DNA from: Candidatus Heimdallarchaeum aukensis
Lineage (GTDB): Archaea; Asgardarchaeota; Heimdallarchaeia; Heimdallarchaeales; Heimdallarchaeaceae
DNA length: 64,000 nt
Reading direction: 5' to 3'
Assembly: GCA_021513695.1 (NCBI GenBank)
Contig: CP084166.1
Coordinates: 1,408,001-1,472,000 of the forward strand
Positions within the stretch are counted from its first letter, which is position 1. Each line of letters opens with the position of its first letter. Below the pieces are notes generated by a model that saw only the letters and a program-made list of their open reading frames with translations, was not told the origin of the DNA and did no database searches. Below are positions 1 through 64,000 of this stretch, one piece after another. A program made the position numbers and the translations under genes.

Positions 1-69
1 CTAAAGAAAAAAAACAAAACTTCAGAGAAATCCGATAAAGTTAAATTTTATTTTTGAATAATTAATTCA

Positions 70-213
70 ATGAATAAACAAGACACTAAAACTGAACATG
101 AGGAAAAAGAAGAGAAAATTTTCAAATGTACAGGATGCCACACTCCACTCTCTATTTATGATGAAAGATGTCCAAGATGTGAAAGAAAGAATCCGCATTA
201 TATTTATAGGTAA
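70..213 (+). CDS. Small zinc-ribbon protein of 47 aa (CTGC...CPRC)
   Basis: Read directly from the sequence: ATG at 70, TAA at 211-213. Two CxxC pairs. Below the ORF-track size cutoff. Confidence 0.3.
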   Translation: MNKQDTKTEHEEKEEKIFKCTGCHTPLSIYDERCPRCERKNPHYIYR

Positions 214-277
214 CTAGAACTAGCAAAAAAATTATTAATAAATTAATTTTCATAAAAATAAAAAGGATTTGTATAAT

Positions 278-448
278 ATGTCTATTCCAACACCACCATC
301 TAAAGATAGTAACGAGGAGGGAAACCCGGATGCAAATTGTCCAGAATATAAACCTATAATGGGAAATTACTGTGAATTTTTCGTAACAAGGACTGGAGAA
401 TGTATTAAAGGAGTAGGAAAGTGCGATGGCTTTGGTGTGTTAAAATAA
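278..448 (+). CDS. Small Cys-rich protein of 56 aa
   Basis: ATG at 278, stop at 446-448. Six Cys residues (CPEY...YCEF...ECIKGVGKCDG). Speculative small ORF. Confidence 0.25.
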   Translation: MSIPTPPSKDSNEEGNPDANCPEYKPIMGNYCEFFVTRTGECIKGVGKCDGFGVLK

Positions 449-461
449 GAAAAAATTAAAA

Positions 462-1295
462 TTATTTTTTCAGATATTCTTCAAGTTCGTTATTTATTTC
501 TTTAACATTAGCAACAATTCTATTTTGGCTTTCGCCTTTATTACCTTCAACATTTATTGTAGAAGAGGTTAAAAATAAAGGTTTATAAAAGTCACGTAAC
601 ATTTTTTTACCTTCTCCAAGTAAGCAAGAACAAGTTCCTATATAGTTTCCATCAGAATCTCTTCTTATTCTAAAATAAGTTATATGGCTAGCTCTGCTAC
701 GCCAAACAATTAGGTTTGCTGTTAAGCTTATGTTACTTCGAATAATATGACCTAGGAAAACATTGTCTTTTAAACCGAACTCATAGAGTTTAGGGCTTGG
801 CTTTGCTTCAAAATTTGTCATTAAAAAGATTGTAGTATCATCAGATAATTTTGTATAACGTTTAATTGGTACATCTCTTGTTGATTCTTTTATTATAAAA
901 GTAAACGATTTTTCACGACGTAGAGTGTATGCTGATTGATTTTCTATGATCGCAGAAGTTACATTGATTAATAATTTAGCGTTCTTTTTGTTCAATTCAA
1001 ATCTTTCTACAGATTGAACAGGAACTTTTGAACTAGAAATAAGAGAACAAGCTAGTGTTCCTATCATCTCGTGAGTGACAGGGCCTCTTATTTTACATCC
1101 TGATGGCAAAACAATTACGGGAATATCATTTGGATCAATATTATTTTTTGTAAAAGACTTTGTAGATTTATCAGATTGATAAACTATAAGCTTCACATCG
1201 TCGCTATTCACTGACTCTATGATAGAACTCATAAAACTTAACATTGGCTTGCAGTGATCACATGTTTCAGAATGAATATACAGCTCTAGTTCCAT
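462..1295 (-). CDS. Hypothetical protein with an N-terminal thioredoxin/glutaredoxin-like CxxC motif
   Basis: 277 aa ORF. N-terminal 'SETCDHCKP' CxxC motif typical of a thioredoxin fold. The rest is uncharacterised. Confidence 0.5.
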   Translation of the reverse strand: MELELYIHSETCDHCKPMLSFMSSIIESVNSDDVKLIVYQSDKSTKSFTKNNIDPNDIPVIVLPSGCKIRGPVTHEMIGTLACSLISSSKVPVQSVERFELNKKNAKLLINVTSAIIENQSAYTLRREKSFTFIIKESTRDVPIKRYTKLSDDTTIFLMTNFEAKPSPKLYEFGLKDNVFLGHIIRSNISLTANLIVWRSRASHITYFRIRRDSDGNYIGTCSCLLGEGKKMLRDFYKPLFLTSSTINVEGNKGESQNRIVANVKEINNELEEYLKK

Positions 1296-1398
1296 AGTTA
1301 TCTATTCCTTTTTTTTTAAACAATAAAAGGGTTAAAGTGAATTATTATAAAGATTACTATCAACTTAATTTTTGAGTTGACAGCTATTACACACTTTG

Positions 1399-2250
1399 TT
1401 ACTTTAACAATGCAAAAACAATCCATAATACAGAAATAATTATTGCTGAAAGAATATTAAATAGAGAATACAATTTTAAAGTATCATCAAAGTATAAACT
1501 TTCTATATATTTTCCTATAGAATTTAATCTATTATCTATAGTGTACAATAACGAGCTAATTTTTGTTGTTTCTCTTTCATTTTCTTCCGTTGATGCGAAT
1601 ATATCGATAAAAGCGTGTAACATTTTTTTATCTTGTTCTAATACTAAAGATGAACTAACTGACTCTAATTTTTTATGAAGTTCTTCAATCTGTTCTTTTG
1701 AAAGAACAGGTATTTTCCAAGAATAAGCTTCACTTGCTATTTTTCCAAGATGGTGAGCAATATCATCAATGTATATATCGAATGATACTGGTCGATAATT
1801 TGTTTGATCTATCATTCTAAAAAATTGTAGATCTAAATCCTTTTTATTCTCGTTTTGATAGTATTTTAACGGATCTACTACTAAAGCTATAGCTTTTGGG
1901 AACAAGTTTTGATATGTTCGTTGTGTGTTTTTATCTGTTCCTGATAAGAAACACCCATAACCTGGATGAGTATGCCACCAGCCAACTATGGTTTGTTCAC
2001 TATCTCTCTCTTGTAACTTCATAACAATATCAACTAAAGCTTCATCATCCATTACAACAAAAGTGCTTGTTTGCTGTTGTTTTCCTGTATCAATGTCTGT
2101 AATAATAAGCTGATCAGTATCTTGCTTAACATATCCTATTAGCAAACCAGCTGATTCTTTTGATGTATCCATTCTATCAACAGTTAGTATTTTTGCCAAA
2201 GCAGTTGCAGATAATAAGATTTCAATATCTGAAGGTTCAGTCATTATCAA
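1399..2250 (-). CDS. JAB/MPN (JAMM) metalloprotease-domain protein with a C-terminal transmembrane helix
   Basis: The JAMM motif H-x-H-x7-S-x2-D is present as 'WHTHPGYGCFLSGTD', with an upstream Glu. A hydrophobic C-terminal segment (LFNILSAIIISVLWIVFALL) suggests a membrane anchor. Confidence 0.8.
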   Translation of the reverse strand: MIMTEPSDIEILLSATALAKILTVDRMDTSKESAGLLIGYVKQDTDQLIITDIDTGKQQQTSTFVVMDDEALVDIVMKLQERDSEQTIVGWWHTHPGYGCFLSGTDKNTQRTYQNLFPKAIALVVDPLKYYQNENKKDLDLQFFRMIDQTNYRPVSFDIYIDDIAHHLGKIASEAYSWKIPVLSKEQIEELHKKLESVSSSLVLEQDKKMLHAFIDIFASTEENERETTKISSLLYTIDNRLNSIGKYIESLYFDDTLKLYSLFNILSAIIISVLWIVFALLK

Positions 2251-2321
2251 GTATAAAGTTATAATAGGGGTATAAAATATTTCTCATTTCTTGATTTTAA
2301 AAAATTAATGTAAAGAATAGG

Positions 2322-3359
2322 TTATAATCTTGACAGAATTGGATATTCAGTTAATAGGTAATAGGTCATTTCCTTTAACTTTATTATATCTGGATGTTCT
2401 TTTGAAATGCCTTGGTGTTCAGTTTTTTCTATGTAATCCATCATAGCCCATAGAGCTATATAAAAATCAATAGGAAGGCCTTTAGGGTACATTTCCTCTA
2501 AAGTAGGTACATGAAGTTCTTTTAGGTGAACATTATAACCTTTCAAAAACTTTCTAATATCTTTAGCAGTCTCAACTAAATTATTTGTTTCTCTGTACTC
2601 CAGTATGGATTGTCTCCCAAAAAAAGTTCCCATATCCTCAAATCGGTCATATGATCCCTTCATCCAGAATGTTGGGTCAATTAGTGCGATAGTTATTACT
2701 TGATTATCAGGTGTTATTCTTAGCATTAAATTGCTTTGGTGAAAATCCCCAAAAGCATCGCAACCCCCCATTGAAGAACTAATCATTTGCAGAAATGGTT
2801 TAGATTTCTCTACCACCGTGCTTTCTTGTTCATCGCCGCCAAATATCTTAAAAACTAATCTTCGATGAAGCTCTTCATATATATCTACCATAACTTTTCT
2901 TGTTTGTCCTCCATGAATTACTGCAAGAACATAACCAGCCCAAAAACTCTTATTTCTTACTTCAACAGCATCTTCATAATTAATTCCTGTTATCCCTTCA
3001 TAAGCTATAAAGGGATTATCTCCTAGATTTACATAAATAAATCTTGGAATTCTGACTACAGATCTCGCAGCAAATTTTTTCTCAAGGGTCATTGTGTTTT
3101 TTATTTCTAATAATGCATCATTACTATTTTCTATAAATTTAATAGCAACCTTCTTCTTATGTTCAGTGATTTCTGAAGAGTAATATACATCTACAACGAA
3201 CACTTCTCCAAATCTTCCAGCTGTTTTAAAATATTTAATATTGTTAATGTTGATATCAATTATATCTTTTCCAGTATCTCTATTTGCTTCATCAATAAAG
3301 TAGTATCGGAATTGATTGATTAATTTTAGTAAAAGCTCAGAAGCAACATCAGTATTCAT
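2322..3359 (-). CDS. Protein-kinase-like phosphotransferase (APH/ChoK-type fold)
   Basis: Catalytic-loop-like 'FGDFHQSNLML' followed by 'IDPTF' (the Brenner motif and DFG-equivalent of APH/choline-kinase-type enzymes). There is a paralogue at 36771..37856. Confidence 0.55.
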   Translation of the reverse strand: MNTDVASELLLKLINQFRYYFIDEANRDTGKDIIDININNIKYFKTAGRFGEVFVVDVYYSSEITEHKKKVAIKFIENSNDALLEIKNTMTLEKKFAARSVVRIPRFIYVNLGDNPFIAYEGITGINYEDAVEVRNKSFWAGYVLAVIHGGQTRKVMVDIYEELHRRLVFKIFGGDEQESTVVEKSKPFLQMISSSMGGCDAFGDFHQSNLMLRITPDNQVITIALIDPTFWMKGSYDRFEDMGTFFGRQSILEYRETNNLVETAKDIRKFLKGYNVHLKELHVPTLEEMYPKGLPIDFYIALWAMMDYIEKTEHQGISKEHPDIIKLKEMTYYLLTEYPILSRL

Positions 3360-3583
3360 TGATTTACCTAATTCACATCAGTACAAAAACTTTTTGAAGA
3401 TTAAAAATAAGATTTTTATCAATAGCGTTGTATATCAACAGAAATTATTTATTTAAAGAACCATTATTGTTTTTAAGTAGTATAAGCAAAAAAATAAAAA
3501 AATAATTATAGATTACTAAAATTTAATAAATATAGAAAATAAAAGATAATTAGTCTCCCTTTCTATAAAAGTGAGGAAATAGT

Positions 3584-4699
3584 ATGACATCTGTACAAAA
3601 AATAAGTTGGAGCAAGGAAGAAATAAAATTAGTTGCCGACTATTTAGTCAAAATAGCTAATCAGTCTGAAGAACGCAAAATGGAAATCCCAATCGAGAGC
3701 GAAACACTAAAACATGAAAAAGTTGTTGAAGAAGCCAAAATGGGTATTGCAGAAGCATTAATTACAAATGAAATTAATGAAGAAGCTTTAGTGGAAGATC
3801 AAAAAATAAAAGAGATAATGGAATTTTCTCAGATTCCACAGCCCAAAACTGTAAAAAGGATAGAAGAAAAAATACCAGAAGAGAAGATAGATGTTATTGA
3901 AGAGAAGAGATTAGAGTTTGAAGAAGATAAAACAGGCATTGGAGAAATGGGAGAAATTGGTTTTGAAGAAATGGGAGAAATTGGTTTTGAAAAAAGAACA
4001 ATAGAAGGAGAAATTGTACAAGAACCGATTGTAGAGGAAAAAGTAGAAGAACCGATTGTAGAGGAAAAAGTAGAAGAACCGATTGTAGAGGAAAAAGTAG
4101 AAACAGATATTTTTTCACTAGCTAAAGAGATAGGCAAAGCATTAACAGAAACAGAAACAACAGAAGACATATCAATTGTTCAGAAAATAGAAACAGAGGA
4201 TTTGTCCGCTGAAGTTGTTACAGAACCAATTTTAGACAAACCCGTTGAAATAAAACCAGAAGACTTTCCAGAGGATATAAGAGATATAGTTCTAGAAGAA
4301 ATACCAGCTAAACCAGAAAAAGTAGAAATAACTCAAGAAGTGAAAGAAGAAATACCAGCTAAACCAGAAAAAGTAGAAATAACTCAAGAAGTGAAAGAAG
4401 AAATACCAGCTAAACCAGAAAAAGTAGAAATAACTCAAGAAGTGAAAGAAGAAATACCAGCTAAACCAGAAGAACTACTCACTGAGGAACAAATTAGAGC
4501 GAAAAAACGAGAAGAAATTATTCAGAAAATGCTTGCAGAGACAAGAAAGAGAGAACAGGAAGCTGGTGTTAAAGTATATAATATGGGAGAAACAGCTGGA
4601 AAGAAATATTCTGCTGTAATTATTGGTCAAGAATCATCAAAAAACATTAAAACTTGGAAAAAGGTAAGTAAGAAGAAAAAGAAGAAAAAGAAGAAATAG
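3584..4699 (+). CDS. Acidic, low-complexity tandem-repeat protein with a C-terminal poly-lysine tail
   Basis: 371 aa, Glu/Lys/Ile-rich. Three in-frame repeat arrays and a terminal K11 run. A GGTGA-like RBS ('gtgagg') lies 7 nt upstream of the ATG. Confidence 0.6.
   Translation: MTSVQKISWSKEEIKLVADYLVKIANQSEERKMEIPIESETLKHEKVVEEAKMGIAEALITNEINEEALVEDQKIKEIMEFSQIPQPKTVKRIEEKIPEEKIDVIEEKRLEFEEDKTGIGEMGEIGFEEMGEIGFEKRTIEGEIVQEPIVEEKVEEPIVEEKVEEPIVEEKVETDIFSLAKEIGKALTETETTEDISIVQKIETEDLSAEVVTEPILDKPVEIKPEDFPEDIRDIVLEEIPAKPEKVEITQEVKEEIPAKPEKVEITQEVKEEIPAKPEKVEITQEVKEEIPAKPEELLTEEQIRAKKREEIIQKMLAETRKREQEAGVKVYNMGETAGKKYSAVIIGQESSKNIKTWKKVSKKKKKKKKK
3944..3991. repeat. 2 x 24 bp direct in-frame repeat (GEMGEIGFE units)
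   Basis: Exact duplication of 'gaaatgggagaaattggttttgaa', seen in the sequence. Confidence 0.8.
4022..4102. repeat. 3 x 27 bp perfect in-frame tandem repeat (EPIVEEKVE units)
   Basis: 'gaaccgattgtagaggaaaaagtagaa' repeated three times exactly. Confidence 0.85.
4295..4471. repeat. 3.5 x 51 bp perfect in-frame tandem repeat (EEIPAKPEKVEITQEVK units)
   Basis: 'gaagaaataccagctaaaccagaaaaagtagaaataactcaagaagtgaaa' repeated exactly. Identity at nucleotide level implies recent expansion. Confidence 0.85.
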
Positions 4700-4791
4700 T
4701 AATTTTCTCGAGAATATTTTTCACTATAGTCCTAAAAAAATAAATAGTATAAAATAAATATAAATTAAGTAGTCATATTGTCATTGGAATT

Positions 4792-5868
4792 GTGAATAAA
4801 ATGGAGGATATATCTGGTGTTAATTGGGATAAATTTGTAGGTTTTTGTATTTTCACATTTGAGGAGGAATTAATTTTTGACAAAGTTATAAACACTAAGA
4901 CTTCATTTTCTACGGTCTATCATATTATCGATACTTCTAACAAAATGAGAGACGAACTTAAAAAATCAAAAAAAATATCTGTTGTTAATGATATTTTTAG
5001 AGTTGATTACGAAATTATTTTCAATGTTATTTTTGCTTTCATGTTTAAGCCTGAAACATCAGATGAATTTTCTAATTTATCAATAAAAACAATTAAACAA
5101 ATAATAATTGAGCACTTAAAAGATTACGGGGCAATAGATAAAATGGAACCCGCATCCCAATGTGCGCTAATAAAACGGCTAGGAAATCTTATTGCAGAAC
5201 GCGCTTGTAATCAAATAAAAAACGAATATTTTTCAAAAAGAGCTAAACTTCAAGAAAAAACAGAAACTCAAGCAGTAGTAACTCAACCGCCGGAGGTTGA
5301 ACCAGTAGTCAAAGAGACAGAGGAAATAAGAAGAGAAGAAGAAATAAAGAAAGAAAAAAAACCTAAAGAAACACAAGTTCAAACTTTAGGAAAAGTTGAA
5401 AATCTTTTAGAATTCATAGGAGTAAAAGGAGAAGTAATTTCTGAAGAAGCTGCAAGTGAGGGGACAAAATCTGAACTAACAGAAAAGTTATTGGAAGAAA
5501 CAAAAAGAGATTCAATAAAAAGAGTTCTTTCTTCTGTAATAAAAGGACTAGATGAAAAAACAGGTGTATGTTTTGTTTATACAGAACAGCTTGGACAACT
5601 AGACATTTTATCTTACGGAATGTCAGAAAAACATGCTAATTTTGTTTTAGGTATTTTAAGCAAATATCCAGAAATAATTAAACAAACTCTGTCATCAGCT
5701 AATGAGGAAAAAACTCTAGATGCAGGAGACGGTGTTGTCATCTTAGAAGAAACAGAGAAGGGGATCTTGGTAAGTATCACTAAATACAAAGAAGAGATAC
5801 CAACAATTGTCCAACGTTTAAAAATGGTTAAAATGCTAATAGATCAATTCTTAAAAACATCATTTTAA
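4792..5868 (+). CDS. Hypothetical protein; paralogue 1 of 3 sharing a C-terminal roadblock/LC7-like domain
   Basis: C-terminal ~110 aa (…LDAGDGVVILEETEKGILVSITKYKEE…) aligns with the C-termini of the 5895..6482 and 6560..7579 products. It has the alternating beta-strand pattern of Robl/LC7 (MglB-like) domains. The acidic middle region is low-complexity. Confidence 0.55.
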   Translation: MNKMEDISGVNWDKFVGFCIFTFEEELIFDKVINTKTSFSTVYHIIDTSNKMRDELKKSKKISVVNDIFRVDYEIIFNVIFAFMFKPETSDEFSNLSIKTIKQIIIEHLKDYGAIDKMEPASQCALIKRLGNLIAERACNQIKNEYFSKRAKLQEKTETQAVVTQPPEVEPVVKETEEIRREEEIKKEKKPKETQVQTLGKVENLLEFIGVKGEVISEEAASEGTKSELTEKLLEETKRDSIKRVLSSVIKGLDEKTGVCFVYTEQLGQLDILSYGMSEKHANFVLGILSKYPEIIKQTLSSANEEKTLDAGDGVVILEETEKGILVSITKYKEEIPTIVQRLKMVKMLIDQFLKTSF

Positions 5869-5894
5869 GAATCTAAAATAAAAAAGAAAAATTG

Positions 5895-6482
5895 CTAATT
5901 GTTTTCTAGTAGAATTGAATTGTTCAAAACTACTTGTTGTACATGCTTCAAACGACGGGCTAGTTCATCAACAGAAGATTTATCTTGAACAATGCCTACA
6001 AGATAATTATCTTTCTCGCAGTTTTCAAGGACAACATAACCAATTCCAGTATCCAATACTTTCACTTCTTCAGTAGAACCTAACAGGTCGTTTATTACAG
6101 GAGGATATTTTCTAAAAATGTTAAGTATCTTTTTTACAACTTCTCTATTCAATGGTCCTCGAACAATTGCTGTTTTTTCTTTACTTTCTATGTGTGGAAC
6201 CAGAGCTGCAGCAGAAAGAGATTTTAGATCATTTGCTATACTGTCAAGTAATGCATCAATTGTTACTTTTATTGCTTTTCTCACTTCTTCTGGTGAAGAT
6301 GTTTGAGACAAGAATTTTTTCAAATATTCTCCTGATTCAATTTTCTTTTTTGAAACTTTAATAGTATTATATGCTATTTCTTCTAACTCTACAAAACTAG
6401 ATTTTTCCGCAGCTTTTCTTTTTCTAGTGGAAATTTTTCCAGCTTGAGATGATTGTTTTTTCGACGGAGACATGCATATCAA
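5895..6482 (-). CDS. Hypothetical protein; paralogue 2 (short form) with a roadblock/LC7-like domain
   Basis: 195 aa. Contains 'VKVLDTGIGYVVLENCEKDNYLVGIVQDKSS', which resembles the roadblock core '[27 protein letters not shown]'. Confidence 0.55.
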   Translation of the reverse strand: MICMSPSKKQSSQAGKISTRKRKAAEKSSFVELEEIAYNTIKVSKKKIESGEYLKKFLSQTSSPEEVRKAIKVTIDALLDSIANDLKSLSAAALVPHIESKEKTAIVRGPLNREVVKKILNIFRKYPPVINDLLGSTEEVKVLDTGIGYVVLENCEKDNYLVGIVQDKSSVDELARRLKHVQQVVLNNSILLENN

Positions 6483-6559
6483 AGAAATAATAACTTCAAA
6501 CTAAAAAAATCTTTTCCTTTATTTAGTAGGTAAATTTATTAGCATTTGTTGATTAATGT

Positions 6560-7579
6560 ATGAATAGGTTTGGGGTAATGAATAGTTTAGACTTTAAAGA
6601 CATTATAAATCCACTAGTCGCTGTACTTACTTACAATGCAGAAATTGGAAAATGTGAAATAAAAGTAGAGAACGTAAGAACAAACAGAGAATTGGAGGAA
6701 ATTGAGAAAAATTTTAATAGATTATCTTACGATTTTTTAGAATGGGTAAAACGATATAATGAAATTACTATCTTTAAAGGCTCTTTTAGAGCAACATACA
6801 TTAAATTTTACAACATGCTACTTCTCTTTGTTTCAAGGTTGGAAAATTCTGGATTTGAAATAAGACCTGTTATCAAAAAGTTCTTGGAAGAGTTTGCACG
6901 TAAGTTAGTCGATGATTATATCTCAAAAAACCTTTCAAGCTCAAGAATCAAATCTTTTTTAGAGATAGAAAAATTAGATAAAGAGATTCTAAAGTCTGAA
7001 ATTGTTAAGACTTTCACTAGAATGAAAATGGATCCTTCTGCTTTACTAGAAAAATTAAGTAAAGAAAAGAAGGAAGAAGGAGTTCAAGAAATTTATATAC
7101 AAGACCAGAAAAAAAGAAGAAAAGAGATTCTCTCAGAATATCAAAAAAGCGAACAATTTGAACTTGTACCAAGTGTAAACAACATACATATGACTGCAGA
7201 AATTATTGAATCTGCAAATAAAAAAGCAATAATTTCTTTATTATTTACAGTTATAAAAGGATGTAAATCACCATCTGCAGCAGCTTATATCTATCCAATG
7301 GAGGGAAGAACTATTGGAGAACTTTATGCGGGTGATTTAGAAGAACATAAAATTTTATACGTTCTTGAGGCGATTTCTGAACATCCAAAAGCAATAAATG
7401 AAATGCTTCAGTCAAAAGAAGATCTAAAAATGCTTGATGCAGGGATAGTACAAATAATTTTAGAAGATCTAACAGAAGGTAAAATCCTAATTGGAATAAC
7501 AACAAATAAGGATGATGTTTTCAATGTTGGATACAAGATTAAGATTGCTAAATTCATCATCAAGCAATTTGGATTCTAA
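6560..7579 (+). CDS. Hypothetical protein; paralogue 3 with a C-terminal roadblock/LC7-like domain
   Basis: 339 aa. C-terminal 'LKMLDAGIVQIILEDLTEGKILIGITTNKDD' is homologous to the other two paralogues. Confidence 0.55.
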   Translation: MNRFGVMNSLDFKDIINPLVAVLTYNAEIGKCEIKVENVRTNRELEEIEKNFNRLSYDFLEWVKRYNEITIFKGSFRATYIKFYNMLLLFVSRLENSGFEIRPVIKKFLEEFARKLVDDYISKNLSSSRIKSFLEIEKLDKEILKSEIVKTFTRMKMDPSALLEKLSKEKKEEGVQEIYIQDQKKRRKEILSEYQKSEQFELVPSVNNIHMTAEIIESANKKAIISLLFTVIKGCKSPSAAAYIYPMEGRTIGELYAGDLEEHKILYVLEAISEHPKAINEMLQSKEDLKMLDAGIVQIILEDLTEGKILIGITTNKDDVFNVGYKIKIAKFIIKQFGF

Positions 7580-7641
7580 AGAGTAGAGAAACAAAATAAC
7601 CTATAAGAACATTTTTAGATTTGTGCTCTTCTTAACAGACA

Positions 7642-8676
7642 ATGAAAGAAGGTAAACTACCAATTCCAAAACTTAACGAGATACTAGCGCTAAAAGGAGC
7701 AAAAAATGATGGCATAATCTCTGCGGGAATAATTGGTCATGATGTGGCAGTAATTGATATTCAGTCAGCAAAGCAAAATGCATTGAAGTTTTATGACAGT
7801 AAATCAGAGGTTTTGTTAGTAGAAAAATCAGATCCCATCACTTTTCCTACTCCAAACCCAGGATACTATTCTGTTATAGTAAATTCTAATGACATTGCTT
7901 GCTCAGGGGGAGTACCTTATGGTTTTTTGATCACAATTATTGCTCCTCCAGATACAACTTTTGATAAAATCAAAGCAATTCAAAAAGAAATCCACAGACA
8001 GTGTGAAAAATTTGATATTAGTATCCTTGGCGGACATACTGAAATATCGCAATCTGTAAACACAATAATTATTTCTGGACATATGATAGGCTTTGTCCCA
8101 AAAGAATTCCTTGTTCCAAATTACTTGTCACCTGGCGATAAGATTATTGCATTAGGTTATTCGGGTAAAGAAGGAACAAATATTTTGATTGAAGAAGCAG
8201 GAGAAGCAATATATGATAAATTTACGAAAAAAGAGATATATGAATGGAAAGAAAGAAATTCAGATATAAGTATTCTTAATATTGCCCTCGAGCTAAATAA
8301 AGAATTTAAGCCAAAACTGCTACATGACCCTACAGAAGGAGGAATTTTTGGCGCATTGTATGAAATTGTTGCTCTAACAAAATTAGGTATTATGTTAGAT
8401 AGACTTCCTCCTCTTTCAGATGTTACAAAAAAACTCTCTGAATGGCTGAATTTTAATCCGTATCGATTAATTTCTTCTGGAGGATTAATTATTGCAGCAG
8501 AAGAGGAAAAAGCATTAAAGATTGTAGAGTTCTTAAAAATGAAAAAATATCCTGTAGAAATGATAGGAACAGTAATAACAAGTGACAAAAAATTAATTTA
8601 CAAAGAAAAAGAAATTCACCCTCCCGAGGGTGATGATATTATTATAGCTCTCAATATTCTTAATAAAAGAAAGTGA
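7642..8676 (+). CDS. PurM-like (AIR-synthase-related) family protein, HypE/ThiL-like
   Basis: N-terminal 'GHDVAVI' and 'LGGHTEI' motifs, and a C-terminal domain typical of the PurM superfamily. The exact subfamily is undetermined. Confidence 0.55.
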   Translation: MKEGKLPIPKLNEILALKGAKNDGIISAGIIGHDVAVIDIQSAKQNALKFYDSKSEVLLVEKSDPITFPTPNPGYYSVIVNSNDIACSGGVPYGFLITIIAPPDTTFDKIKAIQKEIHRQCEKFDISILGGHTEISQSVNTIIISGHMIGFVPKEFLVPNYLSPGDKIIALGYSGKEGTNILIEEAGEAIYDKFTKKEIYEWKERNSDISILNIALELNKEFKPKLLHDPTEGGIFGALYEIVALTKLGIMLDRLPPLSDVTKKLSEWLNFNPYRLISSGGLIIAAEEEKALKIVEFLKMKKYPVEMIGTVITSDKKLIYKEKEIHPPEGDDIIIALNILNKRK

Positions 8677-8682
8677 TACAGA

Positions 8683-9357
8683 ATGGAGCAAAAAACAAGC
8701 TATAACTATGATTTTTGGGGAGCTGAAGCTGAATTAACAAAAATTAAATGGTTTGGTTTAGAAGCTATAAAAAAGGTGAGAATTTCCAAGAAATATAGAA
8801 TTTCTGAAATTGATGAAATGTTAAGAAAAAAAAGAACAATCACTGAGGCAAAGCTTCTAATTACTGCAAAAAAAGCTAAAGTCCAGACCCCATTCGTATA
8901 TGATGTTGATTCTAAAAAACGAACAATAATTATGGAATTTATTGATGGAACTAAAGTCAAAGATTTTCTGAAATCAGAAGAATTTGATAGTAAAGTCAAA
9001 AGGAAATTAATGGAAGAGATAGGAAAAAAAGTAGGTTTACTTCACGCTAATCATCTGATACATGGAGATTTAACTACTAGCAACATACTTCTCAGAAATA
9101 AAAAGTTAGTATTCATTGATTTTGGTCTCGGAAAGTTCTCAAATGAAATTGAGGATAAGGCAGTTGATGTTCTACTTATGAAAAAATGTCTAACTAGTAC
9201 TCACGCAGAGGATAACAAGGAATACTTCATTTCTTTTCAAAAAGGATATGTATCTAGTTACACCAAAGGTGATGAAATATTAAAACGTGCATTAAAAGTA
9301 GAAGCAAGAGGAAGACATCTAAAAGAAGAGGATGTAATTTCAGAGTATATTTTCTAA
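8683..9357 (+). CDS. bud32: KEOPS complex kinase Bud32 (Kae1-associated kinase)
   Basis: Small RIO-like kinase. Catalytic loop 'HGDLTTSNILL' and 'IDFGLG'. Size of 224 aa is typical of archaeal Bud32. Confidence 0.8.
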   Translation: MEQKTSYNYDFWGAEAELTKIKWFGLEAIKKVRISKKYRISEIDEMLRKKRTITEAKLLITAKKAKVQTPFVYDVDSKKRTIIMEFIDGTKVKDFLKSEEFDSKVKRKLMEEIGKKVGLLHANHLIHGDLTTSNILLRNKKLVFIDFGLGKFSNEIEDKAVDVLLMKKCLTSTHAEDNKEYFISFQKGYVSSYTKGDEILKRALKVEARGRHLKEEDVISEYIF

Positions 9358-9362
9358 ATCTA

Positions 9363-10670
9363 CTAACCCCTTTTTCTGATAATTGACAATGAATTTATTT
9401 TTTGTATAATTTTCCATGTTTCTTCTGCATACTTCTCCTGATGTGTCCAATTACCCTCTATTACTCCTTGCTTTGATAATTTTCCTAATTCTTTTCTTAT
9501 TTTTTTGGAAGTCTTACCAACTGGAGCATTAGCTAATTTTGAACCTGGTAAAGGCATAAAAACATGTGCTCTTATTTTTGATCCAATTTTACTAAGGGAT
9601 TTTATTACTTCAATTGATTGGAATTCATCTGCTTCAGTTGCATCTGGTAAACCAAAGATGAAGTCTACAATTGGGATAAAACCAGCATCACGGATATATT
9701 TTATTGCTCTTAAGCCTTCTTCTACTGAATGCCCTCTATGGTACATTCGTAAAATTTTATCACTTCCTGATTGTAATCCAATAGCTATTTTTTTATTTGA
9801 AACTATTTTCTTCAACTTAGTCATAATGCTTTGAGTAACAGTTTCTGGTCTAACTTCTCCAGGAAAAGTTCCAAAAAAGACTCTTTTTATTCCATCAGTA
9901 TTCTTTATTTTTGTTAGTAAATCTATTATTTCCTCTTCATTTGTCTCTTTTGGTTTCTGTGATAAGTATCCAAAGGAATTTGGAGTGATAAACCTTATAT
10001 CATCTAATTTATGTTTTGCCATCCATTGAACTGTCTCCAATATAACATCTGGTGACCTGTGGCGAGTTTTCTTGTTAAATATACTTGGAACTTGACAGAA
10101 TGCACAACCAAAAGAGCAACCTCTTGTAATTTCTAGTGGGGGAAACAACTTTCTTTGTCTTGATATCATAGGGTAATCGTCTAATTTTATTTGTGGAGGA
10201 GAAGGGTTAACAATTAGCTTTTCTTTATCTTCTGCTAGATAAGCTATGCCAGGTGTTGTTTCCAACTTGTCATTATTTAACCATTTTTCCAAAAAAAGAG
10301 AGAATGATAATTCTCCTTCTCCGATAAAAGCATAATCAAATCCAAGCCTTAAAGTGCTCAAGGGATCTCCAGTAGGATGACTTCCTCCAGCAACAAATAT
10401 AATTTTATTCAGATCTTGAGTTTTTAAATTAGAATACAGATCATCCATACTAGAATATATTTTTTCTAGTTGTGCTGTTCTAAAAGAGAAAGCAAATATC
10501 ACTTTATCATATCTTTCTAAATAAGATTGAATCTTCTTGCTGTCAACATCCGATTCAAGTAAAATGTCAAACCCATCTAGTTTTTCATTTTGATCGATTG
10601 AGGCAACTAATGGGGTAATGCTATAGAAATTCTTTTTTTCAAGACTGAAAATAAGAGCTGAATTATTCAA
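9363..10670 (-). CDS. Radical SAM protein with an N-terminal B12-binding-like domain
   Basis: 'RGCSFGCAFCQ' CxxxCxxC cluster motif. Upstream 'FVAGGSHPTGDP' resembles a cobalamin-binding domain. Overlaps the Kae1 stop by 4 nt, which suggests an operon. Confidence 0.8.
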   Translation of the reverse strand: MNNSALIFSLEKKNFYSITPLVASIDQNEKLDGFDILLESDVDSKKIQSYLERYDKVIFAFSFRTAQLEKIYSSMDDLYSNLKTQDLNKIIFVAGGSHPTGDPLSTLRLGFDYAFIGEGELSFSLFLEKWLNNDKLETTPGIAYLAEDKEKLIVNPSPPQIKLDDYPMISRQRKLFPPLEITRGCSFGCAFCQVPSIFNKKTRHRSPDVILETVQWMAKHKLDDIRFITPNSFGYLSQKPKETNEEEIIDLLTKIKNTDGIKRVFFGTFPGEVRPETVTQSIMTKLKKIVSNKKIAIGLQSGSDKILRMYHRGHSVEEGLRAIKYIRDAGFIPIVDFIFGLPDATEADEFQSIEVIKSLSKIGSKIRAHVFMPLPGSKLANAPVGKTSKKIRKELGKLSKQGVIEGNWTHQEKYAEETWKIIQKINSLSIIRKRG

Positions 10671-11671
10671 TTTTCATTTCTCCAGTTAACGACTACATCT
10701 TCAACCCTATAATGTTGGTCAATAATTGTTTCTTTTAGAGGAGTAGAATATCCTTGGTTGTACATTATGAGTCCTAACCATGCTATCATTAATCCATTAT
10801 CAATCGCTAAACTCGGTTCTAATCCAAAGAATCTAGCACCATGTGATTCTGCCATAACTTTAAGCATTGCTTTCAATCGATTGTTTGAAGCAACGCCACC
10901 ACATACTAATACTTCATTCTTTTTAGTATGTGCTAAAGCTCTTTCAGTAACTTCAACTAGCATTGCAAAAACCGTTTCTTGCAAACTGTAAGAGAGATCC
11001 TCAAGAGTATATTCCTTTTTTTTGAGTAGCTTAGAAATGTGTGTGAGAATTCCAGAAAAAGACACATCCATTCCTTTTATAACATAAGGGATTGGAATAT
11101 ATTTTGTTCCATTTTCTGCTAATAGCTCGATTACACGACCCATTGGAGCTTTTTTATCGCTTAAACCCGCGTTTCTTCCAAAAACATCCAAACAATTTCC
11201 AACAGGAATATCAATAGTTTCTCCAAAAACGCGATATCTGCCTTCGCTAAAAGCAATTATTTGTGTGTTACCTCCTGATACATACAACACTACAGGATCA
11301 TCCATGTTTCCAACTAGTCGTCCTATCTCCACGTGAGCTATAGGATGATTTACGCCAACTAACGGTTTTTTGTATTTTAGCGCTAGTGTCCTTGCAGCAA
11401 CTGCACCAACCCTAAGGCAGGGACCCAACCCTGGACCCTTTGTAAAAGAGATAATATCTATATTGTCCATAGTAAGTTTAGATGTTTTAAGCGCTTCACT
11501 GATTACTTCTGGAATATTTTTGGCATGGAATTCAGAAGCTTCACGAGGGTGAATACCAGAACCTAAGGGGGGTTTGTAGGTTCTTCTAACATTTGCAAGT
11601 ATATTTCCGTTATTATCTATTATTCCTACACCTAATTTGTCAGCAGAACTTTCAATGCCAAGAGATAACAT
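10667..11671 (-). CDS. kae1: tRNA N6-adenosine threonylcarbamoyltransferase Kae1/TsaD
   Basis: N-terminal 'LGIESSADKLGVGII', His-containing metal-binding motifs, 334 aa. A canonical Kae1/TsaD family signature. Confidence 0.9.
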   Translation of the reverse strand: MLSLGIESSADKLGVGIIDNNGNILANVRRTYKPPLGSGIHPREASEFHAKNIPEVISEALKTSKLTMDNIDIISFTKGPGLGPCLRVGAVAARTLALKYKKPLVGVNHPIAHVEIGRLVGNMDDPVVLYVSGGNTQIIAFSEGRYRVFGETIDIPVGNCLDVFGRNAGLSDKKAPMGRVIELLAENGTKYIPIPYVIKGMDVSFSGILTHISKLLKKKEYTLEDLSYSLQETVFAMLVEVTERALAHTKKNEVLVCGGVASNNRLKAMLKVMAESHGARFFGLEPSLAIDNGLMIAWLGLIMYNQGYSTPLKETIIDQHYRVEDVVVNWRNEN

Positions 11672-11759
11672 TATATTAGCTCACGACAACCACATAATCT
11701 TACACTTAAAAAGGTATTTCTGTAAAACTAGGTTAATCTTTTAATATAAGAAAAATATT

Positions 11760-12731
11760 TTGAATTTAATGAATAGATTCTTTTTGATCATTTACCCCTG
11801 GGACTCTATTGATAGGAAAAATGAGAAAAAGAAAAATTTGATTGGTACATTCCTCATGATGTCTTTTTCAGGAATATATTCATTAATACTCTTAAGTATA
11901 TTTTTGAAAAAGATTTTACCTATCATTTCTAAGTCCGAAAATGAACTTCTTGGTAAAAACAGCATAACAGTCAGATTCCTAAATTCTATTTTTTCCAATG
12001 GTTGGCTATTTGCAATTATTTTTGTTATCATAGTAGTTTTATATAGCATAACTTACTTTTTTAATCTCAAAATTGATCAAAATACTATCAAATTTCTTTT
12101 TACAAGAATAAAAGCTATTAAGGATTATTATAATTCTCTATTTCGTGTGTTCCTTATTATTTGTAAAGAGTTAATCGAGGTTATTTTTATTGCTTTATTA
12201 GAGTTTATTATTGCTGAAATAATAACCCTAGGATTAGTGTCAATTATCTCGACAATTTCAATCTCTTTAGCTCTTAATTCAAGTTTATCCATTTACGGTT
12301 TAGCTTTAGCCACAGGAATCTTTATTCATGTCCTAGCTTATCCTATTATGAATGCCTTGTATTTTCTTATTATTATAAAAGAGAAAAAAGAGAAAAAAGT
12401 TTTTAGACATTTAGACCACGAAAAAATAGATTTTGAACTAGAAAAATGGAGAGAGCACACATGGGGTAAGAAAGGTTATTCATATGATTGGAGAGAAGAA
12501 GAATATGCTCCCTTCATCTGTCCAAATTGTAATTCTGTTATTTCAAGTAATTTAGTTATTTGTCCAATTTGTGGAGAAAATGTAGTTGAATTGTTAGAAA
12601 AATTGATGGAAGATGAAGGTAATGAAAAACAAACAGAAAATGACCAAATTAGAACAGAAAGCAATGAAGATGAAAGGAAGATAAATGAAGAAAAGCCAGA
12701 AAATAATGAGAAGAAAACAGAAATTGATTGA
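11760..12731 (+). CDS. Polytopic membrane protein with a C-terminal zinc ribbon and an acidic tail
   Basis: Multiple hydrophobic helices. 'CPNCNSV...CPICG' zinc ribbon near the C-terminus, followed by a Glu/Lys-rich tail. Confidence 0.5.
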   Translation: MNLMNRFFLIIYPWDSIDRKNEKKKNLIGTFLMMSFSGIYSLILLSIFLKKILPIISKSENELLGKNSITVRFLNSIFSNGWLFAIIFVIIVVLYSITYFFNLKIDQNTIKFLFTRIKAIKDYYNSLFRVFLIICKELIEVIFIALLEFIIAEIITLGLVSIISTISISLALNSSLSIYGLALATGIFIHVLAYPIMNALYFLIIIKEKKEKKVFRHLDHEKIDFELEKWREHTWGKKGYSYDWREEEYAPFICPNCNSVISSNLVICPICGENVVELLEKLMEDEGNEKQTENDQIRTESNEDERKINEEKPENNEKKTEID

Positions 12732-12772
12732 AAAGTTGGAGAAGAGAAGTAGAAAAAAAGATTAATCTCAAA

Positions 12773-14017
12773 TTATATTGTTGTTGGAAACTTTGCATAA
12801 GACCTAAACTCTATCCAATCTTCTAAATGTCTATTGATTATATTTTCAATTTCATCCTGGTCTAGTTTTCTTGCAACTGATTCATCTGATGTTAATAGTG
12901 CCATAATATATCTTTCATTTTTGAACTCTAAATCTCGTAATATAAAAATCTCATTTGTTTTTTCTTCGTCGTCTAAAACATATCTTCTTATTCTTAAGAA
13001 AGGTTCTCTCATATTTGCTATCGTTTCTATTGCTTCATAGTATGCATTATGAGATAATTCTTCTAGCTTTTCATTTTTTGAGTACTGGGCAAAACAGATG
13101 TTACTTCTGAAATCATATAAACCAAAAAATTCTGCATTTAAAGTTTCAGCTACTTGTTTTGATGCATTTGCGATATAATCTTGAATCAAACTTATGTTTC
13201 TAAATATGTGCGAGAATGCACCCAATATAGAAGAGCGTATATGAACACTTGTTCTAAAGATTCCTCTTGCAGGATCAAAGGTGGGGACATTAGAATGTAA
13301 ATATTGGACCATTGAGCCAAAGATGGAATTAGCTTTCTCACTTAAAACAAAATCAGGATCAGATTTATGAAAGAATATGGTCCATGGAACATCTAATTTA
13401 AGTTTTTGAGTGACATTAACAATCTGTTTTAAATATTCAAAGCTTTCTTCATATCTATCTTCAGCTTGAACATCTACTACATAGATAATTGTGTCTGTTC
13501 CAATAAAGTACTGTTCAGGATTGTTTAGATAGTCATCTCTATATATTTTCTGTCCTCCTAATTCATGTAGATGAATATCAAGACCAAAAACCTCTAATTT
13601 TCCACGTAAAAGTCCTCTTGTTGGCGTTAGTGCATTCAACTTTTGAAAAAGTAATGAAAAAGCTCCTCTATGTTTCAAGGCTATAGAAAGTGAGGTTTTT
13701 CCTACATTATCAATTCCTGCTAAAATAATTTTAGCTCCAGAGGTTATTTTTTCAGTTTTTTCTACCAATAAAAGTTTGCTTGCAGCTATCCAACTATCTA
13801 TACGCTCTTTTGGAAAAAGTTTTGACAGATCACTATAGTGCTTATTCCACTCTTTTGCTAATTTTTCAATTGTTACCAAACCAAATTTTTCTAGTGATTT
13901 CACCTCACTTTCTCTAATATCTAAGAGAGCTATTACTGGCAAATCAGCTAAATTATCTTCTTTCCTATAATCCTCTTTCAATAGCTTTTCTTTTATATCT
14001 AACACTTTTTTCACCAA
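12773..14017 (-). CDS. Rag/Gtr-like small GTPase with an N-terminal extension and a C-terminal roadblock-type domain
   Basis: G1 is 'AGIDNVGKTS' and the switch II region is 'ELGGQ'. G4 is 'HKSD', the HKxD variant characteristic of RagA/Gtr1 rather than NKxD. The C-terminal ~150 aa contain 'FLRIRRYVLDDEEKTNEIFIL', which resembles the roadblock 'LTFLRIRSKKNEIMV'. Confidence 0.6.
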   Translation of the reverse strand: MVKKVLDIKEKLLKEDYRKEDNLADLPVIALLDIRESEVKSLEKFGLVTIEKLAKEWNKHYSDLSKLFPKERIDSWIAASKLLLVEKTEKITSGAKIILAGIDNVGKTSLSIALKHRGAFSLLFQKLNALTPTRGLLRGKLEVFGLDIHLHELGGQKIYRDDYLNNPEQYFIGTDTIIYVVDVQAEDRYEESFEYLKQIVNVTQKLKLDVPWTIFFHKSDPDFVLSEKANSIFGSMVQYLHSNVPTFDPARGIFRTSVHIRSSILGAFSHIFRNISLIQDYIANASKQVAETLNAEFFGLYDFRSNICFAQYSKNEKLEELSHNAYYEAIETIANMREPFLRIRRYVLDDEEKTNEIFILRDLEFKNERYIMALLTSDESVARKLDQDEIENIINRHLEDWIEFRSYAKFPTTI

Positions 14018-14193
14018 ATTCTGCGAAGTAATTACACGTAAGAGCGCTTGAAATATAGTTGTCTAACTATCAAAATAAGTATTTTGTTTCTATTACTAAG
14101 GAGATATAAAAAAATTAGATAAAAAATAAACTAAGGAAAATAAAAATTATAAAAAAAAAATAGAACTTACGACGGAAAAGTTAAAAAGATTTT

Positions 14194-16203
14194 ATGTTTT
14201 TTACGGATAAACAGCAACGAATGGAGAAAAGAAAATTGCGTGCACGTAGATTAAACAAAATACTGTTGATTACATTATTATTAATTACCACTTTTTCGGT
14301 AAGCGTATTAGGAAGAGCATATTTTTCTTCAGTTAGTGATTTTGGAAAGACAGACCTAAGTTATTCGAAAAATAATATCGTAGCTTTTGACACCAATGAA
14401 CCCATAATTGACGGGGATTTGGAATCTTATGAAGGAGAATGGGCTAATGCTACAGTTTATAGTAATATAATAGATGGGATAAATTATACTATTACCTTAA
14501 AAGCCAATGAGACTCATCTTTTCTTTGGTATAAGTTATGAGACTAATTTGTTTGTCTCACTCACAGAAACTAACGCAAGCATTCCTCACACTTGGTATGC
14601 AATTGTCTTTGACAGTAACTTTGACAAAGAATTTGGAACAGAACTTGTTCCTGAAGATACTATTTTGTTTAACTATCAAGAAAAAGATGCAACTGACGCT
14701 ACTTTGAATGGTACAGAAACTAATTCATTGGCTTTGGATGAAGATTTAGGAGGAGAAGATAACACAATAGGTGCTATTCAAACAGATCTTTTTGTTGAAG
14801 AATACACTGTAACAATAGAAATCGCTAAAGAATTAAACTCAGGAGATAAGGAAGGGAATGATATAGCCCTAAACCCAAGCGATGCTATTCTATTTGCTTT
14901 AATTCCATTTGCTAACCATACGGATGTATTCAATAATACCGAGGTTCCTTCATTAGAATGGAATACTTTAAGATTAGAACCCACACAAGAATTCTACACA
15001 TATATAGAAAATACCGAAGATCTGTCAGTAGTAACCTACGTTTCAGATTCAGTAAGAACAAAGAGAGTAGAGTTTAATTCAATAGGAAATATGTTAGAAG
15101 CCTATCAATTAAATTCTCAATTAGCAAATAAGGATAATTTTGAGATTACAACTGAAAATCTCAACGATGTTGATCTATTTATTATGGCAGGAAATCAAAA
15201 ATCCCTAACTTCTAGCCAAATATCTGTTTTACGTTCATATTTGACAAATGGAGGAAGTATACTCCTTATTGCAGATGAAGTGAAAAATGAAAGTTCAATT
15301 AATGAATTCTTACGAATGTTCAATATGGAACTATACAATTCAACACTCTACTCAAACAATACTGCCATCAATGAATCTCTAACTTTTGATCAAACAACAC
15401 TTGCACAACTACAATATTTACAAGAAGATAGTGCTTTTACAGAAACAGAATTCAGTAATATCTTTTACACAGGTACAGCAATAAAAAACATTTCTGCCTA
15501 TGGAGAAACCATTTTATTTGGACAAGATGCTGACTTATATCCGATCCTTTCAAAAGAAGGAGAATTCTTCATCAATTTAGGTGAAAAAACAGGATACAAT
15601 AGCACAGAAGATATTGCGATAAACAATGTGACTTTGCAAACTGCTTTAGAACTAAAATATGGAGGAAAAATGATTGTTTCTGCCTCAGCTGACATGTATA
15701 ATTCATCAAATCTTGTATTTGGTTCAAATAAGATGTTACTGTTGAAAGAGATACAATGGTTACTTAACTTCAGATTCAGAATAAGCTATGAAAACTTTAA
15801 CGTCCCTCAGACAAAAGTTAAAGAGGGAAATCCAATAGAAATGAACATTAGCGTTACAGGAGATAACGATACAGTTCTAGCAAATGTTAAAGTACAAGGA
15901 AGAGTGCTTGTTCTTAAATCAGTTGTTTCTTCTGTTGAACTTAATGCTTCAGAAAACAAAATCGATTTCTATGGACAAATTGTTCCTGAAACTAAAGCTT
16001 CATGGGTTGACATTGAGATACTGATGCACAAAAGAGGATATGGATATAACTACACTGAACTAGTAGAAGTTTTAATTGAAAAACAAATAGAAATTCCTAT
16101 AGCGGTAGATTACGTGTCTTTAATTGTTTTTATAGCTTCCATTGGATTAGCTATAATAGGAATGATAACTATAAGAAGACACAAAATTCAAAAAGAAGAA
16201 TAA
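14194..16203 (+). CDS. Large secreted or surface protein with an N-terminal signal anchor and a C-terminal transmembrane anchor
   Basis: 669 aa. N-terminal hydrophobic segment. Many N-x-S/T sequons. C-terminal helix 'VSLIVFIASIGLAIIGMITI' followed by a basic stop-transfer. The internal segment 'LFIMAGNQKSLTSSQISVLRSYLTNGGSILLIADE' is GldG/ABC-auxiliary-like. Confidence 0.5.
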   Translation: MFFTDKQQRMEKRKLRARRLNKILLITLLLITTFSVSVLGRAYFSSVSDFGKTDLSYSKNNIVAFDTNEPIIDGDLESYEGEWANATVYSNIIDGINYTITLKANETHLFFGISYETNLFVSLTETNASIPHTWYAIVFDSNFDKEFGTELVPEDTILFNYQEKDATDATLNGTETNSLALDEDLGGEDNTIGAIQTDLFVEEYTVTIEIAKELNSGDKEGNDIALNPSDAILFALIPFANHTDVFNNTEVPSLEWNTLRLEPTQEFYTYIENTEDLSVVTYVSDSVRTKRVEFNSIGNMLEAYQLNSQLANKDNFEITTENLNDVDLFIMAGNQKSLTSSQISVLRSYLTNGGSILLIADEVKNESSINEFLRMFNMELYNSTLYSNNTAINESLTFDQTTLAQLQYLQEDSAFTETEFSNIFYTGTAIKNISAYGETILFGQDADLYPILSKEGEFFINLGEKTGYNSTEDIAINNVTLQTALELKYGGKMIVSASADMYNSSNLVFGSNKMLLLKEIQWLLNFRFRISYENFNVPQTKVKEGNPIEMNISVTGDNDTVLANVKVQGRVLVLKSVVSSVELNASENKIDFYGQIVPETKASWVDIEILMHKRGYGYNYTELVEVLIEKQIEIPIAVDYVSLIVFIASIGLAIIGMITIRRHKIQKEE

Positions 16204-16284
16204 AAAACTTTTTTTTACTTTTTATTTTTTGATTTATTGTAGTAGTAGGTAAACTTTTTATTTTTATAAAGGATTAAAAAAATA

Positions 16285-16986
16285 ATGTCAGAAATTCAAA
16301 GAAAAATAGATTTACTTATATCTGAGGCAAATGCCCATTATGAAACTAAACGTTACAAAGATGCTGCAAAAACTTTTGCCCATTTAATTGATTTAACTTT
16401 GAAAAATAATGATCCTGAAGAAGCAATTTATTTTGGTTATCGTGTTGCTGATTGTTGGAAAAAAGAGAAGAATGAATTAAATAGAGCTAAAACATTCAGA
16501 CTTATTGCAGAGATAGCTAATTCATCAACAGCGTTAGTATCTGAAAGTTATGCAAAAAGAACAAAGAATTTACATGAGAAAGCTGAATCGCTGATAATAG
16601 CGGGTGAATCTTATCTTCCAAGTAATAAAGCAAAAGCAAAAGAGAAAATCAAAAAAGCGTTAGAGATATTAGAAGAAATGGAAAAAAAGGAAAAAAAATT
16701 GGAAAAGAAAGAAGAAATACTAAATGGGATAGTAAAAGCTGTTAAACTTACAGGAAATACTAGAAAATTAAAAACTATTAACACAAAATTGATTGCTATC
16801 AAAAAGGAAATAGCTGAAAAAGCTCTAAAAAAAGGGGGTCAAACTAATCTATTAACCGCTCTTAGGGAATTTGAAGATATCATTCAAATTTATAAAGAAA
16901 GTAAGCTTCCAAAAGATAGTGAAATTATGTCAAAAATAGAAATGATAAAGAAAAAAATTGAGGATTATGACCCATTCTCAACTTAG
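16285..16986 (+). CDS. Alpha-helical or coiled-coil protein, possibly with an N-terminal MIT-like three-helix domain
   Basis: Lys/Glu-rich, 233 aa. The N-terminus 'RKIDLLISEANAHYETKRYKDAAKTFAHLIDL' resembles MIT-domain helices. The assignment is tentative. Confidence 0.35.
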   Translation: MSEIQRKIDLLISEANAHYETKRYKDAAKTFAHLIDLTLKNNDPEEAIYFGYRVADCWKKEKNELNRAKTFRLIAEIANSSTALVSESYAKRTKNLHEKAESLIIAGESYLPSNKAKAKEKIKKALEILEEMEKKEKKLEKKEEILNGIVKAVKLTGNTRKLKTINTKLIAIKKEIAEKALKKGGQTNLLTALREFEDIIQIYKESKLPKDSEIMSKIEMIKKKIEDYDPFST

Positions 16987-17027
16987 ACCCTTTAAAAATG
17001 TTTATAGGAGTTTAATGTTCCTTTGGC

Positions 17028-18002
17028 TTGGAATTGGTAGAGAGAAAAATGTTCAACCAAACAAAAAATGAAAGAGGTTTTTTGAAAAATTTCCTTAAGT
17101 ACAAGAAAATATTCTTTTCGCAAATTTTTCATATTTACTCTTATGGATTGTTTTTAGCGATGTATTTATGGTTCGTTTTTTTTGATATTTTAGCTCTACA
17201 CATTATAATTTTTAGTTTTATAGTAGGATTTTTAGCAATAATAGCAGATACTGTAATTTATTACACACTAAAGAAACTTTACTACGATACATTTGATTTC
17301 GGAAAAGTAATTGTAACTTTTTTAATTTTTTACTTATTCCAAATGTCGTATTTTTTAAAAGCTTGGTTTAATATTGAACCACAGCAATTAATGTTAGGTT
17401 ATTTAATAGGATATTCTCAATTAAAGATGACAGGAGTATTGGCTACAATTCTTAAGTCTGTAGGGTCTATTGCTTTATTGTTATCTTTCATTTCTTGTTT
17501 AAATTATGCTAGATCTGGTTATAGTAAATTAATCCCAGGATGGAATAAAAAAGTCAGTTCAGGAGAATTCGTGTTTTTATCCTTTATTGTTGCCACTATC
17601 AATATAATAGCTGCCTTGCAGATGGCTAGTTATATAAAAGAGAGAATTGTTAATGTTTATATTTTACTAACATTTTTCACATTAGCGAGTTTGTTAATAA
17701 TTCCAACCTATAAATCAAAAATTAAAATTTTCTCTGAAGAGTCCCCAGAAACTAAAAAAATGTTGATGATGATCAAAAATAATAAAACATCAATTATAAT
17801 TGATGCATTGTTTCTTTTTCTTAGCGATGCTATTCTTTTCTTTAGTTTCACAGTAATTGGGCCTTGGGAGATATTTTCTATTTTTCTATCAGCTTTCGTT
17901 ATAATAGGAAATAGATACAGAGCTATCGGTTCTGTTCAGAGAGAAAGAAAAGAAGAAGAACTAGATTTGATATCACAAAAAATTTTTAACAATTTTAATT
18001 AA
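17028..18002 (+). CDS. Polytopic integral membrane protein (hypothetical)
   Basis: 324 aa, with about 8 hydrophobic segments. No recognised motif. Confidence 0.5.
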   Translation: MELVERKMFNQTKNERGFLKNFLKYKKIFFSQIFHIYSYGLFLAMYLWFVFFDILALHIIIFSFIVGFLAIIADTVIYYTLKKLYYDTFDFGKVIVTFLIFYLFQMSYFLKAWFNIEPQQLMLGYLIGYSQLKMTGVLATILKSVGSIALLLSFISCLNYARSGYSKLIPGWNKKVSSGEFVFLSFIVATINIIAALQMASYIKERIVNVYILLTFFTLASLLIIPTYKSKIKIFSEESPETKKMLMMIKNNKTSIIIDALFLFLSDAILFFSFTVIGPWEIFSIFLSAFVIIGNRYRAIGSVQRERKEEELDLISQKIFNNFN

Positions 18003-18071
18003 ATCTGGAAAAAATAAACAACTAAAGCAAAAAATAAATAGTAATTTAGAAAAAAAGTCATAACAACATTT

Positions 18072-18148
18072 GACCCTGTAGCTCAGTAGGATAGAGCACC
18101 TGCCTCCTAAGCAGGGGGTCGACGGTTCGAATCCGCCCAGGGTCGCCA
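18072..18148 (+). tRNA. tRNA-Arg (anticodon CCU)
   Basis: Cloverleaf folded by hand. Acceptor gaccctg/cagggtc (7 bp). Anticodon stem cctgc/gcagg with loop cuCCUaa. T-loop ttcgaat. Encoded CCA. Confidence 0.85.
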
Positions 18149-18230
18149 TGATTGATTGTTTATAATTAATAAATATTCAATATTTCTTTAAAATCATAAA
18201 TTTATAATTTCAAAAAAGCGGGTAAAGTAA

Positions 18231-18758
18231 ATGCATTATGATAAAATTCCTGTGTTTATTTGCGATTTTCACACATGTAATCCCAAAAAATGCACAGCGA
18301 ATAGAATTTTAAGGTTCAACAAAGCTAAAGAGATAAAAAAGAAAGAAATATCCAAATTTAACATAGTTTTAACTCCTTTTTCGATGACTGCTCTTTCACC
18401 CGCAGATAAGAAACAAGCTAAGAAATATGGTATAGTAGGTGTTGATTGCAGTTGGAATAATATAGAATCAGGAAGGGAAGCTTTAACTAGAGGAACAGGA
18501 AGAGCTTTACCATACCTTGTACCTGCAAATCCAATAAACTATGGAAAGCCAACAAAGTTAAGCACTTTAGAAGCAATTGCTGCAGCATTAATAATTTTAG
18601 GCAATGTAGAGCAAGCAGAAGAAATTTTAAAACTTGAAAAGTGGGGATTTGAGTTTTATAAAATTAATAAAAAATATTTAGATCTATACTCTCAAGCAAA
18701 AACAAGTAAAGAAATTGTAGAAATACAATCACAGATCATTTCTGAATTAAAAAAATAA
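18231..18758 (+). CDS. tsr3: Tsr3-like rRNA aminocarboxypropyltransferase (DUF367 family)
   Basis: 175 aa. The 'CNPKKC' and 'DCSW' motifs and the size match archaeal Tsr3. Confidence 0.65.
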   Translation: MHYDKIPVFICDFHTCNPKKCTANRILRFNKAKEIKKKEISKFNIVLTPFSMTALSPADKKQAKKYGIVGVDCSWNNIESGREALTRGTGRALPYLVPANPINYGKPTKLSTLEAIAAALIILGNVEQAEEILKLEKWGFEFYKINKKYLDLYSQAKTSKEIVEIQSQIISELKK

Positions 18759-18862
18759 TCCCATTACTAACAAAATTTTTCCAAGTTTAAAACTTAGATG
18801 TGGTCTAATTTCTCAAACAGTTCTTTCAAAAATTTTTTTAATACAGCAACTTTAAGTTCCCA

Positions 18863-19981
18863 ATGAAAATTGGATTGTGTTTTTTCCCTAAAGTCGGAGG
18901 TTCAGGAATTGCTGCAACACAGCTAGCAATTGAACTTGCAAAAAAGGGACATGAGGTAATTGTTTTTACATATGACACTCCTTTCTTACTTCGCCAATCA
19001 AGACATGAAAACATACAATTAATGCTTATAGACCTTGTTTCATATCCTCTCTTCAAAGATATAGGATACCCCTATACTATTTTAAGCGCAAGTAAGTTTG
19101 TTGAAGTCATAAGAAAGGAGAAACTCGATGTTTTAAATGTACATTATGCTATACCAGCTGGTGTTTCTGCTTATTTAGCTAAAGAAATAACAGGTATTCC
19201 AGTTGGAATCACAGCTCATGGTAGTGATATACACATTTTAGGAGTTGATCCTGCTTATAATTCTGTTATGAGTCATGTTTTTGAAAAAACTAATGGAGTA
19301 TCAACGGTTTCCGAATATATGAAAAAAGAAATACACAAACATTTTCTTAAGGATAATGATAAAATTCATGTGATTTATAACCCTATCGACACAGAGCGAT
19401 TTAAAAAACAAGAAGTAAAACAATGCGACTTTAAAAAACTGTTCAACAACTATTTCATTCATGTTTCAAATTTCCGAAAAGTCAAAAATGCTCCTTTTAT
19501 TGTTAAAGCTTTCTCAGAAGTACTTAATCACAACGATGATGTAGGATTAATTATGGTTGGAGAAGGCCCTGAAAGAAAAGATTGTGAAATTATTGCAAAA
19601 AGTCTTGGGATTGAAGATCATGTGTTATTTCAAGGAGTTAGATACAATTTAGCCCCACTTTACAGTTGTTCTTCAGCTTTAATAAGTGCAAGTGAGAATG
19701 AAAGTTTTGGTTTAACATTAGCTGAAGCAATGGCTTGCGAAACACCAGTTATTGCGTCTAGAGTGGGCGGAATACCAGAAGTTGTGGAAGATGGAGAAAC
19801 GGGCTTATTATTCGAATATGGAAATAAAGATCAATTAGTAAAACATATGCTTACATTACTAGAAGACAAAGAATTAGCAAAAAAAATGGGTGTAAAGGGA
19901 AGAAAGAGAGTATTAGAAAACTTTCGATGTGACAAAATCGCAGACCAATATATACAATGGTATGAAACCCTAATTGACTAA
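18863..19981 (+). CDS. Glycosyltransferase family 4 (GT-B, group 1)
   Basis: C-terminal 'ENESFGLTLAEAMACETPVIASRVGGIPEVVEDGETGLL' is the EX7E GT4 signature. Confidence 0.85.
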   Translation: MKIGLCFFPKVGGSGIAATQLAIELAKKGHEVIVFTYDTPFLLRQSRHENIQLMLIDLVSYPLFKDIGYPYTILSASKFVEVIRKEKLDVLNVHYAIPAGVSAYLAKEITGIPVGITAHGSDIHILGVDPAYNSVMSHVFEKTNGVSTVSEYMKKEIHKHFLKDNDKIHVIYNPIDTERFKKQEVKQCDFKKLFNNYFIHVSNFRKVKNAPFIVKAFSEVLNHNDDVGLIMVGEGPERKDCEIIAKSLGIEDHVLFQGVRYNLAPLYSCSSALISASENESFGLTLAEAMACETPVIASRVGGIPEVVEDGETGLLFEYGNKDQLVKHMLTLLEDKELAKKMGVKGRKRVLENFRCDKIADQYIQWYETLID

Positions 19982-20022
19982 TTTTTTCATTTTATTAGTT
20001 CTAGCTTCTTTAGGACATATTA

Positions 20023-21642
20023 CTAAACATGAGTATTTAGGAACTGGATTCCACCAACGGGCGAATATTTAGAATATTGACGTTTATAAGCTCTTAAGTA
20101 ATCTGATAAGCCAGTGATACTTGCTAGACAAAACCAAGGATAACTTACTTCTTGCCAAGTTTTTTTACTGGTATAGATTCCCCACTGCCAAGATTTTAAC
20201 AATGATACTTTTGAAGTGGGAGAATCATCTACTTGCTTTATTTTTTCTAACTTTTCAAGAATAAACGCTCTAAGACTTTTTGCATTTTCAAAAAGTTTAT
20301 CTTTTTCATTTTTCTTTTTTGCTTTAGAAATTTGCCCCAGAAGTTTAAATAATTCTGGTGTGATTAAGCTATATTCCTTCAATTCTGGAGAATTACTCAT
20401 TTCTTCTATCCAATTGGAATTGTAAACCATTCTAGTATATTTTAATAATACGGGAAATTGAACACCAAGCTTTCTAACTGCAGGAATGACTTGAGCATTA
20501 TAATTTATCTCCCCGGGCCCAGATACTCTCAGATACACGGGCATAACAGATTGAAGTGTTGCTTGATTCGTATCTAACCTTGCAGCCAAATTTCTCGCAT
20601 AAGGTTTTAAATTTATTTTCTCTTTGTCAATATCAAAACTTATTTCTTGACCGTCAATTTTACACTTGCCTGAAAAAATTAGAGAATCTTCTTCTTCTTT
20701 GCAAGACAAAACAACCCTATGTCCATTTTCACACTCATAGAAAAAGGGTGAATAATCTTTTTCTTTTTTTGGAGTAGTAGGACGTAAACCGAGAGAAAAA
20801 AGTTTGTTAGAAGCTTTATTGAATTCTTCAATATATTCATCTCTTCTTTTAAGAATAGGTTTATATCCTTTTACAAGTAGTTCTCTGATTTCAGGATGAG
20901 AAGTTGGAAATAATACAAGCCCCCAATCGTTGATGATATTTGCTTGGATTCCATAAATTAAAGCAGCCCAATCACCAAAAGAAAAAGAAGAACGATAAGT
21001 TTCTCTCATGAATGTAAGTATATGTTCTACCCTCTCAAGGAAAAGATTTTGCTTTTCTTTGGGTAAAAGAGATCGAAACTCGAGAAATATGTTCTTTATA
21101 ACCTTTAAGTTCTCATCTAACCAATCAAAATTTCTCATTGAAATTGCAAAAGAAGCAATATTTTCTTGAATGCTAATTAAAGAAATAGGTTTAGTAAAGG
21201 AAGTTTGGGCATTTGGTATGTGAATTGTTGTGATTTCAGGCTGAACCACATCATGAGTATTAACTAAAAAAACAGGTGATAATTTACGCCCATACTCTTT
21301 ACTTAATTCTGAGAGTGTAACAGTAGCCGCAATTTTATTACCAATTAGACTTACTCCCCCAAAAATCGTTGCTTGTTGACCTGCTAAAACAACGCCATTG
21401 TTAATATTATGAATATTGGATCTAACTCTATCTGTAAGTAGACCCAACTTTTCATGATATGATAATAATATTTTCTTCAAAGATTCAACAGTATTTGTTT
21501 CAATATATACTTCTGGAAGTTTACTTACTTTTTCCAGAGCTTCATGAAAAGTTTTAGGAACAAAGTTATAAAAGTACTCTAAATAAGGATGTTTTATATT
21601 TTCCCAGATGTATGAAGAGTATAAATCACCTGCTGTATTCAT
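20023..21642 (-). CDS. Hypothetical 539 aa protein
   Basis: Long ORF with balanced composition. No motif that I can assign confidently. Confidence 0.45.
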   Translation of the reverse strand: MNTAGDLYSSYIWENIKHPYLEYFYNFVPKTFHEALEKVSKLPEVYIETNTVESLKKILLSYHEKLGLLTDRVRSNIHNINNGVVLAGQQATIFGGVSLIGNKIAATVTLSELSKEYGRKLSPVFLVNTHDVVQPEITTIHIPNAQTSFTKPISLISIQENIASFAISMRNFDWLDENLKVIKNIFLEFRSLLPKEKQNLFLERVEHILTFMRETYRSSFSFGDWAALIYGIQANIINDWGLVLFPTSHPEIRELLVKGYKPILKRRDEYIEEFNKASNKLFSLGLRPTTPKKEKDYSPFFYECENGHRVVLSCKEEEDSLIFSGKCKIDGQEISFDIDKEKINLKPYARNLAARLDTNQATLQSVMPVYLRVSGPGEINYNAQVIPAVRKLGVQFPVLLKYTRMVYNSNWIEEMSNSPELKEYSLITPELFKLLGQISKAKKKNEKDKLFENAKSLRAFILEKLEKIKQVDDSPTSKVSLLKSWQWGIYTSKKTWQEVSYPWFCLASITGLSDYLRAYKRQYSKYSPVGGIQFLNTHV

Positions 21643-21917
21643 TAAAAAGCATTAAATGTAAATAGATAAGAATGTTCTGTTACGACAAAGGATATTTACA
21701 TGCTCTCTTTTTAAATAATAAGAATTCTTCTCTATACTTTTTACAACTCTTTTTATAGATTTTTACTTTTCATTTTATTTGAAATACAGTGTTTTTAATT
21801 TTTGTTAAGATTCGCTTACAAAATCACTTAAGACTCAATAATTATCTATCTTCTTAACATACTTTGTCATGTAAGGATAGTCACTTTTGCAAAAAAGTTT
21901 TAAATGAATAATTCTTA

Positions 21918-22118
21918 ATGTCTCAAGAAGAAAATCGAAGTTTTCTTAAAGGTGAGAAAATGGCAAGAGTAGAATGTCCTAAATGTAAGAGTTTAAACGT
22001 AAAAGAGGTAGAAGACAAGAGCAAAGTGATTGCATACTTTAATCACGTACCAGTCTATAAGAAAAAGCTTGTGTGTAAAGACTGTACATACGAATGGTAT
22101 CCTGATGAGAAAGAATAG
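21918..22118 (+). CDS. Small zinc-ribbon protein of 66 aa
   Basis: 'CPKCKS...CKDCTYEW' is a four-Cys zinc ribbon. Confidence 0.4.
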   Translation: MSQEENRSFLKGEKMARVECPKCKSLNVKEVEDKSKVIAYFNHVPVYKKKLVCKDCTYEWYPDEKE

Positions 22119-22171
22119 AGAACTCTACCTTTAAAACCTTTTTTTATAATTTTCAATGGATAAAATTATAT

Positions 22172-22894
22172 TTATAGTCCTTTTGATAGTCTATTTATTA
22201 AAAATTCGTTAAATCCATTTTCTTTCATTTTCTCTTGTGTAGTTTGTATATCATACTCTAATCTAACAAGTTCATAGTCAAAATTCAATGTTTCTTCATC
22301 AATATTAAAAACCATAAAAGAAGCGCGAGGATCGCCATCTCTTGGTTGACCAACTGAACCAGGGTTAAAAAGATGTTTTCGTCCAACAACAATATGTAAG
22401 GGTTTATGTGTATGTCCCAAAAATAGAAAATCTATCTCTGTAAAATCATTAGAAATTTCAAAAAAAACAGTATAAGTCCATGAAGGAAGATCGGGACTGA
22501 CATAATCTTTTAAGGGACTTCGTGGAGAACCATGCACAAACATTGCATTTTCTCCACTTCTACTAAAAGGGAATATGGAATAAAATGGAAGTGAACCTAA
22601 CTTCTTTTTTTCATAATCACTTAATACATCTCTAGTCCAAAAGAAAGATTCTTTTGGAATTTCATTGAAATGTGCGTATTCATTCTTGTAAACAGCATAA
22701 TCCCAATTGCCTATAATCTGAATGTTAGCCTTTTTTTCAACTAAGTTTAAGCATTCTTTAGGATTAGGACCATATCCTACTATATCACCTAATGAGATAA
22801 TGATATCCGGAGATAAATCTTCAATATAATCTAGTACTACAGTTAGTGCTTCTAGATTACTATGAATATCTGAAATTATTGCGTAAGTTTTCAT
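22172..22894 (-). CDS. Calcineurin-like metallophosphoesterase (YfcE/MJ0936-like)
   Basis: 'AIISDIHSN', 'LGDIVGYGP', 'GNWD' and 'LGHTHKP' are the phosphoesterase metal-binding motifs. Confidence 0.8.
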   Translation of the reverse strand: MKTYAIISDIHSNLEALTVVLDYIEDLSPDIIISLGDIVGYGPNPKECLNLVEKKANIQIIGNWDYAVYKNEYAHFNEIPKESFFWTRDVLSDYEKKKLGSLPFYSIFPFSRSGENAMFVHGSPRSPLKDYVSPDLPSWTYTVFFEISNDFTEIDFLFLGHTHKPLHIVVGRKHLFNPGSVGQPRDGDPRASFMVFNIDEETLNFDYELVRLEYDIQTTQEKMKENGFNEFLINRLSKGL

Positions 22895-22997
22895 TAGTTG
22901 ACACTTATAATTGGAAAAATGGTATTCAATATTTAAAAATTTTTAAGGTACAATTAAACAAATAAAAAAGAATAAAAGGAACAAAGTTTTCAAAAGG

Positions 22998-25430
22998 TTG
23001 AATAATATGGCATTCGATGATTTAATATCCTACTTTTGGTCTTATGTTACATCAGACACCAAAATTATCTTAGGTCTTTTTATCGCGTTAATTGGGCTTA
23101 TTTTTTTAATTTCAGAGGTTTATACAAAACTAAAACATGACACAACTAGCGAAAACATGGTATTATCCGCAATTGTGCTAATATTTGGTTTAATTTTATT
23201 TTTCCTTCAAGATTGGTTAATAGCAATAGCATTTAGTTTCTTCATTTTAGCAATTTATCAAACATGGCAATTAAGAGAATCTCCTGTATGGAGAGAATTA
23301 ATGATCACTTCAGTAGCTACTTATTTTGTATTTTTAGTAGGGACAGTTGCTGACAAAGTTTACGAAATTGTTAAAGGAGAAGAAACAGAGATATTTACTG
23401 GTTGGGCTTACAATTTAATGATTTATGTTTTCCTTATTATGGCTTTAATTTTCTTCGGGAAAAAGTTCATTTTAGTAACAAGGTTTATGTCTCCACAAAT
23501 ATTGTATCTAACACTGTTTGCATTTGCCTATCTCGCGTTATGGACAGTTGGTAAATTTATTCCAAATTTTGACAATCTCACTTTAAATTATTTACCTATA
23601 AATCCTGAGATTTCAAAAAGAATTATTTTTCTTTCTTTTGGACCTTATGAAATAATAATCATTTTATCATTTTTCTTATATTTTATTTCAGGTTGGCTAC
23701 TTGACTTATTATTAGGAATAAAACGTACAGATGATGAAAGATTAAGGAAACTAGTCTATGAAGTTAAAGAAAAATTAGGGATTAAAAAGCAAATAAAGAT
23801 CGGAACAGTGAAAGCACCTATTCTCAACGCAATGGCTTATGGTCCTTTTTTTGATCAAAGAGTAGCCTTTATTTCTAATGATTTGAGTGAATTTAGCGAC
23901 GATGATATCAGAGGAATAGTCGCACATGAATTAGCCCATAACAAGAGAGCACATGTTGTTTGGCTACAAGTAATTTCTTCAATGGAGATGATAATAAAGA
24001 AGGCATTCTTGCTTCCTGCAACAACACTAGATTATGCTGTAGTAAAAGAAAATATTCCTTTCATCCAATATTTCTTTCTTAGTTATGGAATTATTGCTTT
24101 TTTGATGATATTTGTTAGAATCATGGAAGGAGATGCAGATAGGAAAACAAAGGAAATTGGATATGGAATAGAACTAGCTCAAGCACTATACAAGTTAGAA
24201 GGATTTTATCAAGGAATAGCTGGAGATTTCGGATTAAATGTGCAACTTCTAACAGGAAAAGAATTTACAGAATCAGAGAAACTTCGTTTTAGAGGAGAAG
24301 CAGCTATCTCTCTGTATACTCAATTATATAAACCAAGTAGATGGGCGATGTTCTCAAATATTTTCATGTCTCACCCAAGAACATCATTCAGAATTGTAGC
24401 AGCTATTGATGATAGCCTATCCCCAGTAAAAGGTGCATTATTACCCTATTGGTTAATTTTACCTAATTTCATAAGAAAAAAAGCTGTAAAGGACCTAACA
24501 AAGAAGAGAGACACATTTGATGAATTAATATCAAGCAGATTTAGAGAATACTATGGGAGTGAAGGTGTCAAGCAATTCTTGGAAATAACCCATGTAAATG
24601 AATTATATCAAACTTATCTAGGTAAAAATGTTGTTGCGTTCGATAAGACAGAAAATACAATTATTTCTGGGAAAGCAGAAGAATTAATAATTAAAGAATC
24701 GATTTGCCGTCCTTTACAACTACTCATTATTACAGAAGAAGGAGAGCGACCAATATATGTAACCGATTACGTCATTAATGAAGCTGAAATAGGTAAAAAA
24801 TATATCCTAAAAAATGGAAAAATGGGAGAACTAAAATCCTATATCGTTAAAGAAAAAAGCAACAGACCTATCTTCATTCTTGTTGATCACAGAGAAAAGG
24901 AAGTAAAAAGTTATTCAACAGGAAAATCGCTTGATTATTTACTTTCTAAAGTTAATCAACAATTATTCATTTACAAAGATGGAATTGATCAGATTATCAA
25001 GTTATCAAATATTAAAGTTGCTGAAACTTACGATGAAACAATATTTGATTTTGAGGAAACAAAAGGAGAACACTTTACTGTAAAAGGAAAAGAGCTTATC
25101 ATTGAATTTCCTCCAGTTCTATTAAGGATTAGAGGTAAAAACAAAGAATTGCGCTATCAACTATTAGAAGGATTAAAAGGTATGTCAGTCATTTTATACA
25201 CAAAAGAAGAGATAGAAGTAGGAATAGCTTGCAAGATTAAAGATATTGAAGAAGATAAATTAACTTATGAGACAAGAGAAGGAGAGAATAAAGTACAAAT
25301 AAGTAAAATAGACTATGTTACTGTGTATGCAGACAAACCAAAACTGTTCCTGAAAAAGCACTTAAGCGCAATTGATAGATTTCTTATCTGGTGGGAAAAT
25401 AAACATAATGATAAATACATTTTCCCCTAA
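22998..25430 (+). CDS. Large polytopic membrane protein with an embedded M48/HtpX-type zinc metalloprotease motif
   Basis: 810 aa. The N-terminal ~480 aa have multiple transmembrane segments and 'IVAHELAHNKRAHVV' (HExxH). A ~330 aa soluble C-terminal extension has unknown function. Confidence 0.6.
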   Translation: MNNMAFDDLISYFWSYVTSDTKIILGLFIALIGLIFLISEVYTKLKHDTTSENMVLSAIVLIFGLILFFLQDWLIAIAFSFFILAIYQTWQLRESPVWRELMITSVATYFVFLVGTVADKVYEIVKGEETEIFTGWAYNLMIYVFLIMALIFFGKKFILVTRFMSPQILYLTLFAFAYLALWTVGKFIPNFDNLTLNYLPINPEISKRIIFLSFGPYEIIIILSFFLYFISGWLLDLLLGIKRTDDERLRKLVYEVKEKLGIKKQIKIGTVKAPILNAMAYGPFFDQRVAFISNDLSEFSDDDIRGIVAHELAHNKRAHVVWLQVISSMEMIIKKAFLLPATTLDYAVVKENIPFIQYFFLSYGIIAFLMIFVRIMEGDADRKTKEIGYGIELAQALYKLEGFYQGIAGDFGLNVQLLTGKEFTESEKLRFRGEAAISLYTQLYKPSRWAMFSNIFMSHPRTSFRIVAAIDDSLSPVKGALLPYWLILPNFIRKKAVKDLTKKRDTFDELISSRFREYYGSEGVKQFLEITHVNELYQTYLGKNVVAFDKTENTIISGKAEELIIKESICRPLQLLIITEEGERPIYVTDYVINEAEIGKKYILKNGKMGELKSYIVKEKSNRPIFILVDHREKEVKSYSTGKSLDYLLSKVNQQLFIYKDGIDQIIKLSNIKVAETYDETIFDFEETKGEHFTVKGKELIIEFPPVLLRIRGKNKELRYQLLEGLKGMSVILYTKEEIEVGIACKIKDIEEDKLTYETREGENKVQISKIDYVTVYADKPKLFLKKHLSAIDRFLIWWENKHNDKYIFP

Positions 25431-25538
25431 TTTATTTGCTTTTTTCAACTTATAATTTTCTTCTTTTTTGTCGATAGATATTATTGCGATATTATTTCAA
25501 TAATTCTTAATAATATAAATAAAGCTTAAAACATTTAA

Positions 25539-25898
25539 TTGAGACCTATGGAAGCAAAGCAAATACTAAGAGAACAGTTTAGTGAAAGGAAACTTAATGT
25601 AAGCGAAAATGTTCGAATAAGAATGGGAAGAAAGGACTATAGAGTAGACTTCTATTTGAAAGATTATAAAATAGGTATTATTACTTTAGACTGGAATAGA
25701 ACTATTCCTGTGAGTAAGATTTTACAATTGGAAAGAGTCAAACATGCATTAAAGTTGAAAAAACTAATTTTAGTATGCAATTCTATCAGTGAAAATGCAA
25801 AGGAATTTTTGACATATAGAAATCAGATCAATATACAAGTTGTTCATTCTTCAGAGATAGTAAAATTTGAAAGAAAGATTGATGATTTTGTCAGTTAG
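25539..25898 (+). CDS. Hypothetical 119 aa protein, possibly with a PD-(D/E)xK-like nuclease fold
   Basis: Small alpha/beta protein ('YRVDFYLKDYKIGIITLD'). The fold assignment is a guess. Confidence 0.35.
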   Translation: MRPMEAKQILREQFSERKLNVSENVRIRMGRKDYRVDFYLKDYKIGIITLDWNRTIPVSKILQLERVKHALKLKKLILVCNSISENAKEFLTYRNQINIQVVHSSEIVKFERKIDDFVS

Positions 25899-26930
25899 TT
25901 ATATATAGAAGTCTAAAGTTCTTTGCTTCGTTAGTGGAATCGCATCAAATCCTCTTCTTTTTAATTCAGAAGCAAAATTAAGAGAAGAACCATAGATTGT
26001 ATACACTTTCCGAGGATTACATCGTTCTACAATTTCAATTAGTTCATTAAAATCGGCATGGTCACTAATAACTATCCCATGGTCGATTGACATTTGAAAC
26101 TTATATCTAGGAAAATTACACCAACCAGAAAAGGCAAATAATTTAACATTATATTTTGACCTCAAATGTTTGAGAAAGCCGTTTCTTCCACTCATTAAAG
26201 GAGAAAACAAAATCCAAGGTTTTTCGTTTGCTAATAGATTATTCTTTTTCATATATTCATAGGAATTATAATTAAAACATATATTCGGGTTAACTGACTC
26301 TAGTATTTTCTGGATTTTTAGATTCGAATCATGTAAAATCAAATTATCAGAAAGATTAGAGAATTTTTCATATAATATTTGGGCTTTACCATAAGGATAA
26401 CCCATCAGCACTACAGGAATATTTTTTGATAAATAGTCCTCAATGAGATCTTTCGCTCTTTTAATCTCTTCTTCAAAAGGTGGAAATTGGTACTTAGGTT
26501 CTCCAAAGGTAGATTCAATGATTAACGTATCACAGTCTTTGGGTTGAAAAGGTTCAATTAATTTTCCTTTTCTTTGAATAGAAACATCACCAGTGTAAAT
26601 TATCCTTTTATCATTAGAATCGATTTGTAAAGCTGTAGAACCAACGGTATGTCCACTTGGAATTTGAGTAAATTTCACCTCTTCAAATTCTAAAAATCTA
26701 ACGAAATTGTTTGCCTTTAACCTTGGAAAAAAGTGTTTTAATAAAGATTCAGTGTAAGAACTACTAAGAATAACAGTATTTTCTAAAACAGATCTAGTTG
26801 TATGATCAGAGTGAGCGTGACTTACAAAAAGTAGATCTGTCGTATTTTTTCTTGTGACATCACAAGTAATAGACCAAGCTCTATCAGTTATTTGAATACC
26901 AGAATTCTTTATAATCTTCATTTCAACCAA
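25899..26930 (-). CDS. Metallo-beta-lactamase-fold hydrolase
   Basis: 'FVSHAHSDHT' is the HxHxDH motif. Later His/Asp residues and the 343 aa size fit an MBL-fold nuclease or hydrolase. Confidence 0.7.
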   Translation of the reverse strand: MVEMKIIKNSGIQITDRAWSITCDVTRKNTTDLLFVSHAHSDHTTRSVLENTVILSSSYTESLLKHFFPRLKANNFVRFLEFEEVKFTQIPSGHTVGSTALQIDSNDKRIIYTGDVSIQRKGKLIEPFQPKDCDTLIIESTFGEPKYQFPPFEEEIKRAKDLIEDYLSKNIPVVLMGYPYGKAQILYEKFSNLSDNLILHDSNLKIQKILESVNPNICFNYNSYEYMKKNNLLANEKPWILFSPLMSGRNGFLKHLRSKYNVKLFAFSGWCNFPRYKFQMSIDHGIVISDHADFNELIEIVERCNPRKVYTIYGSSLNFASELKRRGFDAIPLTKQRTLDFYI

Positions 26931-26967
26931 TTAAACGTAAGAATTCTTAAGAAAAAAAAAGAAAATA

Positions 26968-27618
26968 TTATTCAAGTGGTATAGAAACTACCATTATGTC
27001 TTTTTCTTCTACTTCATCTTTGACTATTTTCTTTATGACATCTTTTGCTAATTCTTCCATCTCTTCAATTGTTAAATCTTCTTTGTACTTTTCTTTAAGA
27101 ATGGAAATTGCTTCTGTATCTCCTTCTCCTATTGCTTTTGCTTTTACAGAGATTACTCCGCCACCAGGGTCTACATAATACAGAGATGATCCTGTATCAT
27201 CTACTCCTCCTATCAACAATCCTACTCCAAAAGGCCTTACTCCTCCTTGTTGAGTGTAAAGTTGGCAGTAATCTCCAATTTTTGTAGATAATCCCTTAAT
27301 ATCTGTTGGGAGATCATAGGTCATTCTAAATATTTGAGCTTCTAGTCTTGCTCTTGAAATTAGTACTCTCCCATCTGCAGCTACTCCTGCAAAGGTTGCA
27401 TATACTTTTTCATCTATTTTATGTACTTTGGCATCTGGTTCGTTTAAATCAACGACTCTTAATAAGCCAGCTAGTACAACACCATTTTTACTCTTTATAC
27501 CTACTGCTATGCTTCCTCGTCTTACGGATTCTCTTGCATATTCTACTTGTATCAATCGTCCTTCAGGACTATACATGATTGAAGTTCTATCATATCCCAT
27601 TGATTGTGGACCTAACAT
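26968..27618 (-). CDS. psmA: Proteasome alpha subunit
   Basis: The N-terminal 'YDRTSIMYSPEGRLIQVEYA' alpha-subunit signature is present. 216 aa. Confidence 0.9.
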   Translation of the reverse strand: MLGPQSMGYDRTSIMYSPEGRLIQVEYARESVRRGSIAVGIKSKNGVVLAGLLRVVDLNEPDAKVHKIDEKVYATFAGVAADGRVLISRARLEAQIFRMTYDLPTDIKGLSTKIGDYCQLYTQQGGVRPFGVGLLIGGVDDTGSSLYYVDPGGGVISVKAKAIGEGDTEAISILKEKYKEDLTIEEMEELAKDVIKKIVKDEVEEKDIMVVSIPLE

Positions 27619-27619
27619 T

Positions 27620-28306
27620 TTATAACTCCTCCAATATTTTCTTTATCTCTTCTTCAGTTAACCAACGGATTCCATCTTTGTTTACAACCAATGCATCCAT
27701 ACCATTTCCAGTTGCTGTATCTCTGCTAATTGAAGTTGATAGTGCTCTTAGTCCTAGTTTAATTGCTTCATCTTCTGTAAGACCTTCTTTCCAGAAAGCT
27801 TCTAATACACCATAAGAGAAGAGCGAACCTGAACCTGTTGAAGCATAGTCTTCATCAATTATTGCACCAGAAGCATCCAAATTATAAACGTGAGGACCAT
27901 ATTTATCTAGACCACATACTAACATTGCAACATAGAACGGCATGTAAGATCTAAACTGTTCATATAGTATAGAAGCAAGAAGATTTCCTGCCATTTTTGT
28001 TGTTGGGGGATAACCTCTGTTTAGTTCATATAGATTTAAGTTAGCTTTAGTAAGGTTAACTAAATATTGGGCATCAGCTACTAAACCAGCGATCGTTGCA
28101 ACAGTATAATCATTTAATTGGTGGAGCTTTTTAGCTCTCTTCGAAGCAACGAAGGTTCCTGCAGAAGCTCGTCTATCAGTAGCAACAACAACACCATCTT
28201 TAAATCTAAGAGCAACAGTAGTTGTCCCTTTCATTGGATTTTCAAATGGATTTTGTTGTCCATAATTATTCATCATATTCATTTTCAAACCTCTATTTTT
28301 TTTCAC
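27620..28306 (-). CDS. psmB: Proteasome beta subunit (with propeptide)
   Basis: 'GTTTVALRFKDGVVVATD' contains the catalytic Thr after the propeptide. It lies immediately upstream of psmA with a 1 nt spacer. Confidence 0.9.
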   Translation of the reverse strand: MKKNRGLKMNMMNNYGQQNPFENPMKGTTTVALRFKDGVVVATDRRASAGTFVASKRAKKLHQLNDYTVATIAGLVADAQYLVNLTKANLNLYELNRGYPPTTKMAGNLLASILYEQFRSYMPFYVAMLVCGLDKYGPHVYNLDASGAIIDEDYASTGSGSLFSYGVLEAFWKEGLTEDEAIKLGLRALSTSISRDTATGNGMDALVVNKDGIRWLTEEEIKKILEEL

Positions 28307-28458
28307 TAATAATGTGATTGTTTCTAAATATCAATTATCTTTTTCCTTTATAATGACTCACTTTTTACAGATTTTGAGTAAGTAAAATGAAGAATTATAA
28401 GAAATACTCACAATTCGTATATAAAGATATATTTATTATATTTAATAACATTTGAATA

Positions 28459-29154
28459 ATGAATGCAATGAATCTGCATAGAGATGATTTTGAGAAATTC
28501 CAATATAGTGAGCCTAACTTAGGAAACTTACCATATGACTTTTTTTACTCAAATGAATATAATTACATTACACTCCCTGAAGTGCAAGTTCTCTTTGCTT
28601 TATCAGATTCAAGTGTATCATATACATTCTCCGGACTAAGAAAGAAAACTCAATTACATCAATATAAAATCTCTAAATCTTTAAAAAGGTTACAAGAGCG
28701 AGACTTAATTGATAAGGAACAAGATGGAACTTATTCCTTAACAACAAAGGGAGAAGAATTTTCTCGAAAACTAGTCAAGGAACTATTAAAAAGAAAAAAT
28801 ATTTCTTATGAAAAATATGACGATTTTCAAACTCAAAGGGTAAAATTATTTACAAAAAGAAGTTTAGACCAACATTATATTAAAAATAAGCTTTATGGAC
28901 GTTGGTTTGGTGACTTCAGGTTTTTATACGCTAAAGAAGATGGAAAAAGTTTGAAACTTTGTTGGGAAGATACAGAAAATTGGCAAATAACTTTAGAGAA
29001 CACTTCGAATAACCAGTTGTACATCCAATTTAATCACAGAGATTATGAAAAAACGAAAATTGACAACTTCACTAACTGGCTATCAAAAGAGTTACTTACA
29101 GAAGTTGATATTCCATCTTATTCAATAGATAAAGAGTCAGAAGTCTACAATTAA
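28459..29154 (+). CDS. Hypothetical protein with a winged-helix (MarR/PadR-like) DNA-binding region
   Basis: 'YKISKSLKRLQERDLIDKEQDGTYSLTTKGEEF' resembles a wHTH recognition helix plus wing. Confidence 0.4.
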   Translation: MNAMNLHRDDFEKFQYSEPNLGNLPYDFFYSNEYNYITLPEVQVLFALSDSSVSYTFSGLRKKTQLHQYKISKSLKRLQERDLIDKEQDGTYSLTTKGEEFSRKLVKELLKRKNISYEKYDDFQTQRVKLFTKRSLDQHYIKNKLYGRWFGDFRFLYAKEDGKSLKLCWEDTENWQITLENTSNNQLYIQFNHRDYEKTKIDNFTNWLSKELLTEVDIPSYSIDKESEVYN

Positions 29155-29184
29155 CTTAAAAAATCATAATAAACCTTTTTTGAT

Positions 29185-30930
29185 TTAATTTTCAAAAACC
29201 GAATGCATGTCTGAAATATCGTCTTCTGGTGTTTCTGCAGTGGGGTGTAGAAACACTTCTCCATCTAATATCGTAAAGGGAATCCTCCTTTTATCGATCC
29301 ATGGTGCAATTTCTCTAAATTCTTTAAAGAGATCATTACTTACAATCATTGCTGTTTCCTCTTCTGCTATTCTAAGAATAAATTTATCTCCGTCAACTCT
29401 CGCAGGTAGCATCTTTATAGCTCCTTCTTTCACTAGTTGATCCAACCTTCTTTGATTATCAATTTGATACCTAAGTGCAGCATCTGCAACCGTAATTATT
29501 TTCTTAAAGTTTGACCGACTAAGTTTATTGATCATTGCTTCAATGTTAGCTAACTTCGGATGACCAGCAGCATCTTTTTCTTCCCAAGCAACATTGCTTC
29601 CATCAACTATGACTACATCATAAGGATAAGTTGTTTCTGGAAATATGCGTTCTTGCTCACCTTTAGTTATCTTTACTAATCCTTTAATGATGTCTCTTGA
29701 GAAATAACCTATTCCTAGAAGTACTGTTATTAAAAGAATGATAATTGTAATATTTTTATCAAATGGATTTAACGGTTCGTCATTAGATATAATCTGAATA
29801 TGAAATACACCACTAAAATAAAAACTTGTAAACCAATAAATATCAGGTTGAATTTCCCAAGCTATTTGAATCGAAAGGGTGATCGTGGTATTGCCAGCTT
29901 CTATGGGTTTATCCTTTAAGATTATATGATGCCCTGAAAAGCTTGGAGATATAGCAAATATTTCTCCATTAACCTCTGAAAAAGCTATTAGAGGACAAGT
30001 GATTTCATGTTCAATATATACAACATCATCCTCAAAATTTGCTATGTTATAAGTGATTGAATAGTCTTTATTTAGTGAAGCATTCACGGAAAAATGAACA
30101 TTACTAATTGAAATATTAGGATAACAGATTATATACAAAGGCTCACTTAATACAATAACAGGATTATCTGGATCATCTAGATTTGTAAATGAAACCTGAT
30201 ATGAATGTTTTTGGTATAAAGGCTCATTTGTAAAAAACCTTATTGTTCCTTTGTAGCTTTCTCCACTATTTAACATTAGATTCAAATATGGAAGATAGAT
30301 AATGGGACTAGCTTCTGTCCCTTGCCGATTAACCAAGGCTGAGATAGTTACATTAGTTACAGCTGTACCCCCAACATTTACCAACTGGAAGTCTACTTCA
30401 GTAGTTGAATTACGTTTGAGGATTATTTTATTATTAACAAATGTCATTTCTATTTGCCCACTAGGGAGAACCTCGAGGGTAAAAATAGCAGTTTGATAAG
30501 TGGTTATGACATTTGTTCCATTAACAAAACTTTCGACTGAATAGTTTCCTGCTGGCTGGCTGTAAAAATCTTTTTTGTTGATTTTTACTACATAATCAGT
30601 TGAAGAATTACTAACTATATGCTTGTTTTCAATGATGTTTGCAGTTTCATAAGAGATGTTATAAAAAATAGTAGCATCACCATCAATAGGACTACCATTT
30701 AACCAAGACAAATGGAAAAATAAAATTAAATCATTTATTCCGCGTTTAATTACAGAAGAATTCAAAGATAAAGTAAAATTCACTTCTGATTTCTCTGAAA
30801 AATTATAATAATTCGAAACTGGTTCTTGTGAAACAATTACTTCAGAATTTGACATTGGAGAACTTATTAAGAAACTTGAGAACATGAAGAATGTGAGGAT
30901 AGATAGCGTAATTACTAGCTTTTTTTTCAT
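29185..30930 (-). CDS. Receptor-like membrane protein with an extracellular region, one transmembrane helix and a cytoplasmic Zc3h12a/NYN ribonuclease domain
   Basis: A signal or anchor sequence (MKKKLVITLSILTFFMFSSFLISSP), then a ~380 aa Asn/Ser/Thr-rich ectodomain, then the TM helix 'ITIIILLITVLLGIGYF'. The following ~170 aa contain 'VVIVDGSNVAW', 'IITVAD', 'MIVSNDLFKEF' and 'W..RRIPF', matching the MCPIP1/Zc3h12a NYN RNase motifs. Confidence 0.7.
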   Translation of the reverse strand: MKKKLVITLSILTFFMFSSFLISSPMSNSEVIVSQEPVSNYYNFSEKSEVNFTLSLNSSVIKRGINDLILFFHLSWLNGSPIDGDATIFYNISYETANIIENKHIVSNSSTDYVVKINKKDFYSQPAGNYSVESFVNGTNVITTYQTAIFTLEVLPSGQIEMTFVNNKIILKRNSTTEVDFQLVNVGGTAVTNVTISALVNRQGTEASPIIYLPYLNLMLNSGESYKGTIRFFTNEPLYQKHSYQVSFTNLDDPDNPVIVLSEPLYIICYPNISISNVHFSVNASLNKDYSITYNIANFEDDVVYIEHEITCPLIAFSEVNGEIFAISPSFSGHHIILKDKPIEAGNTTITLSIQIAWEIQPDIYWFTSFYFSGVFHIQIISNDEPLNPFDKNITIIILLITVLLGIGYFSRDIIKGLVKITKGEQERIFPETTYPYDVVIVDGSNVAWEEKDAAGHPKLANIEAMINKLSRSNFKKIITVADAALRYQIDNQRRLDQLVKEGAIKMLPARVDGDKFILRIAEEETAMIVSNDLFKEFREIAPWIDKRRIPFTILDGEVFLHPTAETPEDDISDMHSVFEN

Positions 30931-31004
30931 TTAATGACCTCCAATGTTATTAGTGAAGTAATAATTCCATTATAGTATATTCTCTTAATAAATCTTTATC
31001 TTAA

Positions 31005-31383
31005 AGGGTGTGCGGGAATACCCCTGATTCTGTTCGGAAGTCATTTACATGAAACTTCTTAGCAACATTCATCTATGCGCTTTACCCGACTTAGAAAGTC
31101 CTATTTAAGCTTGCACCACGATGTATGATCGTTTCATCGCTCCCTCTTTACTCCTCAATAACTTCATAGGACACCCTATGTGTCATATCATTGTCAACGT
31201 AAAGAGGACGTGTCGTTTCTATTTCAGGGACCACGTTCTCACGTGATGGGTTTGCACCCATATCGCTTGTTAGGTGTCAGGAGGTTCCTCAGGTTTAACC
31301 CGAAAGTTGCTCTCCCGCTCACCCTAAGAGTACTATGTTTTTATCAAAAATAAAGATAGCTGTCACAGATTGCTGACATTCTC
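31005..31383 (-). ncRNA. GC-rich non-coding segment downstream of the tnpB remnant; candidate omega-RNA/right-end element, or another structured RNA
   Basis: About 380 bp with clearly higher G+C than the flanks and no ORF in any frame. It lies directly 3' of the tnpB C-terminal fragment on the same strand. Confidence 0.3.
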
Positions 31384-31704
31384 TCACGCTAAAGCGTGGG
31401 AGGTTCTTGATTCTACAGAGAGAAGCAAAGGGCGTGCCACCGCCCCGTTAATGACTCCCGCAGGGAAACGTTCACCCTGAGCGAGACCTATATTTAAACA
31501 ACCTACAGCGTCTCTATGGGGCTCTAAGCCACAATCAAGACATTTGAATAATCTTTTTCTTTTGAATACGTGCGTAGAACGACAACGGGGGCAAATAGAG
31601 GAACTGTGTGCTTCTATAACTTCTTTTACGCTTATACCGTATTCTTCTGCCTTTGCTTTGATTCTCGTAACGAGATAATTATGACTCCAAAAATTGTGTA
31701 CCAT
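31384..31704 (-). pseudogene. tnpB: IS200/IS605-family tnpB (OrfB) remnant; only the RuvC-III and zinc-finger C-terminus remains
   Basis: 106 aa fragment. 'EEYGISVKEVIEAHSSSICPRCRS...FKCLDCGLEPHRDAVGCLNI' matches the TnpB C-terminal 'YTSQxCxxCG...CxxCG..xDRDxNAAxNI' region. The ~300 aa N-terminal part is absent. Confidence 0.7.
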
Positions 31705-31976
31705 AGAATTGGTTTTTTTTTCTCTTTAAATTATTTTTTCTAATTCTTGTTATATTCTTTTTTATTACAGTTTTATATTTAACTTAAGCGTTTTTAATTC
31801 TTACATAATTTATCTCAACCCTGAAGGGTATGAGCTTTTTTGCGTATAAAATAGCAAATATATTTTGAAAATGGAACAAAAATATTAAATCTTAAGTCGA
31901 TACTTTACAACAAAAGACATTAAATATCGAATGATTTATTTAGGTAAGGAAAATTCAATGTTTGAAGAGTGAAAAA

Positions 31977-32054
31977 GGGCCAGTAGTCTAGCTTGGATAA
32001 GGCACCTGCCTGCGGAGCAGGGTATCGCAGGTTCAAGTCCTGCCTGGCCCGCCA
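31977..32054 (+). tRNA. tRNA-Arg (anticodon GCG)
   Basis: Acceptor gggccag/ctggccc. Anticodon stem cctgc/gcagg with loop cuGCGga. T-arm gcagg-ttcaagt-cctgc. Encoded CCA. Confidence 0.85.
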
Positions 32055-32057
32055 TTT

Positions 32058-32762
32058 TTACAGAAGTGAATGTTTTGTTTTATAAAAGGGGCTTGTCTTT
32101 TTCAAGGGAACCTCCAAAAATGCTTCTGCAAACCCCACTTGTGCTTGTGTACCTCTCATTTTTGTTCTATACTTATGAAACTCAATATAGAAATTATTTC
32201 CTCCTTTGTCGAGCTGAGAACTATAACATTTCATAGCTTTTTCTTTTACTTCAACAAAATCTGAAATGTCAACAAGTACATGAGGGTTCGATAATAGAAC
32301 TGTCGTTTCAGTGAAATAAAGCTTAGAAACAATAAAGGAGTTTGAATACTGTGTTTCATGTGCTGCCCATTCTATTGCCTCTTTAACCATAGAACTTGTT
32401 AAACGATGTTCAACATGATAATCATTATCCATATGGGTCACTATTATTTCAGGACGATAAGTAAGAATAAAATCAATAATTTGATTTTTCATTTCTACTT
32501 CATTATTTTCTATTGTTTTGTAATTTAGGATTATTGCTTTTTTAACGTTTAAAATCTTTGTAGCTTCTATGTATTCTTTTTTTCTTACTTCATTTGAAGT
32601 CAAACAAAGCGAATATACATTATTTCCCAAAGCGGAATAGCGAGCAATGGTTCCTCCTGTACTAAAACTTTCATCATCAGGGTGTGCAAAAATAAAGGCA
32701 ATATTCATAAAGAAAATTAAAAAAAAGTAGAGATAAAGATTTCTATCTTCTAAAAAAATCAT
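32058..32762 (-). CDS. LmbE/PIG-L family N-acetylglucosaminyl deacetylase
   Basis: N-terminal 'AHPDDESFSTGG' is the HPDDE zinc-binding signature. 234 aa. Confidence 0.8.
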   Translation of the reverse strand: MIFLEDRNLYLYFFLIFFMNIAFIFAHPDDESFSTGGTIARYSALGNNVYSLCLTSNEVRKKEYIEATKILNVKKAIILNYKTIENNEVEMKNQIIDFILTYRPEIIVTHMDNDYHVEHRLTSSMVKEAIEWAAHETQYSNSFIVSKLYFTETTVLLSNPHVLVDISDFVEVKEKAMKCYSSQLDKGGNNFYIEFHKYRTKMRGTQAQVGFAEAFLEVPLKKTSPFYKTKHSLL

Positions 32763-33757
32763 TATTTTTTGGTGATATAGTCTACTGCATTAATCCCTGC
32801 CTTGTATCCTTCACCCATTAATATTGCACAATAATCTTTTTCTCCTGTTATTACTCCTGCTGCAAAAAGTCCTGGAATGTTTGTTTCTTTTATATTATTT
32901 GTTTCTAAGAATCCTTCTTCATCAATTCTTATATCGAGTTCTTTCAACATTGAGAAATCAGGTTTATCTTTTAATTCTATAAAAACTGCATTTACTGAAA
33001 GTTCTTTTTCTTCTCCATCTTCAACAAATTTTATTCCAGTTACAAATTGTGACCCCACTACTTCAACCTTTGATAGATCAATTCCATATTTTATTTTTAC
33101 ATTTGGTGATTTTTCCAGTTTTTTCATGAAACGTTTGTCAATGTCAAGAGTAGATGATGGACAAAGAACAGTGACTTTTCTGCAATATTTTCTTAAGAAA
33201 AGAGCTCCTCTTGCAGCGAAATTATCTTTTCCAATAATGCACACTTTCTTTCCTCTAAACAAAGCTCCGTCACACACCGCACAATAAGATAAACCTTGTC
33301 CTTCAAATTCCTCTTCTCCCTTAACTGCACCTTTCAATTCTGGAAGATCATAAGCTAGAATAACAGCCTTTGCTTTGAATGATTCCCCATCTTCGGTCAC
33401 TAAAACAAAATCTTCTTCTTTTATGATCTTTGAAATTTCTTCCTCTTCAATCTCAATTCTTTTCTCTTTTACCTTTAAATTATCATCTTGTTCATCAGAA
33501 GATGAAAAATAAGAAATATATTCATTGTTAAATTTTTCAATTTGCCCCAAAATCTGAACAATGTAATCAACGCCCACTACGCTTTCAACCCCAGGAATTG
33601 TGTCAATGGTTCCTTTTTTTGCTGTATTTGTATCATAGGGTATTCCAAAAAGTTTTATTTTAAGGTCTGGGTTTTTTGAATATGCAGCTATCGCAGCTGA
33701 TAACCCTGTCAATCCTGAACCAATTATAGCTAAATCAATAGTCCCATCTCTATTCAT
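32762..33757 (-). CDS. Thioredoxin-reductase-like FAD/NAD(P) oxidoreductase
   Basis: 'DLAIIGSGLTGLSAA' FAD motif and 'CAVCDG' redox-active disulfide. The ORF track starts at a GTG at 33952; ATG Met66 at 33757 places the GxGxxG motif at the N-terminus, so I use that start. Confidence 0.65.
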   Translation of the reverse strand: MNRDGTIDLAIIGSGLTGLSAAIAAYSKNPDLKIKLFGIPYDTNTAKKGTIDTIPGVESVVGVDYIVQILGQIEKFNNEYISYFSSSDEQDDNLKVKEKRIEIEEEEISKIIKEEDFVLVTEDGESFKAKAVILAYDLPELKGAVKGEEEFEGQGLSYCAVCDGALFRGKKVCIIGKDNFAARGALFLRKYCRKVTVLCPSSTLDIDKRFMKKLEKSPNVKIKYGIDLSKVEVVGSQFVTGIKFVEDGEEKELSVNAVFIELKDKPDFSMLKELDIRIDEEGFLETNNIKETNIPGLFAAGVITGEKDYCAILMGEGYKAGINAVDYITKK

Positions 33758-33879
33758 ATAAGAAGTAAACACAGAATTAAAAATAAAGTTAACTATCGAT
33801 TTTTTTGCGGATAGTTTTTCGACATCCTTTTTATAAAATAACGAGAAAATATATATAGAAAATTTTATGGGGACTAAAA

Positions 33880-34098
33880 ATGGGCAAACAAGAAATTTCT
33901 GTTTCAGGACAAAGATTAATTCAATTACTTGAAGAAAAAGGTCCTTTGACACAAAAACAATTAATTATTGAGTCAGAGATACCTGCTCGAACAGCTAGAT
34001 ATGCCTTAAAAAGATTAATCGAAATGGGATTGATCATAAAAAGGAATAATTTAGCAGATATGAGAAGCGTCTATTATTTCTTAGTTGAGGAAAACTAA
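33880..34098 (+). CDS. Small winged-helix transcriptional regulator of 72 aa
   Basis: 'LTQKQLIIESEIPARTARYALKRLIEMGLI' is a classic HTH recognition helix. It is divergent from the reductase-like gene. Confidence 0.5.
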   Translation: MGKQEISVSGQRLIQLLEEKGPLTQKQLIIESEIPARTARYALKRLIEMGLIIKRNNLADMRSVYYFLVEEN

Positions 34099-34133
34099 TC
34101 TATAGTAACTTCCCCAACTTTTTATTTATATTA

Positions 34134-35708
34134 CTATATTTTAGCTGTGTAATTGATTTTGTTGTTTGTTTCACTCCCAGGGAATATTCCAAGTATTCTC
34201 CTAAAGTTAGAAGGAATAAAGACTTCAGATACTACAATTGCTCCATCAGAAGAGATATCTATAATATTAAAACTGTTTTCACTACTTGCAGTTTTTTGAG
34301 AAGAAAAAGTATTACAGTTTACAAAAACTGTTTTCTCAACTCTCGTACAGAAAGCTCGACCTAGATGACCTGACATAACTAAGTTCACATTTGTATCAAC
34401 TAACAACCGTAGAACATCTCCAGCATCTTCTAATGCAGAAGTTTCTCGGGTACCTGGAATAGGCACAAGATGATGATGCATTATAACACTATTAAATTGC
34501 TTACTTCGTTCTTTTTTAGCTTGATGTACATAACGATGTAACTTTAATTGAGTTCTCCTCCCAACTACACCAATATCAGTTCCAGCTTCAGAGGTATTAA
34601 GAACATAAAAATTAGAATTTTCTTTTTCTATTAAATGTTCAATGTCAAAATATTTGTTTAGGAGAGATTCTCCATACCCTCTAAGATCTCTTGGCCCTGG
34701 ACAGAAAATAAACTTCTCTTTGTATTTGAGAAAATGTTCTATTGCTTGTTCATATTCATCAGAGTATCCACTGTATGTCAAATTACCATTATGAATTATT
34801 ACATCTGGTTTTGTATCATCTATCAATTTCATTCCTTTTTTAAAATACTCAGCTTGTTTAGACCAAGAAGAACCAAAATCTGTTCCTGATAATTGTACAA
34901 TGCGTAACCATTTTCCTCCAGAAGAATTAACCATACGAAAACGCCTTGTTATGGTTTTAATCTCTTCATGCAGTTCATTTCCTTTAGATTCAATAGTTTT
35001 AATTTTCACATCTTTCTGAGGTCTTATTTCTACTAAATTAAAAGAATGAGGTTCTCCGCTCCTTGTTTTATAACTTGAAATCGAACCAGAGGAAATAATT
35101 ATAGTATCTTCCACTTTGTATACATTGGGATGATGTTTATGACCAGTAAAAACAGCATCTACACCATAGTCAAGCAAAATTGAAAGCATTTCTCCAGAAT
35201 CCACAGCATTAGACCTTTCTCTCCCCACCTTAGGAATTGGTAGTAGATGATGATGGAAAGCCACTATTTTTATTCTATCTTCTCCAAACTTAGTAAGTAT
35301 TTTTTTAGCAAAATCAAACGCTTTCCTTCCAAAACGACCACTATCTCGATCAGGAACACAAGAATCTAATCCAATAAAAAGAACTTTATCATCAACATCA
35401 AAAAAATCTCTTTCTCCCACCATCTTTTCCCAAACTTCGAACCCACCAGAACGACTGTCATGATTTCCGATGATCCAGTGGATCTTAGGGAGGTTAATTA
35501 ATTCCCTTAATTTATTTGCAAACACATAATCCTCATATAATCCGTCTTGAGTTAAGTCACCAGAAAAAATTCCGAAGTCTATTTTCAATTTATTTGCTAA
35601 TGAATTAATTTCATTCACTGCAGCAAAATATTCGGAAGAAACAAATTGAGGTCTAGAAGTTATGTGTGTATCACCAAAGTGAATTATCCTAACAGCTGAA
35701 TCACGCAT
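34134..35708 (-). CDS. Tandem-duplicated calcineurin-like metallophosphoesterase
   Basis: Two sets of phosphoesterase motifs. Domain 1 has 'IIHFGDTHI', 'GDLTQDG', 'GNHDS' and 'GHKHH'. Domain 2 has 'IIHNGNLTY', 'CPGPRD', 'HHHLVP' and 'SGHLGRA'. The start is trimmed to Met27 (35708) to avoid overlapping the CBS gene. Confidence 0.65.
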   Translation of the reverse strand: MRDSAVRIIHFGDTHITSRPQFVSSEYFAAVNEINSLANKLKIDFGIFSGDLTQDGLYEDYVFANKLRELINLPKIHWIIGNHDSRSGGFEVWEKMVGERDFFDVDDKVLFIGLDSCVPDRDSGRFGRKAFDFAKKILTKFGEDRIKIVAFHHHLLPIPKVGRERSNAVDSGEMLSILLDYGVDAVFTGHKHHPNVYKVEDTIIISSGSISSYKTRSGEPHSFNLVEIRPQKDVKIKTIESKGNELHEEIKTITRRFRMVNSSGGKWLRIVQLSGTDFGSSWSKQAEYFKKGMKLIDDTKPDVIIHNGNLTYSGYSDEYEQAIEHFLKYKEKFIFCPGPRDLRGYGESLLNKYFDIEHLIEKENSNFYVLNTSEAGTDIGVVGRRTQLKLHRYVHQAKKERSKQFNSVIMHHHLVPIPGTRETSALEDAGDVLRLLVDTNVNLVMSGHLGRAFCTRVEKTVFVNCNTFSSQKTASSENSFNIIDISSDGAIVVSEVFIPSNFRRILGIFPGSETNNKINYTAKI

Positions 35709-35775
35709 TGTGACAAGTATTTGTAAATGGATAAAAAACCTTTTTCTAAAAAATTTAAAATGATTTTTTGAGAAT

Positions 35776-36171
35776 TTAAACAACAAGCAAGTTTAGCGGA
35801 TTTAGCATTCCAATAATCTTATCTCCATCCTTAACTATCAAGTGGTTTATTCTCTTTTCTTTCATTTTAACGAGAGCGACTGAAATTGTTTCTCTTGCTG
35901 AGATAGAGATTAATGGGCTAGTCATAATTTCTTTAATTTTTGTTTTATTGAAGTCTAGTTCCTTATAAAGAGCTTTTACGATATCTTTAGTTGTAATAAT
36001 ACCGACTGGCTCGTTATCATTTGTTACAAGTATGGAACCAATATCGAAATCTGCTATTATTTTAACAGCTTCATTTAGATTCTTTTCTCCTTCAATGAAT
36101 AATACACCTTTTGTCATAACACTTGTTACAGGTTCTTCATAAATAGGTTCTCGCAGAGTCATTATCCTCAA
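35776..36171 (-). CDS. CBS-domain pair protein
   Basis: Two CBS motifs ('GSILVTNDNEPVGIITTKDIV' and 'HLIVKDGDKIIGMLN'). 131 aa. Confidence 0.75.
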   Translation of the reverse strand: MRIMTLREPIYEEPVTSVMTKGVLFIEGEKNLNEAVKIIADFDIGSILVTNDNEPVGIITTKDIVKALYKELDFNKTKIKEIMTSPLISISARETISVALVKMKEKRINHLIVKDGDKIIGMLNPLNLLVV

Positions 36172-36305
36172 AATAAGCTTTTATTTGCTTTTATTAATGT
36201 TTTTGAAAAAAGATAATTACAAAAAAAAGAAAAATTTGATACGAAAAACTAATATGTAGATTCAATATAATAATAGAATCGAGAGAACTAGGAGTAGGAA
36301 AAAAG

Positions 36306-36752
36306 TTGTATGCGGATAGTCAAGAGATATTTCATTTAGCGACGCAATTACAAAGAATAAATTACTTGGGGCATGTACAAACTTTCCAAATTGAATTCGA
36401 CTATTTAGAAGAAGAGATGAAAAAGAAACTTCTGGATGTATTTAATGATTCTACGGGTATTGGTCAATTCAAGTCAGATATGATAATAATAGAACAAGTA
36501 GGGGAAAGAGATTTTCTTAAGACTGTTGAGACATTTCAATATATTGCTAAGGTTATGGGGGATCTGTCAGCAATAGATAGTATAACTGCTTTAGTAGAAA
36601 TAAATTACAAAAATGATGTTCATTTTATCGTTGTTTCCTTTGTACCACCTGATTCATTGGAATTAATAAGTACAAGTGAAAGTAAACTATATTTTGAACT
36701 ATTAAACTATGTAAGAACAAAATGGGCATTTTCAAAGACATTTATTCGATAA
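36306..36752 (+). CDS. Hypothetical 148 aa protein
   Basis: ORF only. No motif recognised. Confidence 0.4.
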   Translation: MYADSQEIFHLATQLQRINYLGHVQTFQIEFDYLEEEMKKKLLDVFNDSTGIGQFKSDMIIIEQVGERDFLKTVETFQYIAKVMGDLSAIDSITALVEINYKNDVHFIVVSFVPPDSLELISTSESKLYFELLNYVRTKWAFSKTFIR

Positions 36753-36770
36753 TAATTTCTACTAGTTTTA

Positions 36771-37856
36771 CTAGGCAAATGGTCTTTCTCTTAATAGGGC
36801 ACGAAGTAATTCCAAATTTGTTTGTATTTTAGGTGAATTGATGGGTAAATTTTCATTTTTTATGGAATCAATTATATCATATAATATATATGTTGCAATA
36901 TGGAAATCTATTGTATAACCATCTGGATACATCGATTGGAGGTCTTGTTCTACTCCAATTTCAGTTAGAGTTTTATCATATTCGTATATAAATTTCATAA
37001 CTTTATTTTTTGTTGAAGTAAAAGATTTAGTACTTTTATATTCGGTTATAACATCAAGAGCAAAATAAGCACCAATATCCTCGCATCTATCTCTATTAGC
37101 TTCTATAAATTCTGAATTAAAAACATAAACTTTCACTTTTTCGCAATCTTGTTCAGTTAAACTGGAACGGTCTGAAGATGAATCAATAACCATTTTTAAG
37201 TTAGACTTATGAAAATCACCATGAATAACAGCAGAACCCTTGGATTTTTGTAAAATAGCTAAGGAGGGAACAAGGAGATCAATCAATTCTTGTTCTAGAT
37301 CCTCGTTGTTCAATAAAGAGATCAAAAATAGAATGACCGTTTTATAAGGTTCAACATCAATTTCTTTTGCTCCTATCCCATGAATTAAGGCCAAGGTTTT
37401 TGCTGCGAGTTTTAATGAATCATCTTCTGAAATGTTGCTTTTTACGTCAATCCCTAAACCTGCTTCATAGATAATACACTTGTTTTTTGCACTTTTATAG
37501 ATAATAGGAGGAACTAAAACACAAGGATAGTTTTTCAATGAGGAAGCTAAAATTTCATAATTGCTAATTTCTTTGATATAAGCCTCTTCGTCCTTACTGA
37601 ACTTTACTATTAAATAAACGACATGTTTACCCAATTCAGATTCTAAATTATATGTTACAAAGTGTGTTTTTGAACGAGAGGAACGAAAATCCTGGGAAGT
37701 AACATCAACAATGGATATTTGATGGGGAGTAGCGTTTGTTTCTTTTTCAACAGATTGCTTAAAGTATTCTTTTAAACTCTCTCCAATTATAGTAAGTATT
37801 CTTTTCAGTTTTTCAAAATCTTTTTTATTGTTTGGAGAGTTATTTGCTTTTTGCAT
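36771..37856 (-). CDS. Protein-kinase-like phosphotransferase (APH/ChoK-type), paralogue of 2322..3359
   Basis: 'VIHGDFHKSNLKMV' catalytic loop and a downstream 'FNSEF...DIGAYF' region. Homologous to the 2322..3359 product. Confidence 0.55.
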   Translation of the reverse strand: MQKANNSPNNKKDFEKLKRILTIIGESLKEYFKQSVEKETNATPHQISIVDVTSQDFRSSRSKTHFVTYNLESELGKHVVYLIVKFSKDEEAYIKEISNYEILASSLKNYPCVLVPPIIYKSAKNKCIIYEAGLGIDVKSNISEDDSLKLAAKTLALIHGIGAKEIDVEPYKTVILFLISLLNNEDLEQELIDLLVPSLAILQKSKGSAVIHGDFHKSNLKMVIDSSSDRSSLTEQDCEKVKVYVFNSEFIEANRDRCEDIGAYFALDVITEYKSTKSFTSTKNKVMKFIYEYDKTLTEIGVEQDLQSMYPDGYTIDFHIATYILYDIIDSIKNENLPINSPKIQTNLELLRALLRERPFA

Positions 37857-37889
37857 TTAATTCAACTTATAGATATAATTCAAACTTAT

Positions 37890-38290
37890 AAAAGCTTTAT
37901 GTGTTTACTATGGGGTAGTGTCTAGTTTTTATACCACCTCCTAGGCAAAAAGGAATTAAGGGGTGGGTGTCCAAGGCTCTGGTGGGGGCGAATGAAGTTA
38001 TAATAAAGCATAAAGAGAGTAAGAAAACCAGAGAGATGATCGGAGCCATAAATAGCTCGAATAGAACAGGTACAGTGGAGAACAGAGTGAAACCAACGAT
38101 AGGTCTTAAGACTGGCATTAAAGCGCTCAACATATGACCGTATACCACCACTAACAACAAGATGATTAAGCCCGAGACGAGATAGATAGGATAGAATAGC
38201 AGGAACCAGCATCAGTGACGACGATACGTGGTTTTGAGGCCCAACAGCGGAACCAATAACGAAAAGTTAGTAAGCACTCGAGGACACTAC
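37890..38290. mobile_element. Degenerate insertion-sequence fragment (3' part of a DDE/rve-type transposase gene)
   Basis: A higher-GC patch encoding a transposase C-terminus in two overlapping frames. It abuts the 5'-truncated surface-protein gene. Confidence 0.5.
37922..38212 (-). pseudogene. DDE (integrase-core, IS481/IS3-like) transposase C-terminal remnant
   Basis: 'VERFNASLKTY...YNFIRPHQSLGHPP' matches the 'ERFNrtLK ... YNxxRPHxxLg' C-terminal signature of rve-type DDE transposases. The catalytic N-terminal portion is missing. Confidence 0.6.
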
Positions 38291-40873
38291 TACCTTTACT
38301 GTTTACTCTAATGGAACATATGTTATTTCAGTCTCTGATCTTACTGATTTTGGTAAATATCAGTTAGTAGTATTATTAACCTTAGATGGTTACGTTGATC
38401 AAAGCTTCACTCTGAACATTTTACTTTTAGAGAGAGAAACAACATTGAGTTCAACTACAGGAACTAGCCTACAGATTTACACAATTGATACCTTGAATCT
38501 ATTTTTAGAATACAAAGACAAAAATACTGATACAGCAATAGAAGCAGATGATAATCAAATTTCTTTTGCTCAAGGAACAGGAAATGAAACTTTAACCCTC
38601 AGTTTTTACTTTGAATCAATAAGTTACAATGGTTACACAGTCACTCTTCATTCTTTCACTTTTGACCCTAATGAAGCTACTGCAGCAGGATATGTATTTG
38701 TTTTCAACATTACACTTTCAAAATTTGGATATTCTAACAATTCAATTATAATCTATTTAAGAGTTGATATCAATCCTTCTGATATTCAGTGCCTAGAAGA
38801 TAGTATACTTATTGATTCTTCACAACAAGCATCTTTTACAATTTTCTATATTGATACAGTTTCTAATACAAACATTACTGGTGCGTTCATTAGCGTGTTA
38901 CAGTTAAATGGTTCTTCTTCTGATATCGATTCACTTTTAGCTTATAGTTCTACACCCTTTTACATTGTCTATATTGATCCTGATAATGTAAATGCTGTAG
39001 ATAAGACCTTTATGTTTAATGTTACACTCTATAAGGCGGGATATGAGAATCAATCTTACATTATTTACCTAACCGTAGTGTATAATCCCACCACAATTAG
39101 TGCAGAAGAAACAGAAAGTACCATTTTTGCGGATCAAGTCGCAGAATTTACACTGTATTATATAAATGATAAAACAGATACATATATAGAAGATGCTTCA
39201 GTAACCATTGAAATTGTCAATGGTTCAATGTATATAGAAGAATATTATGCTACAGGAACAAGTCCCTATATGTTTATATTAACCCTTATGATTAAAATTC
39301 CTCAGATTTAACTTTTGAAATAAGAATCACAATATCAAAAGGAGGATATAAAGAACAATCTATAGTACTTTATTTGCATGTAAAGATTCATCCTACAAGG
39401 ATATTCTCCTCTAGTAGCACTCAAACAATTTATGCAGATGAAACAGCAGATTTCACTGTTTATTACTGGGATACTTACAATGTTTTAATTGAAGAAGCAA
39501 ACCATACAGTAGAACTTACTCTTGGTGATTCAATAGATGTTGAAGGAGTAAGTTTGTTACATAACCAAGTTCTAGATGCTTACATTATCTCTTTTGATTT
39601 TAATGACTTTACAGTAACAAATGAAACATTTATTTTTAACATTACAATGTGGAAACCAGGATTCGAAAATCAATCAATAATACTAACGGTAAAAATCCAT
39701 GATTTCATTAGATATGAATTAAGCATAAACATCGATAGCGATACTATTCAACTTCTAAGTACAGTAACATTTACATTAATTCTAAAAGAAGCTATTATAC
39801 AGTTACTTGCTGATGATAATACAAAATTAGCTTATTCTCCTATTGGAGAAAATGTAACTTTAACTTTATTCCTTCTCGATAATGCTAATAATATCATTGA
39901 AACATCTACATTTAATATTACAATAAGTGATATTCAAAATGGTAATTATATTGGTCAATTCAAATATAGAGTTGAAAATTGGAAAGCTAAAAGCCTTAAA
40001 ATAGAGTGCACATATCTTCCTAAACAATCAAATATTGTTTCAACAACGAACTTCGATCTAACTTTTGAAATAAAGTTTCCATATTTCAATGATCTTTTCT
40101 ATGAATATCTATCTTACATGATTGCAGCAATTTCAATAATTGCCGTAGCAGCAATAACCTTGGCTGTTTATTTTGGAGTAGTTCGTCCCAAAAAACAAAG
40201 GCAACAAGCAAAAAGAAAACAATATTGTGATACTGTGTCAAATATACTTCAAAGCGTCACATCCATAAAGAAAGTTCTTGTTGTTCATAAAGATACTAGC
40301 TCTCCTGTTTATGAATTAGACTTAGGTTCAGATATGAGAGTAAGTTCAGCGCTTGTGACTGGATTTTTGCAAGCTGTATCCACAATGGCAAAAGAGATTA
40401 CAGGAAAAGATAAAGATGTTGTCAAAAAGTTAGATTACGGAGATTTAATTGTTACTTCTGCAGGCACAAAGAACTATATTACTTACATTTTCTCAGATAG
40501 AGAACTTTCAGAAGATATAACAAATGGTCTAAAAGAGTTCGTAAAATACTTTGAGAAAAGATTTTCTCATGTTGCAGAAAACTGGATTGGTTCCTTAGAT
40601 GAATTTAAAAAAGCAGAAAAGGCAATTTTGCGTAATTTAACAGAGCACTTATATATTTGGACATTATATCCTATAACTACTAATCCAACAATGGAAAAAG
40701 AAGTAAAGAAACTAGGTCCAATGAGCCAAAAAATAATTAAATTCGTTAAAGATACAAAAGAAGTAACAATAGGAATAATACTTCAATATTTCAACAGGTG
40801 GCCAAAAGAAGAAACTATTTCACTTGTCTTTGCTTTAGTTGAAGATCATTACCTTCTTACAAAGAGAATATAA
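38272..40873 (+). pseudogene. Large repetitive surface (adhesin-like) protein gene with a C-terminal TM anchor and a cytoplasmic roadblock-like tail; 5'-truncated by the DDE-transposase remnant and internally frameshifted
   Basis: Repeated ~90 aa modules ('FTLYYINDKTDTYIEDASVTIEIVNG...NITLxKxGYENQSxIIYLTV'). The reading frame continues upstream of the ORF-track start, back to a stop at ~38268, without any Met. There is a frame break between 39311 and 39374 with repeat sequence on both sides. TM helix 'YMIAAISIIAVAAITLAVYFGVV' followed by a ~220 aa cytoplasmic domain. Confidence 0.55.
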
Positions 40874-40939
40874 CACTTTTTCTTTTTGTCTTTAATGTTA
40901 ACTTTATTAATTAACCTAATTCTCTTTTTTTAGATTATA

Positions 40940-41659
40940 ATGAAAAAATGGGAAGGATATGCGATCCTTTGCGATATGGATGGTGTCATTATAAGTATAA
41001 AAGAGAGATGGATAAACCCCTTTGAAAAAGCATTAAGAAAGGTTAAAGAAGATATAGATGAACATGCTCTGAGAGAACAAGCTCCATCTTTACTTCTAAC
41101 ACATGGAGGAAGAAGTAAAAAAATATGGTTAAGAGCAATTTTCAAGGTTTGTGGTTATGCGGGTTTGTCTAAATTTCAATCTTTTAGAGTGCTAATAAAT
41201 GTTGGTTTAATGCTTTTAAAACCTAAAAACTTTAAAATTGTTCCTTTTGATGGAGTTGAGGAAACTTTAGAAAAACTAAAAGGTTTAGGATTTAAACTTG
41301 CTTTAGTTACAACGGCTTCGAATTTTACCATAAGGAGGTTAAAAAAACTATATCCTGAAATTCATTCTAAGTATGACTTTATTTTCACGAGAAATGATGT
41401 AAAATTTACTAAACCCTTTCCAGACCAATTAAATTTAGCAATTGAGAAATTAAATGTTGATAGAGATAAGTGTGTTATGATTGGGGATTTGATGACTGAT
41501 ATTCTAGCTGGTAAAAATGCAGGAGTTAAAACTGTAGCTATCCTTAGTGAATACCCATTTATTACTGAAGCTCTTTTATCATCAGTAGAACCAGATCATA
41601 TGATAGAATCATTTTCTTTACTTCCAGAGTACCTAGATGACATTTTTACAAATAAATAG
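40940..41659 (+). CDS. HAD-superfamily hydrolase (beta-phosphoglucomutase/phosphatase-like)
   Basis: Motif I 'LCDMDGVII' and motif IV 'GDLMTDILAGKNAGVKTV'. Confidence 0.8.
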   Translation: MKKWEGYAILCDMDGVIISIKERWINPFEKALRKVKEDIDEHALREQAPSLLLTHGGRSKKIWLRAIFKVCGYAGLSKFQSFRVLINVGLMLLKPKNFKIVPFDGVEETLEKLKGLGFKLALVTTASNFTIRRLKKLYPEIHSKYDFIFTRNDVKFTKPFPDQLNLAIEKLNVDRDKCVMIGDLMTDILAGKNAGVKTVAILSEYPFITEALLSSVEPDHMIESFSLLPEYLDDIFTNK

Positions 41660-41754
41660 CTAAATAGCTAAAATTTCTAATGCACTAATATATTTTTCCT
41701 AGTCTATCATAAGAAAAAGTTCAAAAACGCTATTAAAAACGCTAACATGTAAGA

Positions 41755-42231
41755 ATGAAAAGGCAGTTTAGATTTCCGGAAGCTCTCCTCTATCAATCGA
41801 CCTATGTTTGGATAAAAGATATAGGAAGAGGTGTTTACGCAATAGGGATTACAGATTATGCACAATATTTGTTAGATGACATTGTCACAATTTCATTACC
41901 TGTTGATGACTATGTAGAACAAGGTGATGAACTAATTTCCATTGAATCTATTTACGAAACAATTGAAATTGAAAGTCCGTTCACAGGTAAGATTGTAGAA
42001 ATAAATGACGATGTAAAAGATAATCCTGAGCTCTTAAATGAAGACGCCTTTGGTTCATGGATCTTAAAAATTGAAATTAGCGATGAAGAAGAATTAGATG
42101 ATTTATATACAGCTGATGAAGTTTTTGATCTATTTCAAGAAGAACTGGAAGAACAAGGGGATGAAGAATTAACAAAAGAATTTGGTGCCTTTGTACAATT
42201 TAACGACGACAATGAAGATGGATGGGTCTAA
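41755..42231 (+). CDS. Glycine-cleavage H-protein-like (lipoyl-domain fold) protein, apparently lacking the lipoyl-lysine
   Basis: GcvH-like 'GDELISIESIYETIEIESPFTGKIVEIN'. The position of the conserved ESVKA lysine reads 'ESIYE'. Acidic C-terminal tail. Confidence 0.55.
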   Translation: MKRQFRFPEALLYQSTYVWIKDIGRGVYAIGITDYAQYLLDDIVTISLPVDDYVEQGDELISIESIYETIEIESPFTGKIVEINDDVKDNPELLNEDAFGSWILKIEISDEEELDDLYTADEVFDLFQEELEEQGDEELTKEFGAFVQFNDDNEDGWV

Positions 42232-42412
42232 TTTACTTCTTTTAAAAAAAGAAACCAAAGATTTTTATATTAAACTTTTTGTTGAGTTGTAGATAATAAT
42301 AGAGGACTTGATGCCTTGGAATTTCGATAGCACTATTATGGAAATCTGAATTAATTGTAAATTCTAGTAGAACAATTTTAAAAGTCCTTAACTATTTTGG
42401 AGTGTTAGGAGT

Positions 42413-43900
42413 ATGAACAACGATAAGGAATCTATTTTTTTACCACCAGAAGCTATTTTGATTTACAAAATAATTAGCGAAAAAAAGGAACTAGAAATCA
42501 ATGAACTTGAGAACATTTCAAAACTTTCTAGAGGAAAAATTGAATACAACCTTCCTTTTTTGCAAAAACACGATCTATTGGACAGAAAAGAGAGAATAAA
42601 CAAATACTGTTCTTTAACAAAGGAAGGAGAAGAAGCAGAGAAAAATCAATTGATTGAAAGAAGAATATACAACTTAATTAAAGAGAAAAAGAAAGTATCC
42701 TTTGCTCAACTTGGAGATTTTATTAAAGCAGACAAAAAAGAATTGAATGCAGGAGTAGGTTTACTACGAAAACTTGATGCCATCACAATTGAAAAAGGAG
42801 AAATAAGTATAAAACTGCCAGAAAAAGATATTAACCTTGAATTACAACAATATCTCACTAAAATAAAAAAAGAGAAAGTGAGTTATTCAGATAAAATTTC
42901 TCCCCTTGTTAAAAGAGGATTAGTTAATGTAATTGAGGAGAAACAATCATTTTTGATTATAAAAGTTCCTTATTCAAAAATAAAGTCCAGAATTAAAGAA
43001 TTAATTGAAGTAGGAAGATTGTCTTCAAATATGTTAAGAGATGGAAGTTGGAGAAAAACTCAATTGAAGGCATATAACCTAAAAGGGCAACCCCCCACTT
43101 ATTTTGTTGGGAGAAAACAACCTTATGCAAGATTCATTGATACTGTTAAACAGAAACTTGTTGCTTTGGGTTTTCAGGAGATGAGAGGGCCTATAGTAGA
43201 ACTAGAATTCTGGAATTTCGATGCCTTATTCCAAGCTCAAGATCACCCAGCTAGGGAGTGGTCAGATGTTTATAGAGTTTCAAACCCTAAACACGGTAAG
43301 CTTCCTAAAGAAGAATATGTTACTAATGTTCAGCAAGCTCATGAAAATGGGTATAATACAGGAAGTAAAGGTTGGAGATACAAATGGGACCCTAAAAAAA
43401 GCTCAAGACTGGTTTTACGAGCACAAGGCACTTCTGTCAGCGCTCGAACTCTAGTAGGTTTGAAAATTCCCTCAAAATACTTTAGCATTTCTCGATGTTA
43501 CAGACCAGATACTGTTGATGCTACTCATCTTTCTGAATTTAACCAAGTTGAAGGTATTGTAGTTGATCCTTCTATAACTTTCAGAGATCTTTTAGGAATA
43601 CTAGAAACGTTTGCCCTAGATGTTGCTGGAGCAGAAGAATGTACATTTAAGCCCGATTATTACCCCTTTACTGAACCTTCTGTTGAACTTAGCGTTGTTG
43701 ATCCAAATCTTGGAAGAATAGAATTTGGAGGAGCAGGCATCTTTCGTCCAGAGGTAACCAAACCATTTGGTATAGATGCACCAGTAATAGCTTGGGGTTT
43801 AGGAATTGATAGACTGTTCATGGTTAAGTACGGAATAACAGACATCAGAGAGCTATTTAGTCACAAAATGGAGTGGTTACGTTCCACAAAAATGGTATAG
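42413..43900 (+). CDS. pheS: Phenylalanine--tRNA ligase alpha subunit (archaeal type)
   Basis: Class II aaRS motifs ('FRPDYYPFTEPS' and 'GAGIFRPEV'). N-terminal wHTH repeats typical of archaeal/eukaryal PheRS alpha. 495 aa. Confidence 0.9.
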   Translation: MNNDKESIFLPPEAILIYKIISEKKELEINELENISKLSRGKIEYNLPFLQKHDLLDRKERINKYCSLTKEGEEAEKNQLIERRIYNLIKEKKKVSFAQLGDFIKADKKELNAGVGLLRKLDAITIEKGEISIKLPEKDINLELQQYLTKIKKEKVSYSDKISPLVKRGLVNVIEEKQSFLIIKVPYSKIKSRIKELIEVGRLSSNMLRDGSWRKTQLKAYNLKGQPPTYFVGRKQPYARFIDTVKQKLVALGFQEMRGPIVELEFWNFDALFQAQDHPAREWSDVYRVSNPKHGKLPKEEYVTNVQQAHENGYNTGSKGWRYKWDPKKSSRLVLRAQGTSVSARTLVGLKIPSKYFSISRCYRPDTVDATHLSEFNQVEGIVVDPSITFRDLLGILETFALDVAGAEECTFKPDYYPFTEPSVELSVVDPNLGRIEFGGAGIFRPEVTKPFGIDAPVIAWGLGIDRLFMVKYGITDIRELFSHKMEWLRSTKMV

Positions 43901-45604
43901 GTGAAAAAGATGGTCACTATAAAAGCAAGTTATACTAAAATGTTAGAAACTCTTGGGAAGAATCTTCCAATAGAAGAATTGGATAGACTACTTTCTTTTG
44001 CCAAATCTGAAATAGACGAATATGTAGAAGAAGAAGATATGCTAGTAATAGATGTAAAAACAAGTAACCGTCCAGATTTATGGATTCCTGAAGGGATGAT
44101 AAGAGAGATAAAAGGCATATGGGGAGAAGAAAAAGGTATTCCAAAGTTAGAACTAAAAGAAAGCGATTATAAAGTTATTGTAGATCCAAAACTATCTAAA
44201 TCCAGACCCTTTATTGCTTGTGCTATTGCAAAAAATGTCACATTAACAGATTATAATATCAAACAACTAATGCAATTATCAGAAAAAATTGATCATTCCT
44301 ATGGAAGGAGAAGAAAAAGATCTTCTATTGGAATGTACAACTTATCCATGATAAAAAGCCCTATTGAATATAAAGTAATTGACAAAAATCACAAATTCAT
44401 TCCTCTTGGTTATACAGAACCACAATATCTAGAAACAATTTTAGAAACTCATGAAAAAGGAAAGGAATTTGGCTACATTGTCAAAGGTTATGGCCATTAT
44501 CCTATTCTTTTATCAGCAGATGGATTAACACTCTCTATGCCTCCAATCATCAACAGCAATGATGTAGGTAGAGTTACAGAAGAGACAACTGATATGTTAA
44601 TTGAAGTAACAGGAACTCACCTTGGTACAGTACATGTCGTCTTAAACATTCTATGCCAAACATTAGGAGATTTAGGAGCAGAATTATATAATGTAACAAT
44701 AGAATACCCAAAAGAGATATTGGATAAAACTATAGTTACACCTACAATAGAATATGAAGAAATTAAAATTAACCTCAAAGAGGTAAACAAATATCTGGGA
44801 ACTAAACTAAAACCGAAAAAGGTGGAGGAGGTATTAAACAAAAGAAGATTTGATGTCAAGAAAATAGAAAAAGACATGATGACAGTACTTATTCCTCCTT
44901 ATAGAACAGACATTTTACATTGGGTTGATATTGCTGAAGAAATCGCAATTGGCTTAGATTACAACAAAATGGGACCTACAAAATGGAAAGTCCTTACAAC
45001 AGGTGGGCTTTTACCTGAAACAGAAAGTGAAAACATTGTAAGAGATATACTTGTTGGAACTGGAGCAATAGAAGTAATAACAAACACCTTAACTGACCCT
45101 GAGATTCTAACAGCAAATGTTAACATTGAAGAAGACAATTTTGTAAAGATTTCAAATCCAGTAAGCAAAAACTATAGTGTTATTCGAAATATGATTTTCC
45201 CAAATTTAATAAATGTACTTTCTAAAAACACTCATGAAACATATCCCCAAATAATCTTCGAAGTAGGAGAAATTGTAAAGTTAGAAGAAGGAAGAACTTG
45301 GACACAAACAAACGCAGCTTATATGCTAGCGGACACAGAAACAAGCTTTGAAGATGCCCACAAGGTCCTAGATCAAATGATGAAATTACTAGAAACTGAT
45401 TATAACCTCATAGAGACTGAACATCCATCGTTTATTAGGGGCAGATGCGCAGAAATACAAGTTAATGGCAAAACTTGCGGGATCATTGGAGAGGTTAATC
45501 CAGAGGTTTTAGAAAAAAACCAGATATGGATGCCTACAGTAGGTTTTGAAATAGAATTACCATTAATTCCCTCTTTAGAATGTAAAAAGAAGTATACTTA
45601 TTGA
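43901..45604 (+). CDS. pheT: Phenylalanine--tRNA ligase beta subunit (archaeal type)
   Basis: 567 aa. B3/B4 and B5-like regions. Lies directly after pheS with no gap. Confidence 0.85.
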   Translation: MKKMVTIKASYTKMLETLGKNLPIEELDRLLSFAKSEIDEYVEEEDMLVIDVKTSNRPDLWIPEGMIREIKGIWGEEKGIPKLELKESDYKVIVDPKLSKSRPFIACAIAKNVTLTDYNIKQLMQLSEKIDHSYGRRRKRSSIGMYNLSMIKSPIEYKVIDKNHKFIPLGYTEPQYLETILETHEKGKEFGYIVKGYGHYPILLSADGLTLSMPPIINSNDVGRVTEETTDMLIEVTGTHLGTVHVVLNILCQTLGDLGAELYNVTIEYPKEILDKTIVTPTIEYEEIKINLKEVNKYLGTKLKPKKVEEVLNKRRFDVKKIEKDMMTVLIPPYRTDILHWVDIAEEIAIGLDYNKMGPTKWKVLTTGGLLPETESENIVRDILVGTGAIEVITNTLTDPEILTANVNIEEDNFVKISNPVSKNYSVIRNMIFPNLINVLSKNTHETYPQIIFEVGEIVKLEEGRTWTQTNAAYMLADTETSFEDAHKVLDQMMKLLETDYNLIETEHPSFIRGRCAEIQVNGKTCGIIGEVNPEVLEKNQIWMPTVGFEIELPLIPSLECKKKYTY

Positions 45605-46534
45605 TCATTTCTCTTCTTTCTTTTTGTTTTCATTTTTTATAATTAACAAAATACGTTCCCATATAGAGTCTAGCAATGAGTGAATAACTCTTTGTTGATC
45701 TTGTGTTTCAATAATAGAGATTCGATGTCTATTTGCTTCTTCAACTAGATATCTCTGAATAGTTCGTATTTCCTCAAAAGCATTAATATATCGTTCTGCG
45801 TTTCTTTCTACAACTTTTAACCCCCTCCTCTTGAAACGTTCAAGATGCTCATGCTCATCTTTTAAGTGGAGAAGAAAAAGCATTACATGAGGTTGGGTTA
45901 TTGTTTCTGTTTTAAACAAGTTAGGAGATAAATGGACACCTTCAATAATTGTATTTTCTCTAGAATACATAGCCGATTCAATGATAGCCTCAACACCCAC
46001 AATGACTAATCTACTTTGTTCTTCAAACCCAACAATACTTCTATCTAAAATTGGGTTTATTTCAGGTTTTAAGTACTTATAAGCTTCATATGAGCTCCCA
46101 TATAACTCTGGGACTAGTTTTTTTGAAATACTTTGCCTTAATATCTCTCTTACCATATCAGTTCCAATAATATTTGTTATTTCTAGCCTTCGGGAGAGCA
46201 ATGAGGCAATTGTGCTTTTTCCTATTCCAGGCACTCCAGCTAATAAGATAATAATTGGTTTATATACTCCCTTTTGCTCAAAAGCAATGTATCTCTTAGC
46301 ATATAAAGGATTAAATTTTTCGAGATTATCAATAATTATCTGAGAAAAAGCTTCTTGAGAGAGTGTTTTGTCTGTTTTTCCTACTTGTAATTCGATTTGG
46401 GTTGCTAGTTCATAAGCATTAATTTCATCTAAGCCTATAGCATAAAAAGTACGAGAAAGAATACCCTTAGAAAAAATAGTTTTTCTTCCTGATTTTGTCC
46501 TAAATTTAATAAAGTTAGATGAAGGTTTACTCAT
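45605..46534 (-). CDS. 2-phosphoglycerate kinase family protein (P-loop kinase with an N-terminal ATP-cone-like region)
   Basis: 'LLAGVPGIGKSTIASLL...IGTDMVREILR' matches the archaeal 2PGK (COG2074) signature. 309 aa. Confidence 0.6.
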   Translation of the reverse strand: MSKPSSNFIKFRTKSGRKTIFSKGILSRTFYAIGLDEINAYELATQIELQVGKTDKTLSQEAFSQIIIDNLEKFNPLYAKRYIAFEQKGVYKPIIILLAGVPGIGKSTIASLLSRRLEITNIIGTDMVREILRQSISKKLVPELYGSSYEAYKYLKPEINPILDRSIVGFEEQSRLVIVGVEAIIESAMYSRENTIIEGVHLSPNLFKTETITQPHVMLFLLHLKDEHEHLERFKRRGLKVVERNAERYINAFEEIRTIQRYLVEEANRHRISIIETQDQQRVIHSLLDSIWERILLIIKNENKKKEEK

Positions 46535-46677
46535 TGATAATCTTAGGTTTTAAAAGTATAAAAATCTGATGAGAGTTAAATCATTTTATAAAAAATTCCT
46601 AATTTGATAGAAAAACAAAGTAAGTTAGTTAAAACATCAAAACTTTATTATATAAAAAATTTCAATTTTTTTTTAAT
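46535..46677. promoter_or_regulatory. AT-rich divergent intergenic region between the two 2PGK-family paralogues (presumed bidirectional promoters)
   Basis: 143 bp at >85% A+T between divergently oriented paralogous genes. No specific BRE/TATA assignment was attempted. Confidence 0.3.
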
Positions 46678-47568
46678 ATGAACTTTGAATCCCCAATATA
46701 CGTGAAGAGAGAGCAAGCAAGTTATTTATTTAGCAGAGGGATTCTGGCTACAAGACTAGAGGTTATAGGTCTTGAGTTTCAACAAGCTTATGAATTATCT
46801 AACAAGATATATCTAAAAATCAAAAAATTATCTGAAAATACAATATCCAAGAATAAATTAGATGAATTTGTTTATGATTCAATTAAAGAAAAATATTCTG
46901 AAAAACTAGCTGAAGAATACTTAACAATCGAAAAATTAAGAGATACAAATATACCTTTGTGGATTGTTATTGCAGGAGCTATTGGAGTGGGAAAAAGTAC
47001 ATTATCAAGGAAAATCGCTTCAGACTTTGGGATTAGGCATGTAATTGGAACAGACATAGTAAGAGATATTTTAAGAAAAACACTATCTAAAGATATTGCT
47101 CCACAGCTGCATTCTCCTTCATATTTAGCTTATAAAACATTAAGACCAATTTATAGTACACGTTACGATGAAGTGATTATTGGTTATGAAAATCATTCAA
47201 AATATGTTAATATTGGAATCGAAGCTCTGTTAAATAGAGCTGCAATGGAAAACATTTCAATAATTATTGAAGGAGAACATTTACTGCCTTCTTTTTTTGA
47301 CAAAGAAACAATAAAAATTTCAAATTTAATCTACATCACTATCTCTTTAGAAAATGAAAAGATGCATTTAGAAAATTTAAGTTCACAGTATTCTAGAGAA
47401 AAAGAAGAGCTAATTAAAAACTTTAAAAATATTCGGAAAATTCATGATTTCCTTGTCCACGAAACAAAAATCAGAAAGTTACCTGTTATCGAAGCTAAAG
47501 ATAAAGATGTGGTACTTGCAAATGTGAGAAAATATATTATTGAAAAAGCTAAAAAGATAGTTTTCTGA
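46678..47568 (+). CDS. 2-phosphoglycerate kinase family protein, paralogue
   Basis: 'VIAGAIGVGKSTLSRKIA...IGTDIVRDILR' is homologous to the 45605..46534 product along its full length. Confidence 0.6.
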   Translation: MNFESPIYVKREQASYLFSRGILATRLEVIGLEFQQAYELSNKIYLKIKKLSENTISKNKLDEFVYDSIKEKYSEKLAEEYLTIEKLRDTNIPLWIVIAGAIGVGKSTLSRKIASDFGIRHVIGTDIVRDILRKTLSKDIAPQLHSPSYLAYKTLRPIYSTRYDEVIIGYENHSKYVNIGIEALLNRAAMENISIIIEGEHLLPSFFDKETIKISNLIYITISLENEKMHLENLSSQYSREKEELIKNFKNIRKIHDFLVHETKIRKLPVIEAKDKDVVLANVRKYIIEKAKKIVF

Positions 47569-47613
47569 CTTAAATGACATATAGTTAAAACACTAAAATT
47601 GAATATCTGAGTA

Positions 47614-48468
47614 GTGAAACAAATGCTAACAGAACAAGTTTGTTTAGAATGTATAAAGAAAACTGCTGATAGAGCAATTGATAGGCTAAAAAAAAATGAA
47701 ATTCGAAAGGAAAACATCCTAAACAGTATTAACCTATTTTTAGACAAAGTTGATAAAAAATATTCTCCAATTGAAATAAACTTTGAAGTCTTCAATTTAA
47801 TAAGCTCGCTTTCAGAAATATATGACCCCTTGAAAGAATTAAAAGAACAAGCAAATCTTAATGCGAATCAAGTTTTACCGTATATAAAAGAAGAAGAGAA
47901 GAAGTCAGAAGATATTTTATTTTCTCTTATTAAAGCTTCAGTCGCAGGAAATATTATAGATTTCTCTATTGATAAAGAAGTAAATTTACTAAGCACCCTA
48001 AAAAAAGTACTAAACAGTAGTTTCGCAATAAACGATTATGATCTATTCCTTGAAAAGTTGCAAATAACAAAAAAGGTTCAACTTTTGACAGATAACGCGG
48101 GTGAAATTATTTTTGATTTAGAATTATTATCTTTTCTGCAAAAAAGATTTAACAAAAAGATAGTGATAATAACAAAACGCTTTCCTTTCTCCAATGACAT
48201 TACACTAAAAGAAGTTAAGAGGTTAATTAAGAAAGTAGAATTAAAGGGAAAAATAATTAGCATTAATAATAAAAAGTATCGAAGTTACAAGAAAAAAATA
48301 AAGAAGAAATTAGACAGCAAGGCAGTAGTTATAAGTAAGGGACAAGGTAACTATGAACTTTTATCAGATGAAAAATTGAATATCTTTTTCCTTCTAATGG
48401 TTAAATGCCCAGTTATTGCCAAAAAAATTGTCTGTAATGTTGGAGATGTTGTCTTTTTTCAAAAATAA
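47614..48468 (+). CDS. DUF89/ARMT1-family damage-control phosphatase-like protein
   Basis: 'LTDNAGEIIFD' (DNxGE) and 'KGQGNYE' motifs, as conserved in DUF89. Confidence 0.6.
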   Translation: MKQMLTEQVCLECIKKTADRAIDRLKKNEIRKENILNSINLFLDKVDKKYSPIEINFEVFNLISSLSEIYDPLKELKEQANLNANQVLPYIKEEEKKSEDILFSLIKASVAGNIIDFSIDKEVNLLSTLKKVLNSSFAINDYDLFLEKLQITKKVQLLTDNAGEIIFDLELLSFLQKRFNKKIVIITKRFPFSNDITLKEVKRLIKKVELKGKIISINNKKYRSYKKKIKKKLDSKAVVISKGQGNYELLSDEKLNIFFLLMVKCPVIAKKIVCNVGDVVFFQK

Positions 48469-48525
48469 TCTCATAGCGCCAAACTATTAAAAAATAATAT
48501 AAATAAGCTAATTTTAATCGAAACA

Positions 48526-49458
48526 ATGGGATATCTATTTATTGTAAACCCTCACTCAAGAAATGATGAAGTCAAAAAGAGATGGCCAATAATAGAAGAT
48601 GAAATTAAAAAAAGAAACTTGGATTATCAAGTAGAATTTACAAAAGGAAGAAGACACGCAACTGAAATAACAAAGGAGCACATAAATGATTTTGACGTTT
48701 TTGTTTCTTGTGGAGGAGATGGAACAGTTAATGAGGTTGTGAATGGTCTAGCTGAAACAAATAAAGTTCTTGGAATGTTACCTTTAGGAAATGGAAATGA
48801 TTACGCTAACTTACTTCACGTTAGGGGTTCATATGTTCAGACCCTTAATATTCTTGAAGAGAACAAAATAGCAGAGTTAAGCCTGGGGGTAGCCACAGCA
48901 GATACAAAACACTATTTTGTTAATATAGCTGAAACAGGAATTACATCAATTATTGCTAAAGCATCATATACAGAATTAAAATGGATAAAAGGATTACCTA
49001 AATATTATATTCTCGGATTGAAGAAAATTTCTAGCTACAAATCTGTCCCAGCTTATATAAAAGTTGACGATTATGAAAGAAAAACTAAACTGATTCTTTG
49101 TGCTGTAGGTCTTGGTTACCGTTTTGGGGGAGGATTTAATGTTTTACCTGGAAATCAACCATATTTTGGTGATTTTCAAGTTTGTATTGCCGGAGATGTT
49201 CCTAAAATAAAATGGTATTGGATGATCAACAAAATAAAAAATGGAACACATGGAAATATTAAAGGTGTAGATATTATAAGAGGTAAGAAAATTGAAATAG
49301 AAACTGAAACACCATTACCTATAGAAGGAGAAGGAGAGGTGTTCAGTGAAAATTCAACCACAGCAAAATTTGAGTTATCACAATCAAAGTTAAAAATCAT
49401 TGTTGGAAAAGAATTCTTAAAAAATAAAATTGAATTCGAAACAAGAAATAAAAAATAA
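48526..49458 (+). CDS. Diacylglycerol-kinase-catalytic-domain lipid kinase (YegS/BmrU-like)
   Basis: 'VFVSCGGDGTVNEVVNGL' is the DAGK_cat signature. 310 aa. Confidence 0.75.
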   Translation: MGYLFIVNPHSRNDEVKKRWPIIEDEIKKRNLDYQVEFTKGRRHATEITKEHINDFDVFVSCGGDGTVNEVVNGLAETNKVLGMLPLGNGNDYANLLHVRGSYVQTLNILEENKIAELSLGVATADTKHYFVNIAETGITSIIAKASYTELKWIKGLPKYYILGLKKISSYKSVPAYIKVDDYERKTKLILCAVGLGYRFGGGFNVLPGNQPYFGDFQVCIAGDVPKIKWYWMINKIKNGTHGNIKGVDIIRGKKIEIETETPLPIEGEGEVFSENSTTAKFELSQSKLKIIVGKEFLKNKIEFETRNKK

Positions 49459-49545
49459 AAATATTCAACGATTTTGATTTTTAACAAAGTTTATTTTTCT
49501 AAAATCCCTTAATATTATCAACAACGATACTCTGAGGAAAATTTA

Positions 49546-49998
49546 ATGCACAAGGGGTTTATAACTAAAGAATTAACCAATGATGAAATAAGTCACAAAA
49601 AAATATTCATTAAAGTAGAAGACAGAATTTTGTTTCCTCATGGTATTTTTTTTATTGACTACCTAGACAATTCCTTTGGAGTTTATTTATCCAATAGAGG
49701 ATTTTTAGAAGGATTAGAATCATGGTTTGAAGAATTTCCTTCTTTAAAGAAGGGAGACATTGTTATTATCGCTAAACATAGCTCGGGCTTTTCTTTGAAC
49801 ACAACCTCACCAGTTGTTCAGTCTCAGATTTCTTTGATAATGGAAATGCAAAGAGTACAAATGTTGACTGAAGAGGATATTCTATGTCCAAACTGTTACT
49901 ACTCCTTAGAAAAAGAAAAACTCCCTGAAGATTCTCCTCACTTATTAAAATTAAAATGTGGGCGTTGTGGATTTATTCTTATAAAAACCAAAATTTAA
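49546..49998 (+). CDS. Hypothetical protein with a C-terminal zinc ribbon; tandem paralogue 1
   Basis: 150 aa. ~100 aa N-terminal domain ('KGDIVIIAKHSSGFSL') and 'CPNC...CGRCG'. Homologous to the 50063..50530 product. Confidence 0.45.
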   Translation: MHKGFITKELTNDEISHKKIFIKVEDRILFPHGIFFIDYLDNSFGVYLSNRGFLEGLESWFEEFPSLKKGDIVIIAKHSSGFSLNTTSPVVQSQISLIMEMQRVQMLTEEDILCPNCYYSLEKEKLPEDSPHLLKLKCGRCGFILIKTKI

Positions 49999-50062
49999 CT
50001 TTTAAAAGAAATTTTAGTAGAAAATTATTTAATCAACATCATATTATTGGATATGTTAAACA

Positions 50063-50530
50063 ATGCATGTTGGATTTATCATCCGAGAATTAACCGAGGA
50101 AGAGATTAACCATAAGTGCTTATATGTTTTTGAAAAAGACAGAATACTTTTTCCTAATACAGGAGTTTTATTTTTTGTTGAATCCTATGAAGAGACATAT
50201 GGAGTAAGAATAGATCAAGATGGATTTCTTAGAGGATTAGAAACATGGTTTACAAAATATCCTCATAATCCTGGCGATACGATAATCATCGCAAAAACTT
50301 CTGAAAGTTTTTCTTTAAGTAGTTCTTCTGAGCTCATTCAACAAATTATTGGAGAATCATATGAAAAAGTTCGTGTTGATGAAATGGATGAGAAATCAGA
50401 AGCATGTCCAAATTGTCAATATCAACTAGAAATGGCAGCTAAAAAAGAAGAACGAATCATTTTCAAGTGTGCACGTTGTGGATTTACAATGGTTAGAAAA
50501 ATAAAAGATAATGAAAATGAAGAAGATTAA
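50063..50530 (+). CDS. Hypothetical protein with a C-terminal zinc ribbon; tandem paralogue 2
   Basis: 155 aa. Same architecture ('PGDTIIIAKTSESFSL' and 'CPNC...CARCG'). Confidence 0.45.
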   Translation: MHVGFIIRELTEEEINHKCLYVFEKDRILFPNTGVLFFVESYEETYGVRIDQDGFLRGLETWFTKYPHNPGDTIIIAKTSESFSLSSSSELIQQIIGESYEKVRVDEMDEKSEACPNCQYQLEMAAKKEERIIFKCARCGFTMVRKIKDNENEED

Positions 50531-50540
50531 GTTTTTTATT

Positions 50541-50819
50541 TTAGGTGTAAAAAAACAGTGCACTCCCGATAACTCCTAAAATAAGAATTAAGAAAACTGA
50601 AGTAATAAAGACATTCTTTGCTTTTTCTATTTTCAAGCATCTAGAACATAATAAAAGTTTAACATTTTGCGGCTTTTGAGGAGAAAACATTGCTGAAATA
50701 GCATTTGTTTTCCAATATTCATTAGTGCATGAAGTGCAAATAGGCTTATAACATCTATTACATCTTGTCTCGGCATTGACCTCAGTGTGAATATAACATT
50801 TTTCTTCCATCATTATCAA
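50541..50819 (-). CDS. Small membrane protein with an N-terminal zinc ribbon
   Basis: 'CNRC...CTSC' followed by a C-terminal TM helix. 92 aa. Confidence 0.35.
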   Translation of the reverse strand: MIMMEEKCYIHTEVNAETRCNRCYKPICTSCTNEYWKTNAISAMFSPQKPQNVKLLLCSRCLKIEKAKNVFITSVFLILILGVIGSALFFYT

Positions 50820-50999
50820 CCAAGTTATTAAAGCCTCAGAAAAAGTCGTTTCATCATTGTTCAGTTCGTTGCAACTTCATCATAGGCATGTGAATTTTTT
50901 CCATAGTTTTAAAACCGTTTCTCTTCTACTCATTTTAAACACTAAATGAAATTGGATCTGTGAATACAGTCTATGAAACTACATAACAAAAACAAGTTT

Positions 51000-51074
51000 T
51001 GGAGCCCCGGAGGGGAATTGAACCCCTGACCTGCGGATTACGAATCCGACGCTTTACCACTTAGCCACCGAGGC
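51000..51074 (-). tRNA. tRNA-Thr (anticodon CGU)
   Basis: The reverse complement folds as a cloverleaf. Acceptor gcctcgg/ccggggc with one G-U pair. Anticodon loop uuCGUaa. T-arm agggg-ttcaatt-cccct. Encoded CCA. Confidence 0.8.
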
Positions 51075-51238
51075 TACGTATTCTTTTCTGAAGGTTTCTT
51101 TGTTTTTGTTCTCTTTTTAATTCTAAAAATTTTTTCATTTATGATACTGTAGGAAAAAACGAGACGATTTATAAGGACTGTAATTTTTTTCATATCATCA
51201 AAGTATTACAACCTCATTTATTTAGACCCATATTATTC

Positions 51239-51865
51239 ATGATGGAGGAAATGATACACAATATTTGGATTGCTAAGGATACTGGTGAATGTCTATATCA
51301 TAGAAGATTTAATGATGACATCAACATAGATGAGAATTTAATAACCAGCTTTCTCTCTGCAATTGAAATTTTTGCTCAAAATGTCGATTCTGGCTGTGAA
51401 CAGCTTGAAACAAAAAGGTACAAATTCATCTATGCACAAACAGATAACACTGTCACAGTTGCTTGTATTGACAAAAATGATGATGATACCTATATCAAGA
51501 AAGAAGTAGAAGCAATTCAAAATGAGTTTAAATCCCGTTTCAGTAAAATGTTAGAAAATTGGAATGGAAGAGTAGAGTTATTTAGTACAATGGATGAATT
51601 CGTCGATAAAAGATTATCTTCCTTTAATTCCATTCTTGGTTCGTTTAAGAATAAAAAACTGGAGCTGAATGAGATGATTATTAAGCAAAAACCTAAATTA
51701 AAACTCAGTCCTCAGCAAGAGAAAGTCATATCACTGATCAGATATAAAGGGACAGCCACGTTACAGGACATTTGTAAATGGATGAAATTAACTGAGCCAG
51801 ATGCAGAAATAGCTGCAAAGAGCCTTTTACACAATAATATTATACGTGAGGTTACAGGCGCTTAA
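51239..51865 (+). CDS. Cytoplasmic protein with an N-terminal roadblock-like regulatory domain and a C-terminal winged-helix
   Basis: The N-terminal ~130 aa align with the cytoplasmic tail of the 38272..40873 surface protein (for example 'FKSRFSKMLENWNGRVELF' against 'FEKRFSHVAENWIGSLDEF'). C-terminal 'TATLQDICKWMKLTEPDAEIAAKSLLHNNII' is HTH-like. Confidence 0.45.
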   Translation: MMEEMIHNIWIAKDTGECLYHRRFNDDINIDENLITSFLSAIEIFAQNVDSGCEQLETKRYKFIYAQTDNTVTVACIDKNDDDTYIKKEVEAIQNEFKSRFSKMLENWNGRVELFSTMDEFVDKRLSSFNSILGSFKNKKLELNEMIIKQKPKLKLSPQQEKVISLIRYKGTATLQDICKWMKLTEPDAEIAAKSLLHNNIIREVTGA

Positions 51866-52204
51866 CTATTTCTTTTTCTCTTTTATTTCCTTCTTTGGTG
51901 AAGAGTTACTCATCCACTCAGGTTCAGTTTGTTTTCCAAATTCTTTATTGAATTCTTGAACTAAAACTCTAGCTTGTTTAGCGGTATTTACTGTCATTAT
52001 TTGTTTTTTATAAACATCTATTCGTTTATTGCAATAGGGACATTGCTTTGTTTTCTGTCCTGTTTTGCAATAAGAGAATTTTCCACAATATCTGTTTGAA
52101 CAACGTACTATTGTATACACACTTTTCACTGTCCAATGATTGTAACTGCGACTCTTCGATGTCTGCTTCTCACATCTAGACAAATAAAAACTGGTTGTTG
52201 CCAT
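51866..52204 (-). CDS. Basic Cys-rich zinc-ribbon protein (start uncertain)
   Basis: Multiple CxxC pairs. Its 5' 79 nt overlap the yjbQ-like gene, so the true start may be internal or the ORF may be spurious. Confidence 0.3.
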   Translation of the reverse strand: MATTSFYLSRCEKQTSKSRSYNHWTVKSVYTIVRCSNRYCGKFSYCKTGQKTKQCPYCNKRIDVYKKQIMTVNTAKQARVLVQEFNKEFGKQTEPEWMSNSSPKKEIKEKKK

Positions 52205-52539
52205 GTTCCTAACTGTAACCGTGAATTATGAATAGATAAAGATAAACTTGGACCAATTAAACTTGCTCTTAAGTGTGAATGAGCGTTTGAATCAATCATG
52301 TCGTGTTTATATCCCGCACCTTTTGGGACTAGTTTCTCTAATATCTGTTTAAAGTCACTTAGTACTCTTGATTCATACTCTATCGTAGTTAAAGCTCCCG
52401 TAGAACCTATTACATTTGCAGACAAAATACCATTCTTTATTTTTGATTTAGAAACAAGATCTTCAAACATTGAAGTTAGATCTACAATAGTTATTTCTCC
52501 TTTTGTATCAAATTCTAGTATTTCAGAATAGACATTCAT
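52126..52539 (-). CDS. YjbQ/UPF0047 family protein
   Basis: 'SHLRASLIGPSLSLSIHNSRLQLGTWQQPVFICLDVRSRHRRVAV' matches the UPF0047 signature (…GTWQ…). 137 aa. Confidence 0.75.
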   Translation of the reverse strand: MNVYSEILEFDTKGEITIVDLTSMFEDLVSKSKIKNGILSANVIGSTGALTTIEYESRVLSDFKQILEKLVPKGAGYKHDMIDSNAHSHLRASLIGPSLSLSIHNSRLQLGTWQQPVFICLDVRSRHRRVAVTIIGQ

Positions 52540-52579
52540 TTTCTCTTCAAATATTGTATAGCATTATCTTTTTTAATTC

Positions 52580-54931
52580 TTGGTTTTAATTAAAAGATTG
52601 ATTTTTTTCAAAAATCGTAAAAATGTTTATTATCTTTCATACGTAAATAAATTGGATAATATGGTAATACAAGAAGAGAGTAAGGACATCATAGAAGACT
52701 CACCTTTTAACCGCCTTGTTCTTGCAGAAATGGAGAGAGAACGACTTTACTCTACATTTGCTTTAGTTGACGAATTTAATGAAATTGCGTCTTCATGGTT
52801 AGAATTTTCAGATTTTTGTGCAAAATCATTATTTAATTTAACAAATTTATCATTTCTTCTCTATGAGCGGTATCTTGATGAATTTAATAGAGATAAGCAA
52901 CAAATAGAGATAAATTTTGAACGTAAAAGCTTCATTATTAAGAGAATAGAAAATCTGCAACAATTCCAAATGGAAGCAGCTATTTTAATGATTCTCTATG
53001 CAGATATTGTTAACACAGGCATTTTTGAGTCTAAACCTGCAGAAAATTTTTGTTATTTAAACATTGAAGGATATAAGGTTCTTGAGAAAATCTCTTCTAC
53101 ATATTTCGATTCTACTCATCCCAGGGCCTCATCAATTGAAGATATTATGGTAAAGTTATTTACAATAAGTCAAAAAGTCCAAATTGTGAAGATACTAAAT
53201 GATTCGCCAATTAAAAAAGCAAAAGAACCATCTTTTATTCAAGAACAACTTGAGTTGGAAAGATTATTAGCAAGTTTTGAGTTTGATTTTATTGCTAAGT
53301 TAATAGAAGAACTCGGAAAAAGATGGTGGTGGTATGACCCAATTGCAATACATTTTAGCTATGAAAGAGCAATGAAACACTTAGAAAAATCTCTTTCCCT
53401 TTTAGAACATAGTGAGGAAAATGTTCTACAAATTAAAGAAGAAATTAAAAATAAGATCTCAACAATAGATAAAATTTGGAGAAATAAAGCACTAATTGAT
53501 CACTTTTATAGAATCACATTAGAAGCAGCTAAAAAAGACAACTTTGTTGCAAGCATCGAATACCTAAACTTAATTTTAGGATTAATCGATGAAATCATTG
53601 AATATTTTCAAAACAATAATGAACATTTAGAAAGCGAAGAACAATTTTATGAAGAAATAGAAGAACGTAAAAACGATTTAAAAGTTTTTCATATTGTTGT
53701 CAGACTAGCTCTTTCTGTAGCTGAAATCATAAACAAACAAACCTCAATAGATAAAGCATTGTTAGAAAAAAAACTTACAGAAATAGAAAAAATATGCAAA
53801 GATTCTTCATTGTTTTCCAATATAAATTACTTCTCTGAAATTATTTATGTTTATCAAGGCTTTGTTCAAACAGCTAGAATTGGTATACTGAAGAAACAAA
53901 AAACAGAGAAAATCTTGAATAATGCAATAGCACAATTTGAATACTATATAGTCAAACTTGAGAATAGTTTAACAAAAATTGCTAATGATTTTTATAAGAA
54001 AGTCCATAAAGGGACGCTAAAAAGTACTGATTTTAAAAATTACTTAAAAAAGATTGAAGAGTTAAAGTACATCAGTTTCTTTTTACCTAACTTAGAACAA
54101 AAACTCAATCTTACACGAGAAATAGAGTCAATGGAATGTTATATTAAATCAATAGCTGCATTAAAACAGTCACAATCCCAAGAGTTGTCTGAAATTGAAA
54201 AACTCATCTATTATTCGAAAGCACACTATTTCTCAAATAAAGCTTTAGATTTGTCTCAAAGTAAGGAAAAAGCCATAATTCCTGACAATTGGCTTGAAGA
54301 GCAGTTCCTTAAAACTTTCACTGAAGGGAGAGAAGTCGAGTTAAAACTTTTTGAATTATCACGTCAATTTCTTTTTCTAAATAAAGTAATAGATGAAATT
54401 GCTTATTGCTTTGACATTTCAGAAAAAAAGAAAGAAAAAATTGAAAATTATGAGACAGTTCTTCAATTTCACTTTAGAAAATTTGAACTCTTTGAAATCA
54501 TTAACAAACAGATAGAAGAAAATTGTTTAGAATCCCTGAAATACAGAGAAATATCAAATGATATTGTAATTGTAGATAAAAACGTCAATTGGCAAATTAT
54601 TGAAGCTAAAAAAATATTGGCATCTTCAGCAGACAAATTAATCAAAGCACTTAAAAAATGCGCCCTTGGTTATGCAGCAGATAGAAGTAAAGACAACTAT
54701 AAAGCAGCTGTTTTATTTAATGAAGGTTATAAGCTGGTTCAGGAAGCATGTAATATTTTAGACCCACTAACTACATATGACAAACAATTTGCTGATTTGG
54801 CAAAAACAACTTACGAATTCAATTTGTTTCTAAAGGAACTTGAACGTTTGGAACTTGAGAAGAAAAAAATAAAAGAATTTCCTCTAGAAAAAGTGTTGTC
54901 TCTAGTTAAGAAAATAATTTTCTTTTCGTAA
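52580..54931 (+). CDS. Large (783 aa) all-alpha hypothetical protein
   Basis: Long helical, Lys/Glu/Leu-rich ORF with no recognisable catalytic motif. The start is possibly at an internal Met. Confidence 0.45.
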   Translation: MVLIKRLIFFKNRKNVYYLSYVNKLDNMVIQEESKDIIEDSPFNRLVLAEMERERLYSTFALVDEFNEIASSWLEFSDFCAKSLFNLTNLSFLLYERYLDEFNRDKQQIEINFERKSFIIKRIENLQQFQMEAAILMILYADIVNTGIFESKPAENFCYLNIEGYKVLEKISSTYFDSTHPRASSIEDIMVKLFTISQKVQIVKILNDSPIKKAKEPSFIQEQLELERLLASFEFDFIAKLIEELGKRWWWYDPIAIHFSYERAMKHLEKSLSLLEHSEENVLQIKEEIKNKISTIDKIWRNKALIDHFYRITLEAAKKDNFVASIEYLNLILGLIDEIIEYFQNNNEHLESEEQFYEEIEERKNDLKVFHIVVRLALSVAEIINKQTSIDKALLEKKLTEIEKICKDSSLFSNINYFSEIIYVYQGFVQTARIGILKKQKTEKILNNAIAQFEYYIVKLENSLTKIANDFYKKVHKGTLKSTDFKNYLKKIEELKYISFFLPNLEQKLNLTREIESMECYIKSIAALKQSQSQELSEIEKLIYYSKAHYFSNKALDLSQSKEKAIIPDNWLEEQFLKTFTEGREVELKLFELSRQFLFLNKVIDEIAYCFDISEKKKEKIENYETVLQFHFRKFELFEIINKQIEENCLESLKYREISNDIVIVDKNVNWQIIEAKKILASSADKLIKALKKCALGYAADRSKDNYKAAVLFNEGYKLVQEACNILDPLTTYDKQFADLAKTTYEFNLFLKELERLELEKKKIKEFPLEKVLSLVKKIIFFS

Positions 54932-54975
54932 TACCTTTACATAATCTTTAAAATTTTATCAAAAAATTAACTCAC

Positions 54976-55824
54976 ATGAATAGTTTTCTGCTAAACGATG
55001 AGGAAAAAAAACAAATACTTTCTAAATACACAGAATTCTCATCTTTACGAGGTGAACCAAATAAAGAATTAGATCAATATTTTGTAACGCAAGATACTAG
55101 TTTAAAGAGAGCCTTGCTATTTGAACCAGAAGAATACGAAAGTAAGTGGGTTATTTTTCTAGGAGATATGGATCTAGTAGGTTTTCACTTAGGATTATTA
55201 GCAAAACCTAAGGACTTAGCGGTACTTGATATTGATAAAAGAATGCCAGAAATGGTTTTTTCAATGAAGTTTAACTACAAAATTAGATCAGCTCGATATA
55301 TTAACCATGATTTAAGAATAAGGATGTTGGCAGTATTAAAAAATCAATATGATTTTATTTTCACAGAATCACCTATGACAATTGAGGGCAATGAAGTTTT
55401 CCTTTCTCGCGCTGTACAATGTGCAAAAAAAGACGGTAATAGTAGAATAATATTGTCAACAGATGTTAAAGATGAAAAACGAGATGAGTTATACTCACTT
55501 TTTGATCAAATGAATCTTGAAGTTGAGCAACATATTAAAGACTTTAACAGCTACTCCTTTGAGACTGCTTTAGGCAAAAAGAACTCTGATTTATTCATCC
55601 TCCGCGTTTTAGAAAATTCAAAAGAGAACATAGTCAATCACTATTTAGGCCCAATGTTTTTCAGAGAGATAGAACAAGAAACAAAACCATATAGATGTAA
55701 ATGTGGGAATATCATAGAAGTAGGGAAAGATGTGTCTTCATTAGATGAACTATACGAAAAAGGTTGCCCTGAATGTGGTCATAAAGAAGTATTTGTTTAC
55801 AACTCTTCAATTAAATTAGAGTAA
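54976..55824 (+). CDS. Rossmann-fold methyltransferase-like protein with a degenerate DPPY motif and a C-terminal zinc ribbon
   Basis: 'VIFLGDMDLVGFHLGLLAKPKDLAVLDID' is motif-I-like. 'YDFIFTESPMT' sits in the place of (D/N)PPY. C-terminal 'CKCG...CPECG'. Confidence 0.4.
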   Translation: MNSFLLNDEEKKQILSKYTEFSSLRGEPNKELDQYFVTQDTSLKRALLFEPEEYESKWVIFLGDMDLVGFHLGLLAKPKDLAVLDIDKRMPEMVFSMKFNYKIRSARYINHDLRIRMLAVLKNQYDFIFTESPMTIEGNEVFLSRAVQCAKKDGNSRIILSTDVKDEKRDELYSLFDQMNLEVEQHIKDFNSYSFETALGKKNSDLFILRVLENSKENIVNHYLGPMFFREIEQETKPYRCKCGNIIEVGKDVSSLDELYEKGCPECGHKEVFVYNSSIKLE

Positions 55825-55828
55825 ATTA

Positions 55829-56182
55829 GTGAGAAATATGACTCAAGTTCAAACAGAAACAAGATGCGCAAATTGTGATAGGGTAATTAAGCTAACTCCA
55901 GAAATTTTAGAATCAGGTTGTCCAGATTGTGGTTCGTTTAAATTTATAACCAAAAGGATTTTAACAGATTTGGAGAAACAACAAAAAGAAGTAAAGGTCT
56001 TGATAGATAAAGAAATGAGAGAAGAAGATATTACAAAAGATATATCTTCTATAAGACTGAGTACTGAAGGGACATTTGAAATTGATTTAGAGAAACTGCT
56101 CGAAGAAGTAACTGAAAACAAGCCTATAATAACAAGAAATAAGGACGGAACCTATCATGTCAAGTTCCCTGAAAAAAAATAA
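55829..56182 (+). CDS. Zinc-ribbon protein (N-terminal CxxC...CPDCG) with a charged helical tail
   Basis: 117 aa. Its ribbon resembles that at the C-terminus of the upstream gene. The gap to the upstream gene is 4 nt. Confidence 0.45.
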   Translation: MRNMTQVQTETRCANCDRVIKLTPEILESGCPDCGSFKFITKRILTDLEKQQKEVKVLIDKEMREEDITKDISSIRLSTEGTFEIDLEKLLEEVTENKPIITRNKDGTYHVKFPEKK

Positions 56183-56266
56183 ATTGGATAAGCAAAATTT
56201 ACTTTTAAATCACAACTTTTAAATCAAGACTAGAAGAAGTAGAAATGAAATAGGAGTACAAAAAAA

Positions 56267-56932
56267 ATGGTCGCTAAAGATCAACTTGATAAGGAAGATA
56301 GAATAAAAAAGGGAGTAGAAGAGATTCTAAGCTTCAGAGGATATGAAATTAAAAAAATAAATACAGATGATGATTATATTGATTTTTACGCTGAAAAAAC
56401 TGATGAAGACGGAGAAGAAACAAATTTAATTGTCAGATTTCCTAGAAAAGCGAGCATAGGAGTAAAAACAATAAGAGAACTTGATCAATATAGAAAAGAT
56501 GAAGATATTCAAGATGCAATAATTATAGCAGAAGGAGCTTTAACTCACTATGCAAAAAGAGAATGTTTAGAACGAGGAGTGGAAATAATAAGTGGAACAA
56601 ATCCCCTTTTTAATATCTTTGATCACATAATGGTTCCACTTCATATAAAACTTGAAGATGATGAAGTTGAAGAAGTTTTAAAGAAATATCAAATAAAGAA
56701 GCATCAATTGCCAAAGATCCTAGACTCAGACCCTGCGATTAAAGCTATTCAAGCAAACCCAGGAGATATAATAAAGATAATTAGAAACCCAAACATGGGA
56801 GAAGCAGGAGTATATTATCGATATGTTATCAGATCTACATCAAGATTAAGGCTAGCAGCAAAAACTCAACGCTCCTCTTTAGAAGAAGAAGTTGTAGAAG
56901 ACATAGAAGAAGATATAGAAGAAGAACTTTAG
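56267..56932 (+). CDS. rpoH: Full-length (two-domain) Rpb5/RpoH RNA polymerase subunit homologue
   Basis: The C-terminal region 'HIMVPLHIKLEDDEVEEVLKKYQIKKHQLPKILDSDPAIKAIQANPGDIIKIIRNPNMGEAGVYYRYV' matches RpoH/Rpb5-C. The N-terminal ~140 aa ('RGYEI...', 'SIGVKTI') align with the eukaryotic Rpb5 N-terminal jaw domain ('RGYFI', 'SVGVKTM'). Confidence 0.75.
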   Translation: MVAKDQLDKEDRIKKGVEEILSFRGYEIKKINTDDDYIDFYAEKTDEDGEETNLIVRFPRKASIGVKTIRELDQYRKDEDIQDAIIIAEGALTHYAKRECLERGVEIISGTNPLFNIFDHIMVPLHIKLEDDEVEEVLKKYQIKKHQLPKILDSDPAIKAIQANPGDIIKIIRNPNMGEAGVYYRYVIRSTSRLRLAAKTQRSSLEEEVVEDIEEDIEEEL

Positions 56933-56959
56933 AAAAACTTTAGAAAAACTTTAGAAAAA
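56927..56959. repeat. 3 x 11 bp tandem repeat (ctttagaaaaa) immediately after the rpoH stop
   Basis: Three exact copies seen in the sequence. The first copy includes the stop codon. Confidence 0.7.
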
Positions 56960-57042
56960 CTTTCTTTCTTAAAAAAAGTAAAAGAAGAAATGTGATTTGT
57001 TTTTCTGAAAGATTTATTACATCCTTCTTTTCTTTTCATTTA

Positions 57043-57984
57043 ATGAAAGAAAAAGGTAAAATTGTTTTTTTAGGTGGTGGTACAGGAACACCTAAACTTA
57101 TACAAGGGATTAGGAGAATTATTAATGAAGAGAATATCACTGTAATTACCAATACAGCAGATGATATAACTCTTTATGGTTTATATATATCTCCAGATGT
57201 AGATACATATCTTTACCTTTTTTCAAATTTACTTGACACTAAAAAATTCTGGGGTATAGAAGGAGATTCTTATTATACTTATTCATTTCTAAAGAAATTC
57301 GACAAAAATGCTTGGTTCACTTTGGGAGATAAAGATTTAGCTATCCATCTCTTTAGAACACAAAAACTTCAAGAAGGGAAGAACCTTTCAGAAATAACAA
57401 CTATCTTAGCCAATCGTTTAAATATAAAAGCAAAAATTTTACCATGTACAGATAATCATATAGAAACAAGAATTGTTACAAAAAATGGCCATGACATTCA
57501 TTTTCAAGAGTTTTGGGTACGCGAAAAAGCAAACTTATCTATTAAAGAAATATATGTTAAGGGAATAGAAAACGCGATTATTCCTGATGATATTTTTAGC
57601 GAAATTGAGGAAGCAGATAAAATTATTTTAGGTCCTAGCAATCCAATAACAAGTATCGGTCCGATAATTTCGATAAAAAAAATTAGACAGTCATTAAAGA
57701 AAAATAAAGAGAAATGCATAGCTATTAGTCCTATTGTTGGAGATAGGGCAATAAGTGGACCTACATGTCAATTTCTTGCAACTAAAAACAAAAATTGCTC
57801 AATAAAAGATATAATTTCCCTTTATGAAGATTTTATTACATGCTTTTTTATTGATGAGTCTGATAAGAACATAGAAGAACAAATTAAAAATATCTATCCA
57901 AATTTAGATATTCGAAATGAAAATATAGTAATGAAAGATATTAGTATCTCACAGAATTTAGCAAAAACATTGCTTAAGGTGTAA
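57043..57984 (+). CDS. cofD: CofD/UPF0052-family 2-phospho-L-lactate-transferase-like protein
   Basis: 'IVFLGGGTGTPKLIQGI' matches the CofD N-terminal signature 'SGGTGTPKLL'. The start is moved to the ATG at 57043. Confidence 0.7.
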   Translation: MKEKGKIVFLGGGTGTPKLIQGIRRIINEENITVITNTADDITLYGLYISPDVDTYLYLFSNLLDTKKFWGIEGDSYYTYSFLKKFDKNAWFTLGDKDLAIHLFRTQKLQEGKNLSEITTILANRLNIKAKILPCTDNHIETRIVTKNGHDIHFQEFWVREKANLSIKEIYVKGIENAIIPDDIFSEIEEADKIILGPSNPITSIGPIISIKKIRQSLKKNKEKCIAISPIVGDRAISGPTCQFLATKNKNCSIKDIISLYEDFITCFFIDESDKNIEEQIKNIYPNLDIRNENIVMKDISISQNLAKTLLKV

Positions 57985-57986
57985 AA

Positions 57987-58775
57987 ATGGAAATCTCTCC
58001 ACCTATTATTCAATCTGCATTAGCGGGATATACAACACCATCATTCATTCAATCAATATTAGATAATGGTGCGGGTATGGCTACATTTGGAGGTTATTCT
58101 TTAGATAAATTAACAAATGAGGGATCAACTGAAATAATTAAGAGAAATAGAAAAGAGATTTTACTCCCACGAGATGAAACTGAATTTCAAAAGTGGTGCA
58201 ATCTAAATTTAAATGTAAAAAAAAGTTCAGATAAACAATTAATTGCAATTAATTTACGAATATCTAAAATAGACCAAGAAACTTTAAGAAAAATAAATTT
58301 TTTATCAAACTTTATTGATATTATAGAATTAAATGCTCATTGTAGACAGAAAGAAATTGTAGAAAGGAGAGGAGGAGAGTATTTACTCAAAGATATTAAT
58401 CATTTAGACTACATACTAGAAAAAATCAGAAAAACTTCTCCAAATGATAAAAAGATCGGGATAAAAATCAGAGGTTACATTGTAAAAGACCAACAAAAAC
58501 TAGTGAATGTTCTTGAATCAAGATCTGTTGACTATTTACATATTGACTGCATGGAACCTGGAAAACCCTATGCAAACTTAAAAATACTAAAATCTTTTTC
58601 TGAATTAACAGATATCACTTTAATTGGAAATAACTCTGTTAGAAATGTAAAAGATGTTCAACAAATGATTGATGCAGGAGCTTCTGCTGTTTCAATCGCA
58701 AGACCTTTAATTACTAACCCTAGTTCTATCAAAAGGTTAATATCAGAATGCAAAAACAAAGGAATTCTAAAATGA
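57987..58775 (+). CDS. TIM-barrel dihydrouridine-synthase (Dus)-like flavoprotein
   Basis: 'SALAGYTTPSF' (compare LAPMAGVTD), 'IELNAHCRQKEIVERRGGEYLLKD' (compare DINMGCP...GAGSALL) and 'GIKIRGY'. Confidence 0.5.
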   Translation: MEISPPIIQSALAGYTTPSFIQSILDNGAGMATFGGYSLDKLTNEGSTEIIKRNRKEILLPRDETEFQKWCNLNLNVKKSSDKQLIAINLRISKIDQETLRKINFLSNFIDIIELNAHCRQKEIVERRGGEYLLKDINHLDYILEKIRKTSPNDKKIGIKIRGYIVKDQQKLVNVLESRSVDYLHIDCMEPGKPYANLKILKSFSELTDITLIGNNSVRNVKDVQQMIDAGASAVSIARPLITNPSSIKRLISECKNKGILK

Positions 58776-59377
58776 CCAAGACAGCATTCCTCATTCCATA
58801 TAAAGGAACAAATAAAGCAAAAACCAGATTAAGAAGAAAACTTAATGGAGAAGTTGTAGATAAACTCCTTTTTCGTCTCTTCGGAGCGGTAATTCAAGAA
58901 CTATCAGAAATGAAAATAGAAAAGTCTATATACATCTTAACAAAAAACTCTAATCTTCTTCTTAATGAGAATTGTATAAAAATAGTTGACAAAAAAGATG
59001 ACTTTAATGAAGCTATTGTTGAAGCTGTTAAAGATCTAAGTGAAGAAAATATCATAATCATCATGGCTGATCTTTACAAAATTAAAAAAAAAGAGATTAG
59101 ACGAATTATTAAATTAAGAAAAAAGTATTCTGTGGTTATTGCACCCTCAGAAAATGATGGAACTAGCATTTTTGCATTTTCTAAAAAATTACTTTCTGAA
59201 ATAGAATTCTGTTTTGGAAATAATTCTTCATTAATATTTGAAAAACAATTTAAGCAAAAAGGAATAAATTATTTTAAATTACGCTATAAGAATGTTTTTA
59301 AGGATATAGATAACCTTGAAGATATTCTTAGTATAAAAAAATTAGCAAAAGAATTAAACTTATTCAACAAAAATTAG
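58772..59377 (+). CDS. cofC: CofC-like nucleotidyltransferase (2-phospho-L-lactate guanylyltransferase family)
   Basis: 'AFLIPYKGTNKAKTRL' matches the CofC N-terminus 'IPVkxxxxAKTRL'. The start is taken at the ATG at 58772, giving a 4 nt overlap with the upstream stop. Confidence 0.65.
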   Translation: MTKTAFLIPYKGTNKAKTRLRRKLNGEVVDKLLFRLFGAVIQELSEMKIEKSIYILTKNSNLLLNENCIKIVDKKDDFNEAIVEAVKDLSEENIIIIMADLYKIKKKEIRRIIKLRKKYSVVIAPSENDGTSIFAFSKKLLSEIEFCFGNNSSLIFEKQFKQKGINYFKLRYKNVFKDIDNLEDILSIKKLAKELNLFNKN

Positions 59378-59386
59378 GGATAAAAG

Positions 59387-60532
59387 ATGAAAGAAAAAAT
59401 AGAAAGAGTACAACAGGTTCTAAAAAAACATGAAGTAAATAGTTGGATTGTATTCTGTCACCATGGTTACGACATTCACAGTAAATATTTACTAGAAAAA
59501 AACATTACATCAGCCACTTTTATCATGATTAAGCAGGAAAATAAACCCATTGTTATCACCTCTCGAATGGAAGCTATGATGATCAATAATGATGTATATG
59601 ATGTTATAGCCTATAAAACTCGTAACGAATTAATAGAATTATTAAAAAATTCTTTATCTGGTCTCGAAGATGGGAAAAAGATAGCTATAAATTATGTACC
59701 AAAAGATAATTTACTAGATAATTTTTCTATGGATATTCTTCCTGCAGGAACATATGAATTCTTAACTTCGATGAATAATAATATAAATTGGGTTTCAGCT
59801 AAAGATATCATTAGAGATGTCCGCAGTGTCAAAACAAAAAAAGAAATTGAAAATCATAAAATTGCAGCTAAACTAGCTGAAGAGTTAATGGAAGAAGCTG
59901 TAGAGCAGAAAATTAAACCTGGAATGACTGAAAAAGAAATTAAAGCACTCATTGAATACGAATGTAATAAGCGAGGAGGAATAGCCTTTGAAGCAATTGT
60001 AGCTTCTGGTGCAAATTCTGCTATACCTCACCACCATGCTTCTAAAACTAAAATCAAAGAAAATCAAGTTTTATTAATAGATTATGGGGTTTCCTATAAT
60101 TGGTCAAACAGCGATATAACAAGAACTTATTGGATAGGGAGTAATCCTCCTGAAGAAGTCTTAAGAGCTTATGAGGCAGTTGATGCAGCGAAAGAGGCTG
60201 CTTATAAACATATTAAGGCAGGAGTTTTCGCTTCAGAAGTTGAAAATGCGGTAAGAGAAACAATGAAAGAATTTGGCTTCGATCCTGAAAAATATTTTAT
60301 CCATTCTACTGGCCATCCTTTAGGTATAGAAACACACGATATAGGTGTAGGAATATACAAAGCTTCAGAATCAGTAGCTGATAAACCTCTAATAGAAAAT
60401 TCTGTAGTAACCGTTGAACCTGGCCTATATTTCGAAGGAAAATTTGGGATCAGACTAGAAGATGATTGTGTGGTTACAAAAGACGGTAGCATAAGATTAT
60501 CAAATACTCCAAAAGAGATTATTACCCTTTAA
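59387..60532 (+). CDS. M24-family Xaa-Pro aminopeptidase/dipeptidase
   Basis: 'HSTGHPLGIETHD', 'VEPGLY' and 'RLEDD' metal-ligand motifs of the creatinase/prolidase fold. Confidence 0.85.
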   Translation: MKEKIERVQQVLKKHEVNSWIVFCHHGYDIHSKYLLEKNITSATFIMIKQENKPIVITSRMEAMMINNDVYDVIAYKTRNELIELLKNSLSGLEDGKKIAINYVPKDNLLDNFSMDILPAGTYEFLTSMNNNINWVSAKDIIRDVRSVKTKKEIENHKIAAKLAEELMEEAVEQKIKPGMTEKEIKALIEYECNKRGGIAFEAIVASGANSAIPHHHASKTKIKENQVLLIDYGVSYNWSNSDITRTYWIGSNPPEEVLRAYEAVDAAKEAAYKHIKAGVFASEVENAVRETMKEFGFDPEKYFIHSTGHPLGIETHDIGVGIYKASESVADKPLIENSVVTVEPGLYFEGKFGIRLEDDCVVTKDGSIRLSNTPKEIITL

Positions 60533-60635
60533 TATCTTTTTTTTACTATTTTAATAATGTAATACCCGCGTGTTTTTAGGATATTATTTTCTTTTAAGGT
60601 TTAATTCACAGTTTCTTATTTTAAGGTGAAACAGT

Positions 60636-61250
60636 TTGTCTTGGAAAACTTGGTTAAAAAGTAAACCCAAACATATTAAACTTGGATTTTATGGGGAAGT
60701 AAATGCCGGGAAGACAACGTTAGCAAATGTTATGGGGATGGATTGGGCAGGACAAGAAGTGGGAAAAGTTTCTGAAATCCCTCACGAAACTAGAGAAATT
60801 GCAAAACTAGAAAAAGTTGATTTTAATGTGGATGGGACAAAAATAGATTTAACTTTAATAGATATGCCAGGTATAGCTACAACAGTTGACCCAAAATCAT
60901 TTGTTAATTATGGATTAAGTGCTGGAGAAGCTATGCAAAGAGCTAAAGAAGCAACAAGAGGAATAGTAGAAGCTATCAAGTATTTAGAGCAAGTTGATGT
61001 TGCACTTGTAGTATTAGATTCTACAAAAACACCATTTGATCAAGTTAATTTTACTATTCTTGGGAACTTAGAACATCAGAAGAAGCCATTTATTATTGTC
61101 CCAAACAAAATAGATTGCCCTGAATCAGATGTAAAAACAGTGCAAGAAGCCTTTGGTGATTATGAAGTTGTACCTATCTCTGCCTTGAAGAAGGAAGGTA
61201 TTGACAAACTCTATGATAGTATTGCAAAATTAGCTAAAAAGGTGAAATAA
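60636..61250 (+). CDS. Stand-alone small GTP-binding protein
   Basis: G1 'GEVNAGKTT', G3 'DMPG', G4 'NKID' and G5 'SAL'. 204 aa. The subfamily is undetermined. Confidence 0.7.
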   Translation: MSWKTWLKSKPKHIKLGFYGEVNAGKTTLANVMGMDWAGQEVGKVSEIPHETREIAKLEKVDFNVDGTKIDLTLIDMPGIATTVDPKSFVNYGLSAGEAMQRAKEATRGIVEAIKYLEQVDVALVVLDSTKTPFDQVNFTILGNLEHQKKPFIIVPNKIDCPESDVKTVQEAFGDYEVVPISALKKEGIDKLYDSIAKLAKKVK

Positions 61251-61251
61251 A

Positions 61252-61605
61252 ATGTCTTACAGTGTTGATTTTATTCCAGAAGATGAAACGGGTAGGTTTT
61301 CATTAGTTGAAAAAACCAGATATATTCTCTCTCAAGTCATGCGAAATAAAATTCTTATTTTAGAAAATGCACTCACTCCAGAAGAAGAATTATACTTAAT
61401 CGAGAAAACTATGAATAAGATAGATTATAGTAACTTCGTTGGAATCAAGCTTTTCTCATTTGATTCAGGAGAAGAAAACAGATTCTCAAAAATATTCGGC
61501 AAGTCATCTAAAAAACGGTCTACTTACACTATTGTGGCTCCAAATGATGCAGTTTCTGTTGTAAAAGATGAAAGAGGGATTTTATCAATTAGAATTAATG
61601 TTTAG
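61252..61605 (+). CDS. Small conserved-looking partner protein of the GTPase (117 aa)
   Basis: Starts 1 nt after the GTPase stop, so it is translationally coupled. No motif assigned. Confidence 0.45.
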   Translation: MSYSVDFIPEDETGRFSLVEKTRYILSQVMRNKILILENALTPEEELYLIEKTMNKIDYSNFVGIKLFSFDSGEENRFSKIFGKSSKKRSTYTIVAPNDAVSVVKDERGILSIRINV

Positions 61606-62100
61606 TAATGATTCAATTTTCTCTTTCATTTTTTTGTATGATTCCTCAATATTCCCATCAGTATTAATTACAGTTACTTTTTCTGGAGAGTATAATTCTA
61701 GCATATCAGTTAAAACTACTTCCATAATTTCTGCTTCTACGTTTTCATCGATTTTTATTTGTTTATAGTCCCTTTCTTTTAAACGTGAGATTAGATTTTT
61801 AATTGAACACTGTAAAACAAAACAATGAAAAAGAAAATCTTTTGGTATTTCGACCAAATGACTGTCTAGCACTAACGGAAATTTACTTGTATTAGATTCT
61901 ATTAGCTTTATGAGTTCTTTTTCCAATTTTTCTTCGTCGACAATTAAAGTATCTAGTTTTTTGTCATAAGTTTCATACAATTCTTTTTCGCGAACGAGAT
62001 TTGTAATATTAACGACAGGATAACCATCACTTTCTAGTTTTTTCGCTAGAGTTGTTTTTCCTGTTCCAGGAGTACCAGTAATAATTATTGCCTTTTTCAA
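61585..62100 (-). CDS. Fap7/AK6-like adenylate kinase (ribosome-biogenesis NTPase)
   Basis: The Walker A 'ITGTPGTGKTTLA' is the Fap7 family signature. 171 aa. Confidence 0.7.
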   Translation of the reverse strand: MKKAIIITGTPGTGKTTLAKKLESDGYPVVNITNLVREKELYETYDKKLDTLIVDEEKLEKELIKLIESNTSKFPLVLDSHLVEIPKDFLFHCFVLQCSIKNLISRLKERDYKQIKIDENVEAEIMEVVLTDMLELYSPEKVTVINTDGNIEESYKKMKEKIESLLNINSN

Positions 62101-62109
62101 TTTTTTCGC

Positions 62110-62823
62110 CTACTTTAGCATCTCTTCTGATATTTTTGATTCTTTTTTGAGAGCTTTTAATAGTTTTATCTTTTCAAGCTCACCAGTTCTGAATTTTTTA
62201 ATGTTATCAACTTGTCTTGTCATCATAAGAAACGCAATTCCGTACAATATTAAGGCTATTTCCAGTCTACTCATAGAAATCCAAGGCATCAACCACATTT
62301 CTGGTAAAAATAGTGCAAAGGTTGCAACTAATAAAGTAGTAGCTATATACGCAAGCGCAGCATAACCTACAAATATAATAACTATTGGCCATAAAATCAA
62401 CCATACAGCGATCAATGCAGGGTTTACCAATATCATTGTTCCAACAATAACTGTAATTCCTCTTCCGCCATGAGAACCGAGAAATAGTGGCCAATTATGT
62501 CCTACAACTGCAGCTATACCTGCAACTGTAAGAAGAAATTTACCATCAGTTAATCCAACAAAGTTAACAGGATGCTTTATTAAGATATAAGGGATGAAAA
62601 TAGCTAGAAAGGAACGAGAAACATCCAAAAGACCAGCGAATAAAGCCCATTTTAATGAACCTGTAACACGGTATACATTTCTCCCACCTACATTTTTTGA
62701 ACCAATCTTACGTAAATCCTTACCAGTTTTTAATTTTACAATAATCCAGCTAAATGGAATAGAGCCAACAATATAGGCTATAAAAAAAACAAAGACATAA
62801 TCAACTAGATAGCCCATAATCAT
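62110..62823 (-). CDS. PlsY/YgiH(DUF205)-family membrane protein
   Basis: 'GSIPFSWIIVKLKTGKDLRKIGSKNVGGRNV' matches the PlsY N-terminal motif. Polytopic. Confidence 0.6.
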   Translation of the reverse strand: MIMGYLVDYVFVFFIAYIVGSIPFSWIIVKLKTGKDLRKIGSKNVGGRNVYRVTGSLKWALFAGLLDVSRSFLAIFIPYILIKHPVNFVGLTDGKFLLTVAGIAAVVGHNWPLFLGSHGGRGITVIVGTMILVNPALIAVWLILWPIVIIFVGYAALAYIATTLLVATFALFLPEMWLMPWISMSRLEIALILYGIAFLMMTRQVDNIKKFRTGELEKIKLLKALKKESKISEEMLK

Positions 62824-62912
62824 TTGTTTTATTTTAGATACTTAAGGTTGTTTATTCTCAAAAGCAATCAAATTTTTAAATTAAAGTTTTTTTATCATTC
62901 TTGTTGATTTTA

Positions 62913-64000
62913 ATGAACATCCAAGAGCATATTTTCAGAGCTTATGATATCAGAGGTCTATTTAATAAAGATCTCACTTCTGGAGTGATGTACAAAATTG
63001 GATTAGCTGCAGGAACTTATACTAAAAAGATCCTTGAAGAACATGAAATTATTGTAGGTAATGATATCAGATACTCTAGCATTCCTTTAGCTTTTGCTTT
63101 TATTTCTGGTGTATTGTCTTCCGGAGTAGATGTCGTCTATGTAGGAACTACGGCTTTCGGACAAACTTTATTCAGAGGATGGGAAAAGAAAAAAGGTCCT
63201 ATTGCTTTTATCACTGCTAGTCATCTTCCTCCTGAATGGAATGGAATCAAATTTTACTATTCTGATGGAGTAGGATTCCCAGAAGAAGAACTAAAAAAAA
63301 TAAGAGACTTTTGTTTAAATAATAATGTTGAACTCGCAAGTTGGGATAAAATTGGAAAACTTTCCCAAGAAGATGCTAAAGAAAACTACTTGGAATTTTT
63401 CAAAAAGAATTTCCAATTTGAAAACAAAGTAAAAGTTGCAGTGGATTGTGGAGGAGCTAGTACAACTCTTTCTGCTCCAGAAATTTTTCAATCAATTGGA
63501 ATTAACTTTGTTCCTGTTTTTTGTGAAACTGATCCTAGTTTTTCAGTAAGGCCTTCCGACCCTAAACCTAAAAATCTTGCTGAGTTGAAAAAAACAGTTA
63601 TAGAACAAAACTGTGACTTTGGAGTGGCTTTTGACGGGGACGGAGATAGAGCTGTTATTGTTGATAATAAGGGAAACGTACTCTCTGCGGATCAAACAGG
63701 TATAATAATCGCAAAATATGGGTTGAAAGAGAAAAAAGGAGTTATAATCGCAAATGTTGAATGTTCAAAAGCAGTAGATGAACAATTGTCTCCTCTTGGA
63801 TATAAAATAAAAAGGATTCCAGTAGGGCATACTTTTTTAACCCTTGAAGCGAAAAAAGAGAATTCACCCCTAGGGATAGAATCATCTGGACACTTAATAT
63901 TACCAGAATATTTCTTATTTGATGATGCTCTCGTAATTCCTCTAAAAGTGGCAGAAATACTCACAAAATCAGATAAGAGCTTGAATGAACTTGTGCAAGA
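62913..64000 (+). CDS. Phosphoglucomutase/phosphomannomutase family protein (partial, 3' end beyond the window)
   Basis: The frame is open from the ATG at 62913 to the window edge. 'FITASHLPPEWNGIKF' is the active-site Ser loop and 'FDGDGDRAVIVD' the Mg-binding loop. Confidence 0.8.
   Translation, partial: MNIQEHIFRAYDIRGLFNKDLTSGVMYKIGLAAGTYTKKILEEHEIIVGNDIRYSSIPLAFAFISGVLSSGVDVVYVGTTAFGQTLFRGWEKKKGPIAFITASHLPPEWNGIKFYYSDGVGFPEEELKKIRDFCLNNNVELASWDKIGKLSQEDAKENYLEFFKKNFQFENKVKVAVDCGGASTTLSAPEIFQSIGINFVPVFCETDPSFSVRPSDPKPKNLAELKKTVIEQNCDFGVAFDGDGDRAVIVDNKGNVLSADQTGIIIAKYGLKEKKGVIIANVECSKAVDEQLSPLGYKIKRIPVGHTFLTLEAKKENSPLGIESSGHLILPEYFLFDDALVIPLKVAEILTKSDKSLNELVQ

Follow-up and report, generated by a model that had tools for sequence, protein, structure and literature searches.

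Among archaea, the Heimdallarchaeia are the closest known relatives of eukaryotes. In a 64-kb stretch of DNA from one of them, Candidatus Heimdallarchaeum aukensis (the window), genes for a kinase-like protein, a JAMM-type protease and a thioredoxin-like protein follow one another on the minus strand. This arrangement raises the question of whether the three genes form one unit and, if they do not, which of them belong together and what they might do.

Gene order across Heimdallarchaeia

The three co-directional open reading frames that the sequence-only reading had described are present, at 2322-3359 (345 aa, kinase), 1399-2250 (283 aa, JAMM) and 462-1295 (277 aa, thioredoxin-like), and their spacing is as short as claimed, with 71 or 77 bp between the kinase and JAMM genes, depending on the JAMM start codon, and 103 bp between the JAMM and thioredoxin-like genes. 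The JAMM frame encodes 283 aa from a TTG or 281 aa from an ATG at 2244; the ATG is the probable start, and the NCBI protein (P0001) is the 281-aa form.

We examined gene order at 41 species-level loci. The kinase gene and a gene for a tail-anchored JAMM protein are adjacent on the same strand in 31 of these, with a gap of -29 to 106 bp, and in 4 more the two genes lie within 1.8 kb of each other, split only by a pilus-type ATPase gene. One of the remaining 6 loci is cut by a contig end and five are without JAMM; the linkage is kept in 35 of the 40 informative loci. The adjacency persists in lineages where the kinase has diverged to ~30% identity, and because the flanking genes vary by lineage, inherited gene order alone does not account for it. 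In the Heimdallarchaeaceae, the pair occupies a stable syntenic position among housekeeping genes throughout the family. We found nothing in the literature on a tail-anchored or membrane-bound archaeal JAMM protein or on a kinase-JAMM pair, and the best reading of these data is that the kinase and the membrane-tethered isopeptidase make up a conserved, previously undescribed two-gene module.

The third gene (462-1295, minus strand) had been taken as part of one conserved trio, and here the comparison gives a different answer. Its place beside the pair is limited to the two species of the genus Heimdallarchaeum (H. endolithica is locus L010), and JAMM-thioredoxin adjacency is found in 1 of the 41 loci. 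At all remaining Heimdallarchaeaceae loci, JAMM is followed downstream by a gene for an F420 ligase or a pterin-binding protein. The thioredoxin-like gene of another genome of the family, GCA_030603365, is on the same contig as the pair but ~50 kb away, and synteny is kept only with its own 3′ neighbours. Furthermore, the 103-bp spacer holds a hairpin and a TATA-like sequence of its own. All of this argues against a three-gene operon whose thioredoxin-type redox product would regulate both kinase and protease, an arrangement that would fit the shared strand, the short spacers and the identical gene order in H. endolithica but that we consider very improbable. We conclude that the gene is an unrelated recent neighbour that arrived via rearrangement in the genus Heimdallarchaeum, and that the unit of study is the kinase-JAMM pair and not the trio.

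The 277-aa product itself has the thioredoxin-type N-terminus that had been proposed for it, in which a thioredoxin fold carries CxxC where helix 1 begins, and this is fused to a C-terminal PLD-like/TrmB-C-like domain. Unlike thioredoxin/glutaredoxin-like proteins, it gives no Pfam thioredoxin match, and unlike PLD-fold domains such as the TrmB C-terminal domain and NucT, it has no canonical HKD motif (H-x-K-x4-D), reading H183-I-I-R-S-N instead. Neither the protein nor its profile matched an entry in the PDB, and the combination of a thioredoxin with a PLD-like domain was not found among solved structures.

Co-transcription of the genes, which had been suggested from their spacing, is possible, but the kinase-JAMM spacer carries a TATA-like hexamer (TTTATA, 2271-2276, minus strand) 32 nt upstream of the JAMM ATG. 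The pattern TTTAWA begins at -33 to -30 in 19 of 22 Heimdallarchaeaceae kinase-JAMM spacers, where 1.5 would be expected from shuffled sequences. Such a box at a fixed position suggests that the JAMM gene has its own promoter and is transcribed separately.

The JAMM protein and its C-terminal segment

The protein encoded at 1399-2250 has a JAMM domain at approximately residues 11-148, a linker of ~110 residues of unknown fold and a C-terminal anchor. It matches Pfam JAB at 7.4e-14 (52 bits, above the curated cut-off of 22.5) and Prok-JAB at 32.2 bits (threshold 25), and it has 52 homologues, nearly all of ~280 aa and nearly all from Heimdallarchaeota. The zinc site, H93-T-H95-x7-S103-G-T-D106 (codons at 1933-1974, minus strand), is intact as had been noted: E32, H93, H95, S103 and D106 are invariant in an alignment of 19 homologues (A2), and a regular expression for the zinc/catalytic motif E-x(n)-H-x-H-x7-S-x2-D matches 35 of 35 orthologues.

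The best solved relative of the JAMM domain is CsRpn11 of Candidatus Caldiarchaeum subterraneum (PDB 6FJV/6FJU; PMC6043591), with a match to 6fjv at E 5.5e-23 (85 bits, 38% identity over 133 residues). The two share the JAMM zinc motif and an Ins-1 region that aligns without a gap, and both are without Ins-2. CsRpn11, however, is a soluble protein whose gene belongs to a ubiquitin/E1/E2/RING operon, whereas the Heimdallarchaeum protein continues through its linker to an anchor and has an APH-fold kinase, not ubiquitin-system genes, as its conserved neighbour. Next in score are the eukaryotic enzymes Rpn11/PSMD14 (72 bits, E 5.6e-19) and CSN5 (48-56 bits), with which it shares the MPN+ catalytic core; we saw neither an MPN- partner of the Rpn8 or CSN6 type nor lid-anchoring helices nor a PCI complex context, and hydropathy marks the archaeal protein as membrane-tethered, in contrast to both. 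Judged by these scores, the nearest kin of the JAMM domain are the Rpn11-type enzymes, which are specific for ubiquitin.

Two further affinities that had been proposed did not stand up. An AMSH-like, ESCRT-linked enzyme had been suggested by functional analogy, as a JAMM deubiquitinase at a membrane, but AMSH/STAMBP, at ~43 bits, scores below Rpn11, carries a zinc-binding Ins-2 and is recruited via MIT and SH3-binding modules. In the Heimdallarchaeum protein, the JAMM domain starts at the N-terminus, no MIT or other domain was found ahead of the core, a tail anchor is present instead, and no ESCRT gene lies nearby. SAMP processing was also proposed, and the protein does not resemble a SAMP desampylase of the HvJAMM1 type, scoring 20.2 bits against a cut-off of 130 with model NF041370. 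A role as a prepilin-processing enzyme was considered and dropped because the pilin-like leaders at locus L009 are without Gly where one would be expected, and because the known prepilin peptidases belong to the polytopic aspartic proteases.

The membrane anchor that had been claimed is at the extreme C-terminus. The only hydrophobic segment of the protein is at residues 263-281, with a Kyte-Doolittle 19-residue mean of 2.59; the runner-up, at 1.20, corresponds to helix 1 of the JAMM fold, and 36 of 5000 shuffled sequences reached 2.59. The anchor codons (~residues 262-282) are at 1405-1467 on the minus strand and are followed by a single Lys. This tail is hydrophobic in all 35 orthologues examined, with means of 2.0-3.05. 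Since the sole hydrophobic segment is the last 21 residues, at the C-terminus and with no N-terminal signal sequence, we class the protein as tail-anchored; its insertion into the membrane is a prediction from hydropathy. This lack of a signal sequence, combined with the single residue behind the anchor, should leave the JAMM domain on the cytoplasmic side. The linker and tail used as a query gave no significant match in the PDB.

The kinase and its other genomic neighbours

The 345-aa protein encoded at 2322-3359 (KIN1) is predicted to have a kinase fold with an APH-type helical C-lobe, and its classification as an APH/ChoK-type kinase, which agrees with the original suggestion, comes from structure prediction together with a full set of catalytic residues. 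These are the glycine loop (G48/G51), K74, E85, D205-x-H-x-x-N210, D228 and D238-R-x-E-D242. The beta3 Lys (K74), the alphaC Glu (E85), the D205...N210 loop and the metal-binding Asp (D228) are conserved in all KIN1-type sequences, and Phe replaces the His of the canonical H-G-D. KIN1 scores 14 bits with Pfam APH, below the cut-off of 23.2, while a distant family member (P0154) reaches 43.6 bits against the same threshold. Searches of the PDB with the KIN1 sequence and with the family profile gave no match. The structural neighbours of the predicted fold are mostly small-molecule kinases, and identity to APH(9)-Ia, methylthioribose kinase, aminopropanol kinase, LicA and LxmK is only 11-16%. 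KIN1 belongs to a tiny, isolated family of 117 representatives. The long members of this family (459-556 aa) include no kinase-JAMM fusion, and their extra regions have no Pfam match.

Two features of the surroundings of the pair were overlooked in the sequence-only reading: a conserved linkage to 2-phosphoglycerate-kinase-like (2PGK-like) genes and, in one clade, the presence of type IV filament assembly genes. The window contains two divergently transcribed 2PGK-like genes. Gene a (45605-46534, minus strand) encodes a P-loop protein that scores 259 bits with NCBIfam NF003259, below the cut-off of 343, and gene b (46678-47568, plus strand) encodes an ATP-cone and P-loop protein that scores 238 bits with the same model and matches Pfam ATP-cone. 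Orthologues of both adjoin the kinase/JAMM genes in other Heimdallarchaeia lineages. Of the 41 loci, 13 have such genes beside the kinase (at L037, ~4.8 kb from it), and a metagenome locus, L008, adds one more. The kinase-2PGK linkage is also kept in five lineages without an adjacent JAMM gene, and thus the kinase could be metabolic and only loosely tied to JAMM.

Role of the pair, and a paralogue of the kinase

The reading that we favour, tentatively and at somewhat less than an even chance, is that a competent APH/ChoK-fold kinase and, downstream of it, a competent tail-anchored Rpn11-type JAMM isopeptidase form a two-gene module of Heimdallarchaeia with a putative membrane-proximal role. 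It builds on the folds and catalytic residues of the two proteins, the tail anchor and the conserved adjacency demonstrated above; that the JAMM substrate is ubiquitin is something we infer. Held at the cytoplasmic face by its tail anchor, the JAMM domain would cut a Gly-terminated ubiquitin or ubiquitin-like tail off proteins close to the membrane, or off precursors. We would place the kinase in the same pathway, with JAMM itself, the JAMM substrate, a small molecule or a lipid as its target, and it may work alongside the two 2PGK-like proteins encoded near the pair in other lineages.

Heimdallarchaeia have ubiquitin and ESCRT-I/II proteins that bind ubiquitin (PMC9192718), and ubiquitin, E2 and UEV proteins have been experimentally documented in Heimdallarchaeote AB_125 (PMC9192718), whose genome carries the kinase-JAMM pair (L030). 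The Rpn11-like JAMMs of Caldiarchaeum and other Asgard archaea are usually found within ubiquitin/E1/E2/RING operons (PMC6043591). Against our reading, no ubiquitin, E1, E2, RING or ESCRT gene was found near the pair in the 64-kb window and ~630 kb of related loci (~690 kb), and a tblastn search for ubiquitin, which has limited sensitivity, found none in these 691 kb. Around the gene for P0051, the closest JAMM relative that has no anchor, there were no ubiquitin genes, a result uninformative for this question. The predominance of small-molecule kinases among the kinase's structural neighbours, the survival of the kinase-2PGK linkage without an adjacent JAMM gene, and the conserved TATA-like box in the spacer also weigh against it.

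Several of these same observations would fit a metabolic or lipid module, in which the kinase and the 2PGK-like proteins phosphorylate small molecules or lipid head-group precursors and JAMM is a membrane amidohydrolase or peptidase with a substrate other than ubiquitin. The kinase-2PGK adjacency is recurrent, also at loci without JAMM, and in the window genes for an ARMT1-like phosphatase and a DAGK-type lipid kinase come after the 2PGK-like pair. Nevertheless, the JAMM domain is much nearer to the ubiquitin-specific Rpn11-type enzymes than to other JAMMs, and all characterised JAMM enzymes, to our knowledge, cut peptide or isopeptide bonds after a ubiquitin-like tail, and so we consider a metabolic module unlikely. 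Defence against viruses, of the CBASS (Cap3) or Bil type with a JAB isopeptidase, would account for the match of the JAMM protein to CBASS JAB models (43 bits) and its weak matches to the NCBIfam Cap3 and cap2_3 models. These scores, however, fall below those for Rpn11-type enzymes, the kinase has no PADLOC match, no CD-NTase, E1/E2 or effector gene is adjacent, and the stable housekeeping synteny across the family is unlike that of a defence island. We rejected this identity after the PADLOC test and regard it as extremely improbable.

The filament genes suggest another possibility, that the kinase, JAMM and the 2PGK-like proteins control the assembly or turnover of an ArlI/ArlJ-type complex and that the module has moved away from it in the Heimdallarchaeaceae. 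One clade has the module interspersed among ArlI/ArlJ-like type IV filament genes: at L008, L039, L043, L044 (on the same contig as L009) and L046 it lies between an ArlI-like ATPase gene and two half-ArlJ platform genes, in at least three internal gene orders, and at L009 pilin-like genes come next. The tail anchor would put JAMM beside the membrane platform. This arrangement is confined to the one clade, however, with no T2SSE/T2SSF genes within 8 kb in ~30 other loci and no T2SSE/T2SSF homologue in the window, and the association is absent from a survey of archaeal type IV pili (PMC4858521). We therefore think a general filament function quite unlikely, although for the membrane-proximal pair that we favour the interleaving means that filament machinery may be a target in that clade.

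A more ambitious proposal, which we regard as doubtful, is that the kinase-JAMM pair and its two 2PGK-like partners form a hitherto unrecognised membrane-proximal signalling module of Heimdallarchaeia that couples phosphorylation to the removal of ubiquitin from membrane proteins or type IV filament machinery. If it were true, the module would be an independently designed archaeal counterpart of phospho-regulated membrane deubiquitination, as carried out by AMSH at eukaryotic endosomes. A membrane-tethered Rpn11-type enzyme with a kinase neighbour is a tractable candidate for ubiquitin removal at Heimdallarchaeia membranes, since both proteins are small and removal of 22 residues would make JAMM soluble. 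If the substrate is not ubiquitin, the pair is still a lineage-specific module with an isolated kinase family.

The window also contains the second kinase-like gene and the nearby insertion sequence (IS) remnant that had been reported. The remnant (37922-38212, minus strand) encodes a 96-aa fragment of an rve-type integrase core, with a match to Pfam rve_3 at E 6.7e-5 and 23.0 bits, below the cut-off of 26.5. The kinase-like gene (36771-37856, minus strand) encodes a divergent paralogue of KIN1 (KIN2; 27% identity, E 4e-29) in which the glycine-loop glycines are missing and Asn replaces the metal-binding Asp228, so that KIN2 is possibly a pseudokinase.

A conserved kinase-JAMM gene pair

ORF calling placed three minus-strand genes at exactly the coordinates proposed by the sequence-only reading, which had treated them as a trio: a 345-aa kinase (KIN1, 2322-3359), a JAMM/MPN+ metalloprotease (1399-2250; 283 aa from a TTG start, annotated as a 281-aa product from the ATG at 2244), and a 277-aa thioredoxin-PLD protein (462-1295). 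The kinase-JAMM spacer is 71/77 bp, and the JAMM-thioredoxin spacer is 103 bp. When we scanned the kinase alignment against one genome per species, we obtained 41 kinase loci, which come from Heimdallarchaeia-type Asgard archaea plus one genome labelled Kariarchaeota and one Sifarchaeum. JAMM lies directly downstream of the kinase on the same strand in 31 loci (gap -29 to 106 bp), four have a single ATPase gene between the two (~1.7 kb), one contig ends before the JAMM position, and five loci have no JAMM gene. On a rough neighbour-joining tree, these five kinases fall outside the clades of JAMM-linked kinases, with one (locus L037) sister to the Heimdallarchaeaceae KIN1 group. The adjacency persists at ~30% kinase identity with wholly different flanking genes, and it thus reflects more than inherited gene order alone. 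From these comparisons, we conclude that two genes form a conserved pair, one for an APH-fold kinase and one for a tail-anchored Rpn11-type JAMM, both of them active-looking.

The trio, by comparison, is not a unit. The thioredoxin-PLD gene adjoins the pair in 1 of the 41 loci, that of H. endolithica (L010), and its homologues are found elsewhere. Three other Heimdallarchaeaceae have the kinase gene immediately upstream of JAMM, followed by F420-ligase and pterin-binding genes. In GCA_030603365, the thioredoxin-PLD gene is on the same contig ~50 kb from the pair, with a GH57 gene before it and two small Cys-rich genes, AMP phosphorylase, and Cgi121 after it. Both the window and H. endolithica have these 3′-side neighbours after the gene, so a rearrangement breakpoint lies in the 103-bp spacer.

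The sequence-only reading had also judged the gene spacing compatible with co-transcription. Kinase and JAMM may be co-transcribed, yet the arrangement can be explained without this. A TATA-like hexamer (TTTAWA) starts 30-33 nt before the JAMM start codon in 19 of the 22 Heimdallarchaeaceae spacers, versus 1.5 expected from shuffles (window 2271-2276; equivalent sites in loci L010-L035). Similar boxes precede the kinase gene by ~30 nt. Such boxes before both genes, in the related sequences compared, are suggestive of a separate promoter for each, with leaderless or short-leader mRNAs.

Predicted properties of the two enzymes

The JAMM protein scores 52 bits against Pfam JAB (cut-off 22.5), and the closest solved structures are Caldiarchaeum CsRpn11 (E 5.5e-23; 38% identity over 133 aligned residues, with the Ins-1 region ungapped) and then yeast and human Rpn11, CSN5, and AMSH. 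Judged by sequence, it is a JAMM/MPN+ family member of the Rpn11-like branch whose best solved relatives are ubiquitin-specific enzymes. CBASS Cap3-type models score it at 24-43 bits. An earlier suggestion of SAMP processing was not borne out, as the haloarchaeal desampylase model, whose cut-off is 130 bits, gives 20. Operon context is a feature of archaeal Rpn11-like enzymes, whereas the JAMM here is without that context; it likewise has none of the AMSH-specific features, and we found no ESCRT gene in the window, which leaves the AMSH-like, ESCRT-linked analogy first proposed unsupported.

The intact catalytic motif that had been described holds, since E32, H93, H95, S103, and D106 are unchanged in all 19 homologues aligned. 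The membrane anchor that had been described with it is predicted by hydropathy, as a C-terminal tail: residues 263-281 form the sole hydrophobic stretch, with a Kyte-Doolittle mean of 2.59 and a single Lys after it, and the next-best value, 1.20, belongs to helix 1 of the JAMM fold. Such a stretch qualifies as a putative tail anchor by the usual definition, and would leave the catalytic domain in the cytoplasm. The zinc motif is kept in 35/35 JAMM orthologues, as is the hydrophobic tail. A search with the 110-residue linker from JAMM core to anchor detected no relative.

For the kinase, the Pfam APH match is marginal (E 0.043), and neither the protein alone nor a 20-sequence profile matched any solved structure. 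Only 117 relatives were found by profile among 1.84 billion representative proteins, so the family is tiny and isolated, but one distant member clears the Pfam APH threshold (43.6 bits) and provides a transitive sequence link to APH. An AlphaFold2 model built from the family alignment was confident (pLDDT 91.6, pTM 0.87), and its top Foldseek matches were APH(9)-Ia, 25-hydroxysteroid kinase, APH(2''), methylthioribose kinase, and LicA choline kinase, which settles the choice among RIO, Kdo, and APH in favor of APH. The family alignment conserves the glycine loop (G48, G51), K74, E85, the catalytic loop D205-x-H-x-x-N210, and D228, together with a D238-R-x-E-D242 motif that resembles D-R-x-x-D in APH enzymes, and on these grounds we predict an active kinase.

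The paralogue that had been noticed at 36771-37856 (-), KIN2, is a true one (27% identity, E 4e-29). It is without the glycine-loop glycines and has Asn where KIN1 has D228, so it may be a pseudokinase. The IS remnant reported beside it is also there, as a 96-aa rve-type integrase core fragment at 37922-38212 (E 6.7e-5, below the Pfam cut-off).

Possible roles of the pair

We tentatively favor a reading in which JAMM sits at the membrane facing the cytoplasm and would remove a ubiquitin or ubiquitin-like tail from membrane-proximal substrates, with the kinase acting in the same pathway, although we put this at somewhat short of an even chance. We looked for ubiquitin, E1, E2, RING, and ESCRT genes in the 64-kb window and found none, and a tblastn search with human ubiquitin, which has limited sensitivity, gave no match in 691 kb of window and fetched loci. 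In Heimdallarchaeote AB_125, ubiquitin, an E2, and a ubiquitin-binding UEV-Vps23-Vps28 protein have been shown experimentally (PMC9192718). The AB_125 genome has the kinase-JAMM pair (L030), so a ubiquitin substrate is available in the family, where ubiquitin occurs without genomic linkage to the pair.

Alternatively, the pathway could be one of small-molecule or lipid phosphorylation, where JAMM would act on a substrate other than ubiquitin. This is unlikely, even though the structural neighbours of the kinase favor it, as does a linkage of the kinase, independent of JAMM, to 2-phosphoglycerate-kinase-like (2PGK-like) genes. Outside Heimdallarchaeaceae, two divergently oriented genes for paralogous P-loop plus ATP-cone proteins accompany kinase-JAMM; their products score 184-259 bits as 2PGK-like, below the cut-off of 343. 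The window orthologues (45605-46534, -, and 46678-47568, +) are 43 kb from the pair, and in two Heimdallarchaeaceae genomes (L026, L034) one such gene is again directly upstream of the kinase. Slimmer still is the chance that the pair serves type IV filament machinery as an accessory module, which would be compatible with our preferred reading. In one clade (loci L008, L039, L043, L046, and L044, which shares its contig with L009), the module is interleaved between an ArlI/FlaI-like ATPase gene and a pair of genes for the N- and C-halves of an ArlJ/UpsF-like platform, in at least three different internal gene orders. Interleaved filament, kinase, JAMM, and 2PGK-like regions span 2086-10209 in L008, 5151-16346 in L009, and 7995-16040 in L046. 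We saw this arrangement in that clade alone, and a search of our window for ArlI/ArlJ-like homologues found none. A redox-regulated trio is contradicted by the comparative data and seems very improbable; an anti-virus defence system, contradicted by both the comparative data and PADLOC, is about as improbable.

In the searchable literature, including the H. aukensis genome paper and a survey of archaeal type IV pili, we found neither a tail-anchored JAMM nor this kinase-JAMM pair described. With its ubiquitin substrate putative, the pair offers a clean candidate, and a testable one, for deubiquitination at the membrane in the archaea most closely related to eukaryotes.

Other features of the window

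The thioredoxin-PLD-like fusion family is Heimdallarchaeaceae-specific (25 clusters, 54-75% identity). C12-x-x-C15 is nearly invariant in its alignment; the canonical H-x-K-x4-D motif was not found in the window protein, and the PLD-like domain has a strongly conserved but non-canonical G-H-I-I-R-D-N...N-L-I-x-W-R-x-R-x-x-H. Two small Cys-rich/zinc-ribbon ORFs (~47 and ~59 aa; 68-448, +) are kept downstream of this gene in other Heimdallarchaeaceae. Divergent from the kinase gene, 3584-4699 (+) encodes an acidic 371-aa protein with tandem repeats (VEEPIVEEK x3 and EIPAKPEKVEITQEVKE x3) and 10 lysines in a row near its C-terminus; in Heimdallarchaeaceae it is syntenic, though poorly conserved. 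Its neighbours at 4792-5868 (+), 5895-6482 (-), and 6560-7579 (+) have in common a ~120-residue C-terminal domain that belongs to no Pfam family, and throughout Heimdallarchaeaceae the first two keep their place upstream of the kinase. In the interleaved filament clade, a conserved coiled-coil protein of ~140 aa comes after, as do pilin-like genes in L009.

The window is archaeal, with an archaeal RNase P RNA and a G+C of ~30%, and its JAMM and kinase-like proteins match NCBI proteins of Candidatus Heimdallarchaeum aukensis at 100% identity. Within 8683-11671, the genes for a small kinase of Bud32/RIO type (224 aa) and for Kae1/TsaD (334 aa) bracket a B12-binding radical SAM gene; in the related genome L010, the KEOPS partner Cgi121 lies immediately outside the window start. 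The 2PGK-like pair is followed, within 45605-49458, by an ARMT1-like damage-control phosphatase and a DAGK/YegS-type lipid kinase. Proteasome alpha and beta genes are side by side at 26968-28306 (-), a 581-aa protein with a Zc3h12a-like NYN ribonuclease domain is encoded at 29185-30930 (-), and archaeal RNase P RNA is at 31008-31322 (-), beside tRNA-Arg. A bacterial-type lipid enzyme, PlsY-type glycerol-3-phosphate acyltransferase, is encoded in this archaeal genome at 62110-62823 (-). A Gtr1/RagA-Arf-type small GTPase (414 aa) adjoins a 669-aa protein matching the IFT52 GIFT-domain at 12773-16203, and both are eukaryote-like signature proteins. The Rpb5 homologue at 56267-56932 (+), with a C-terminal Rpb5 domain after an Mrr_cat/restriction-endonuclease-like N-terminal domain, resembles the long, eukaryote-type Rpb5.

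Follow-up and report, generated by a model that had tools for sequence, protein, structure and literature searches.

Do three adjacent genes of Candidatus Heimdallarchaeum aukensis encode modules of the kind that regulate small GTPases, and are they tied to the Rag-like GTPase encoded nearby? The roadblock fold forms small-GTPase platforms in bacteria and eukaryotes, and the eukaryotic GTPase regulators that define organelle identity share a core of longin and roadblock platforms: Ragulator, TRAPP, Mon1-Ccz1 and the GATOR1/FLCN/C9orf72 GAPs. We have followed the question in a window of 64,000 nucleotides (contig CP084166.1), for which an initial annotation had proposed three neighbouring paralogues that share a C-terminal roadblock/LC7-like domain and differ in their N-terminal halves.

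Three genes of a narrowly distributed family

The three open reading frames were found where they had been annotated: gene A at 4792..5868 on the + strand (358 aa from a GTG at 4792; probable ATG at 4801, giving 355 aa), gene B at 5895..6482 on the − strand (195 aa from a TTG; probable ATG at 6473, 192 aa) and gene C at 6560..7579 on the + strand (339 aa; probable ATG at 6578, 333 aa), the start codons being chosen by orthologue lengths and alignments. A and B are convergent and B and C divergent, thus A-B-C is not a single operon. The 66 orthologues of A (50-99% identity) all belong to Heimdallarchaeaceae/Heimdallarchaeota and are all labelled “hypothetical”; those of B number about 70 (length about 193 aa, 59-99% identity) and those of C 22 (41-97% identity), including one in Ca. 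Heimdallarchaeum endolithica. Purifying selection is evident from these about 160 orthologues, so that A, B and C are real genes. In fact, only 12 representatives make up the family among 1.84 billion proteins, and they are restricted to Heimdallarchaeaceae/Heimdallarchaeota.

The C-terminal 110-130 aa or so of the three products are homologous, both by BLASTP (A and C, 32% over 111 aa, E 9e-12; A and B, 40% over 67 aa, E 3e-11; B and C, 31% over 109 aa, E 1e-13) and by hhalign comparison of family profiles limited to this domain (A/C, E 4e-15; A/B, E 7e-13; B/C, E 2e-13). Both the shared domain and the local paralogue expansion that had been postulated are thereby borne out, and the LDAG/LDTG motif is present as KTLDAG in A (5710-5727, + strand), KVLDTG in B (6045-6062, − strand) and KMLDAG in C (7427-7444, + strand). 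No sequence-level tie of A, B or C to Robl_LC7, to longin families or to PDB chains emerged from the Pfam, NCBIfam and PDB profile searches. Using hmmscan against Pfam-A, Robl_LC7 (PF03259) was unmatched by the full proteins at E<=1 and by the isolated C-terminal domains even at E<=10; NCBIfam gave no match, and nothing relevant came from PDB when searched with sequence profiles, be it that of the B family or a combined one. A weak assignment of B to DUF2714 (E 7e-4, below cutoff) was taken as noise.

Predicted structure and domain layout

AlphaFold2 models were obtained for A (mean pLDDT 80.7, both domains above 90) and C (mean pLDDT 77.7), with domain pLDDT values of 80-95 across the two. 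In the model of A, the C-terminal domain (5458..5853, + strand; residues 223-354) is composed of H223-250, E258-264, E270-275, H279-301, E308-310, E315-320, E324-330 and H333-354, and in that of C (7181..7570, + strand; residues 208-337) of H208-232, E239-246, E252-258, H262-283, E291-293, E298-303, E309-314 and H317-337. Published element orders are abbabbba for roadblock and bbabbbaa for canonical longin domains (PMC8833172); the modelled C-terminal domains of A and C fit the former and their N-terminal domains the latter. The best solved-structure matches of the two C-terminal domain models were LAMTOR2/p14, MglB, MglC, Asgard and Streptomyces Roadblock/LC7 proteins and the C-terminal domains of Rag GTPases. 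A roadblock fold of the domain common to A, B and C is therefore supported by two independent models (A and C) and two structure-comparison methods, the fold of B being assigned through its homology to the other two. Thus the roadblock/LC7-like call stands as regards predicted fold and fails as regards any sequence match to Robl_LC7.

The N-terminal halves of A and C do not differ in the way that had been described, the three halves having been given as acidic low-complexity, short or helical. That of A is predicted to be a folded alpha/beta domain of longin type (4834..5268, + strand; residues 15-159; order b-b-a-b-b-b-a-a), and the acidic stretch is limited to the inter-domain linker (5269..5457, + strand; residues 160-222). 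A domain with the same order of elements is predicted in C (6620..7021, + strand; residues 21-154), and each carries an invariant F-R-x-x-Y motif: FRVDY in A (4996-5010, + strand) and FRATY in C (6785-6799, + strand). By sequence alone the two N-terminal domains were not significantly similar (hhalign E 0.12), and the case for their homology lies in the fold predicted for both and in their in-register alignment; members of all three families went together into the alignments used for modelling, which may bias both N-terminal domains toward a common fold. Within one and the same protein, hhalign gave no signal of internal duplication between the N- and C-terminal domains. The linker of A is disordered, variable in length and of net charge -5, with pLDDT below 50 except in a helix at 204-208 that belongs to the conserved motif KVENLLEFIG (5392-5421, + strand); over 57 orthologues V202, L205 and G210 are invariant and L206 and I209 nearly so.

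With a longin-type domain in front and a roadblock-type domain behind, both A and C would be longin-roadblock proteins, and the models point to full-length paralogues in which the two domains are joined by a disordered linker with a short conserved helix. B does differ: a basic N-terminal tail (6393-6473, − strand; net charge about +7) is followed by helices and the roadblock-type domain (5898-6296, − strand), as if B had retained no more than the roadblock domain and the helix that precedes it, and had acquired the tail. Taken together, sequence comparison and predicted folds indicate that A, B and C are paralogues of an undescribed, sequence-orphan family within the longin/roadblock structural superfamily.

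A conserved locus

The three genes lie side by side in 7/7 related loci, down to 41-56% identity between orthologues, and the cluster is thus kept in related genomes. The entire block of 15 kb, including KEOPS genes, is syntenic as well, so the clustering is not specific evidence for a complex. In distant relatives A and B are separated by an additional gene, which was considered as a fourth paralogue and rejected, as it encodes a protein with a transmembrane segment and a Zn-ribbon. No canonical roadblock, longin or GTPase gene was found elsewhere nearby among the neighbours and small ORFs scanned.

The unusual repeat protein that had been noticed beside the trio is encoded at 3584..4699, 101 bp before the ATG of A and on the same (+) strand. 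The protein is acidic, contains tandem repeats and ends in a polybasic tail, and its gene lies at the same position in four related loci (L001, L002, L004 and L006), where the N-terminus, middle blocks and C-terminus of the protein (“QMLAETKKRE..GET.G..YSAV..G.ES.KN.K.WKK” plus a K/R tail) are conserved. It is a possible fourth component of the set.

Proposed function

By analogy with known systems, we lean slightly toward the view that A, B and C assemble into a heteromeric platform of longin and roadblock domains, which would bind a small Arf/Rag-family GTPase and control where it is or which nucleotide state it is in. The domains would pair edge-to-edge, with beta3 and the single “top” helix at the contact, on the model of every characterised longin/roadblock system (MglB, Ragulator, the Rag C-terminal domains, TRAPP and Mon1-Ccz1). 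A and C may then associate in a pseudo-symmetric heterodimer, with B either homodimerising or capping A-C. Candidates for tethering the platform to an acidic surface, e.g. a membrane, are the basic tail of B and perhaps also the polybasic one of the acidic neighbour. Over the A, B and C families, the most conserved residues are those of the KYP-kinked helix alpha2 and of K-x-L-D-A/T-G at the alpha2-to-beta3 junction. The alpha2/beta3 elements are the dimer interface and the GTPase-binding face of known LD/RD dimers (PMC3747258), and the position of the conserved residues therefore counts for a platform. Counting against it, besides the lack of a sequence-level link and of a common operon, is that no GTPase is consistently adjacent to A-B-C in related loci. 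In published work, Asgard GTPases and their RB/longin genes are noted to share operons only seldom, so that such complexes are unreadable from gene order (PMC10933270).

Alternative readings

The Rag-like GTPase that had been placed 5 kb from the trio is indeed present, at 12773..14017 on the − strand, and is genuinely Rag-like: it matches Pfam Gtr1_RagA (PF04670) with E 7e-20 (71.9 bits vs a cutoff of 22) and Arf with E 8e-15, and carries the motifs GIDNVGKT, ELGGQ and HKSD (the last at residue 217), HKxD being the G4 motif typical of Rags. The trio could be a Ragulator-like scaffold for this very neighbour, its roadblock domains docking on the GTPase C-terminal domain in the way that LAMTOR2/3 bind the roadblock domains at the C-termini of Rags; LAMTOR2 is the top Foldseek match of A, and the distance of 5.2 kb is found both in the window and in H. 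endolithica. We regard this as quite unlikely, as the adjacency is confined to one genus, Heimdallarchaeum (the window and L002, L003 and L009), and a genome scan found a close orthologue of the GTPase only in H. endolithica. Four more distant genomes (L001 and L004-L006) keep A-B-C intact, yet neither the GTPase nor its GIFT-domain neighbour occurs within +/-10 kb, the upstream flank of L001 being about 3.6 kb. Genes of 415 aa and 297 aa in L004 were considered as relocated Rag orthologues and, by BLASTP, are not orthologous. Moreover, five genes on mixed strands separate the GTPase from the trio, no profile similarity was seen between its C-terminal region and the shared domain, and this domain was absent where Rag-like relatives are encoded in other lineages of Asgard archaea. 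The proposed tie between trio and GTPase is therefore not upheld, and their proximity gives no specific support for a partnership.

It is unlikely, though more worthy of attention, that the three proteins are not GTPase regulators at all and serve as GAF/profilin-like sensor or adaptor modules for a small molecule or another protein, or as accessories to the syntenic tRNA-modification genes (Bud32, Kae1, B12-radical SAM and AIRS-family). C, the AIRS-family gene and Bud32 follow each other in one direction with gaps of 62 bp and 6 bp, the Kae1/Bud32/radical SAM block is kept alongside A-B-C in all loci, and some roadblock and longin proteins, such as dynein LC7 and the SNARE longins, have roles other than with GTPases (PMC10933270). 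However, GAF is not among the best 50 Foldseek matches, which include roadblock, longin and Mon1; the domain, with about 130 aa and five strands in the roadblock order, aligned end to end with roadblock targets and only partly with GAF (116/151 residues). No search revealed similarity of A, B or C to the KEOPS subunits Pcc1, Gon7 and Cgi121, and the distant homologue P0177 lies in an unrelated gene context. If GTPases are concerned after all, A and C could act as a longin-type GAP like FLCN-FNIP, NPRL2-NPRL3 or C9orf72-SMCR8, with the F-R-x-x-Y arginine as the finger. This residue (R70 in A, R77 in C) is invariant in each of the two families and sits in a hairpin of the longin-type domain, but the models place it at the beta3-beta4 turn; Arg78 of NPRL2 lies in the beta4-beta5 loop, which we count against the arginine-finger role. 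Longins with GAP-like motifs are known from Heimdallarchaeia; in that Asgard class, as in all GAP longins, a GP motif accompanies the Arg finger (PMC12290439), and it is missing before beta2 in the family consensus of A (TFEEE then LIFDKV) and of C (AEIG then KCEIKVE). A and C also have no DENN or other C-terminal module, and we give this reading the least credence of all. Highly improbable too, but far-reaching, is that A with C makes a “di-longin” heterodimer, each subunit having a longin of LD1 type and a roadblock of LD2 type, which has survived in archaea and shares ancestry with the eukaryotic tri-longin Rab-GEFs (Mon1-Ccz1, BLOC-3, CPLANE). To this heterodimer B would add the third, roadblock/lamtor-like module in trans; A + C + 2B would then make up a hexa-longin scaffold, with the acidic/polybasic neighbour as a LAMTOR1-like wrapping or tethering subunit. 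If true, this would be the first prokaryotic model for the origin of multi-longin GEF/scaffold complexes.

Significance

The trio as an archaeal GTPase-regulator complex is plausible but unproven. The locus is a compact and conserved set of two longin-roadblock paralogues, one roadblock-only protein and a disordered neighbour that sequence annotation had missed, and it bears on the question whether Heimdallarchaeia already had LD/RD platforms of several subunits. Given its narrow distribution, it tells more of lineage-specific elaboration than of the eukaryotic ancestor, unless the likeness in architecture to Mon1/Ccz1 proves to be homology.

Comparison with known systems

The domain shared by A, B and C is best compared with the Roadblock/LC7 proteins of MglB type with a C-terminal helix, namely MglB, MglC, LAMTOR2/LAMTOR3, Roadblock1-3 of MK-D1, Thor RB and CvnB of Streptomyces. 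Sequence similarity to these is undetectable and identity in structural alignment is 8-17%; the domain is in A and C fused behind a longin-type domain rather than stand-alone, and its distribution is limited to one archaeal family. In contrast to mglA-mglB, moreover, no partner GTPase gene adjoins A, B or C.

Among the tri-longin Rab-GEF subunits (Mon1 and Ccz1, Fuzzy/Inturned, HPS1/HPS4), the domain order of A and C equals LD1-LD2 of Mon1/Ccz1. However, Mon1-Ccz1 subunits have three LDs, of longin, roadblock and lamtor type, whereas A and C have two domains and end right after that of roadblock type. A and C have no sequence similarity to the tri-longin GEFs, global TM-scores are about 0.2, and only individual domains superpose. 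In Mon1-Ccz1 an alphaX-betaX connector between LD1 and LD2 stabilises the domain arrangement; at the corresponding place the linker of A has a short conserved helix (VExLLEFIG), with aligned motifs in B and C, while no betaX strand or docking is predicted and the linker pLDDT is below 50. With respect to the longin GAPs of FLCN/NPRL2/SMCR8 type, A and C have an invariant arginine, that of FRxxY, and lack the GP motif.

Fusions of longin or roadblock domains with GTPases, and longins of FLCN/SMCR8 type, are also found in Asgard archaea (Tran et al. 2024, PMC10933270; Traffic 2025, PMC12290439); they belong to the same superfamily and come from the same phylum. A, B and C differ from them in having neither a GTPase domain nor a GP motif, in escaping the Pfam models by which those sets are defined, and in forming a conserved cluster of three paralogous genes. 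An expansion of LD/RD modules in Asgard archaea is known, with 40 AsCOGs containing roadblock domains (bioRxiv 10.1101/2024.07.03.601958), and A, B and C are examples of it.

Three paralogues with a common C-terminal domain

ORFs A (4792..5868, +), B (5895..6482, −) and C (6560..7579, +) are present where the initial annotation placed them, in a window of ~30% G+C whose proteins share 89–99% identity with Candidatus Heimdallarchaeaceae MAGs and with the complete Ca. Heimdallarchaeum endolithica genome (CP084167.1), which points to a Heimdallarchaeum-like Asgard archaeon as its source. To judge from the lengths and alignments of orthologues, the true genes are probably shorter than the ORFs, with likely starts at ATG 4801 for A (+, 355 aa), ATG 6473 for B (−, 192 aa) and ATG 6578 for C (+, 333 aa). 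The C-terminal homology proposed for their products was borne out, at levels far exceeding chance, by pairwise BLASTP (A/C, 32% identity over 111 aa, E 9e-12; A/B, 40% over 67 aa, E 3e-11; B/C, 31% over 109 aa, E 1e-13) and by hhalign of domain-only family profiles (E 4e-15, 7e-13 and 2e-13). The motif noticed there, K-x-L-D-A/T-G, exists in all three proteins and comes after a Pro-kinked helix (“KYP”).

Sequence methods link the family to no known one; Pfam gave no relevant match for full-length A, B and C (E≤1) or isolated domains (E≤10), NCBIfam none, and two PDB sequence-profile searches, one with the B family and one with the combined profile, no relevant one. Membership in Pfam Robl_LC7 is thus not supported by sequence, and the roadblock reading stands on the side of the fold. 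AlphaFold2 models, built from mixed A/B/C-family alignments, reached a mean pLDDT of 77.7 for C (domains mostly 80–95) and 80.7 for A (domains >90), and the shared domain in both follows the order α-β-β-α-β-β-β-α, the published roadblock-type definition (PMC8833172). The best Foldseek match of A was LAMTOR2 (E 8e-4, prob 1.0, TM on target ~0.6), followed by MglB, MK-D1 Roadblock3, Thor roadblock, MglC and Rag C-terminal domains. A roadblock fold is therefore well supported by the predicted structures.

The N-terminal regions had been described as differing, yet a longin-type domain is predicted at residues 15–159 of A and again at residues 21–154 of C, each in the canonical order β-β-α-β-β-β-α-α (PMC8833172). 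Their elements are in register in MAFFT and full-length hhalign alignments, and an invariant F-R-x-x-Y is common to both; profile similarity between the N-domains alone is not significant (E 0.12), and the mixed AlphaFold2 alignments could bias them toward one fold. The acidic stretch, taken at first for a low-complexity N-terminal half of A, is confined to the linker between its two domains (residues 160–222, pLDDT <50), inside which lies a short conserved helix, VExLLEFIG. B has no longin domain; its roadblock domain follows a basic N-tail of 28 residues (net ~+7) and conserved helices. The most parsimonious history is that a longin–roadblock gene was duplicated into A and C, with B as a truncated copy.

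Distribution of the family

Word-indexed searches found 66 orthologues of A, ~70 of B and 22 of C, every named one from Heimdallarchaeaceae/Heimdallarchaeota, labelled “hypothetical” and without a precomputed Pfam domain. An exhaustive HMMER search of 1.84 billion representatives with a combined profile matched only 12 proteins at E≤1e-3, all members or fragments of A, B or C except P0177, the sole detectable relative outside the orthologue groups. P0177 is an acidic two-domain protein of 334 aa from another Heimdallarchaeota MAG (locus L007, 1527..2531), whose C-terminal domain is homologous to the shared one (hhalign, E 5e-10). Its gene context is unrelated, a single gene beside radical SAM and archaeosine-TGT-like genes with no paralogue nearby. 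The A/B/C proteins thus form a genuine family, held by purifying selection and very restricted in range.

Gene neighbourhood

Six additional loci, drawn from five other sources and with orthologues as little as 41–56% identical, confirmed that the cluster is conserved. The gene order that recurs is JAB/MPN, a ~345-348-aa protein, an acidic protein, A, B (−), C, an AIRS-family enzyme (7642..8676), the Bud32-like kinase (8683..9357), a B12-binding radical SAM enzyme (9363..10670, −), Kae1/TsaD (10667..11671, −) and a membrane protein. A and B are convergent (26 bp between) and B and C divergent (~100 bp), and the three are not one operon. KEOPS genes are dispersed within this block, Bud32 and Kae1 being separated by the radical SAM gene, and Cgi121 lies ~5 kb upstream in H. 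endolithica (L002, 2701..3237). Matches of the AIRS-family protein to HypE, ThiL and methanogenesis marker 2 fell far below NCBIfam cutoffs.

In all relatives the acidic protein (3584..4699, +) holds its position upstream of A. Conservation extends to its N-terminus, to two blocks in the middle and to a C-terminal block with a polybasic tail, and variation is confined to acidic repeats, encoded by three perfect or near-perfect tandem arrays (3939-3995, 24 bp x2.4; 4016-4102, 27 bp x3.2; 4294-4471, 51 bp x3.5). The body carries a net charge of -47 and the last 25 aa, a poly-Lys tail, +12. An antisense ORF at 3829..4170 is a repeat artefact.

Further upstream, the JAB/MPN metalloprotease-like protein, which has a hydrophobic C-terminal segment, and its 345-aa neighbour, with only a weak APH/kinase-like match, are encoded at 1399..2250 (−) and 2322..3359 (−) and kept as a pair in all related loci. 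Distant relatives carry an extra gene of 174-218 aa between A and B (L001 2320..2844; L004 11124..11780; L005 11169..11750; L006 11097..11744), which is missing from the window and H. endolithica. We rejected it as a further paralogue; the L001 copy, the only one translated, specifies a TM protein whose C-terminus carries a zinc ribbon. A 323-aa protein of the window (11760..12731) likewise combines TM and zinc ribbon.

Elsewhere in the window lie short ORFs with matches to the Cas12f1-like/TnpB TNB domain (31384..31704, −, E 1e-16; 50063..50530, +, E 1e-3) and an integrase core, rve_3 (37922..38212, −, a fragment, E 7e-5); IS200/IS605-type and other mobile elements probably left these behind.

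The Rag-like GTPase and the possible role of A, B and C

Pfam matches (Gtr1_RagA, 71.9 bits; Arf, E 8e-15) and the motifs GIDNVGKT, ELGGQ and HKSD identify 12773..14017 (−) as a genuinely Rag-like GTPase, with Glu replacing Asp in G3 (ELGGQ), a Rag-type G4 (HKSD) and an N-terminal extension of ~90 aa. Its divergent neighbour (14194..16203, +) encodes a membrane protein of 669 aa that contains an IFT52_GIFT/ABC_transp_aux domain. The initial annotation was right about this GTPase near the cluster, but its pairing with A/B/C fared less well. Adjacency of the GTPase and GIFT-domain genes to the block is limited to the window and H. endolithica-type loci; synteny breaks at this pair, and L001 and L004–L006 have other genes there (in L004, a 415-aa and a 297-aa candidate both proved not to be orthologous to the GTPase). 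When species-representative genomes were scanned, H. endolithica alone had a close orthologue, no A/B/C-like domain was found in the flanks of 34–40% relatives from Hod-, Hermod- and Promethearchaeota, and profile comparison detected no resemblance between the C-terminal region of the GTPase and the shared domain. Therefore, there is no specific support for the pairing, a possible but less likely reading.

Longin and roadblock domains of all characterised systems dimerise via β3 and a single “top” helix and offer a small GTPase that same face (PMC3747258). Residues conserved across the three families concentrate on helix α2 (the KYP kink) and on K-x-L-D-A/T-G at the α2-to-β3 junction, and their placing on dimerisation and GTPase-face elements leads us to favour a heteromeric A/B/C platform for an Arf/Rag-family GTPase. 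A role of A and C as longin-type GAPs is unlikely because the GP motif, companion of the Arg finger in such GAPs, is absent from both. A non-GTPase role, as a GAF-like sensor or, as synteny suggests, a KEOPS/tRNA-modification accessory, is possible at lower probability. In the favoured heteromeric platform, A and C would form a pseudo-symmetric heterodimer, each domain pairing with its counterpart (longin–longin and roadblock–roadblock), to which B would be added; the platform would bind, and regulate or localise, the GTPase. Candidate anchors are the basic N-tail of B and, perhaps, the polybasic end of the acidic neighbour.

Comparison with known systems

Roadblock and longin genes are known by the dozen in Asgard genomes, and some of them are GTPase fusions (PMC10933270); 40 roadblock AsCOGs have been listed (bioRxiv 10.1101/2024.07.03.601958). 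In the literature we found no account of a conserved cluster in which two stand-alone longin–roadblock paralogues are joined by a third member that has the roadblock domain only, nor of Asgard relatives of tri-longin GEFs. A and C have the LD1→LD2 order of the latter, and Mon1 and Inturned are among the top structural matches, which is suggestive; on the other side, A and C have no third domain, their global superposition is poor and no βX strand of an αX-βX connector is predicted.

Follow-up and report, generated by a model that had tools for sequence, protein, structure and literature searches.

A complete gene on the reverse strand of the DNA of Candidatus Heimdallarchaeum aukensis, an Asgard archaeon (positions 29185..30930 of the window, that is, of the whole 64,000-nucleotide stretch that was analysed) encodes a 581-aa predicted membrane-anchored NYN ribonuclease. 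With moderate confidence, we regard its product as a bitopic glycoprotein of the membrane, conserved in Heimdallarchaeial cells and encoded there in single copy. We propose, with a similar degree of confidence, that it acts as an endoribonuclease tethered to the membrane, with an activity that is probably controlled by ectodomain-driven clustering. The open reading frame (ORF list) begins with ATG and includes the stop codon, and a database protein of Ca. Heimdallarchaeum aukensis matches the product at 100% identity. The existing automatic annotation reads 'NYN domain-containing protein', and none of the NCBIfam models matched the 581-aa protein. Homologs of full length numbered 48, with identities of 40-62%. 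The open reading frame is shared by more than 70 full-length relatives, including two closed genomes, which confirms one gene instead of two and rules out a split or fused gene artefact.

Membrane topology of the protein

All segments of the protein are encoded on the reverse strand. The N-terminus (aa 1-26, 30853..30930) consists of a basic MKKK stretch and a hydrophobic segment, and represents a Sec-type signal peptide or an N-terminal anchor. It is followed by an extracellular domain of three tandem Ig-like/macroglobulin-like beta-sandwiches (aa 27-392, 29755..30852) and by a single transmembrane helix (aa ~393-415, 29686..29754) that ends in a conserved juxtamembrane YFSRD sequence (aa 409-413). 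On the cytoplasmic side, the alignment revealed a linker with a conserved FPE..YP motif (aa 416-436, 29623..29685), which leads to the Zc3h12a-like NYN (PIN-like) domain, a predicted endoribonuclease of family PF11977 (aa 437-565, 29236..29622). The C-terminal tail (aa 566-581, 29188..29235) is acidic and variable, with 13% identity to homologs, and is disordered in the AF2 model.

Exactly two hydrophobic segments were identified, at aa ~4-24, after MKKK, and at aa ~393-415. The Kyte-Doolittle peak equals 2.18 both for the N-terminal segment (aa 5-23) and for the transmembrane helix. In the AF2 model, an N-terminal helix (residues 2-22) is followed by a disordered stretch (22-45), and the transmembrane region forms a continuous helix (392-422) passing into a linker of low pLDDT (422-432). 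The basic and hydrophobic N-terminal segment was found in nearly all homologs. Residues Y409, S411, R412 and D413 were invariant in 31 subgroup-1 sequences and predominant among 79 relatives.

All 14 N-x-S/T sequons are located before or at the transmembrane helix, with none in the tail. When the ectodomain was shuffled 2000 times with its composition preserved, 6.3 ± 2.2 sequons were expected, and 14 was attained in 0/2000 shuffles. Seven sequons were kept in at least 24 of 31 homologs, namely N78, N91 and N137 (31/31 each), N193 (30/31), N283 (28/31), N108 (26/31) and N129 (24/31). Across 75 family members, the mean number of K+R residues was 0.37 in the 15 aa before the transmembrane helix versus 3.67 in the 15 aa after it, and the asymmetry ran in the direction expected from the positive-inside rule in 72 of these members. 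Hydrophobicity, sequon distribution and the positive-inside rule place the NYN domain in the cytoplasm, no matter if the N-terminal segment is cleaved off as a signal peptide or stays on as an anchor. The Kyte-Doolittle profile and the sequon counts bear out the layout described in the earlier note (a signal or anchor, a sequon-rich ectodomain, which here measures ~370 aa, and one transmembrane helix), and the overall architecture is that of an Ig-like glycoprotein outside, one membrane span and an NYN RNase domain inside.

The NYN domain and its predicted active site

The Pfam profile check supported the proposed Zc3h12a-type domain: PF11977 (RNase_Zc3h12a), a family in the PRORP group of the PIN-like superfamily, matched aa 438-556 with an E-value of 9.2e-16 and 58.4 bits, clearly above the gathering cutoff of 23 bits, and a precomputed PF11977 match is present on all homologs. 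It was the only significant Pfam match, and a weak, sub-threshold match to PRORP was the sole other nuclease-related one. A profile search was required because a single-sequence search of the PDB gave only weak matches to KHNYN and ZC3H12C; the profile of the tails matched the structures of ZC3H12C, ZC3H12B, ZC3H12A and KHNYN (E 5e-10 to 1.5e-7). The motif blocks pointed out previously were recovered as VIVDGSNVA, ITVADAAL, IVSND and W...F, and the tail motifs align to DGSN, DRF and SNDxxxD of the ZC3H12 proteins. In the AF2 model, the region 439-561 alternates beta and alpha elements at low confidence (pLDDT 50-70), which is probably due to the near invariance of the tail alignment.

The conservation of acidic residues among 79 relatives showed an intact catalytic cluster. 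D443, N446, D483 and D515 were invariant (79/79), D533 was found in 78/78 and E537 in 76/78 sequences; D443, N446, D515, D533 and E537, plus the invariant D483, are the predicted catalytic residues. The MCPIP1 active site is formed by D141, D225, D226, D244 and D248 (PMC5499597). D443, D515 and D533 align to D141, D226 and D244, respectively, and E537 to D248. MCPIP1 D225, which sits in a eukaryote-specific insert of ~7 residues, has no aligned equivalent here, and D513, near the D225 position, is present in 61/79 relatives. Judged from the alignment, four of the five MCPIP1 active-site positions are acidic and conserved. On sequence grounds, the NYN domain is expected to be a catalytically competent, Mg2+-dependent endoribonuclease.

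The suggested likeness to Regnase/Zc3h12a holds for membership of PF11977 and fails in the strict sense, as the tail lacks a CCCH finger and falls into the prokaryotic PF11977 branch. In the ZC3H12 family, a CCCH zinc finger directly follows the PIN/NYN domain (PMC4772114), whereas none was found in the tail, where aa 421-581 are devoid of cysteine. A UBA-like N-terminal domain, which activates the PIN domain in Regnase, was also not found, Pfam showing no other cytoplasmic domain, and the NYN domain is separated from the transmembrane helix by a linker of only ~20 aa. Regnase-1/MCPIP1 (ZC3H12A), ZC3H12B-D, KHNYN and N4BP1 belong to the same nuclease family (58 bits) and share the aligned DGSN, D-x-F and SND-x3-acidic motifs, so the same Mg2+-dependent endoribonuclease chemistry would be expected. 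Regnase-1 likewise acts at a membrane surface, that of the ER, and needs PIN dimerisation. However, the tail is only 29% identical to human ZC3H12C, as against 40-44% to soluble prokaryotic NYN proteins. The protein described here also lacks the zinc finger, the UBA-like and the KH domains of the Regnase-1 group, is integral to the membrane with an extracellular domain, and has a tail without the D225 insert that falls in a separate prokaryotic group (PMC5499597).

The closest relatives of the tail, at 37-44% identity (90-111 bits) and with the same catalytic motifs, include soluble prokaryotic NYN proteins of PF11977, such as P0067 of a Thermomicrobiaceae bacterium and P0102-P0106, and the Lokiarchaeial TPR-NYN fusions L034 and L035. 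The nearest soluble relatives are mostly metagenome proteins. In contrast to the 581-aa protein, these uncharacterised relatives have no transmembrane helix and no ectodomain, and are either stand-alone proteins of ~150-200 aa or cytoplasmic TPR fusions. The function of the prokaryotic group of the PF11977 family is listed as unknown (PMC5499597). The Zc3h12a-like NYN protein of a pseudomurein paper is soluble and located beside a membrane cyclase in methanogens, and is hence different. In agreement with the earlier note, which was aware of no described archaeal system of this kind, no description of the ectodomain-TM-NYN architecture was found in the searchable literature.

Conservation of the ectodomain

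An exhaustive profile search yielded ~32 clusters (50% identity) at E <= 1e-44, nearly all of 540-620 aa and with the same layout, followed by a sharp fall to soluble NYN proteins. Every assembly seen contained one copy, and the gene is vertically conserved across Heimdallarchaeota. The family consists of two subgroups, whose ectodomains are homologous at 14% identity (HHalign 99.6%, E 3.7e-24) and whose tails are 45-50% identical. The identity of the 581-aa protein to its homologs was 79% in the NYN domain versus 30% in the ectodomain. The AF2 model of the ectodomain (pLDDT 90) shows three generic Ig/macroglobulin-like sandwiches, the middle one CARDB-like (NVGGTxVTNVT), and includes the sole cysteine residues of the whole protein, C269 and C312. 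Foldseek on the full-length model returned only Ig-array matches, and no recognisable ligand-binding or enzymatic fold was found in these generic sandwiches. A word-seeded ectodomain profile search, which very distant relatives could escape, retrieved NYN-tailed proteins only; the ectodomain was accordingly rejected as a sensor module shared with other outputs. No paralog of the tail or the ectodomain was found elsewhere within the window.

The ectodomain could be purely structural, e.g., embedded in or spacing the surface layer. It is possible, if on balance doubtful, that the protein is a constitutive membrane-tethered housekeeping RNase whose exterior is a surface-layer or spacing element without transmembrane signalling. 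The single-copy, vertically inherited gene in a housekeeping neighbourhood fits such a tether, as do the extreme conservation of the NYN domain, which suggests a fixed cellular substrate, and the generic ectodomain fold, which resembles S-layer and adhesin modules. Members of the NYN clade are, moreover, repeatedly tethered with minimal anchors, and bacteria have membrane-anchored PIN proteins (PMC5499597). Since the shorter relatives P0105, P0119 and P0170 carry the same NYN type tethered by an N-terminal transmembrane segment only, a large ectodomain is not required merely for anchoring. A three-domain exterior that keeps a constant length despite 14% identity, and never occurs with another tail, would be in excess for a plain tether. 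The juxtamembrane motif, invariant in subgroup 1 and predominant family-wide, and the requirement of Regnase-type PIN domains for dimerisation also argue against a constitutive enzyme.

The dN/dS ratio was 0.064 for the whole gene, 0.078 for the ectodomain, and 0.014 for both its middle domain and the NYN domain. The ectodomain is therefore under purifying, not diversifying, selection, and so is the NYN half. These values bear on the abortive-infection framing of the earlier note. In a defence receptor of that kind, virus contact with the ectodomain would unlock the NYN nuclease, and RNA of both host and virus would be broken down. PIN-like and NYN nucleases are frequent defence effectors, a CRISPR-associated NYN appears in the literature, the protein joins a receptor-like surface domain to a potentially toxic RNase domain, and its exterior evolves faster than its interior. 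We nevertheless consider a defence receptor very improbable. Selection on the ectodomain as a whole and on its middle domain is not arms-race-like, and membership of a defence system was rejected on the search of PADLOC-DB v2, in which zero families matched the 581-aa protein at E <= 1. The single copy per assembly and the genomic position described below, outside any defence or mobile island, likewise speak against this framing.

Genomic context

The gene is located in the core genome, in a housekeeping block with 20S proteasome genes. The 10 kb accessory stretch suggested previously did not hold up, and an accessory island was ruled out: 13.7 kb of the region align collinearly with H. endolithica at 87-88.5% nucleotide identity, interrupted by just one insertion of 483 bp, and the syntenic position is fixed at 24/24 loci. 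The insertion, a TnpB remnant upstream of the NYN gene that the sister species lacks, is the only mobile DNA here, so that the claim of IS remnants stands for this one fragment and for nothing further. The neighbouring genes encode the proteasome, PIG-L, Pyr_redox, M48 peptidase and the like.

Next to the NYN gene lies a forward-strand gene (28459..29154) whose 231-aa product combines a MarR-like winged helix (aa ~37-106; Pfam MarR_2/HTH_45/HTH_27) with an uncharacterised C-terminal domain; the PDB contained no sequence relatives of this protein. The earlier note had placed the wHTH gene immediately upstream. It lies instead downstream in convergent orientation, with 30 bp between the two stop codons, and is a conserved neighbour, not an upstream regulator. 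Orthologs of 38-42% identity directly follow the NYN gene elsewhere, and the wHTH gene was present at all distinct loci whose flank was long enough. It is convergent here and in H. endolithica and co-directional with the NYN gene in other genera; a search for inverted repeats that might explain the inversion gave only weak, AT-rich matches at chance level. Beyond the wHTH gene, the reverse strand carries the genes of the 20S proteasome beta (27620-28306) and alpha (26968-27618) subunits (26968..28306 together; Pfam, tblastn). The four-gene block of NYN-TM, wHTH, proteasome beta and proteasome alpha was present in 24/24 distinct homolog loci with enough flank, with the proteasome genes at 64-98% identity (tblastn) in the same relative position, and with variable flanks on either side.

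A block that stays invariant while both its flanks vary might form a module with a common function: the RNase and the wHTH protein would control the 20S proteasome or share its regulation, for example to clear both the mRNAs and the protein products when the synthesis of membrane or secretory proteins fails. The exosome-proteasome superoperon is the classical case of archaeal proteasome genes linked to genes for RNA processing, eukaryotic PF11977 proteins bear ubiquitin-binding domains, and the relative P0111 has UBA_N4BP1_C adjoining its NYN domains, all of which would suit such a proteostasis-linked RNase. Even so, we think it improbable. Proteasome linkage is restricted to the Heimdallarchaeaceae-like subgroup, and the subgroup-2 orthologs sit elsewhere, between ThrRS and an AlaX-like gene. 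The inverted wHTH gene, found both here and in H. endolithica, precludes a common transcript of the NYN gene and psmBA in either species. All the loci come from one fairly compact clade, and the synteny may be simply inherited; the linkage may reflect shared ancestry instead of function, as it is found in one subgroup only and is interrupted here by an inverted gene.

Proposed mechanism and comparison with known systems

In the proposed mechanism of a clustering-gated, membrane-tethered endoribonuclease, the N-terminus would be inserted via the Sec pathway, ~370 residues would fold outside the cell into three Ig-like sandwiches bearing N-glycans, and about 25-40 residues would separate the NYN domain from the membrane's inner face. 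We infer that the enzyme would cut RNA, either mRNA or structured RNA, at the cytoplasmic membrane face. The ectodomain would drive lateral clustering or dimerisation and thereby gate the activity of the enzyme, with the signal passing through the invariant juxtamembrane YFSRD helix. The outcome may be a coupling of envelope state, or of cell-cell or surface contacts, to local RNA decay, and the role would be regulatory or housekeeping and not that of an abortive-infection toxin. Gating is proposed because the PIN domain of the related Regnase-1 is inactive unless it forms a head-to-tail dimer, and because a plain tether would have no need of a conserved three-domain exterior.

The idea of a signalling receptor is plausible. 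Its fuller form, a dedicated transmembrane signalling RNase, appears unlikely: the exterior, facing the cell outside or the lumen in species with internal vesicles, would report envelope or secretory status, clustering would dimerise and activate the NYN domain, and membrane-proximal RNAs would be cut, maybe together with the wHTH protein and the proteasome. Internal vesicles have been described in some species (bioRxiv 10.1101/2025.11.06.686947). Such a protein might, as an equally tentative analogy, be a prokaryotic counterpart of Ire1/RIDD or of ER-associated Regnase-1 decay.

Heimdallarchaeia are the closest archaeal relatives of eukaryotes. The domain call was already known; the novelty lies in the architecture, in how it is conserved and in its context. 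A single-copy, Heimdallarchaeota-wide gene offers a testable handle on a link between the Asgard surface and post-transcriptional control, a matter that bears on the origin of eukaryotic membrane-coupled RNA decay. Should the tail prove to be an active RNase gated by clustering, archaea would have their first described receptor-type ribonuclease, and the prokaryotic Zc3h12a-like NYN branch its first function (PMC5499597). Even on the plainest reading, a tethered housekeeping RNase, archaeal RNA metabolism would gain an important component that is uncharacterised.

The eukaryotic ER stress sensor Ire1 has a non-cytosolic sensor, a single transmembrane helix and a cytosolic endoribonuclease, and is activated by clustering. 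The 581-aa protein shares this layout, and the same clustering logic is proposed for it. However, the domains are unrelated (kinase and KEN RNase in Ire1, PF11977 only here), and Pfam detected no Ser/Thr kinase or KEN-domain RNase in the 581-aa protein, so the likeness is one of analogy, not homology. In bacteria, RNase Y and the PIN-TRAM proteins of COG4956 are likewise RNases tethered to the cytoplasmic face of the membrane; the COG4956 proteins combine a PIN-like domain with four N-terminal transmembrane helices (PMC5499597). Unlike the protein described here, whose RNase domain is C-terminal behind a 370-aa glycosylated ectodomain, they have N-terminal anchors without a substantial extracellular domain and belong to the VapC-like PIN group or the HD family. 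The 581-aa protein has two hydrophobic segments only and showed no PF01850 or TRAM match. A parallel layout occurs in the uncharacterised Thermofilaceae protein P0113 (MEM1913402.1), with a signal-like N-terminus, an exterior of ~220 aa, a transmembrane helix, an R-rich stretch and a C-terminal PF11977 domain (82 bits). This layout is independent; P0113 comes from Thermoproteota and has a different, shorter ectodomain and coiled-coil on both sides of the membrane helix.

Architecture and membrane topology of the NYN-TM protein

The minus-strand ORF at 29185..30930 codes for 581 aa. Its product (the NYN-TM protein) agreed in every residue with an entry of Ca. Heimdallarchaeum aukensis, whose closed Asgard genome has been described (PMC8813620). 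Hydropathy analysis revealed only two hydrophobic segments, at aa ~4-24 (directly behind MKKK) and aa ~393-415. All 14 N-x-S/T sequons were located before or at the second segment, leaving the last 160 residues without any; 6.3 +/- 2.2 were expected for the ectodomain, and 14 were reached in 0 of 2000 composition-preserving shuffles. The Pfam model of Zc3h12a-like NYN ribonucleases (PF11977) matched aa 438-556 significantly, scoring 58.4 bits where the gathering threshold is 23 (E 9.2e-16). The receptor-like layout described in the earlier note (a signal or anchor, a sequon-rich ectodomain, a single TM helix and an NYN tail) was thus recovered in every element, beyond chance, by hydropathy, shuffles and Pfam.

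The orientation was evaluated in 75 family members, in which the mean K+R count was 0.37 in the 15 aa before the TM helix and 3.67 in the 15 after it. The expected positive-inside direction was observed in 72 of them, and the N-terminus was likewise basic. Seven sequons (N78, N91, N108, N129, N137, N193 and N283) were kept in 24-31 of 31 aligned homologs, which is expected only if the ectodomain is exposed to an external oligosaccharyltransferase. In the AlphaFold model, an unbroken helix at residues 392-422 connected the confidently predicted all-beta part to the alpha/beta tail. These three independent signals place the NYN domain in the cytoplasm, as had been proposed, whether the N-terminal segment is cleaved or retained.

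The NYN ribonuclease tail

A profile built from 15 tails matched the crystal structures of ZC3H12C, ZC3H12B, ZC3H12A and KHNYN (E 5e-10 to 1.5e-7). The active site of MCPIP1 comprises D141, D225, D226, D244 and D248 (PMC5499597). D443 (the D of DGSN) aligned with the first catalytic Asp, D141, N446 with N144, D515 (VDGDKF) with D226, the second Asp in DDRF, D533 (in SND) with D244, and E537 with D248. MCPIP1 D225 falls in an insert missing from the archaeal proteins; the neighbouring D513 was found in 61 of 79 family members. D443, N446, D483 and D515 were invariant across all 79, D533 was present in 78/78 and E537 in 76/78, and the predicted acidic cluster is intact. The NYN fold is supported by sequence rather than by the AlphaFold model, since the confidence of the latter was only 50-70 in the tail.

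The tail contains no cysteine and therefore no CCCH zinc finger. It shared 40-44% identity with short soluble NYN proteins from prokaryotes (100-111 bits), compared with only 29% for human ZC3H12C (36 bits), which assigns it to the prokaryotic group of PF11977, an uncharacterised branch whose function is recorded as unknown (PMC5499597). The NYN-TM protein belongs to the PF11977 domain family and lies outside the Regnase/ZC3H12 family sensu stricto.

Distribution of the family

A word-seeded search returned 48 full-length homologs (40-62% identity, 555-597 aa unless truncated), the named members of which were all Heimdallarchaeota, and six more sequences that matched in the tail alone. When 1.84 billion cluster representatives were searched exhaustively with an HMM of the tail, 1877 relatives were recovered, and about 32 clusters were set apart at E <= 1e-44. 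Practically every complete protein in these had 540-620 aa and combined a hydrophobic N-terminal segment with 10-15 sequons, a TM helix placed 35-55 residues ahead of DGSN and an NYN domain at the C-terminus. Beyond them, the scores fell abruptly to soluble NYN proteins. One copy per assembly was found in a species-representative scan with two conserved peptide patterns, which divergent copies could escape.

By HHalign, homology was established between the ectodomains of the window protein and of a divergent subgroup (subgroup 2; probability 99.6%, E 3.7e-24, 295 columns, 14% identity), and the tails were 45-50% identical; the whole architecture is thus ancestral to a broad Heimdallarchaeial clade. 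An ectodomain-only profile found solely PF11977-bearing proteins, two fragments excepted, and the ectodomain and NYN tail appear to form an obligate pair.

The nearest relatives in Lokiarchaeial (Promethearchaeia) genomes were soluble TPR-NYN fusions, a different way of supplying the same RNase with a protein-interaction module. At two such loci (L034 4897-6411 and L035 3612-4757), the TPR-repeat proteins carried a C-terminal PF11977 domain with DGAN replacing DGSN. Outside Asgard archaea, a Thermofilaceae protein (P0113, MEM1913402.1) independently combines a signal, an exterior of ~220 aa, a TM helix and an NYN domain, and several short proteins anchor the same NYN type by an N-terminal helix alone. 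Membrane tethering is recurrent in this NYN clade, whereas only the Heimdall family has the large exterior of three domains.

Full-text literature searches (NYN or Zc3h12a with Asgard, archaea or transmembrane) returned no description of this architecture, and database names were limited to 'hypothetical' or 'NYN domain-containing protein'. The family is real, well defined and conserved, with an unusual architecture, and belongs among the membrane-tethered PIN-like RNases as a new form, without constituting a system of a new category. Ire1 has a similar layout built from unrelated domains. The archaea most closely related to eukaryotes have conserved the NYN-TM architecture, which lends itself to direct testing.

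The C-termini of ~12 of the 48 subgroup-1 proteins ended in hydrophobic-Phe-(Glu/Asp)-x (VFEN, TFET, AFES, AFDR) behind a variable acidic tail; in the window this ending lies at 29188-29199, the last residues of the NYN-TM protein. This ending is not an HbYX motif.

Ectodomain, selection and proposed function

Modelled alone from 37 sequences, the ectodomain was wholly beta (pLDDT 90), with three sandwich domains of generic Ig-like type. The middle domain carried an N-x-GG...TNVT signature and a sub-threshold CARDB match in Pfam. No enzyme, nucleotide-binding or small-molecule-binding fold was evident in the model, and the ectodomain offers no clue to a ligand. Identity to homologs was 79% for the NYN domain and 30% for the ectodomain. 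For the species pair H. aukensis and H. endolithica, dN/dS was 0.064 over the gene as a whole and 0.078 over the ectodomain, and it fell to 0.014 in the middle ectodomain domain as well as in the NYN domain; these values are approximate for a single pair with dS ~0.8. The exterior is faster-evolving yet under clear purifying selection, and no arms-race signature was seen in the ectodomain dN/dS of this pair.

The NYN-TM protein is a conserved, bitopic glycoprotein whose NYN active site is intact and faces the cytoplasm. The NYN domain would cleave RNA at the inner membrane face, and ectodomain-driven clustering may gate this activity. We favour this reading, giving it as a whole about an even chance of being correct, because a single N-terminal helix suffices for tethering in relatives, yet a three-domain exterior of constant size is kept down to 14% identity, and because exterior and tail were never found apart. 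It is also favoured because the cytoplasmic end of the TM helix bears a YFSRD motif (invariant in subgroup 1, the Heimdallarchaeaceae-like relatives including the window protein, and predominant family-wide), and because the Regnase-1 PIN domain needs a dimer, being inactive without head-to-tail dimerisation (PMC4772114). The main rival, in which the protein is a tethered, constitutive RNase of housekeeping type and its exterior is structural, is possible but distinctly less probable. In its cellular logic the NYN-TM protein is similar to bacterial RNase Y and the PIN-TRAM COG4956 proteins, but these membrane-anchored RNases have no large exterior (PMC5499597).

Genomic neighbourhood

The earlier note had placed the gene in an accessory stretch and suggested an abortive-infection-like role as one possibility. 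The window was collinear with H. endolithica across all 13.7 kb compared (87-88.5% nucleotide identity), with a single interruption, a 483-bp insertion (31373-31855) absent from H. endolithica. Lying ~440 bp upstream of the start of the NYN-TM gene, it contains a 106-aa TnpB C-terminal fragment (31384-31704, minus strand; PF07282, E 1e-16) and represents the decayed remains of an IS200/IS605-type element; no second copy was found within the window. The order NYN-TM, wHTH (231-238 aa), proteasome beta, proteasome alpha was fixed in all 24 distinct homolog loci whose downstream sequence was long enough to show it. Pyr_redox_2 and PIG-L genes usually lay upstream of this block, window included, while the outer genes varied by locus. 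The surroundings were of housekeeping type (BshC-like, metallophosphoesterases, M48 peptidase, metallo-beta-lactamase-fold protein and CBS protein). Collinearity, fixed gene order and these surroundings speak against the accessory placement, and with no PADLOC model for the NYN-TM protein, fixed synteny and purifying selection, a defence or abortive-infection role is very unlikely.

The wHTH proteins of the block were true orthologs (38-42% identity). Rather than lying immediately upstream, the window wHTH gene (28459-29154, plus strand) is convergent with the NYN-TM gene, the stop codons being 30 bp apart. It was inverted only in the two Heimdallarchaeum species, H. aukensis and H. endolithica; at the 23 remaining Heimdall loci it ran in the direction of the NYN-TM and proteasome genes, and no convincing flanking inverted repeats were found to account for the inversion. 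In subgroup 2, the NYN-TM genes were located elsewhere, between ThrRS and an AlaX-like gene (L004 2253-4070, minus strand; L005 2145-3974, minus strand), which makes the proteasome linkage lineage-specific. The fixed order would suggest that the NYN-TM protein, the wHTH protein and the proteasome work as one functional module, which is possible but improbable. Divergently oriented next to the subgroup-2 genes was a conserved gene for a soluble protein of ~605 aa with an N-terminal PIN domain (PIN_12 / PF01850, sub-threshold); a second PIN-like nuclease thus adjoins tRNA-related genes there.

Three further window ORFs, 36771-37856 (minus strand), 38445-39311 (plus) and 39374-40873 (plus), of 361, 288 and 499 aa, had no Pfam match at E <= 1e-4. 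Genes for a BshC-like Rossmann protein, a PIG-L (BshB-like) deacetylase and a Pyr_redox_2 reductase recurred near proteasome genes in several Heimdall genomes (window 20023-21642, 32058-32762 and 32762-33952; Heimdall locus L001 1223-4410, with a GT4 glycosyltransferase), and this set resembles a bacillithiol-type low-molecular-weight thiol pathway.

Follow-up and report, generated by a model that had tools for sequence, protein, structure and literature searches.

An archaeal RNase P RNA gene and a cut-down IS200/IS605 element, unrelated to each other and both belonging to already known kinds, are neighbours in the genome of Ca. Heimdallarchaeum aukensis (GCA_021513695.1, contig CP084166.1), within the 64,000-nt stretch of DNA analysed here (positions 1,408,001-1,472,000; hereafter the window). 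Comparative analysis established the identities and boundaries of these features, the insertion polymorphism of the element and the conservation of an RNA/DNA structure within it. It is highly probable that the locus as a whole represents an ancestral RNase P RNA/tRNA pair with a 481-bp tnpB-only IS derivative, carrying an omega-like module, lodged between the two promoters.

The RNase P RNA gene and its tRNA neighbour

Downstream of the truncated tnpB open reading frame (ORF), on the same strand, ~380 bp show a GC content of 41-48%, compared with 30.9% for the whole window. A sequence-only reading that preceded this analysis had taken this block for a non-coding tail of the IS, which proved mistaken: the complete archaeal RNase P RNA gene lies within it (31008..31322, minus strand). 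The gene was identified with Rfam family RF00373 (clan CL00002) at 178.1 bits (gathering score of 84; E-value of 3e-51), and the match covers model positions 1-288 of 288 and is not truncated. The same reading had listed RNase P as an alternative identity for the block, and this full-model match (178 bits) bears that alternative out. Judged by its sequence, the gene encodes an ordinary archaeal RNase P RNA and no omega-RNA. It shares with other archaeal RNase P RNAs the GAGGAA..UCC and ACAGAA elements (seen in the window alignment), is single-copy and has a conserved neighbourhood; it differs in two lineage-specific insertions in peripheral helices, and nothing else about it is notable. In public assemblies, gene callers have overlaid a spurious 37-aa ORF on the RNase P RNA.

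Orthologues of the gene occupy the syntenic position in three other Heimdallarchaeaceae genomes, scoring 165-173 bits in L027 and L028 and showing ~96% identity in L030 (the sister species, Ca. H. endolithica). In all three the gene adjoins tRNA-Arg(GCG), and the NYN gene is also a neighbour of the pair. In the window, this tRNA (31977..32054, plus strand; ARAGORN, and Rfam tRNA at 59.9 bits) is divergent from the RNase P RNA, and this divergent layout is ancestral in Heimdallarchaeaceae. The motif CTAAATAAATyATTCG, located beside the tRNA (31928..31943), is conserved. The two genes lie 654 nt apart in the window; in L027 and L028 the spacing is 160 and 125 nt, respectively.

Directly upstream of the RNase P RNA, a 50-nt spacer (31323..31372, minus strand) comprises the putative RNase P core promoter and, at the same time, the native flank of the right end of the element. 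It contains a BRE-like AGCTAT (31356..31361, minus strand; -39..-34 relative to the RNase P RNA) and a TATA-like TTTATTTTT (31346..31354, minus strand; -32..-24), and the string AGCTAyaTTTAT is conserved upstream of the RNase P RNA in the window and in L027, L028 and L030. The characteristic spacing of BRE and TATA elements in archaea is the basis for reading these motifs as a putative promoter. They were recognized by conservation, with positions read off the sequence.

The element was inserted into the DNA that separates the two divergent promoters. The tRNA had been viewed as an integration hotspot ~270 bp from the tnpB remnant; the distance is right (272 nt from the ORF start), but the role is not. 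Tracts targeted to tRNA genes lie within the tRNA or at its 3' end and bring an att repeat and an integrase. Here, tRNA-targeted integration is ruled out because the insertion lies 123 nt upstream of the tRNA 5' end, and the tRNA is identical in L030, which lacks the element; other copies of the family, moreover, sit in unrelated contexts. No repeat flanking the element was found in the empty-site comparison with L030, and no integrase was found near it among the window genes and domain matches. The tRNA-Arg(GCG) is an ancestral neighbour and no integration target. As a separate observation, the locus shows an essential RNA gene tolerating an insertion that lies 13 nt upstream of its BRE.

Boundaries and content of the 481-bp element

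The element is an internally deleted, IS200/IS605-type (tnpB-only, IS1341-like) insertion of 481 bp from left end (LE) to right end (RE), located at 31373..31853 on the minus strand. Its limits are given by an empty site: Ca. H. endolithica (L030) lacks exactly 31373..31853, with flanks that are 96-99% identical, and the comparison revealed no target-site duplication. Precise boundaries without such a duplication, together with subterminal hairpins at both ends that are kept with compensatory changes across copies, are features of the IS200/IS605 family.

The left end (31814..31853, minus strand) comprises an 18-nt leader followed by a subterminal hairpin, GCTCATACCC-TTCA-GGGTTGAG (31814..31835, minus strand), which forms a hairpin when folded as ssDNA. 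Sequence matching this left end precedes tnpB in two full-length relatives (L002 and L017) and in L005, and the boundary at 31853 coincides with the empty-site junction. The earlier description of a truncated IS200/IS605 tnpB C-terminus is supported by the Pfam match given below, but this is not an isolated 3' remnant, as a left end with its hairpin (31853..31814) is also present. At the right end, which holds a hairpin at ~31381..31402 (minus strand; detected by folding), similarity to every homologous locus stops at 31373, 11 nt past the stop codon. The end motif [GT]ATGTCAG closes all 20 of the 20 copies in which it was found, and unrelated flanks follow. The sequence-only reading had looked to full-length copies with a shared end sequence as a check; such copies were found in relatives' genomes and were used to define the ends.

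The position of the transposon-adjacent motif (TAM; 31854..31857, minus strand) reads TTGC in the window, TTAA in the empty site of L030 and TTAC in L002, L017 and L005, so that TTGC and TTAA are each one substitution from the TTAC of the family. Because the window has TTGC and not TTAC at this position, both excision and TnpB targeting of the donor joint may be disabled.

Between the left and right ends, the truncated tnpB ORF (31384..31704, minus strand) encodes 106 aa with a Cas12f1-like TNB domain (Pfam PF07282; E-value of 1.2e-16). The product retains the RuvC-II Glu, the CxxC...CxxC zinc finger and the RuvC-III HRD motif, lacks the N-terminal half, with the RuvC-I DLG motif and the WED/REC part, and aligns to residues ~298-396 of intact 396-aa TnpBs, its start being a conserved internal Met of the full-length protein. 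Without RuvC-I and WED/REC, this fragment cannot work as a nuclease. Full-length relatives encode both the OrfB_IS605 and TNB domains, while the window has the TNB part only; the window copy is therefore a derivative and no intact IS member. Neither a second copy nor N-terminal tnpB remnants were found in the window by tblastn, blastn or six-frame reading. Separating the LE hairpin from the tnpB remnant is an AT-rich linker (31705..31813, minus strand; 17-27% GC). It does not significantly resemble the interior of full-length elements; its last ~30 nt, upstream of the ATG, are degenerate tnpB coding sequence with homology to L005 and L007. The distance from LE hairpin to RE is 463 nt in the window versus ~1300 nt in full-length relatives, and the element has lost ~820 bp of tnpB. 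The short, highly similar homologues of the fragment were also considered as a conserved syntenic small gene, and this was rejected: they sit in unrelated surroundings, and several represent the tail of a tnpB gene that has been split or degraded.

The family to which the element belongs is live. Intact TnpBs of 396-414 aa are encoded in Borr- and Wukongarchaeum, 975 relatives were found with E-values of <1e-40, and the family, widespread in Asgard archaea, is common also to Alkanophaga, with copies in unrelated genomic contexts. Elsewhere in the Ca. H. aukensis genome a longer family TnpB is encoded (P0144, 353 aa), which is 72% identical to the 106-aa fragment and has the DLGA, DES and HRD motifs, although as annotated it misses ~45 N-terminal residues. 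The collection scanned for family copies comprised genomes other than that of Ca. H. aukensis. A metagenome scan with a degenerate LE pattern found 10 LEs and no further ~480-bp copies; at one locus (L037), the LE had no recognizable 3' module within 3 kb.

The omega-RNA-like module and its predicted guide

The last 122 nt of the element (31373..31494, minus strand), ending ...GAGAATGTCAG at 31373, form a module of four hairpins (P1-P4), predicted from the covariance model to be an omega-RNA scaffold/right-end module. The sequence-only reading had sought the omega-RNA and right end in the GC-rich tail; they instead span the final 111 nt of the ORF and the 11 nt that follow. The only match of covariance model R1 within the window is the one at this place, with 119.7 bits. 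P4 also serves as the subterminal hairpin of the right end. As in known scaffolds, the module is structured, shares sequence with the 3' end of tnpB and extends no further than the RE. Loci L023 and L025 have the module alone. A permissive Rfam search of 31373..31494 and its surroundings (30800..32100) found no described family for it.

The conservation of structure, which had been proposed as a check, was confirmed in 25 copies for all four hairpins, with covariation. Paired cells amount to 93.1% in these copies, compared with 44-59% in slid controls, 21 of the 35 pairs have changed on both sides, and the covariation score was reached by none of 500 shuffles (pair counts were made on an alignment fitted to model R1). 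Since some of the compensatory changes are not silent in the protein, the constraint on the module acts at the nucleic-acid level. In the window, P1 is weaker than its counterparts in other copies, and the 142-nt fold as a whole reaches a z-score of only -1.75 relative to shuffles. From a MAFFT alignment, RNAalifold retrieved no more than P1, P2 and a portion of P4, owing to indels in P3, and the final structure was based in its place on per-copy folds and the covariance-model alignment. The module could act as ssDNA and/or RNA, its role as an RNA being putative.

In TnpB systems the omega-RNA scaffold stops at the right end and the guide is read from the flanking DNA (PMC10055086). By analogy with this architecture, the predicted guide is the 20 nt directly 3' of the right end, CAATCTGTGACAGCTATCTT (31353..31372, minus strand), which overlaps the BRE/TATA of the putative RNase P promoter. 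At the corresponding position the empty site in L030 reads CAATCTGTAACAGCTAGCTT, with 2 mismatches to CAATCTGTGACAGCTATCTT.

The most likely course of events, within the frame of TAM, donor joint, guide from the RE flank and PATE-like minimal elements (PMC10055086), is the following. The element probably arrived by single-strand 'peel-and-paste', without target duplication, 3' of a TTAC-like motif, and it has retained the left-end hairpin, the last 106 tnpB codons and the whole 122-nt omega-RNA/right-end module. If transcribed, the module would yield an omega-RNA guided by CAATCTGTGACAGCTATCTT, and a TnpB supplied in trans, e.g. P0144, could use this guide to cut the element-free allele (which would offer TAM and guide match), and such cutting would favour retention of the element. 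The target at its own locus would be protected, because a right end stands where a TAM would be needed, directly before the DNA that matches the guide. Transcription of the module and its use by a TnpB in trans, like possible consequences for the expression of the RNase P RNA or the tRNA, belong to the inferred part of this picture.

Known systems, rival readings and significance

The element resembles tnpB-only members of IS200/IS605 (ISDra2, IS608 and ISGst; PMC10055086) in having subterminal hairpins at both ends, an LE cleavage point (in its family) ~18 nt 5' of the hairpin and beside TTAC, and a family RE that ends 8 nt 3' of the hairpin with no target-site duplication, as well as a structured module, predicted to be an RNA, that overlaps the tnpB 3' end and stops at the RE. 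It differs in that the window copy lacks ~820 bp of tnpB and has TTGC at the TAM position, and in that the omega-like module of this family lies almost wholly inside the ORF, extending 11 nt past the stop. It is also like PATE/MITE-like derivatives, being short, with both ends and no functional protein gene, and would likewise need TnpA in trans, plus TnpB in trans for retention. Classical PATEs, by contrast, have no coding sequence, whereas this element keeps a 106-codon tnpB remnant and the omega module; PATE-like minimal IS200/IS605 elements as such are already known (PMC10055086). Finally, sotRNAs are omega-RNAs from the 3' end of archaeal tnpB, detected by RNA-seq in haloarchaea and Sulfolobales (PMC12558985; cited in PMC10055086). 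The window module is, like them, archaeal, sense-strand, structured and overlapping the tnpB 3' end; they were seen by RNA-seq, while the Asgard module is known from sequence and covariation.

Several other explanations of the locus were weighed against the preferred one. That the ~380-bp GC-rich stretch is the omega-RNA/right end of the IS, possibly an orphan omega-RNA, was suggested by its GC elevation and its position on the same strand directly 3' of tnpB, and the omega-RNAs of many TnpB families do extend 3' of tnpB. The elevation is real, but the stretch is not the tail of the element, since family homology ends at 31373, 50 nt before the GC-rich RNase P RNA. The sequence-only reading had itself stated that a match to a housekeeping RNA would overturn the omega-RNA proposal, and such a match was found: the stretch is a complete RNase P RNA, which L027, L028 and L030 possess with no IS beside it, and the covariance model of the 3' module matches 31373..31494 only. 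By the RF00373 match and the IS-free orthologues the proposal is refuted, and we give it practically no credence. What survives of the orphan omega-RNA idea is a complete omega-like module without a functional tnpB, located elsewhere than in the GC-rich tail. It is likewise most improbable that the module was co-opted to regulate transcription of the RNase P RNA (or tRNA-Arg) through its promoter-overlapping guide, after the model of nuclease-dead TnpB relatives that repress promoters. The predicted guide (31353..31372) does cover the conserved AGCTAT/TTTAT motif, the element lies between two divergent promoters and a family TnpB is encoded in the genome; however, such an overlap is an automatic consequence of the landing site, the sister species does without the element, and P0144 is not of the dead-repressor type because it retains its catalytic residues. 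Furthermore, GTCAG of the right end, and no TAM, lies directly before the DNA that matches the guide, so that a TnpB-omega-RNA complex should not engage it (PMC10055086).

The 106-aa zinc-ribbon ORF might instead encode a small protein domesticated for a role of its own, as it is open from the conserved Met to the usual stop of the family, its zinc finger and HRD motif are intact, and a 106-aa variant at least 90% identical to it (P0076) occurs beside the same NYN gene in at least four other Heimdallarchaeaceae MAGs. We nevertheless consider this very unlikely. Elsewhere, its homologues are either fragments, 59-183 aa long and scattered over unrelated contexts, or tails of split genes; the shared start of the 106-aa ORFs is an internal Met chosen by gene callers by default; the ATG has no Shine-Dalgarno-like motif ahead of it; the ORF is altogether missing from the sister species; and the overlapping RNA/DNA structure, whose compensatory changes alter amino acids, accounts for the conservation of the 3' half of the ORF. 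A possibility to be held tentatively, although we doubt it, is that the 481-bp short form is itself mobile and non-autonomous (MITE-/PATE-like, with an omega-RNA) and arrived already short rather than being deleted in place. Both of its ends are intact, and the insertion is missing from the sister species despite flanks 96-99% identical. A second short element with the same layout (L005/L006; 490 nt from LE hairpin to RE) was found at an unrelated locus of another Heimdallarchaeaceae genome, its tnpB homology resuming at the same full-length coordinate (~978), and minimal elements of the PATE-like kind have a precedent (PMC10055086). Yet the linker similarity between the window and L005 is marginal (matched by 114 of 2000 shuffles, p ~0.06), L005 keeps ~27 nt more tnpB sequence, the metagenome LE scan yielded no further ~480-bp copies, and a single in-place deletion accounts for the window equally well.

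The main value of the analysis lies in a correction: a GC-rich island beside a transposon remnant in an AT-rich archaeal genome is an RNase P RNA gene. More modest gains are nucleotide-precise ends, a TAM and a covariation-supported omega-RNA-like structure for this TnpB family, along with a clean presence/absence polymorphism between two complete Heimdallarchaeum genomes. The structure model, together with the intact 396-aa TnpBs, could serve the mining of compact RNA-guided nucleases. More speculatively, and in our estimate improbably, the 481-bp element might be one of a class of self-propagating 'guide-only' mini-transposons of Asgard archaea, made of an LE, an internal promoter, an omega-RNA and an RE, with no working nuclease, of which the stand-alone 123-nt Borrarchaeum modules would be further reduced relatives. 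If such a class existed, its members would be moved by TnpA and retained, in an RNA-guided manner, by a TnpB encoded elsewhere in the genome.

The RNase P RNA gene and its surroundings

The GC content of the window is 30.9%, while that of its 31000-31550 region is 41-52%. This GC-rich block, the tnpB remnant ORF and tRNA-Arg(GCG) (31977..32054, + strand) are all present as first described in the sequence-only reading. The view that the block is an omega-RNA forming the tail of the remnant is refuted on that reading's own terms, since a complete archaeal RNase P RNA (RF00373) was found there at 31008..31322 (- strand; Rfam, 178.1 bits, gathering score 84, E 3e-51), covering model positions 1-288 of 288. 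RNase P RNA, which the same reading had named as an alternative, is borne out by this match. Besides it, a permissive Rfam search of 30800..32100 yielded just the tRNA and one chance match.

The sequence AGCTAyaTTTAT is conserved upstream of the RNase P RNA in all four genomes compared, and in the window it supplies a TATA-like TTTATTTTT (-32..-24) and a BRE-like AGCTAT (-39..-34). The right end (RE) of the insertion described below is at -51, which leaves the core promoter intact. On the tRNA side of the spacer there is another conserved motif, CTAAATAAATyATTCG; with conserved motifs on both sides, the element is therefore situated between two divergent promoters.

In the public annotation of two contigs, an ORF of 37 aa has been called within the RNase P RNA gene (L001 6444..6557 and L031 3671..3784, corresponding to window ~31150..31260), which suggests that the RNA is unannotated in those assemblies. 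The adjoining gene, with orthologues across Heimdallarchaeota, encodes a protein of ~581 aa that begins with a signal/TM segment and ends in an NYN (Zc3h12a-like) ribonuclease domain, the two being separated by a large middle region. In each of the four Heimdallarchaeaceae genomes studied, this gene comes directly downstream of RNase P RNA, in the same orientation (window 29185..30930 (-); Ca. H. endolithica, L030 4001..5746; L027 5001..6758; L028 5001..6776). This conserved adjacency of a nuclease and the RNase P RNA is curious; the match of the protein to PRORP (protein-only RNase P) is weak and below threshold (E 0.004).

A TnpB fragment within a 481-bp insertion

The remnant ORF (31384..31704, - strand) encodes a 106-aa protein matching PF07282 (Cas12f1-like TNB domain; Pfam, E 1.2e-16) and annotated as 'transposase' in the Asgard archaeon Ca. 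Heimdallarchaeum aukensis, whose genome has been described (PMC8813620). Six-frame reading and tblastn revealed no N-terminal tnpB sequence upstream of it and no second copy in the window. Because RuvC-I and the WED/REC half are missing, the fragment cannot cut DNA. Its nearest homologues (59-77% identity) are nearly all short (59-183 aa). Their interpretation as a conserved small gene was ruled out by their unrelated contexts and by several of them being split or degraded tnpB tails, as in L002, where a 278-aa OrfB_IS605 ORF overlaps a 104-aa TNB ORF; the 'M[IV]HNFWS' start common to the short homologues is a conserved internal methionine of the full-length protein.

A protein search returned 975 relatives below E 1e-40. 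When archaeal and bacterial genomes, one for each species, were scanned with a 31-nt core pattern, the family also turned up in the Asgard archaea Borr-, Wukong- and Jordarchaeum as well as in Ca. Alkanophaga, with intact TnpB reading frames of 396-414 aa among the copies. Two contigs of one metagenome (Ca. Alkanophaga-type; L002 4207..5315 and L003 1..518) share an identical frameshift that splits tnpB just before the conserved M-HNFWS, with a 43-nt ORF overlap in both, and therefore either the broken form was copied or the shift is programmed. In a subgroup from Frey-/Jordarchaeia and Methanomethylicaceae (proteins P0007, P0014, P0017 and P0021; L010 5355..5517), the protein ends in a conserved C-terminal extension, ...RWNGMKWEPKRAMNNQPMNTLEARIS, and the 3' module contains an insertion of ~40 nt; the reading frame of this subgroup therefore continues through the RNA module.

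In DNA comparisons, the similarity of the window to every related locus ends at one base, 31373, and [GT]ATGTCAG terminates the element in 20 of the 20 copies with a locatable end motif, beyond which the flanks are mutually unrelated. This places the RE 11 nt past the TGA (31384..31386), with a further 50 nt separating it from the start of the RNase P RNA. At the left end (LE), a 40-nt block (31807..31846) containing the hairpin GCTCATACCC-TTCA-GGGTTGAG matches a stretch that precedes tnpB by ~150 nt in the full-length element L002, and it also matches L005. The distance from LE hairpin to RE is ~1300 nt in L002 and L017 (intact TnpB), 463 nt in the window and 490 nt in L005. In L002 and L017, TTAC precedes the hairpin by 18 nt, in L005 by 17 nt, and the corresponding position of the window reads TTGC. 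Classical IS608-type ends are cleaved ~18 nt to the 5' side of the LE hairpin and 8-10 nt to the 3' side of the RE hairpin, and the geometry of the window agrees with this. A good match to the family LE is also present in a metagenomic contig (L037 188..218), but the 3 kb after it contain no recognisable 3' module.

The tRNA-Arg(GCG) and RNase P RNA genes are divergent in two syntenic genomes, with a gap of 160 nt in L027 and 125 nt in L028, compared with 654 nt in the window. In the sister species Ca. H. endolithica (88% ANI to Ca. H. aukensis; PMC8813620), 31373..31853 is absent from between flanks that share 96-99% identity with the window. The empty site reads ...AAAATTTATTTAA|CAATCTGTAACAGCTAGC... 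and the occupied one ...AAAATATATTTGC|TATTTTATACGC...GAATGTCAG|CAATCTGTGACAGCTATC..., and this comparison revealed no target-site duplication. The family comparison had independently predicted LE and RE boundaries at these same junctions; the element is thus a discrete 481-bp IS200/IS605-type insertion (31373..31853, - strand). At least four other Heimdallarchaeaceae MAGs contain a variant of the ORF (at least 90% identity) whose accession numbers adjoin those of the NYN orthologue; close relatives thus share the insertion. Integration targeted to the tRNA, suggested by the sequence-only reading, does not hold: the element lies 123 nt away from the 5' end of the tRNA, which shows no change in the genome with the empty site. 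Two other copies have tRNA genes within a few hundred nucleotides (L002 3766..3867 and L003 1039..1163; 102-125 nt long, probably with introns). With the window, this makes three of ~20 family copies, which probably reflects intergenic landing sites, not targeting.

In principle, the insertion could be ancestral and precisely excised in Ca. H. endolithica. It is also conceivable, though rather doubtful, that the 481-bp form transposed as such. A short element of the same layout is present at a different locus (L005/L006), and tnpB homology restarts at the same full-length coordinate there as in the window. The remaining observations are neutral or speak against such mobility: the AT-rich linkers of the two are only marginally similar (p about 0.06), L005 retains ~27 nt more tnpB sequence, and a degenerate LE pattern, run against metagenomes, gave ten LEs and zero further short copies, the only match with both ends in reach being full length (~1415 nt).

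The omega-like module

Per-copy folding revealed four hairpins in the last ~122 nt of the element, a fold common to the copies despite differing sequences. A covariance model of this 3' module, built from seven copies, gave one match in the window (31373..31494, - strand; 119.7 bits) and, in other loci, 20 further strong full-length matches (90-149 bits) and a few weaker or partial ones. In a 25-sequence alignment fitted to the model, standard pairs occupied 93.1% of cells, compared with 44-59% when partners were slid by 1-3 columns, both sides had changed in 21 of 35 pairs, and the covariation score was reached by none of 500 shuffles. In some cases the compensatory change also replaces an encoded amino acid (e.g. 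L026, CAGGGAGA/TCTCCCTG -> CAGAAAGA/TCTTTCTG), and the constraint therefore acts on the nucleic acid, not the protein. In the TnpB omega-RNA scaffold the last hairpin doubles as the RE hairpin, recognised by TnpA on ssDNA (PMC10055086), and the position and form of the module are as expected for it. The earlier idea of an orphan omega-RNA survives in modified form: the omega-like module is still complete, but it occupies the end of the ORF and the nucleotides right after it, not the tail.

Two Borrarchaeum loci (L023 1980..2102 (-) and L025 1510..1631 (+)) carry the 123-nt module alone, with unrelated DNA upstream and neither a tnpB remnant nor an LE within reach, so these are stand-alone modules. 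The 8 nt directly past the RE (CAATCTGT) are identical in the window (31365..31372) and the unrelated L025 copy (1632..1639), probably by chance; flanks past the RE differ in all other copies.

An omega-RNA from this copy would have as its predicted guide the 20 nt past the RE (31353..31372), which by happenstance coincide in part with the BRE/TATA of RNase P. By the known mechanism, TnpB is led by a guide of this kind to the element-free allele (transposon-adjacent motif (TAM) plus flank), not the occupied locus (PMC10055086). The same genome encodes a 353-aa TnpB (P0144), 72% identical to the fragment and with DLGA, DES and HRD motifs, so a trans-acting partner is possible. Given TTGC at the TAM (TTAA in the sister species), excision and targeting may both be disabled now. 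That the module is expressed, used in trans or has any regulatory effect we only infer. The region is accounted for by a known housekeeping RNA plus a transposon derivative of a known kind, and the by-products for the Asgard TnpB family are precise ends, an empty site and an RNA model.
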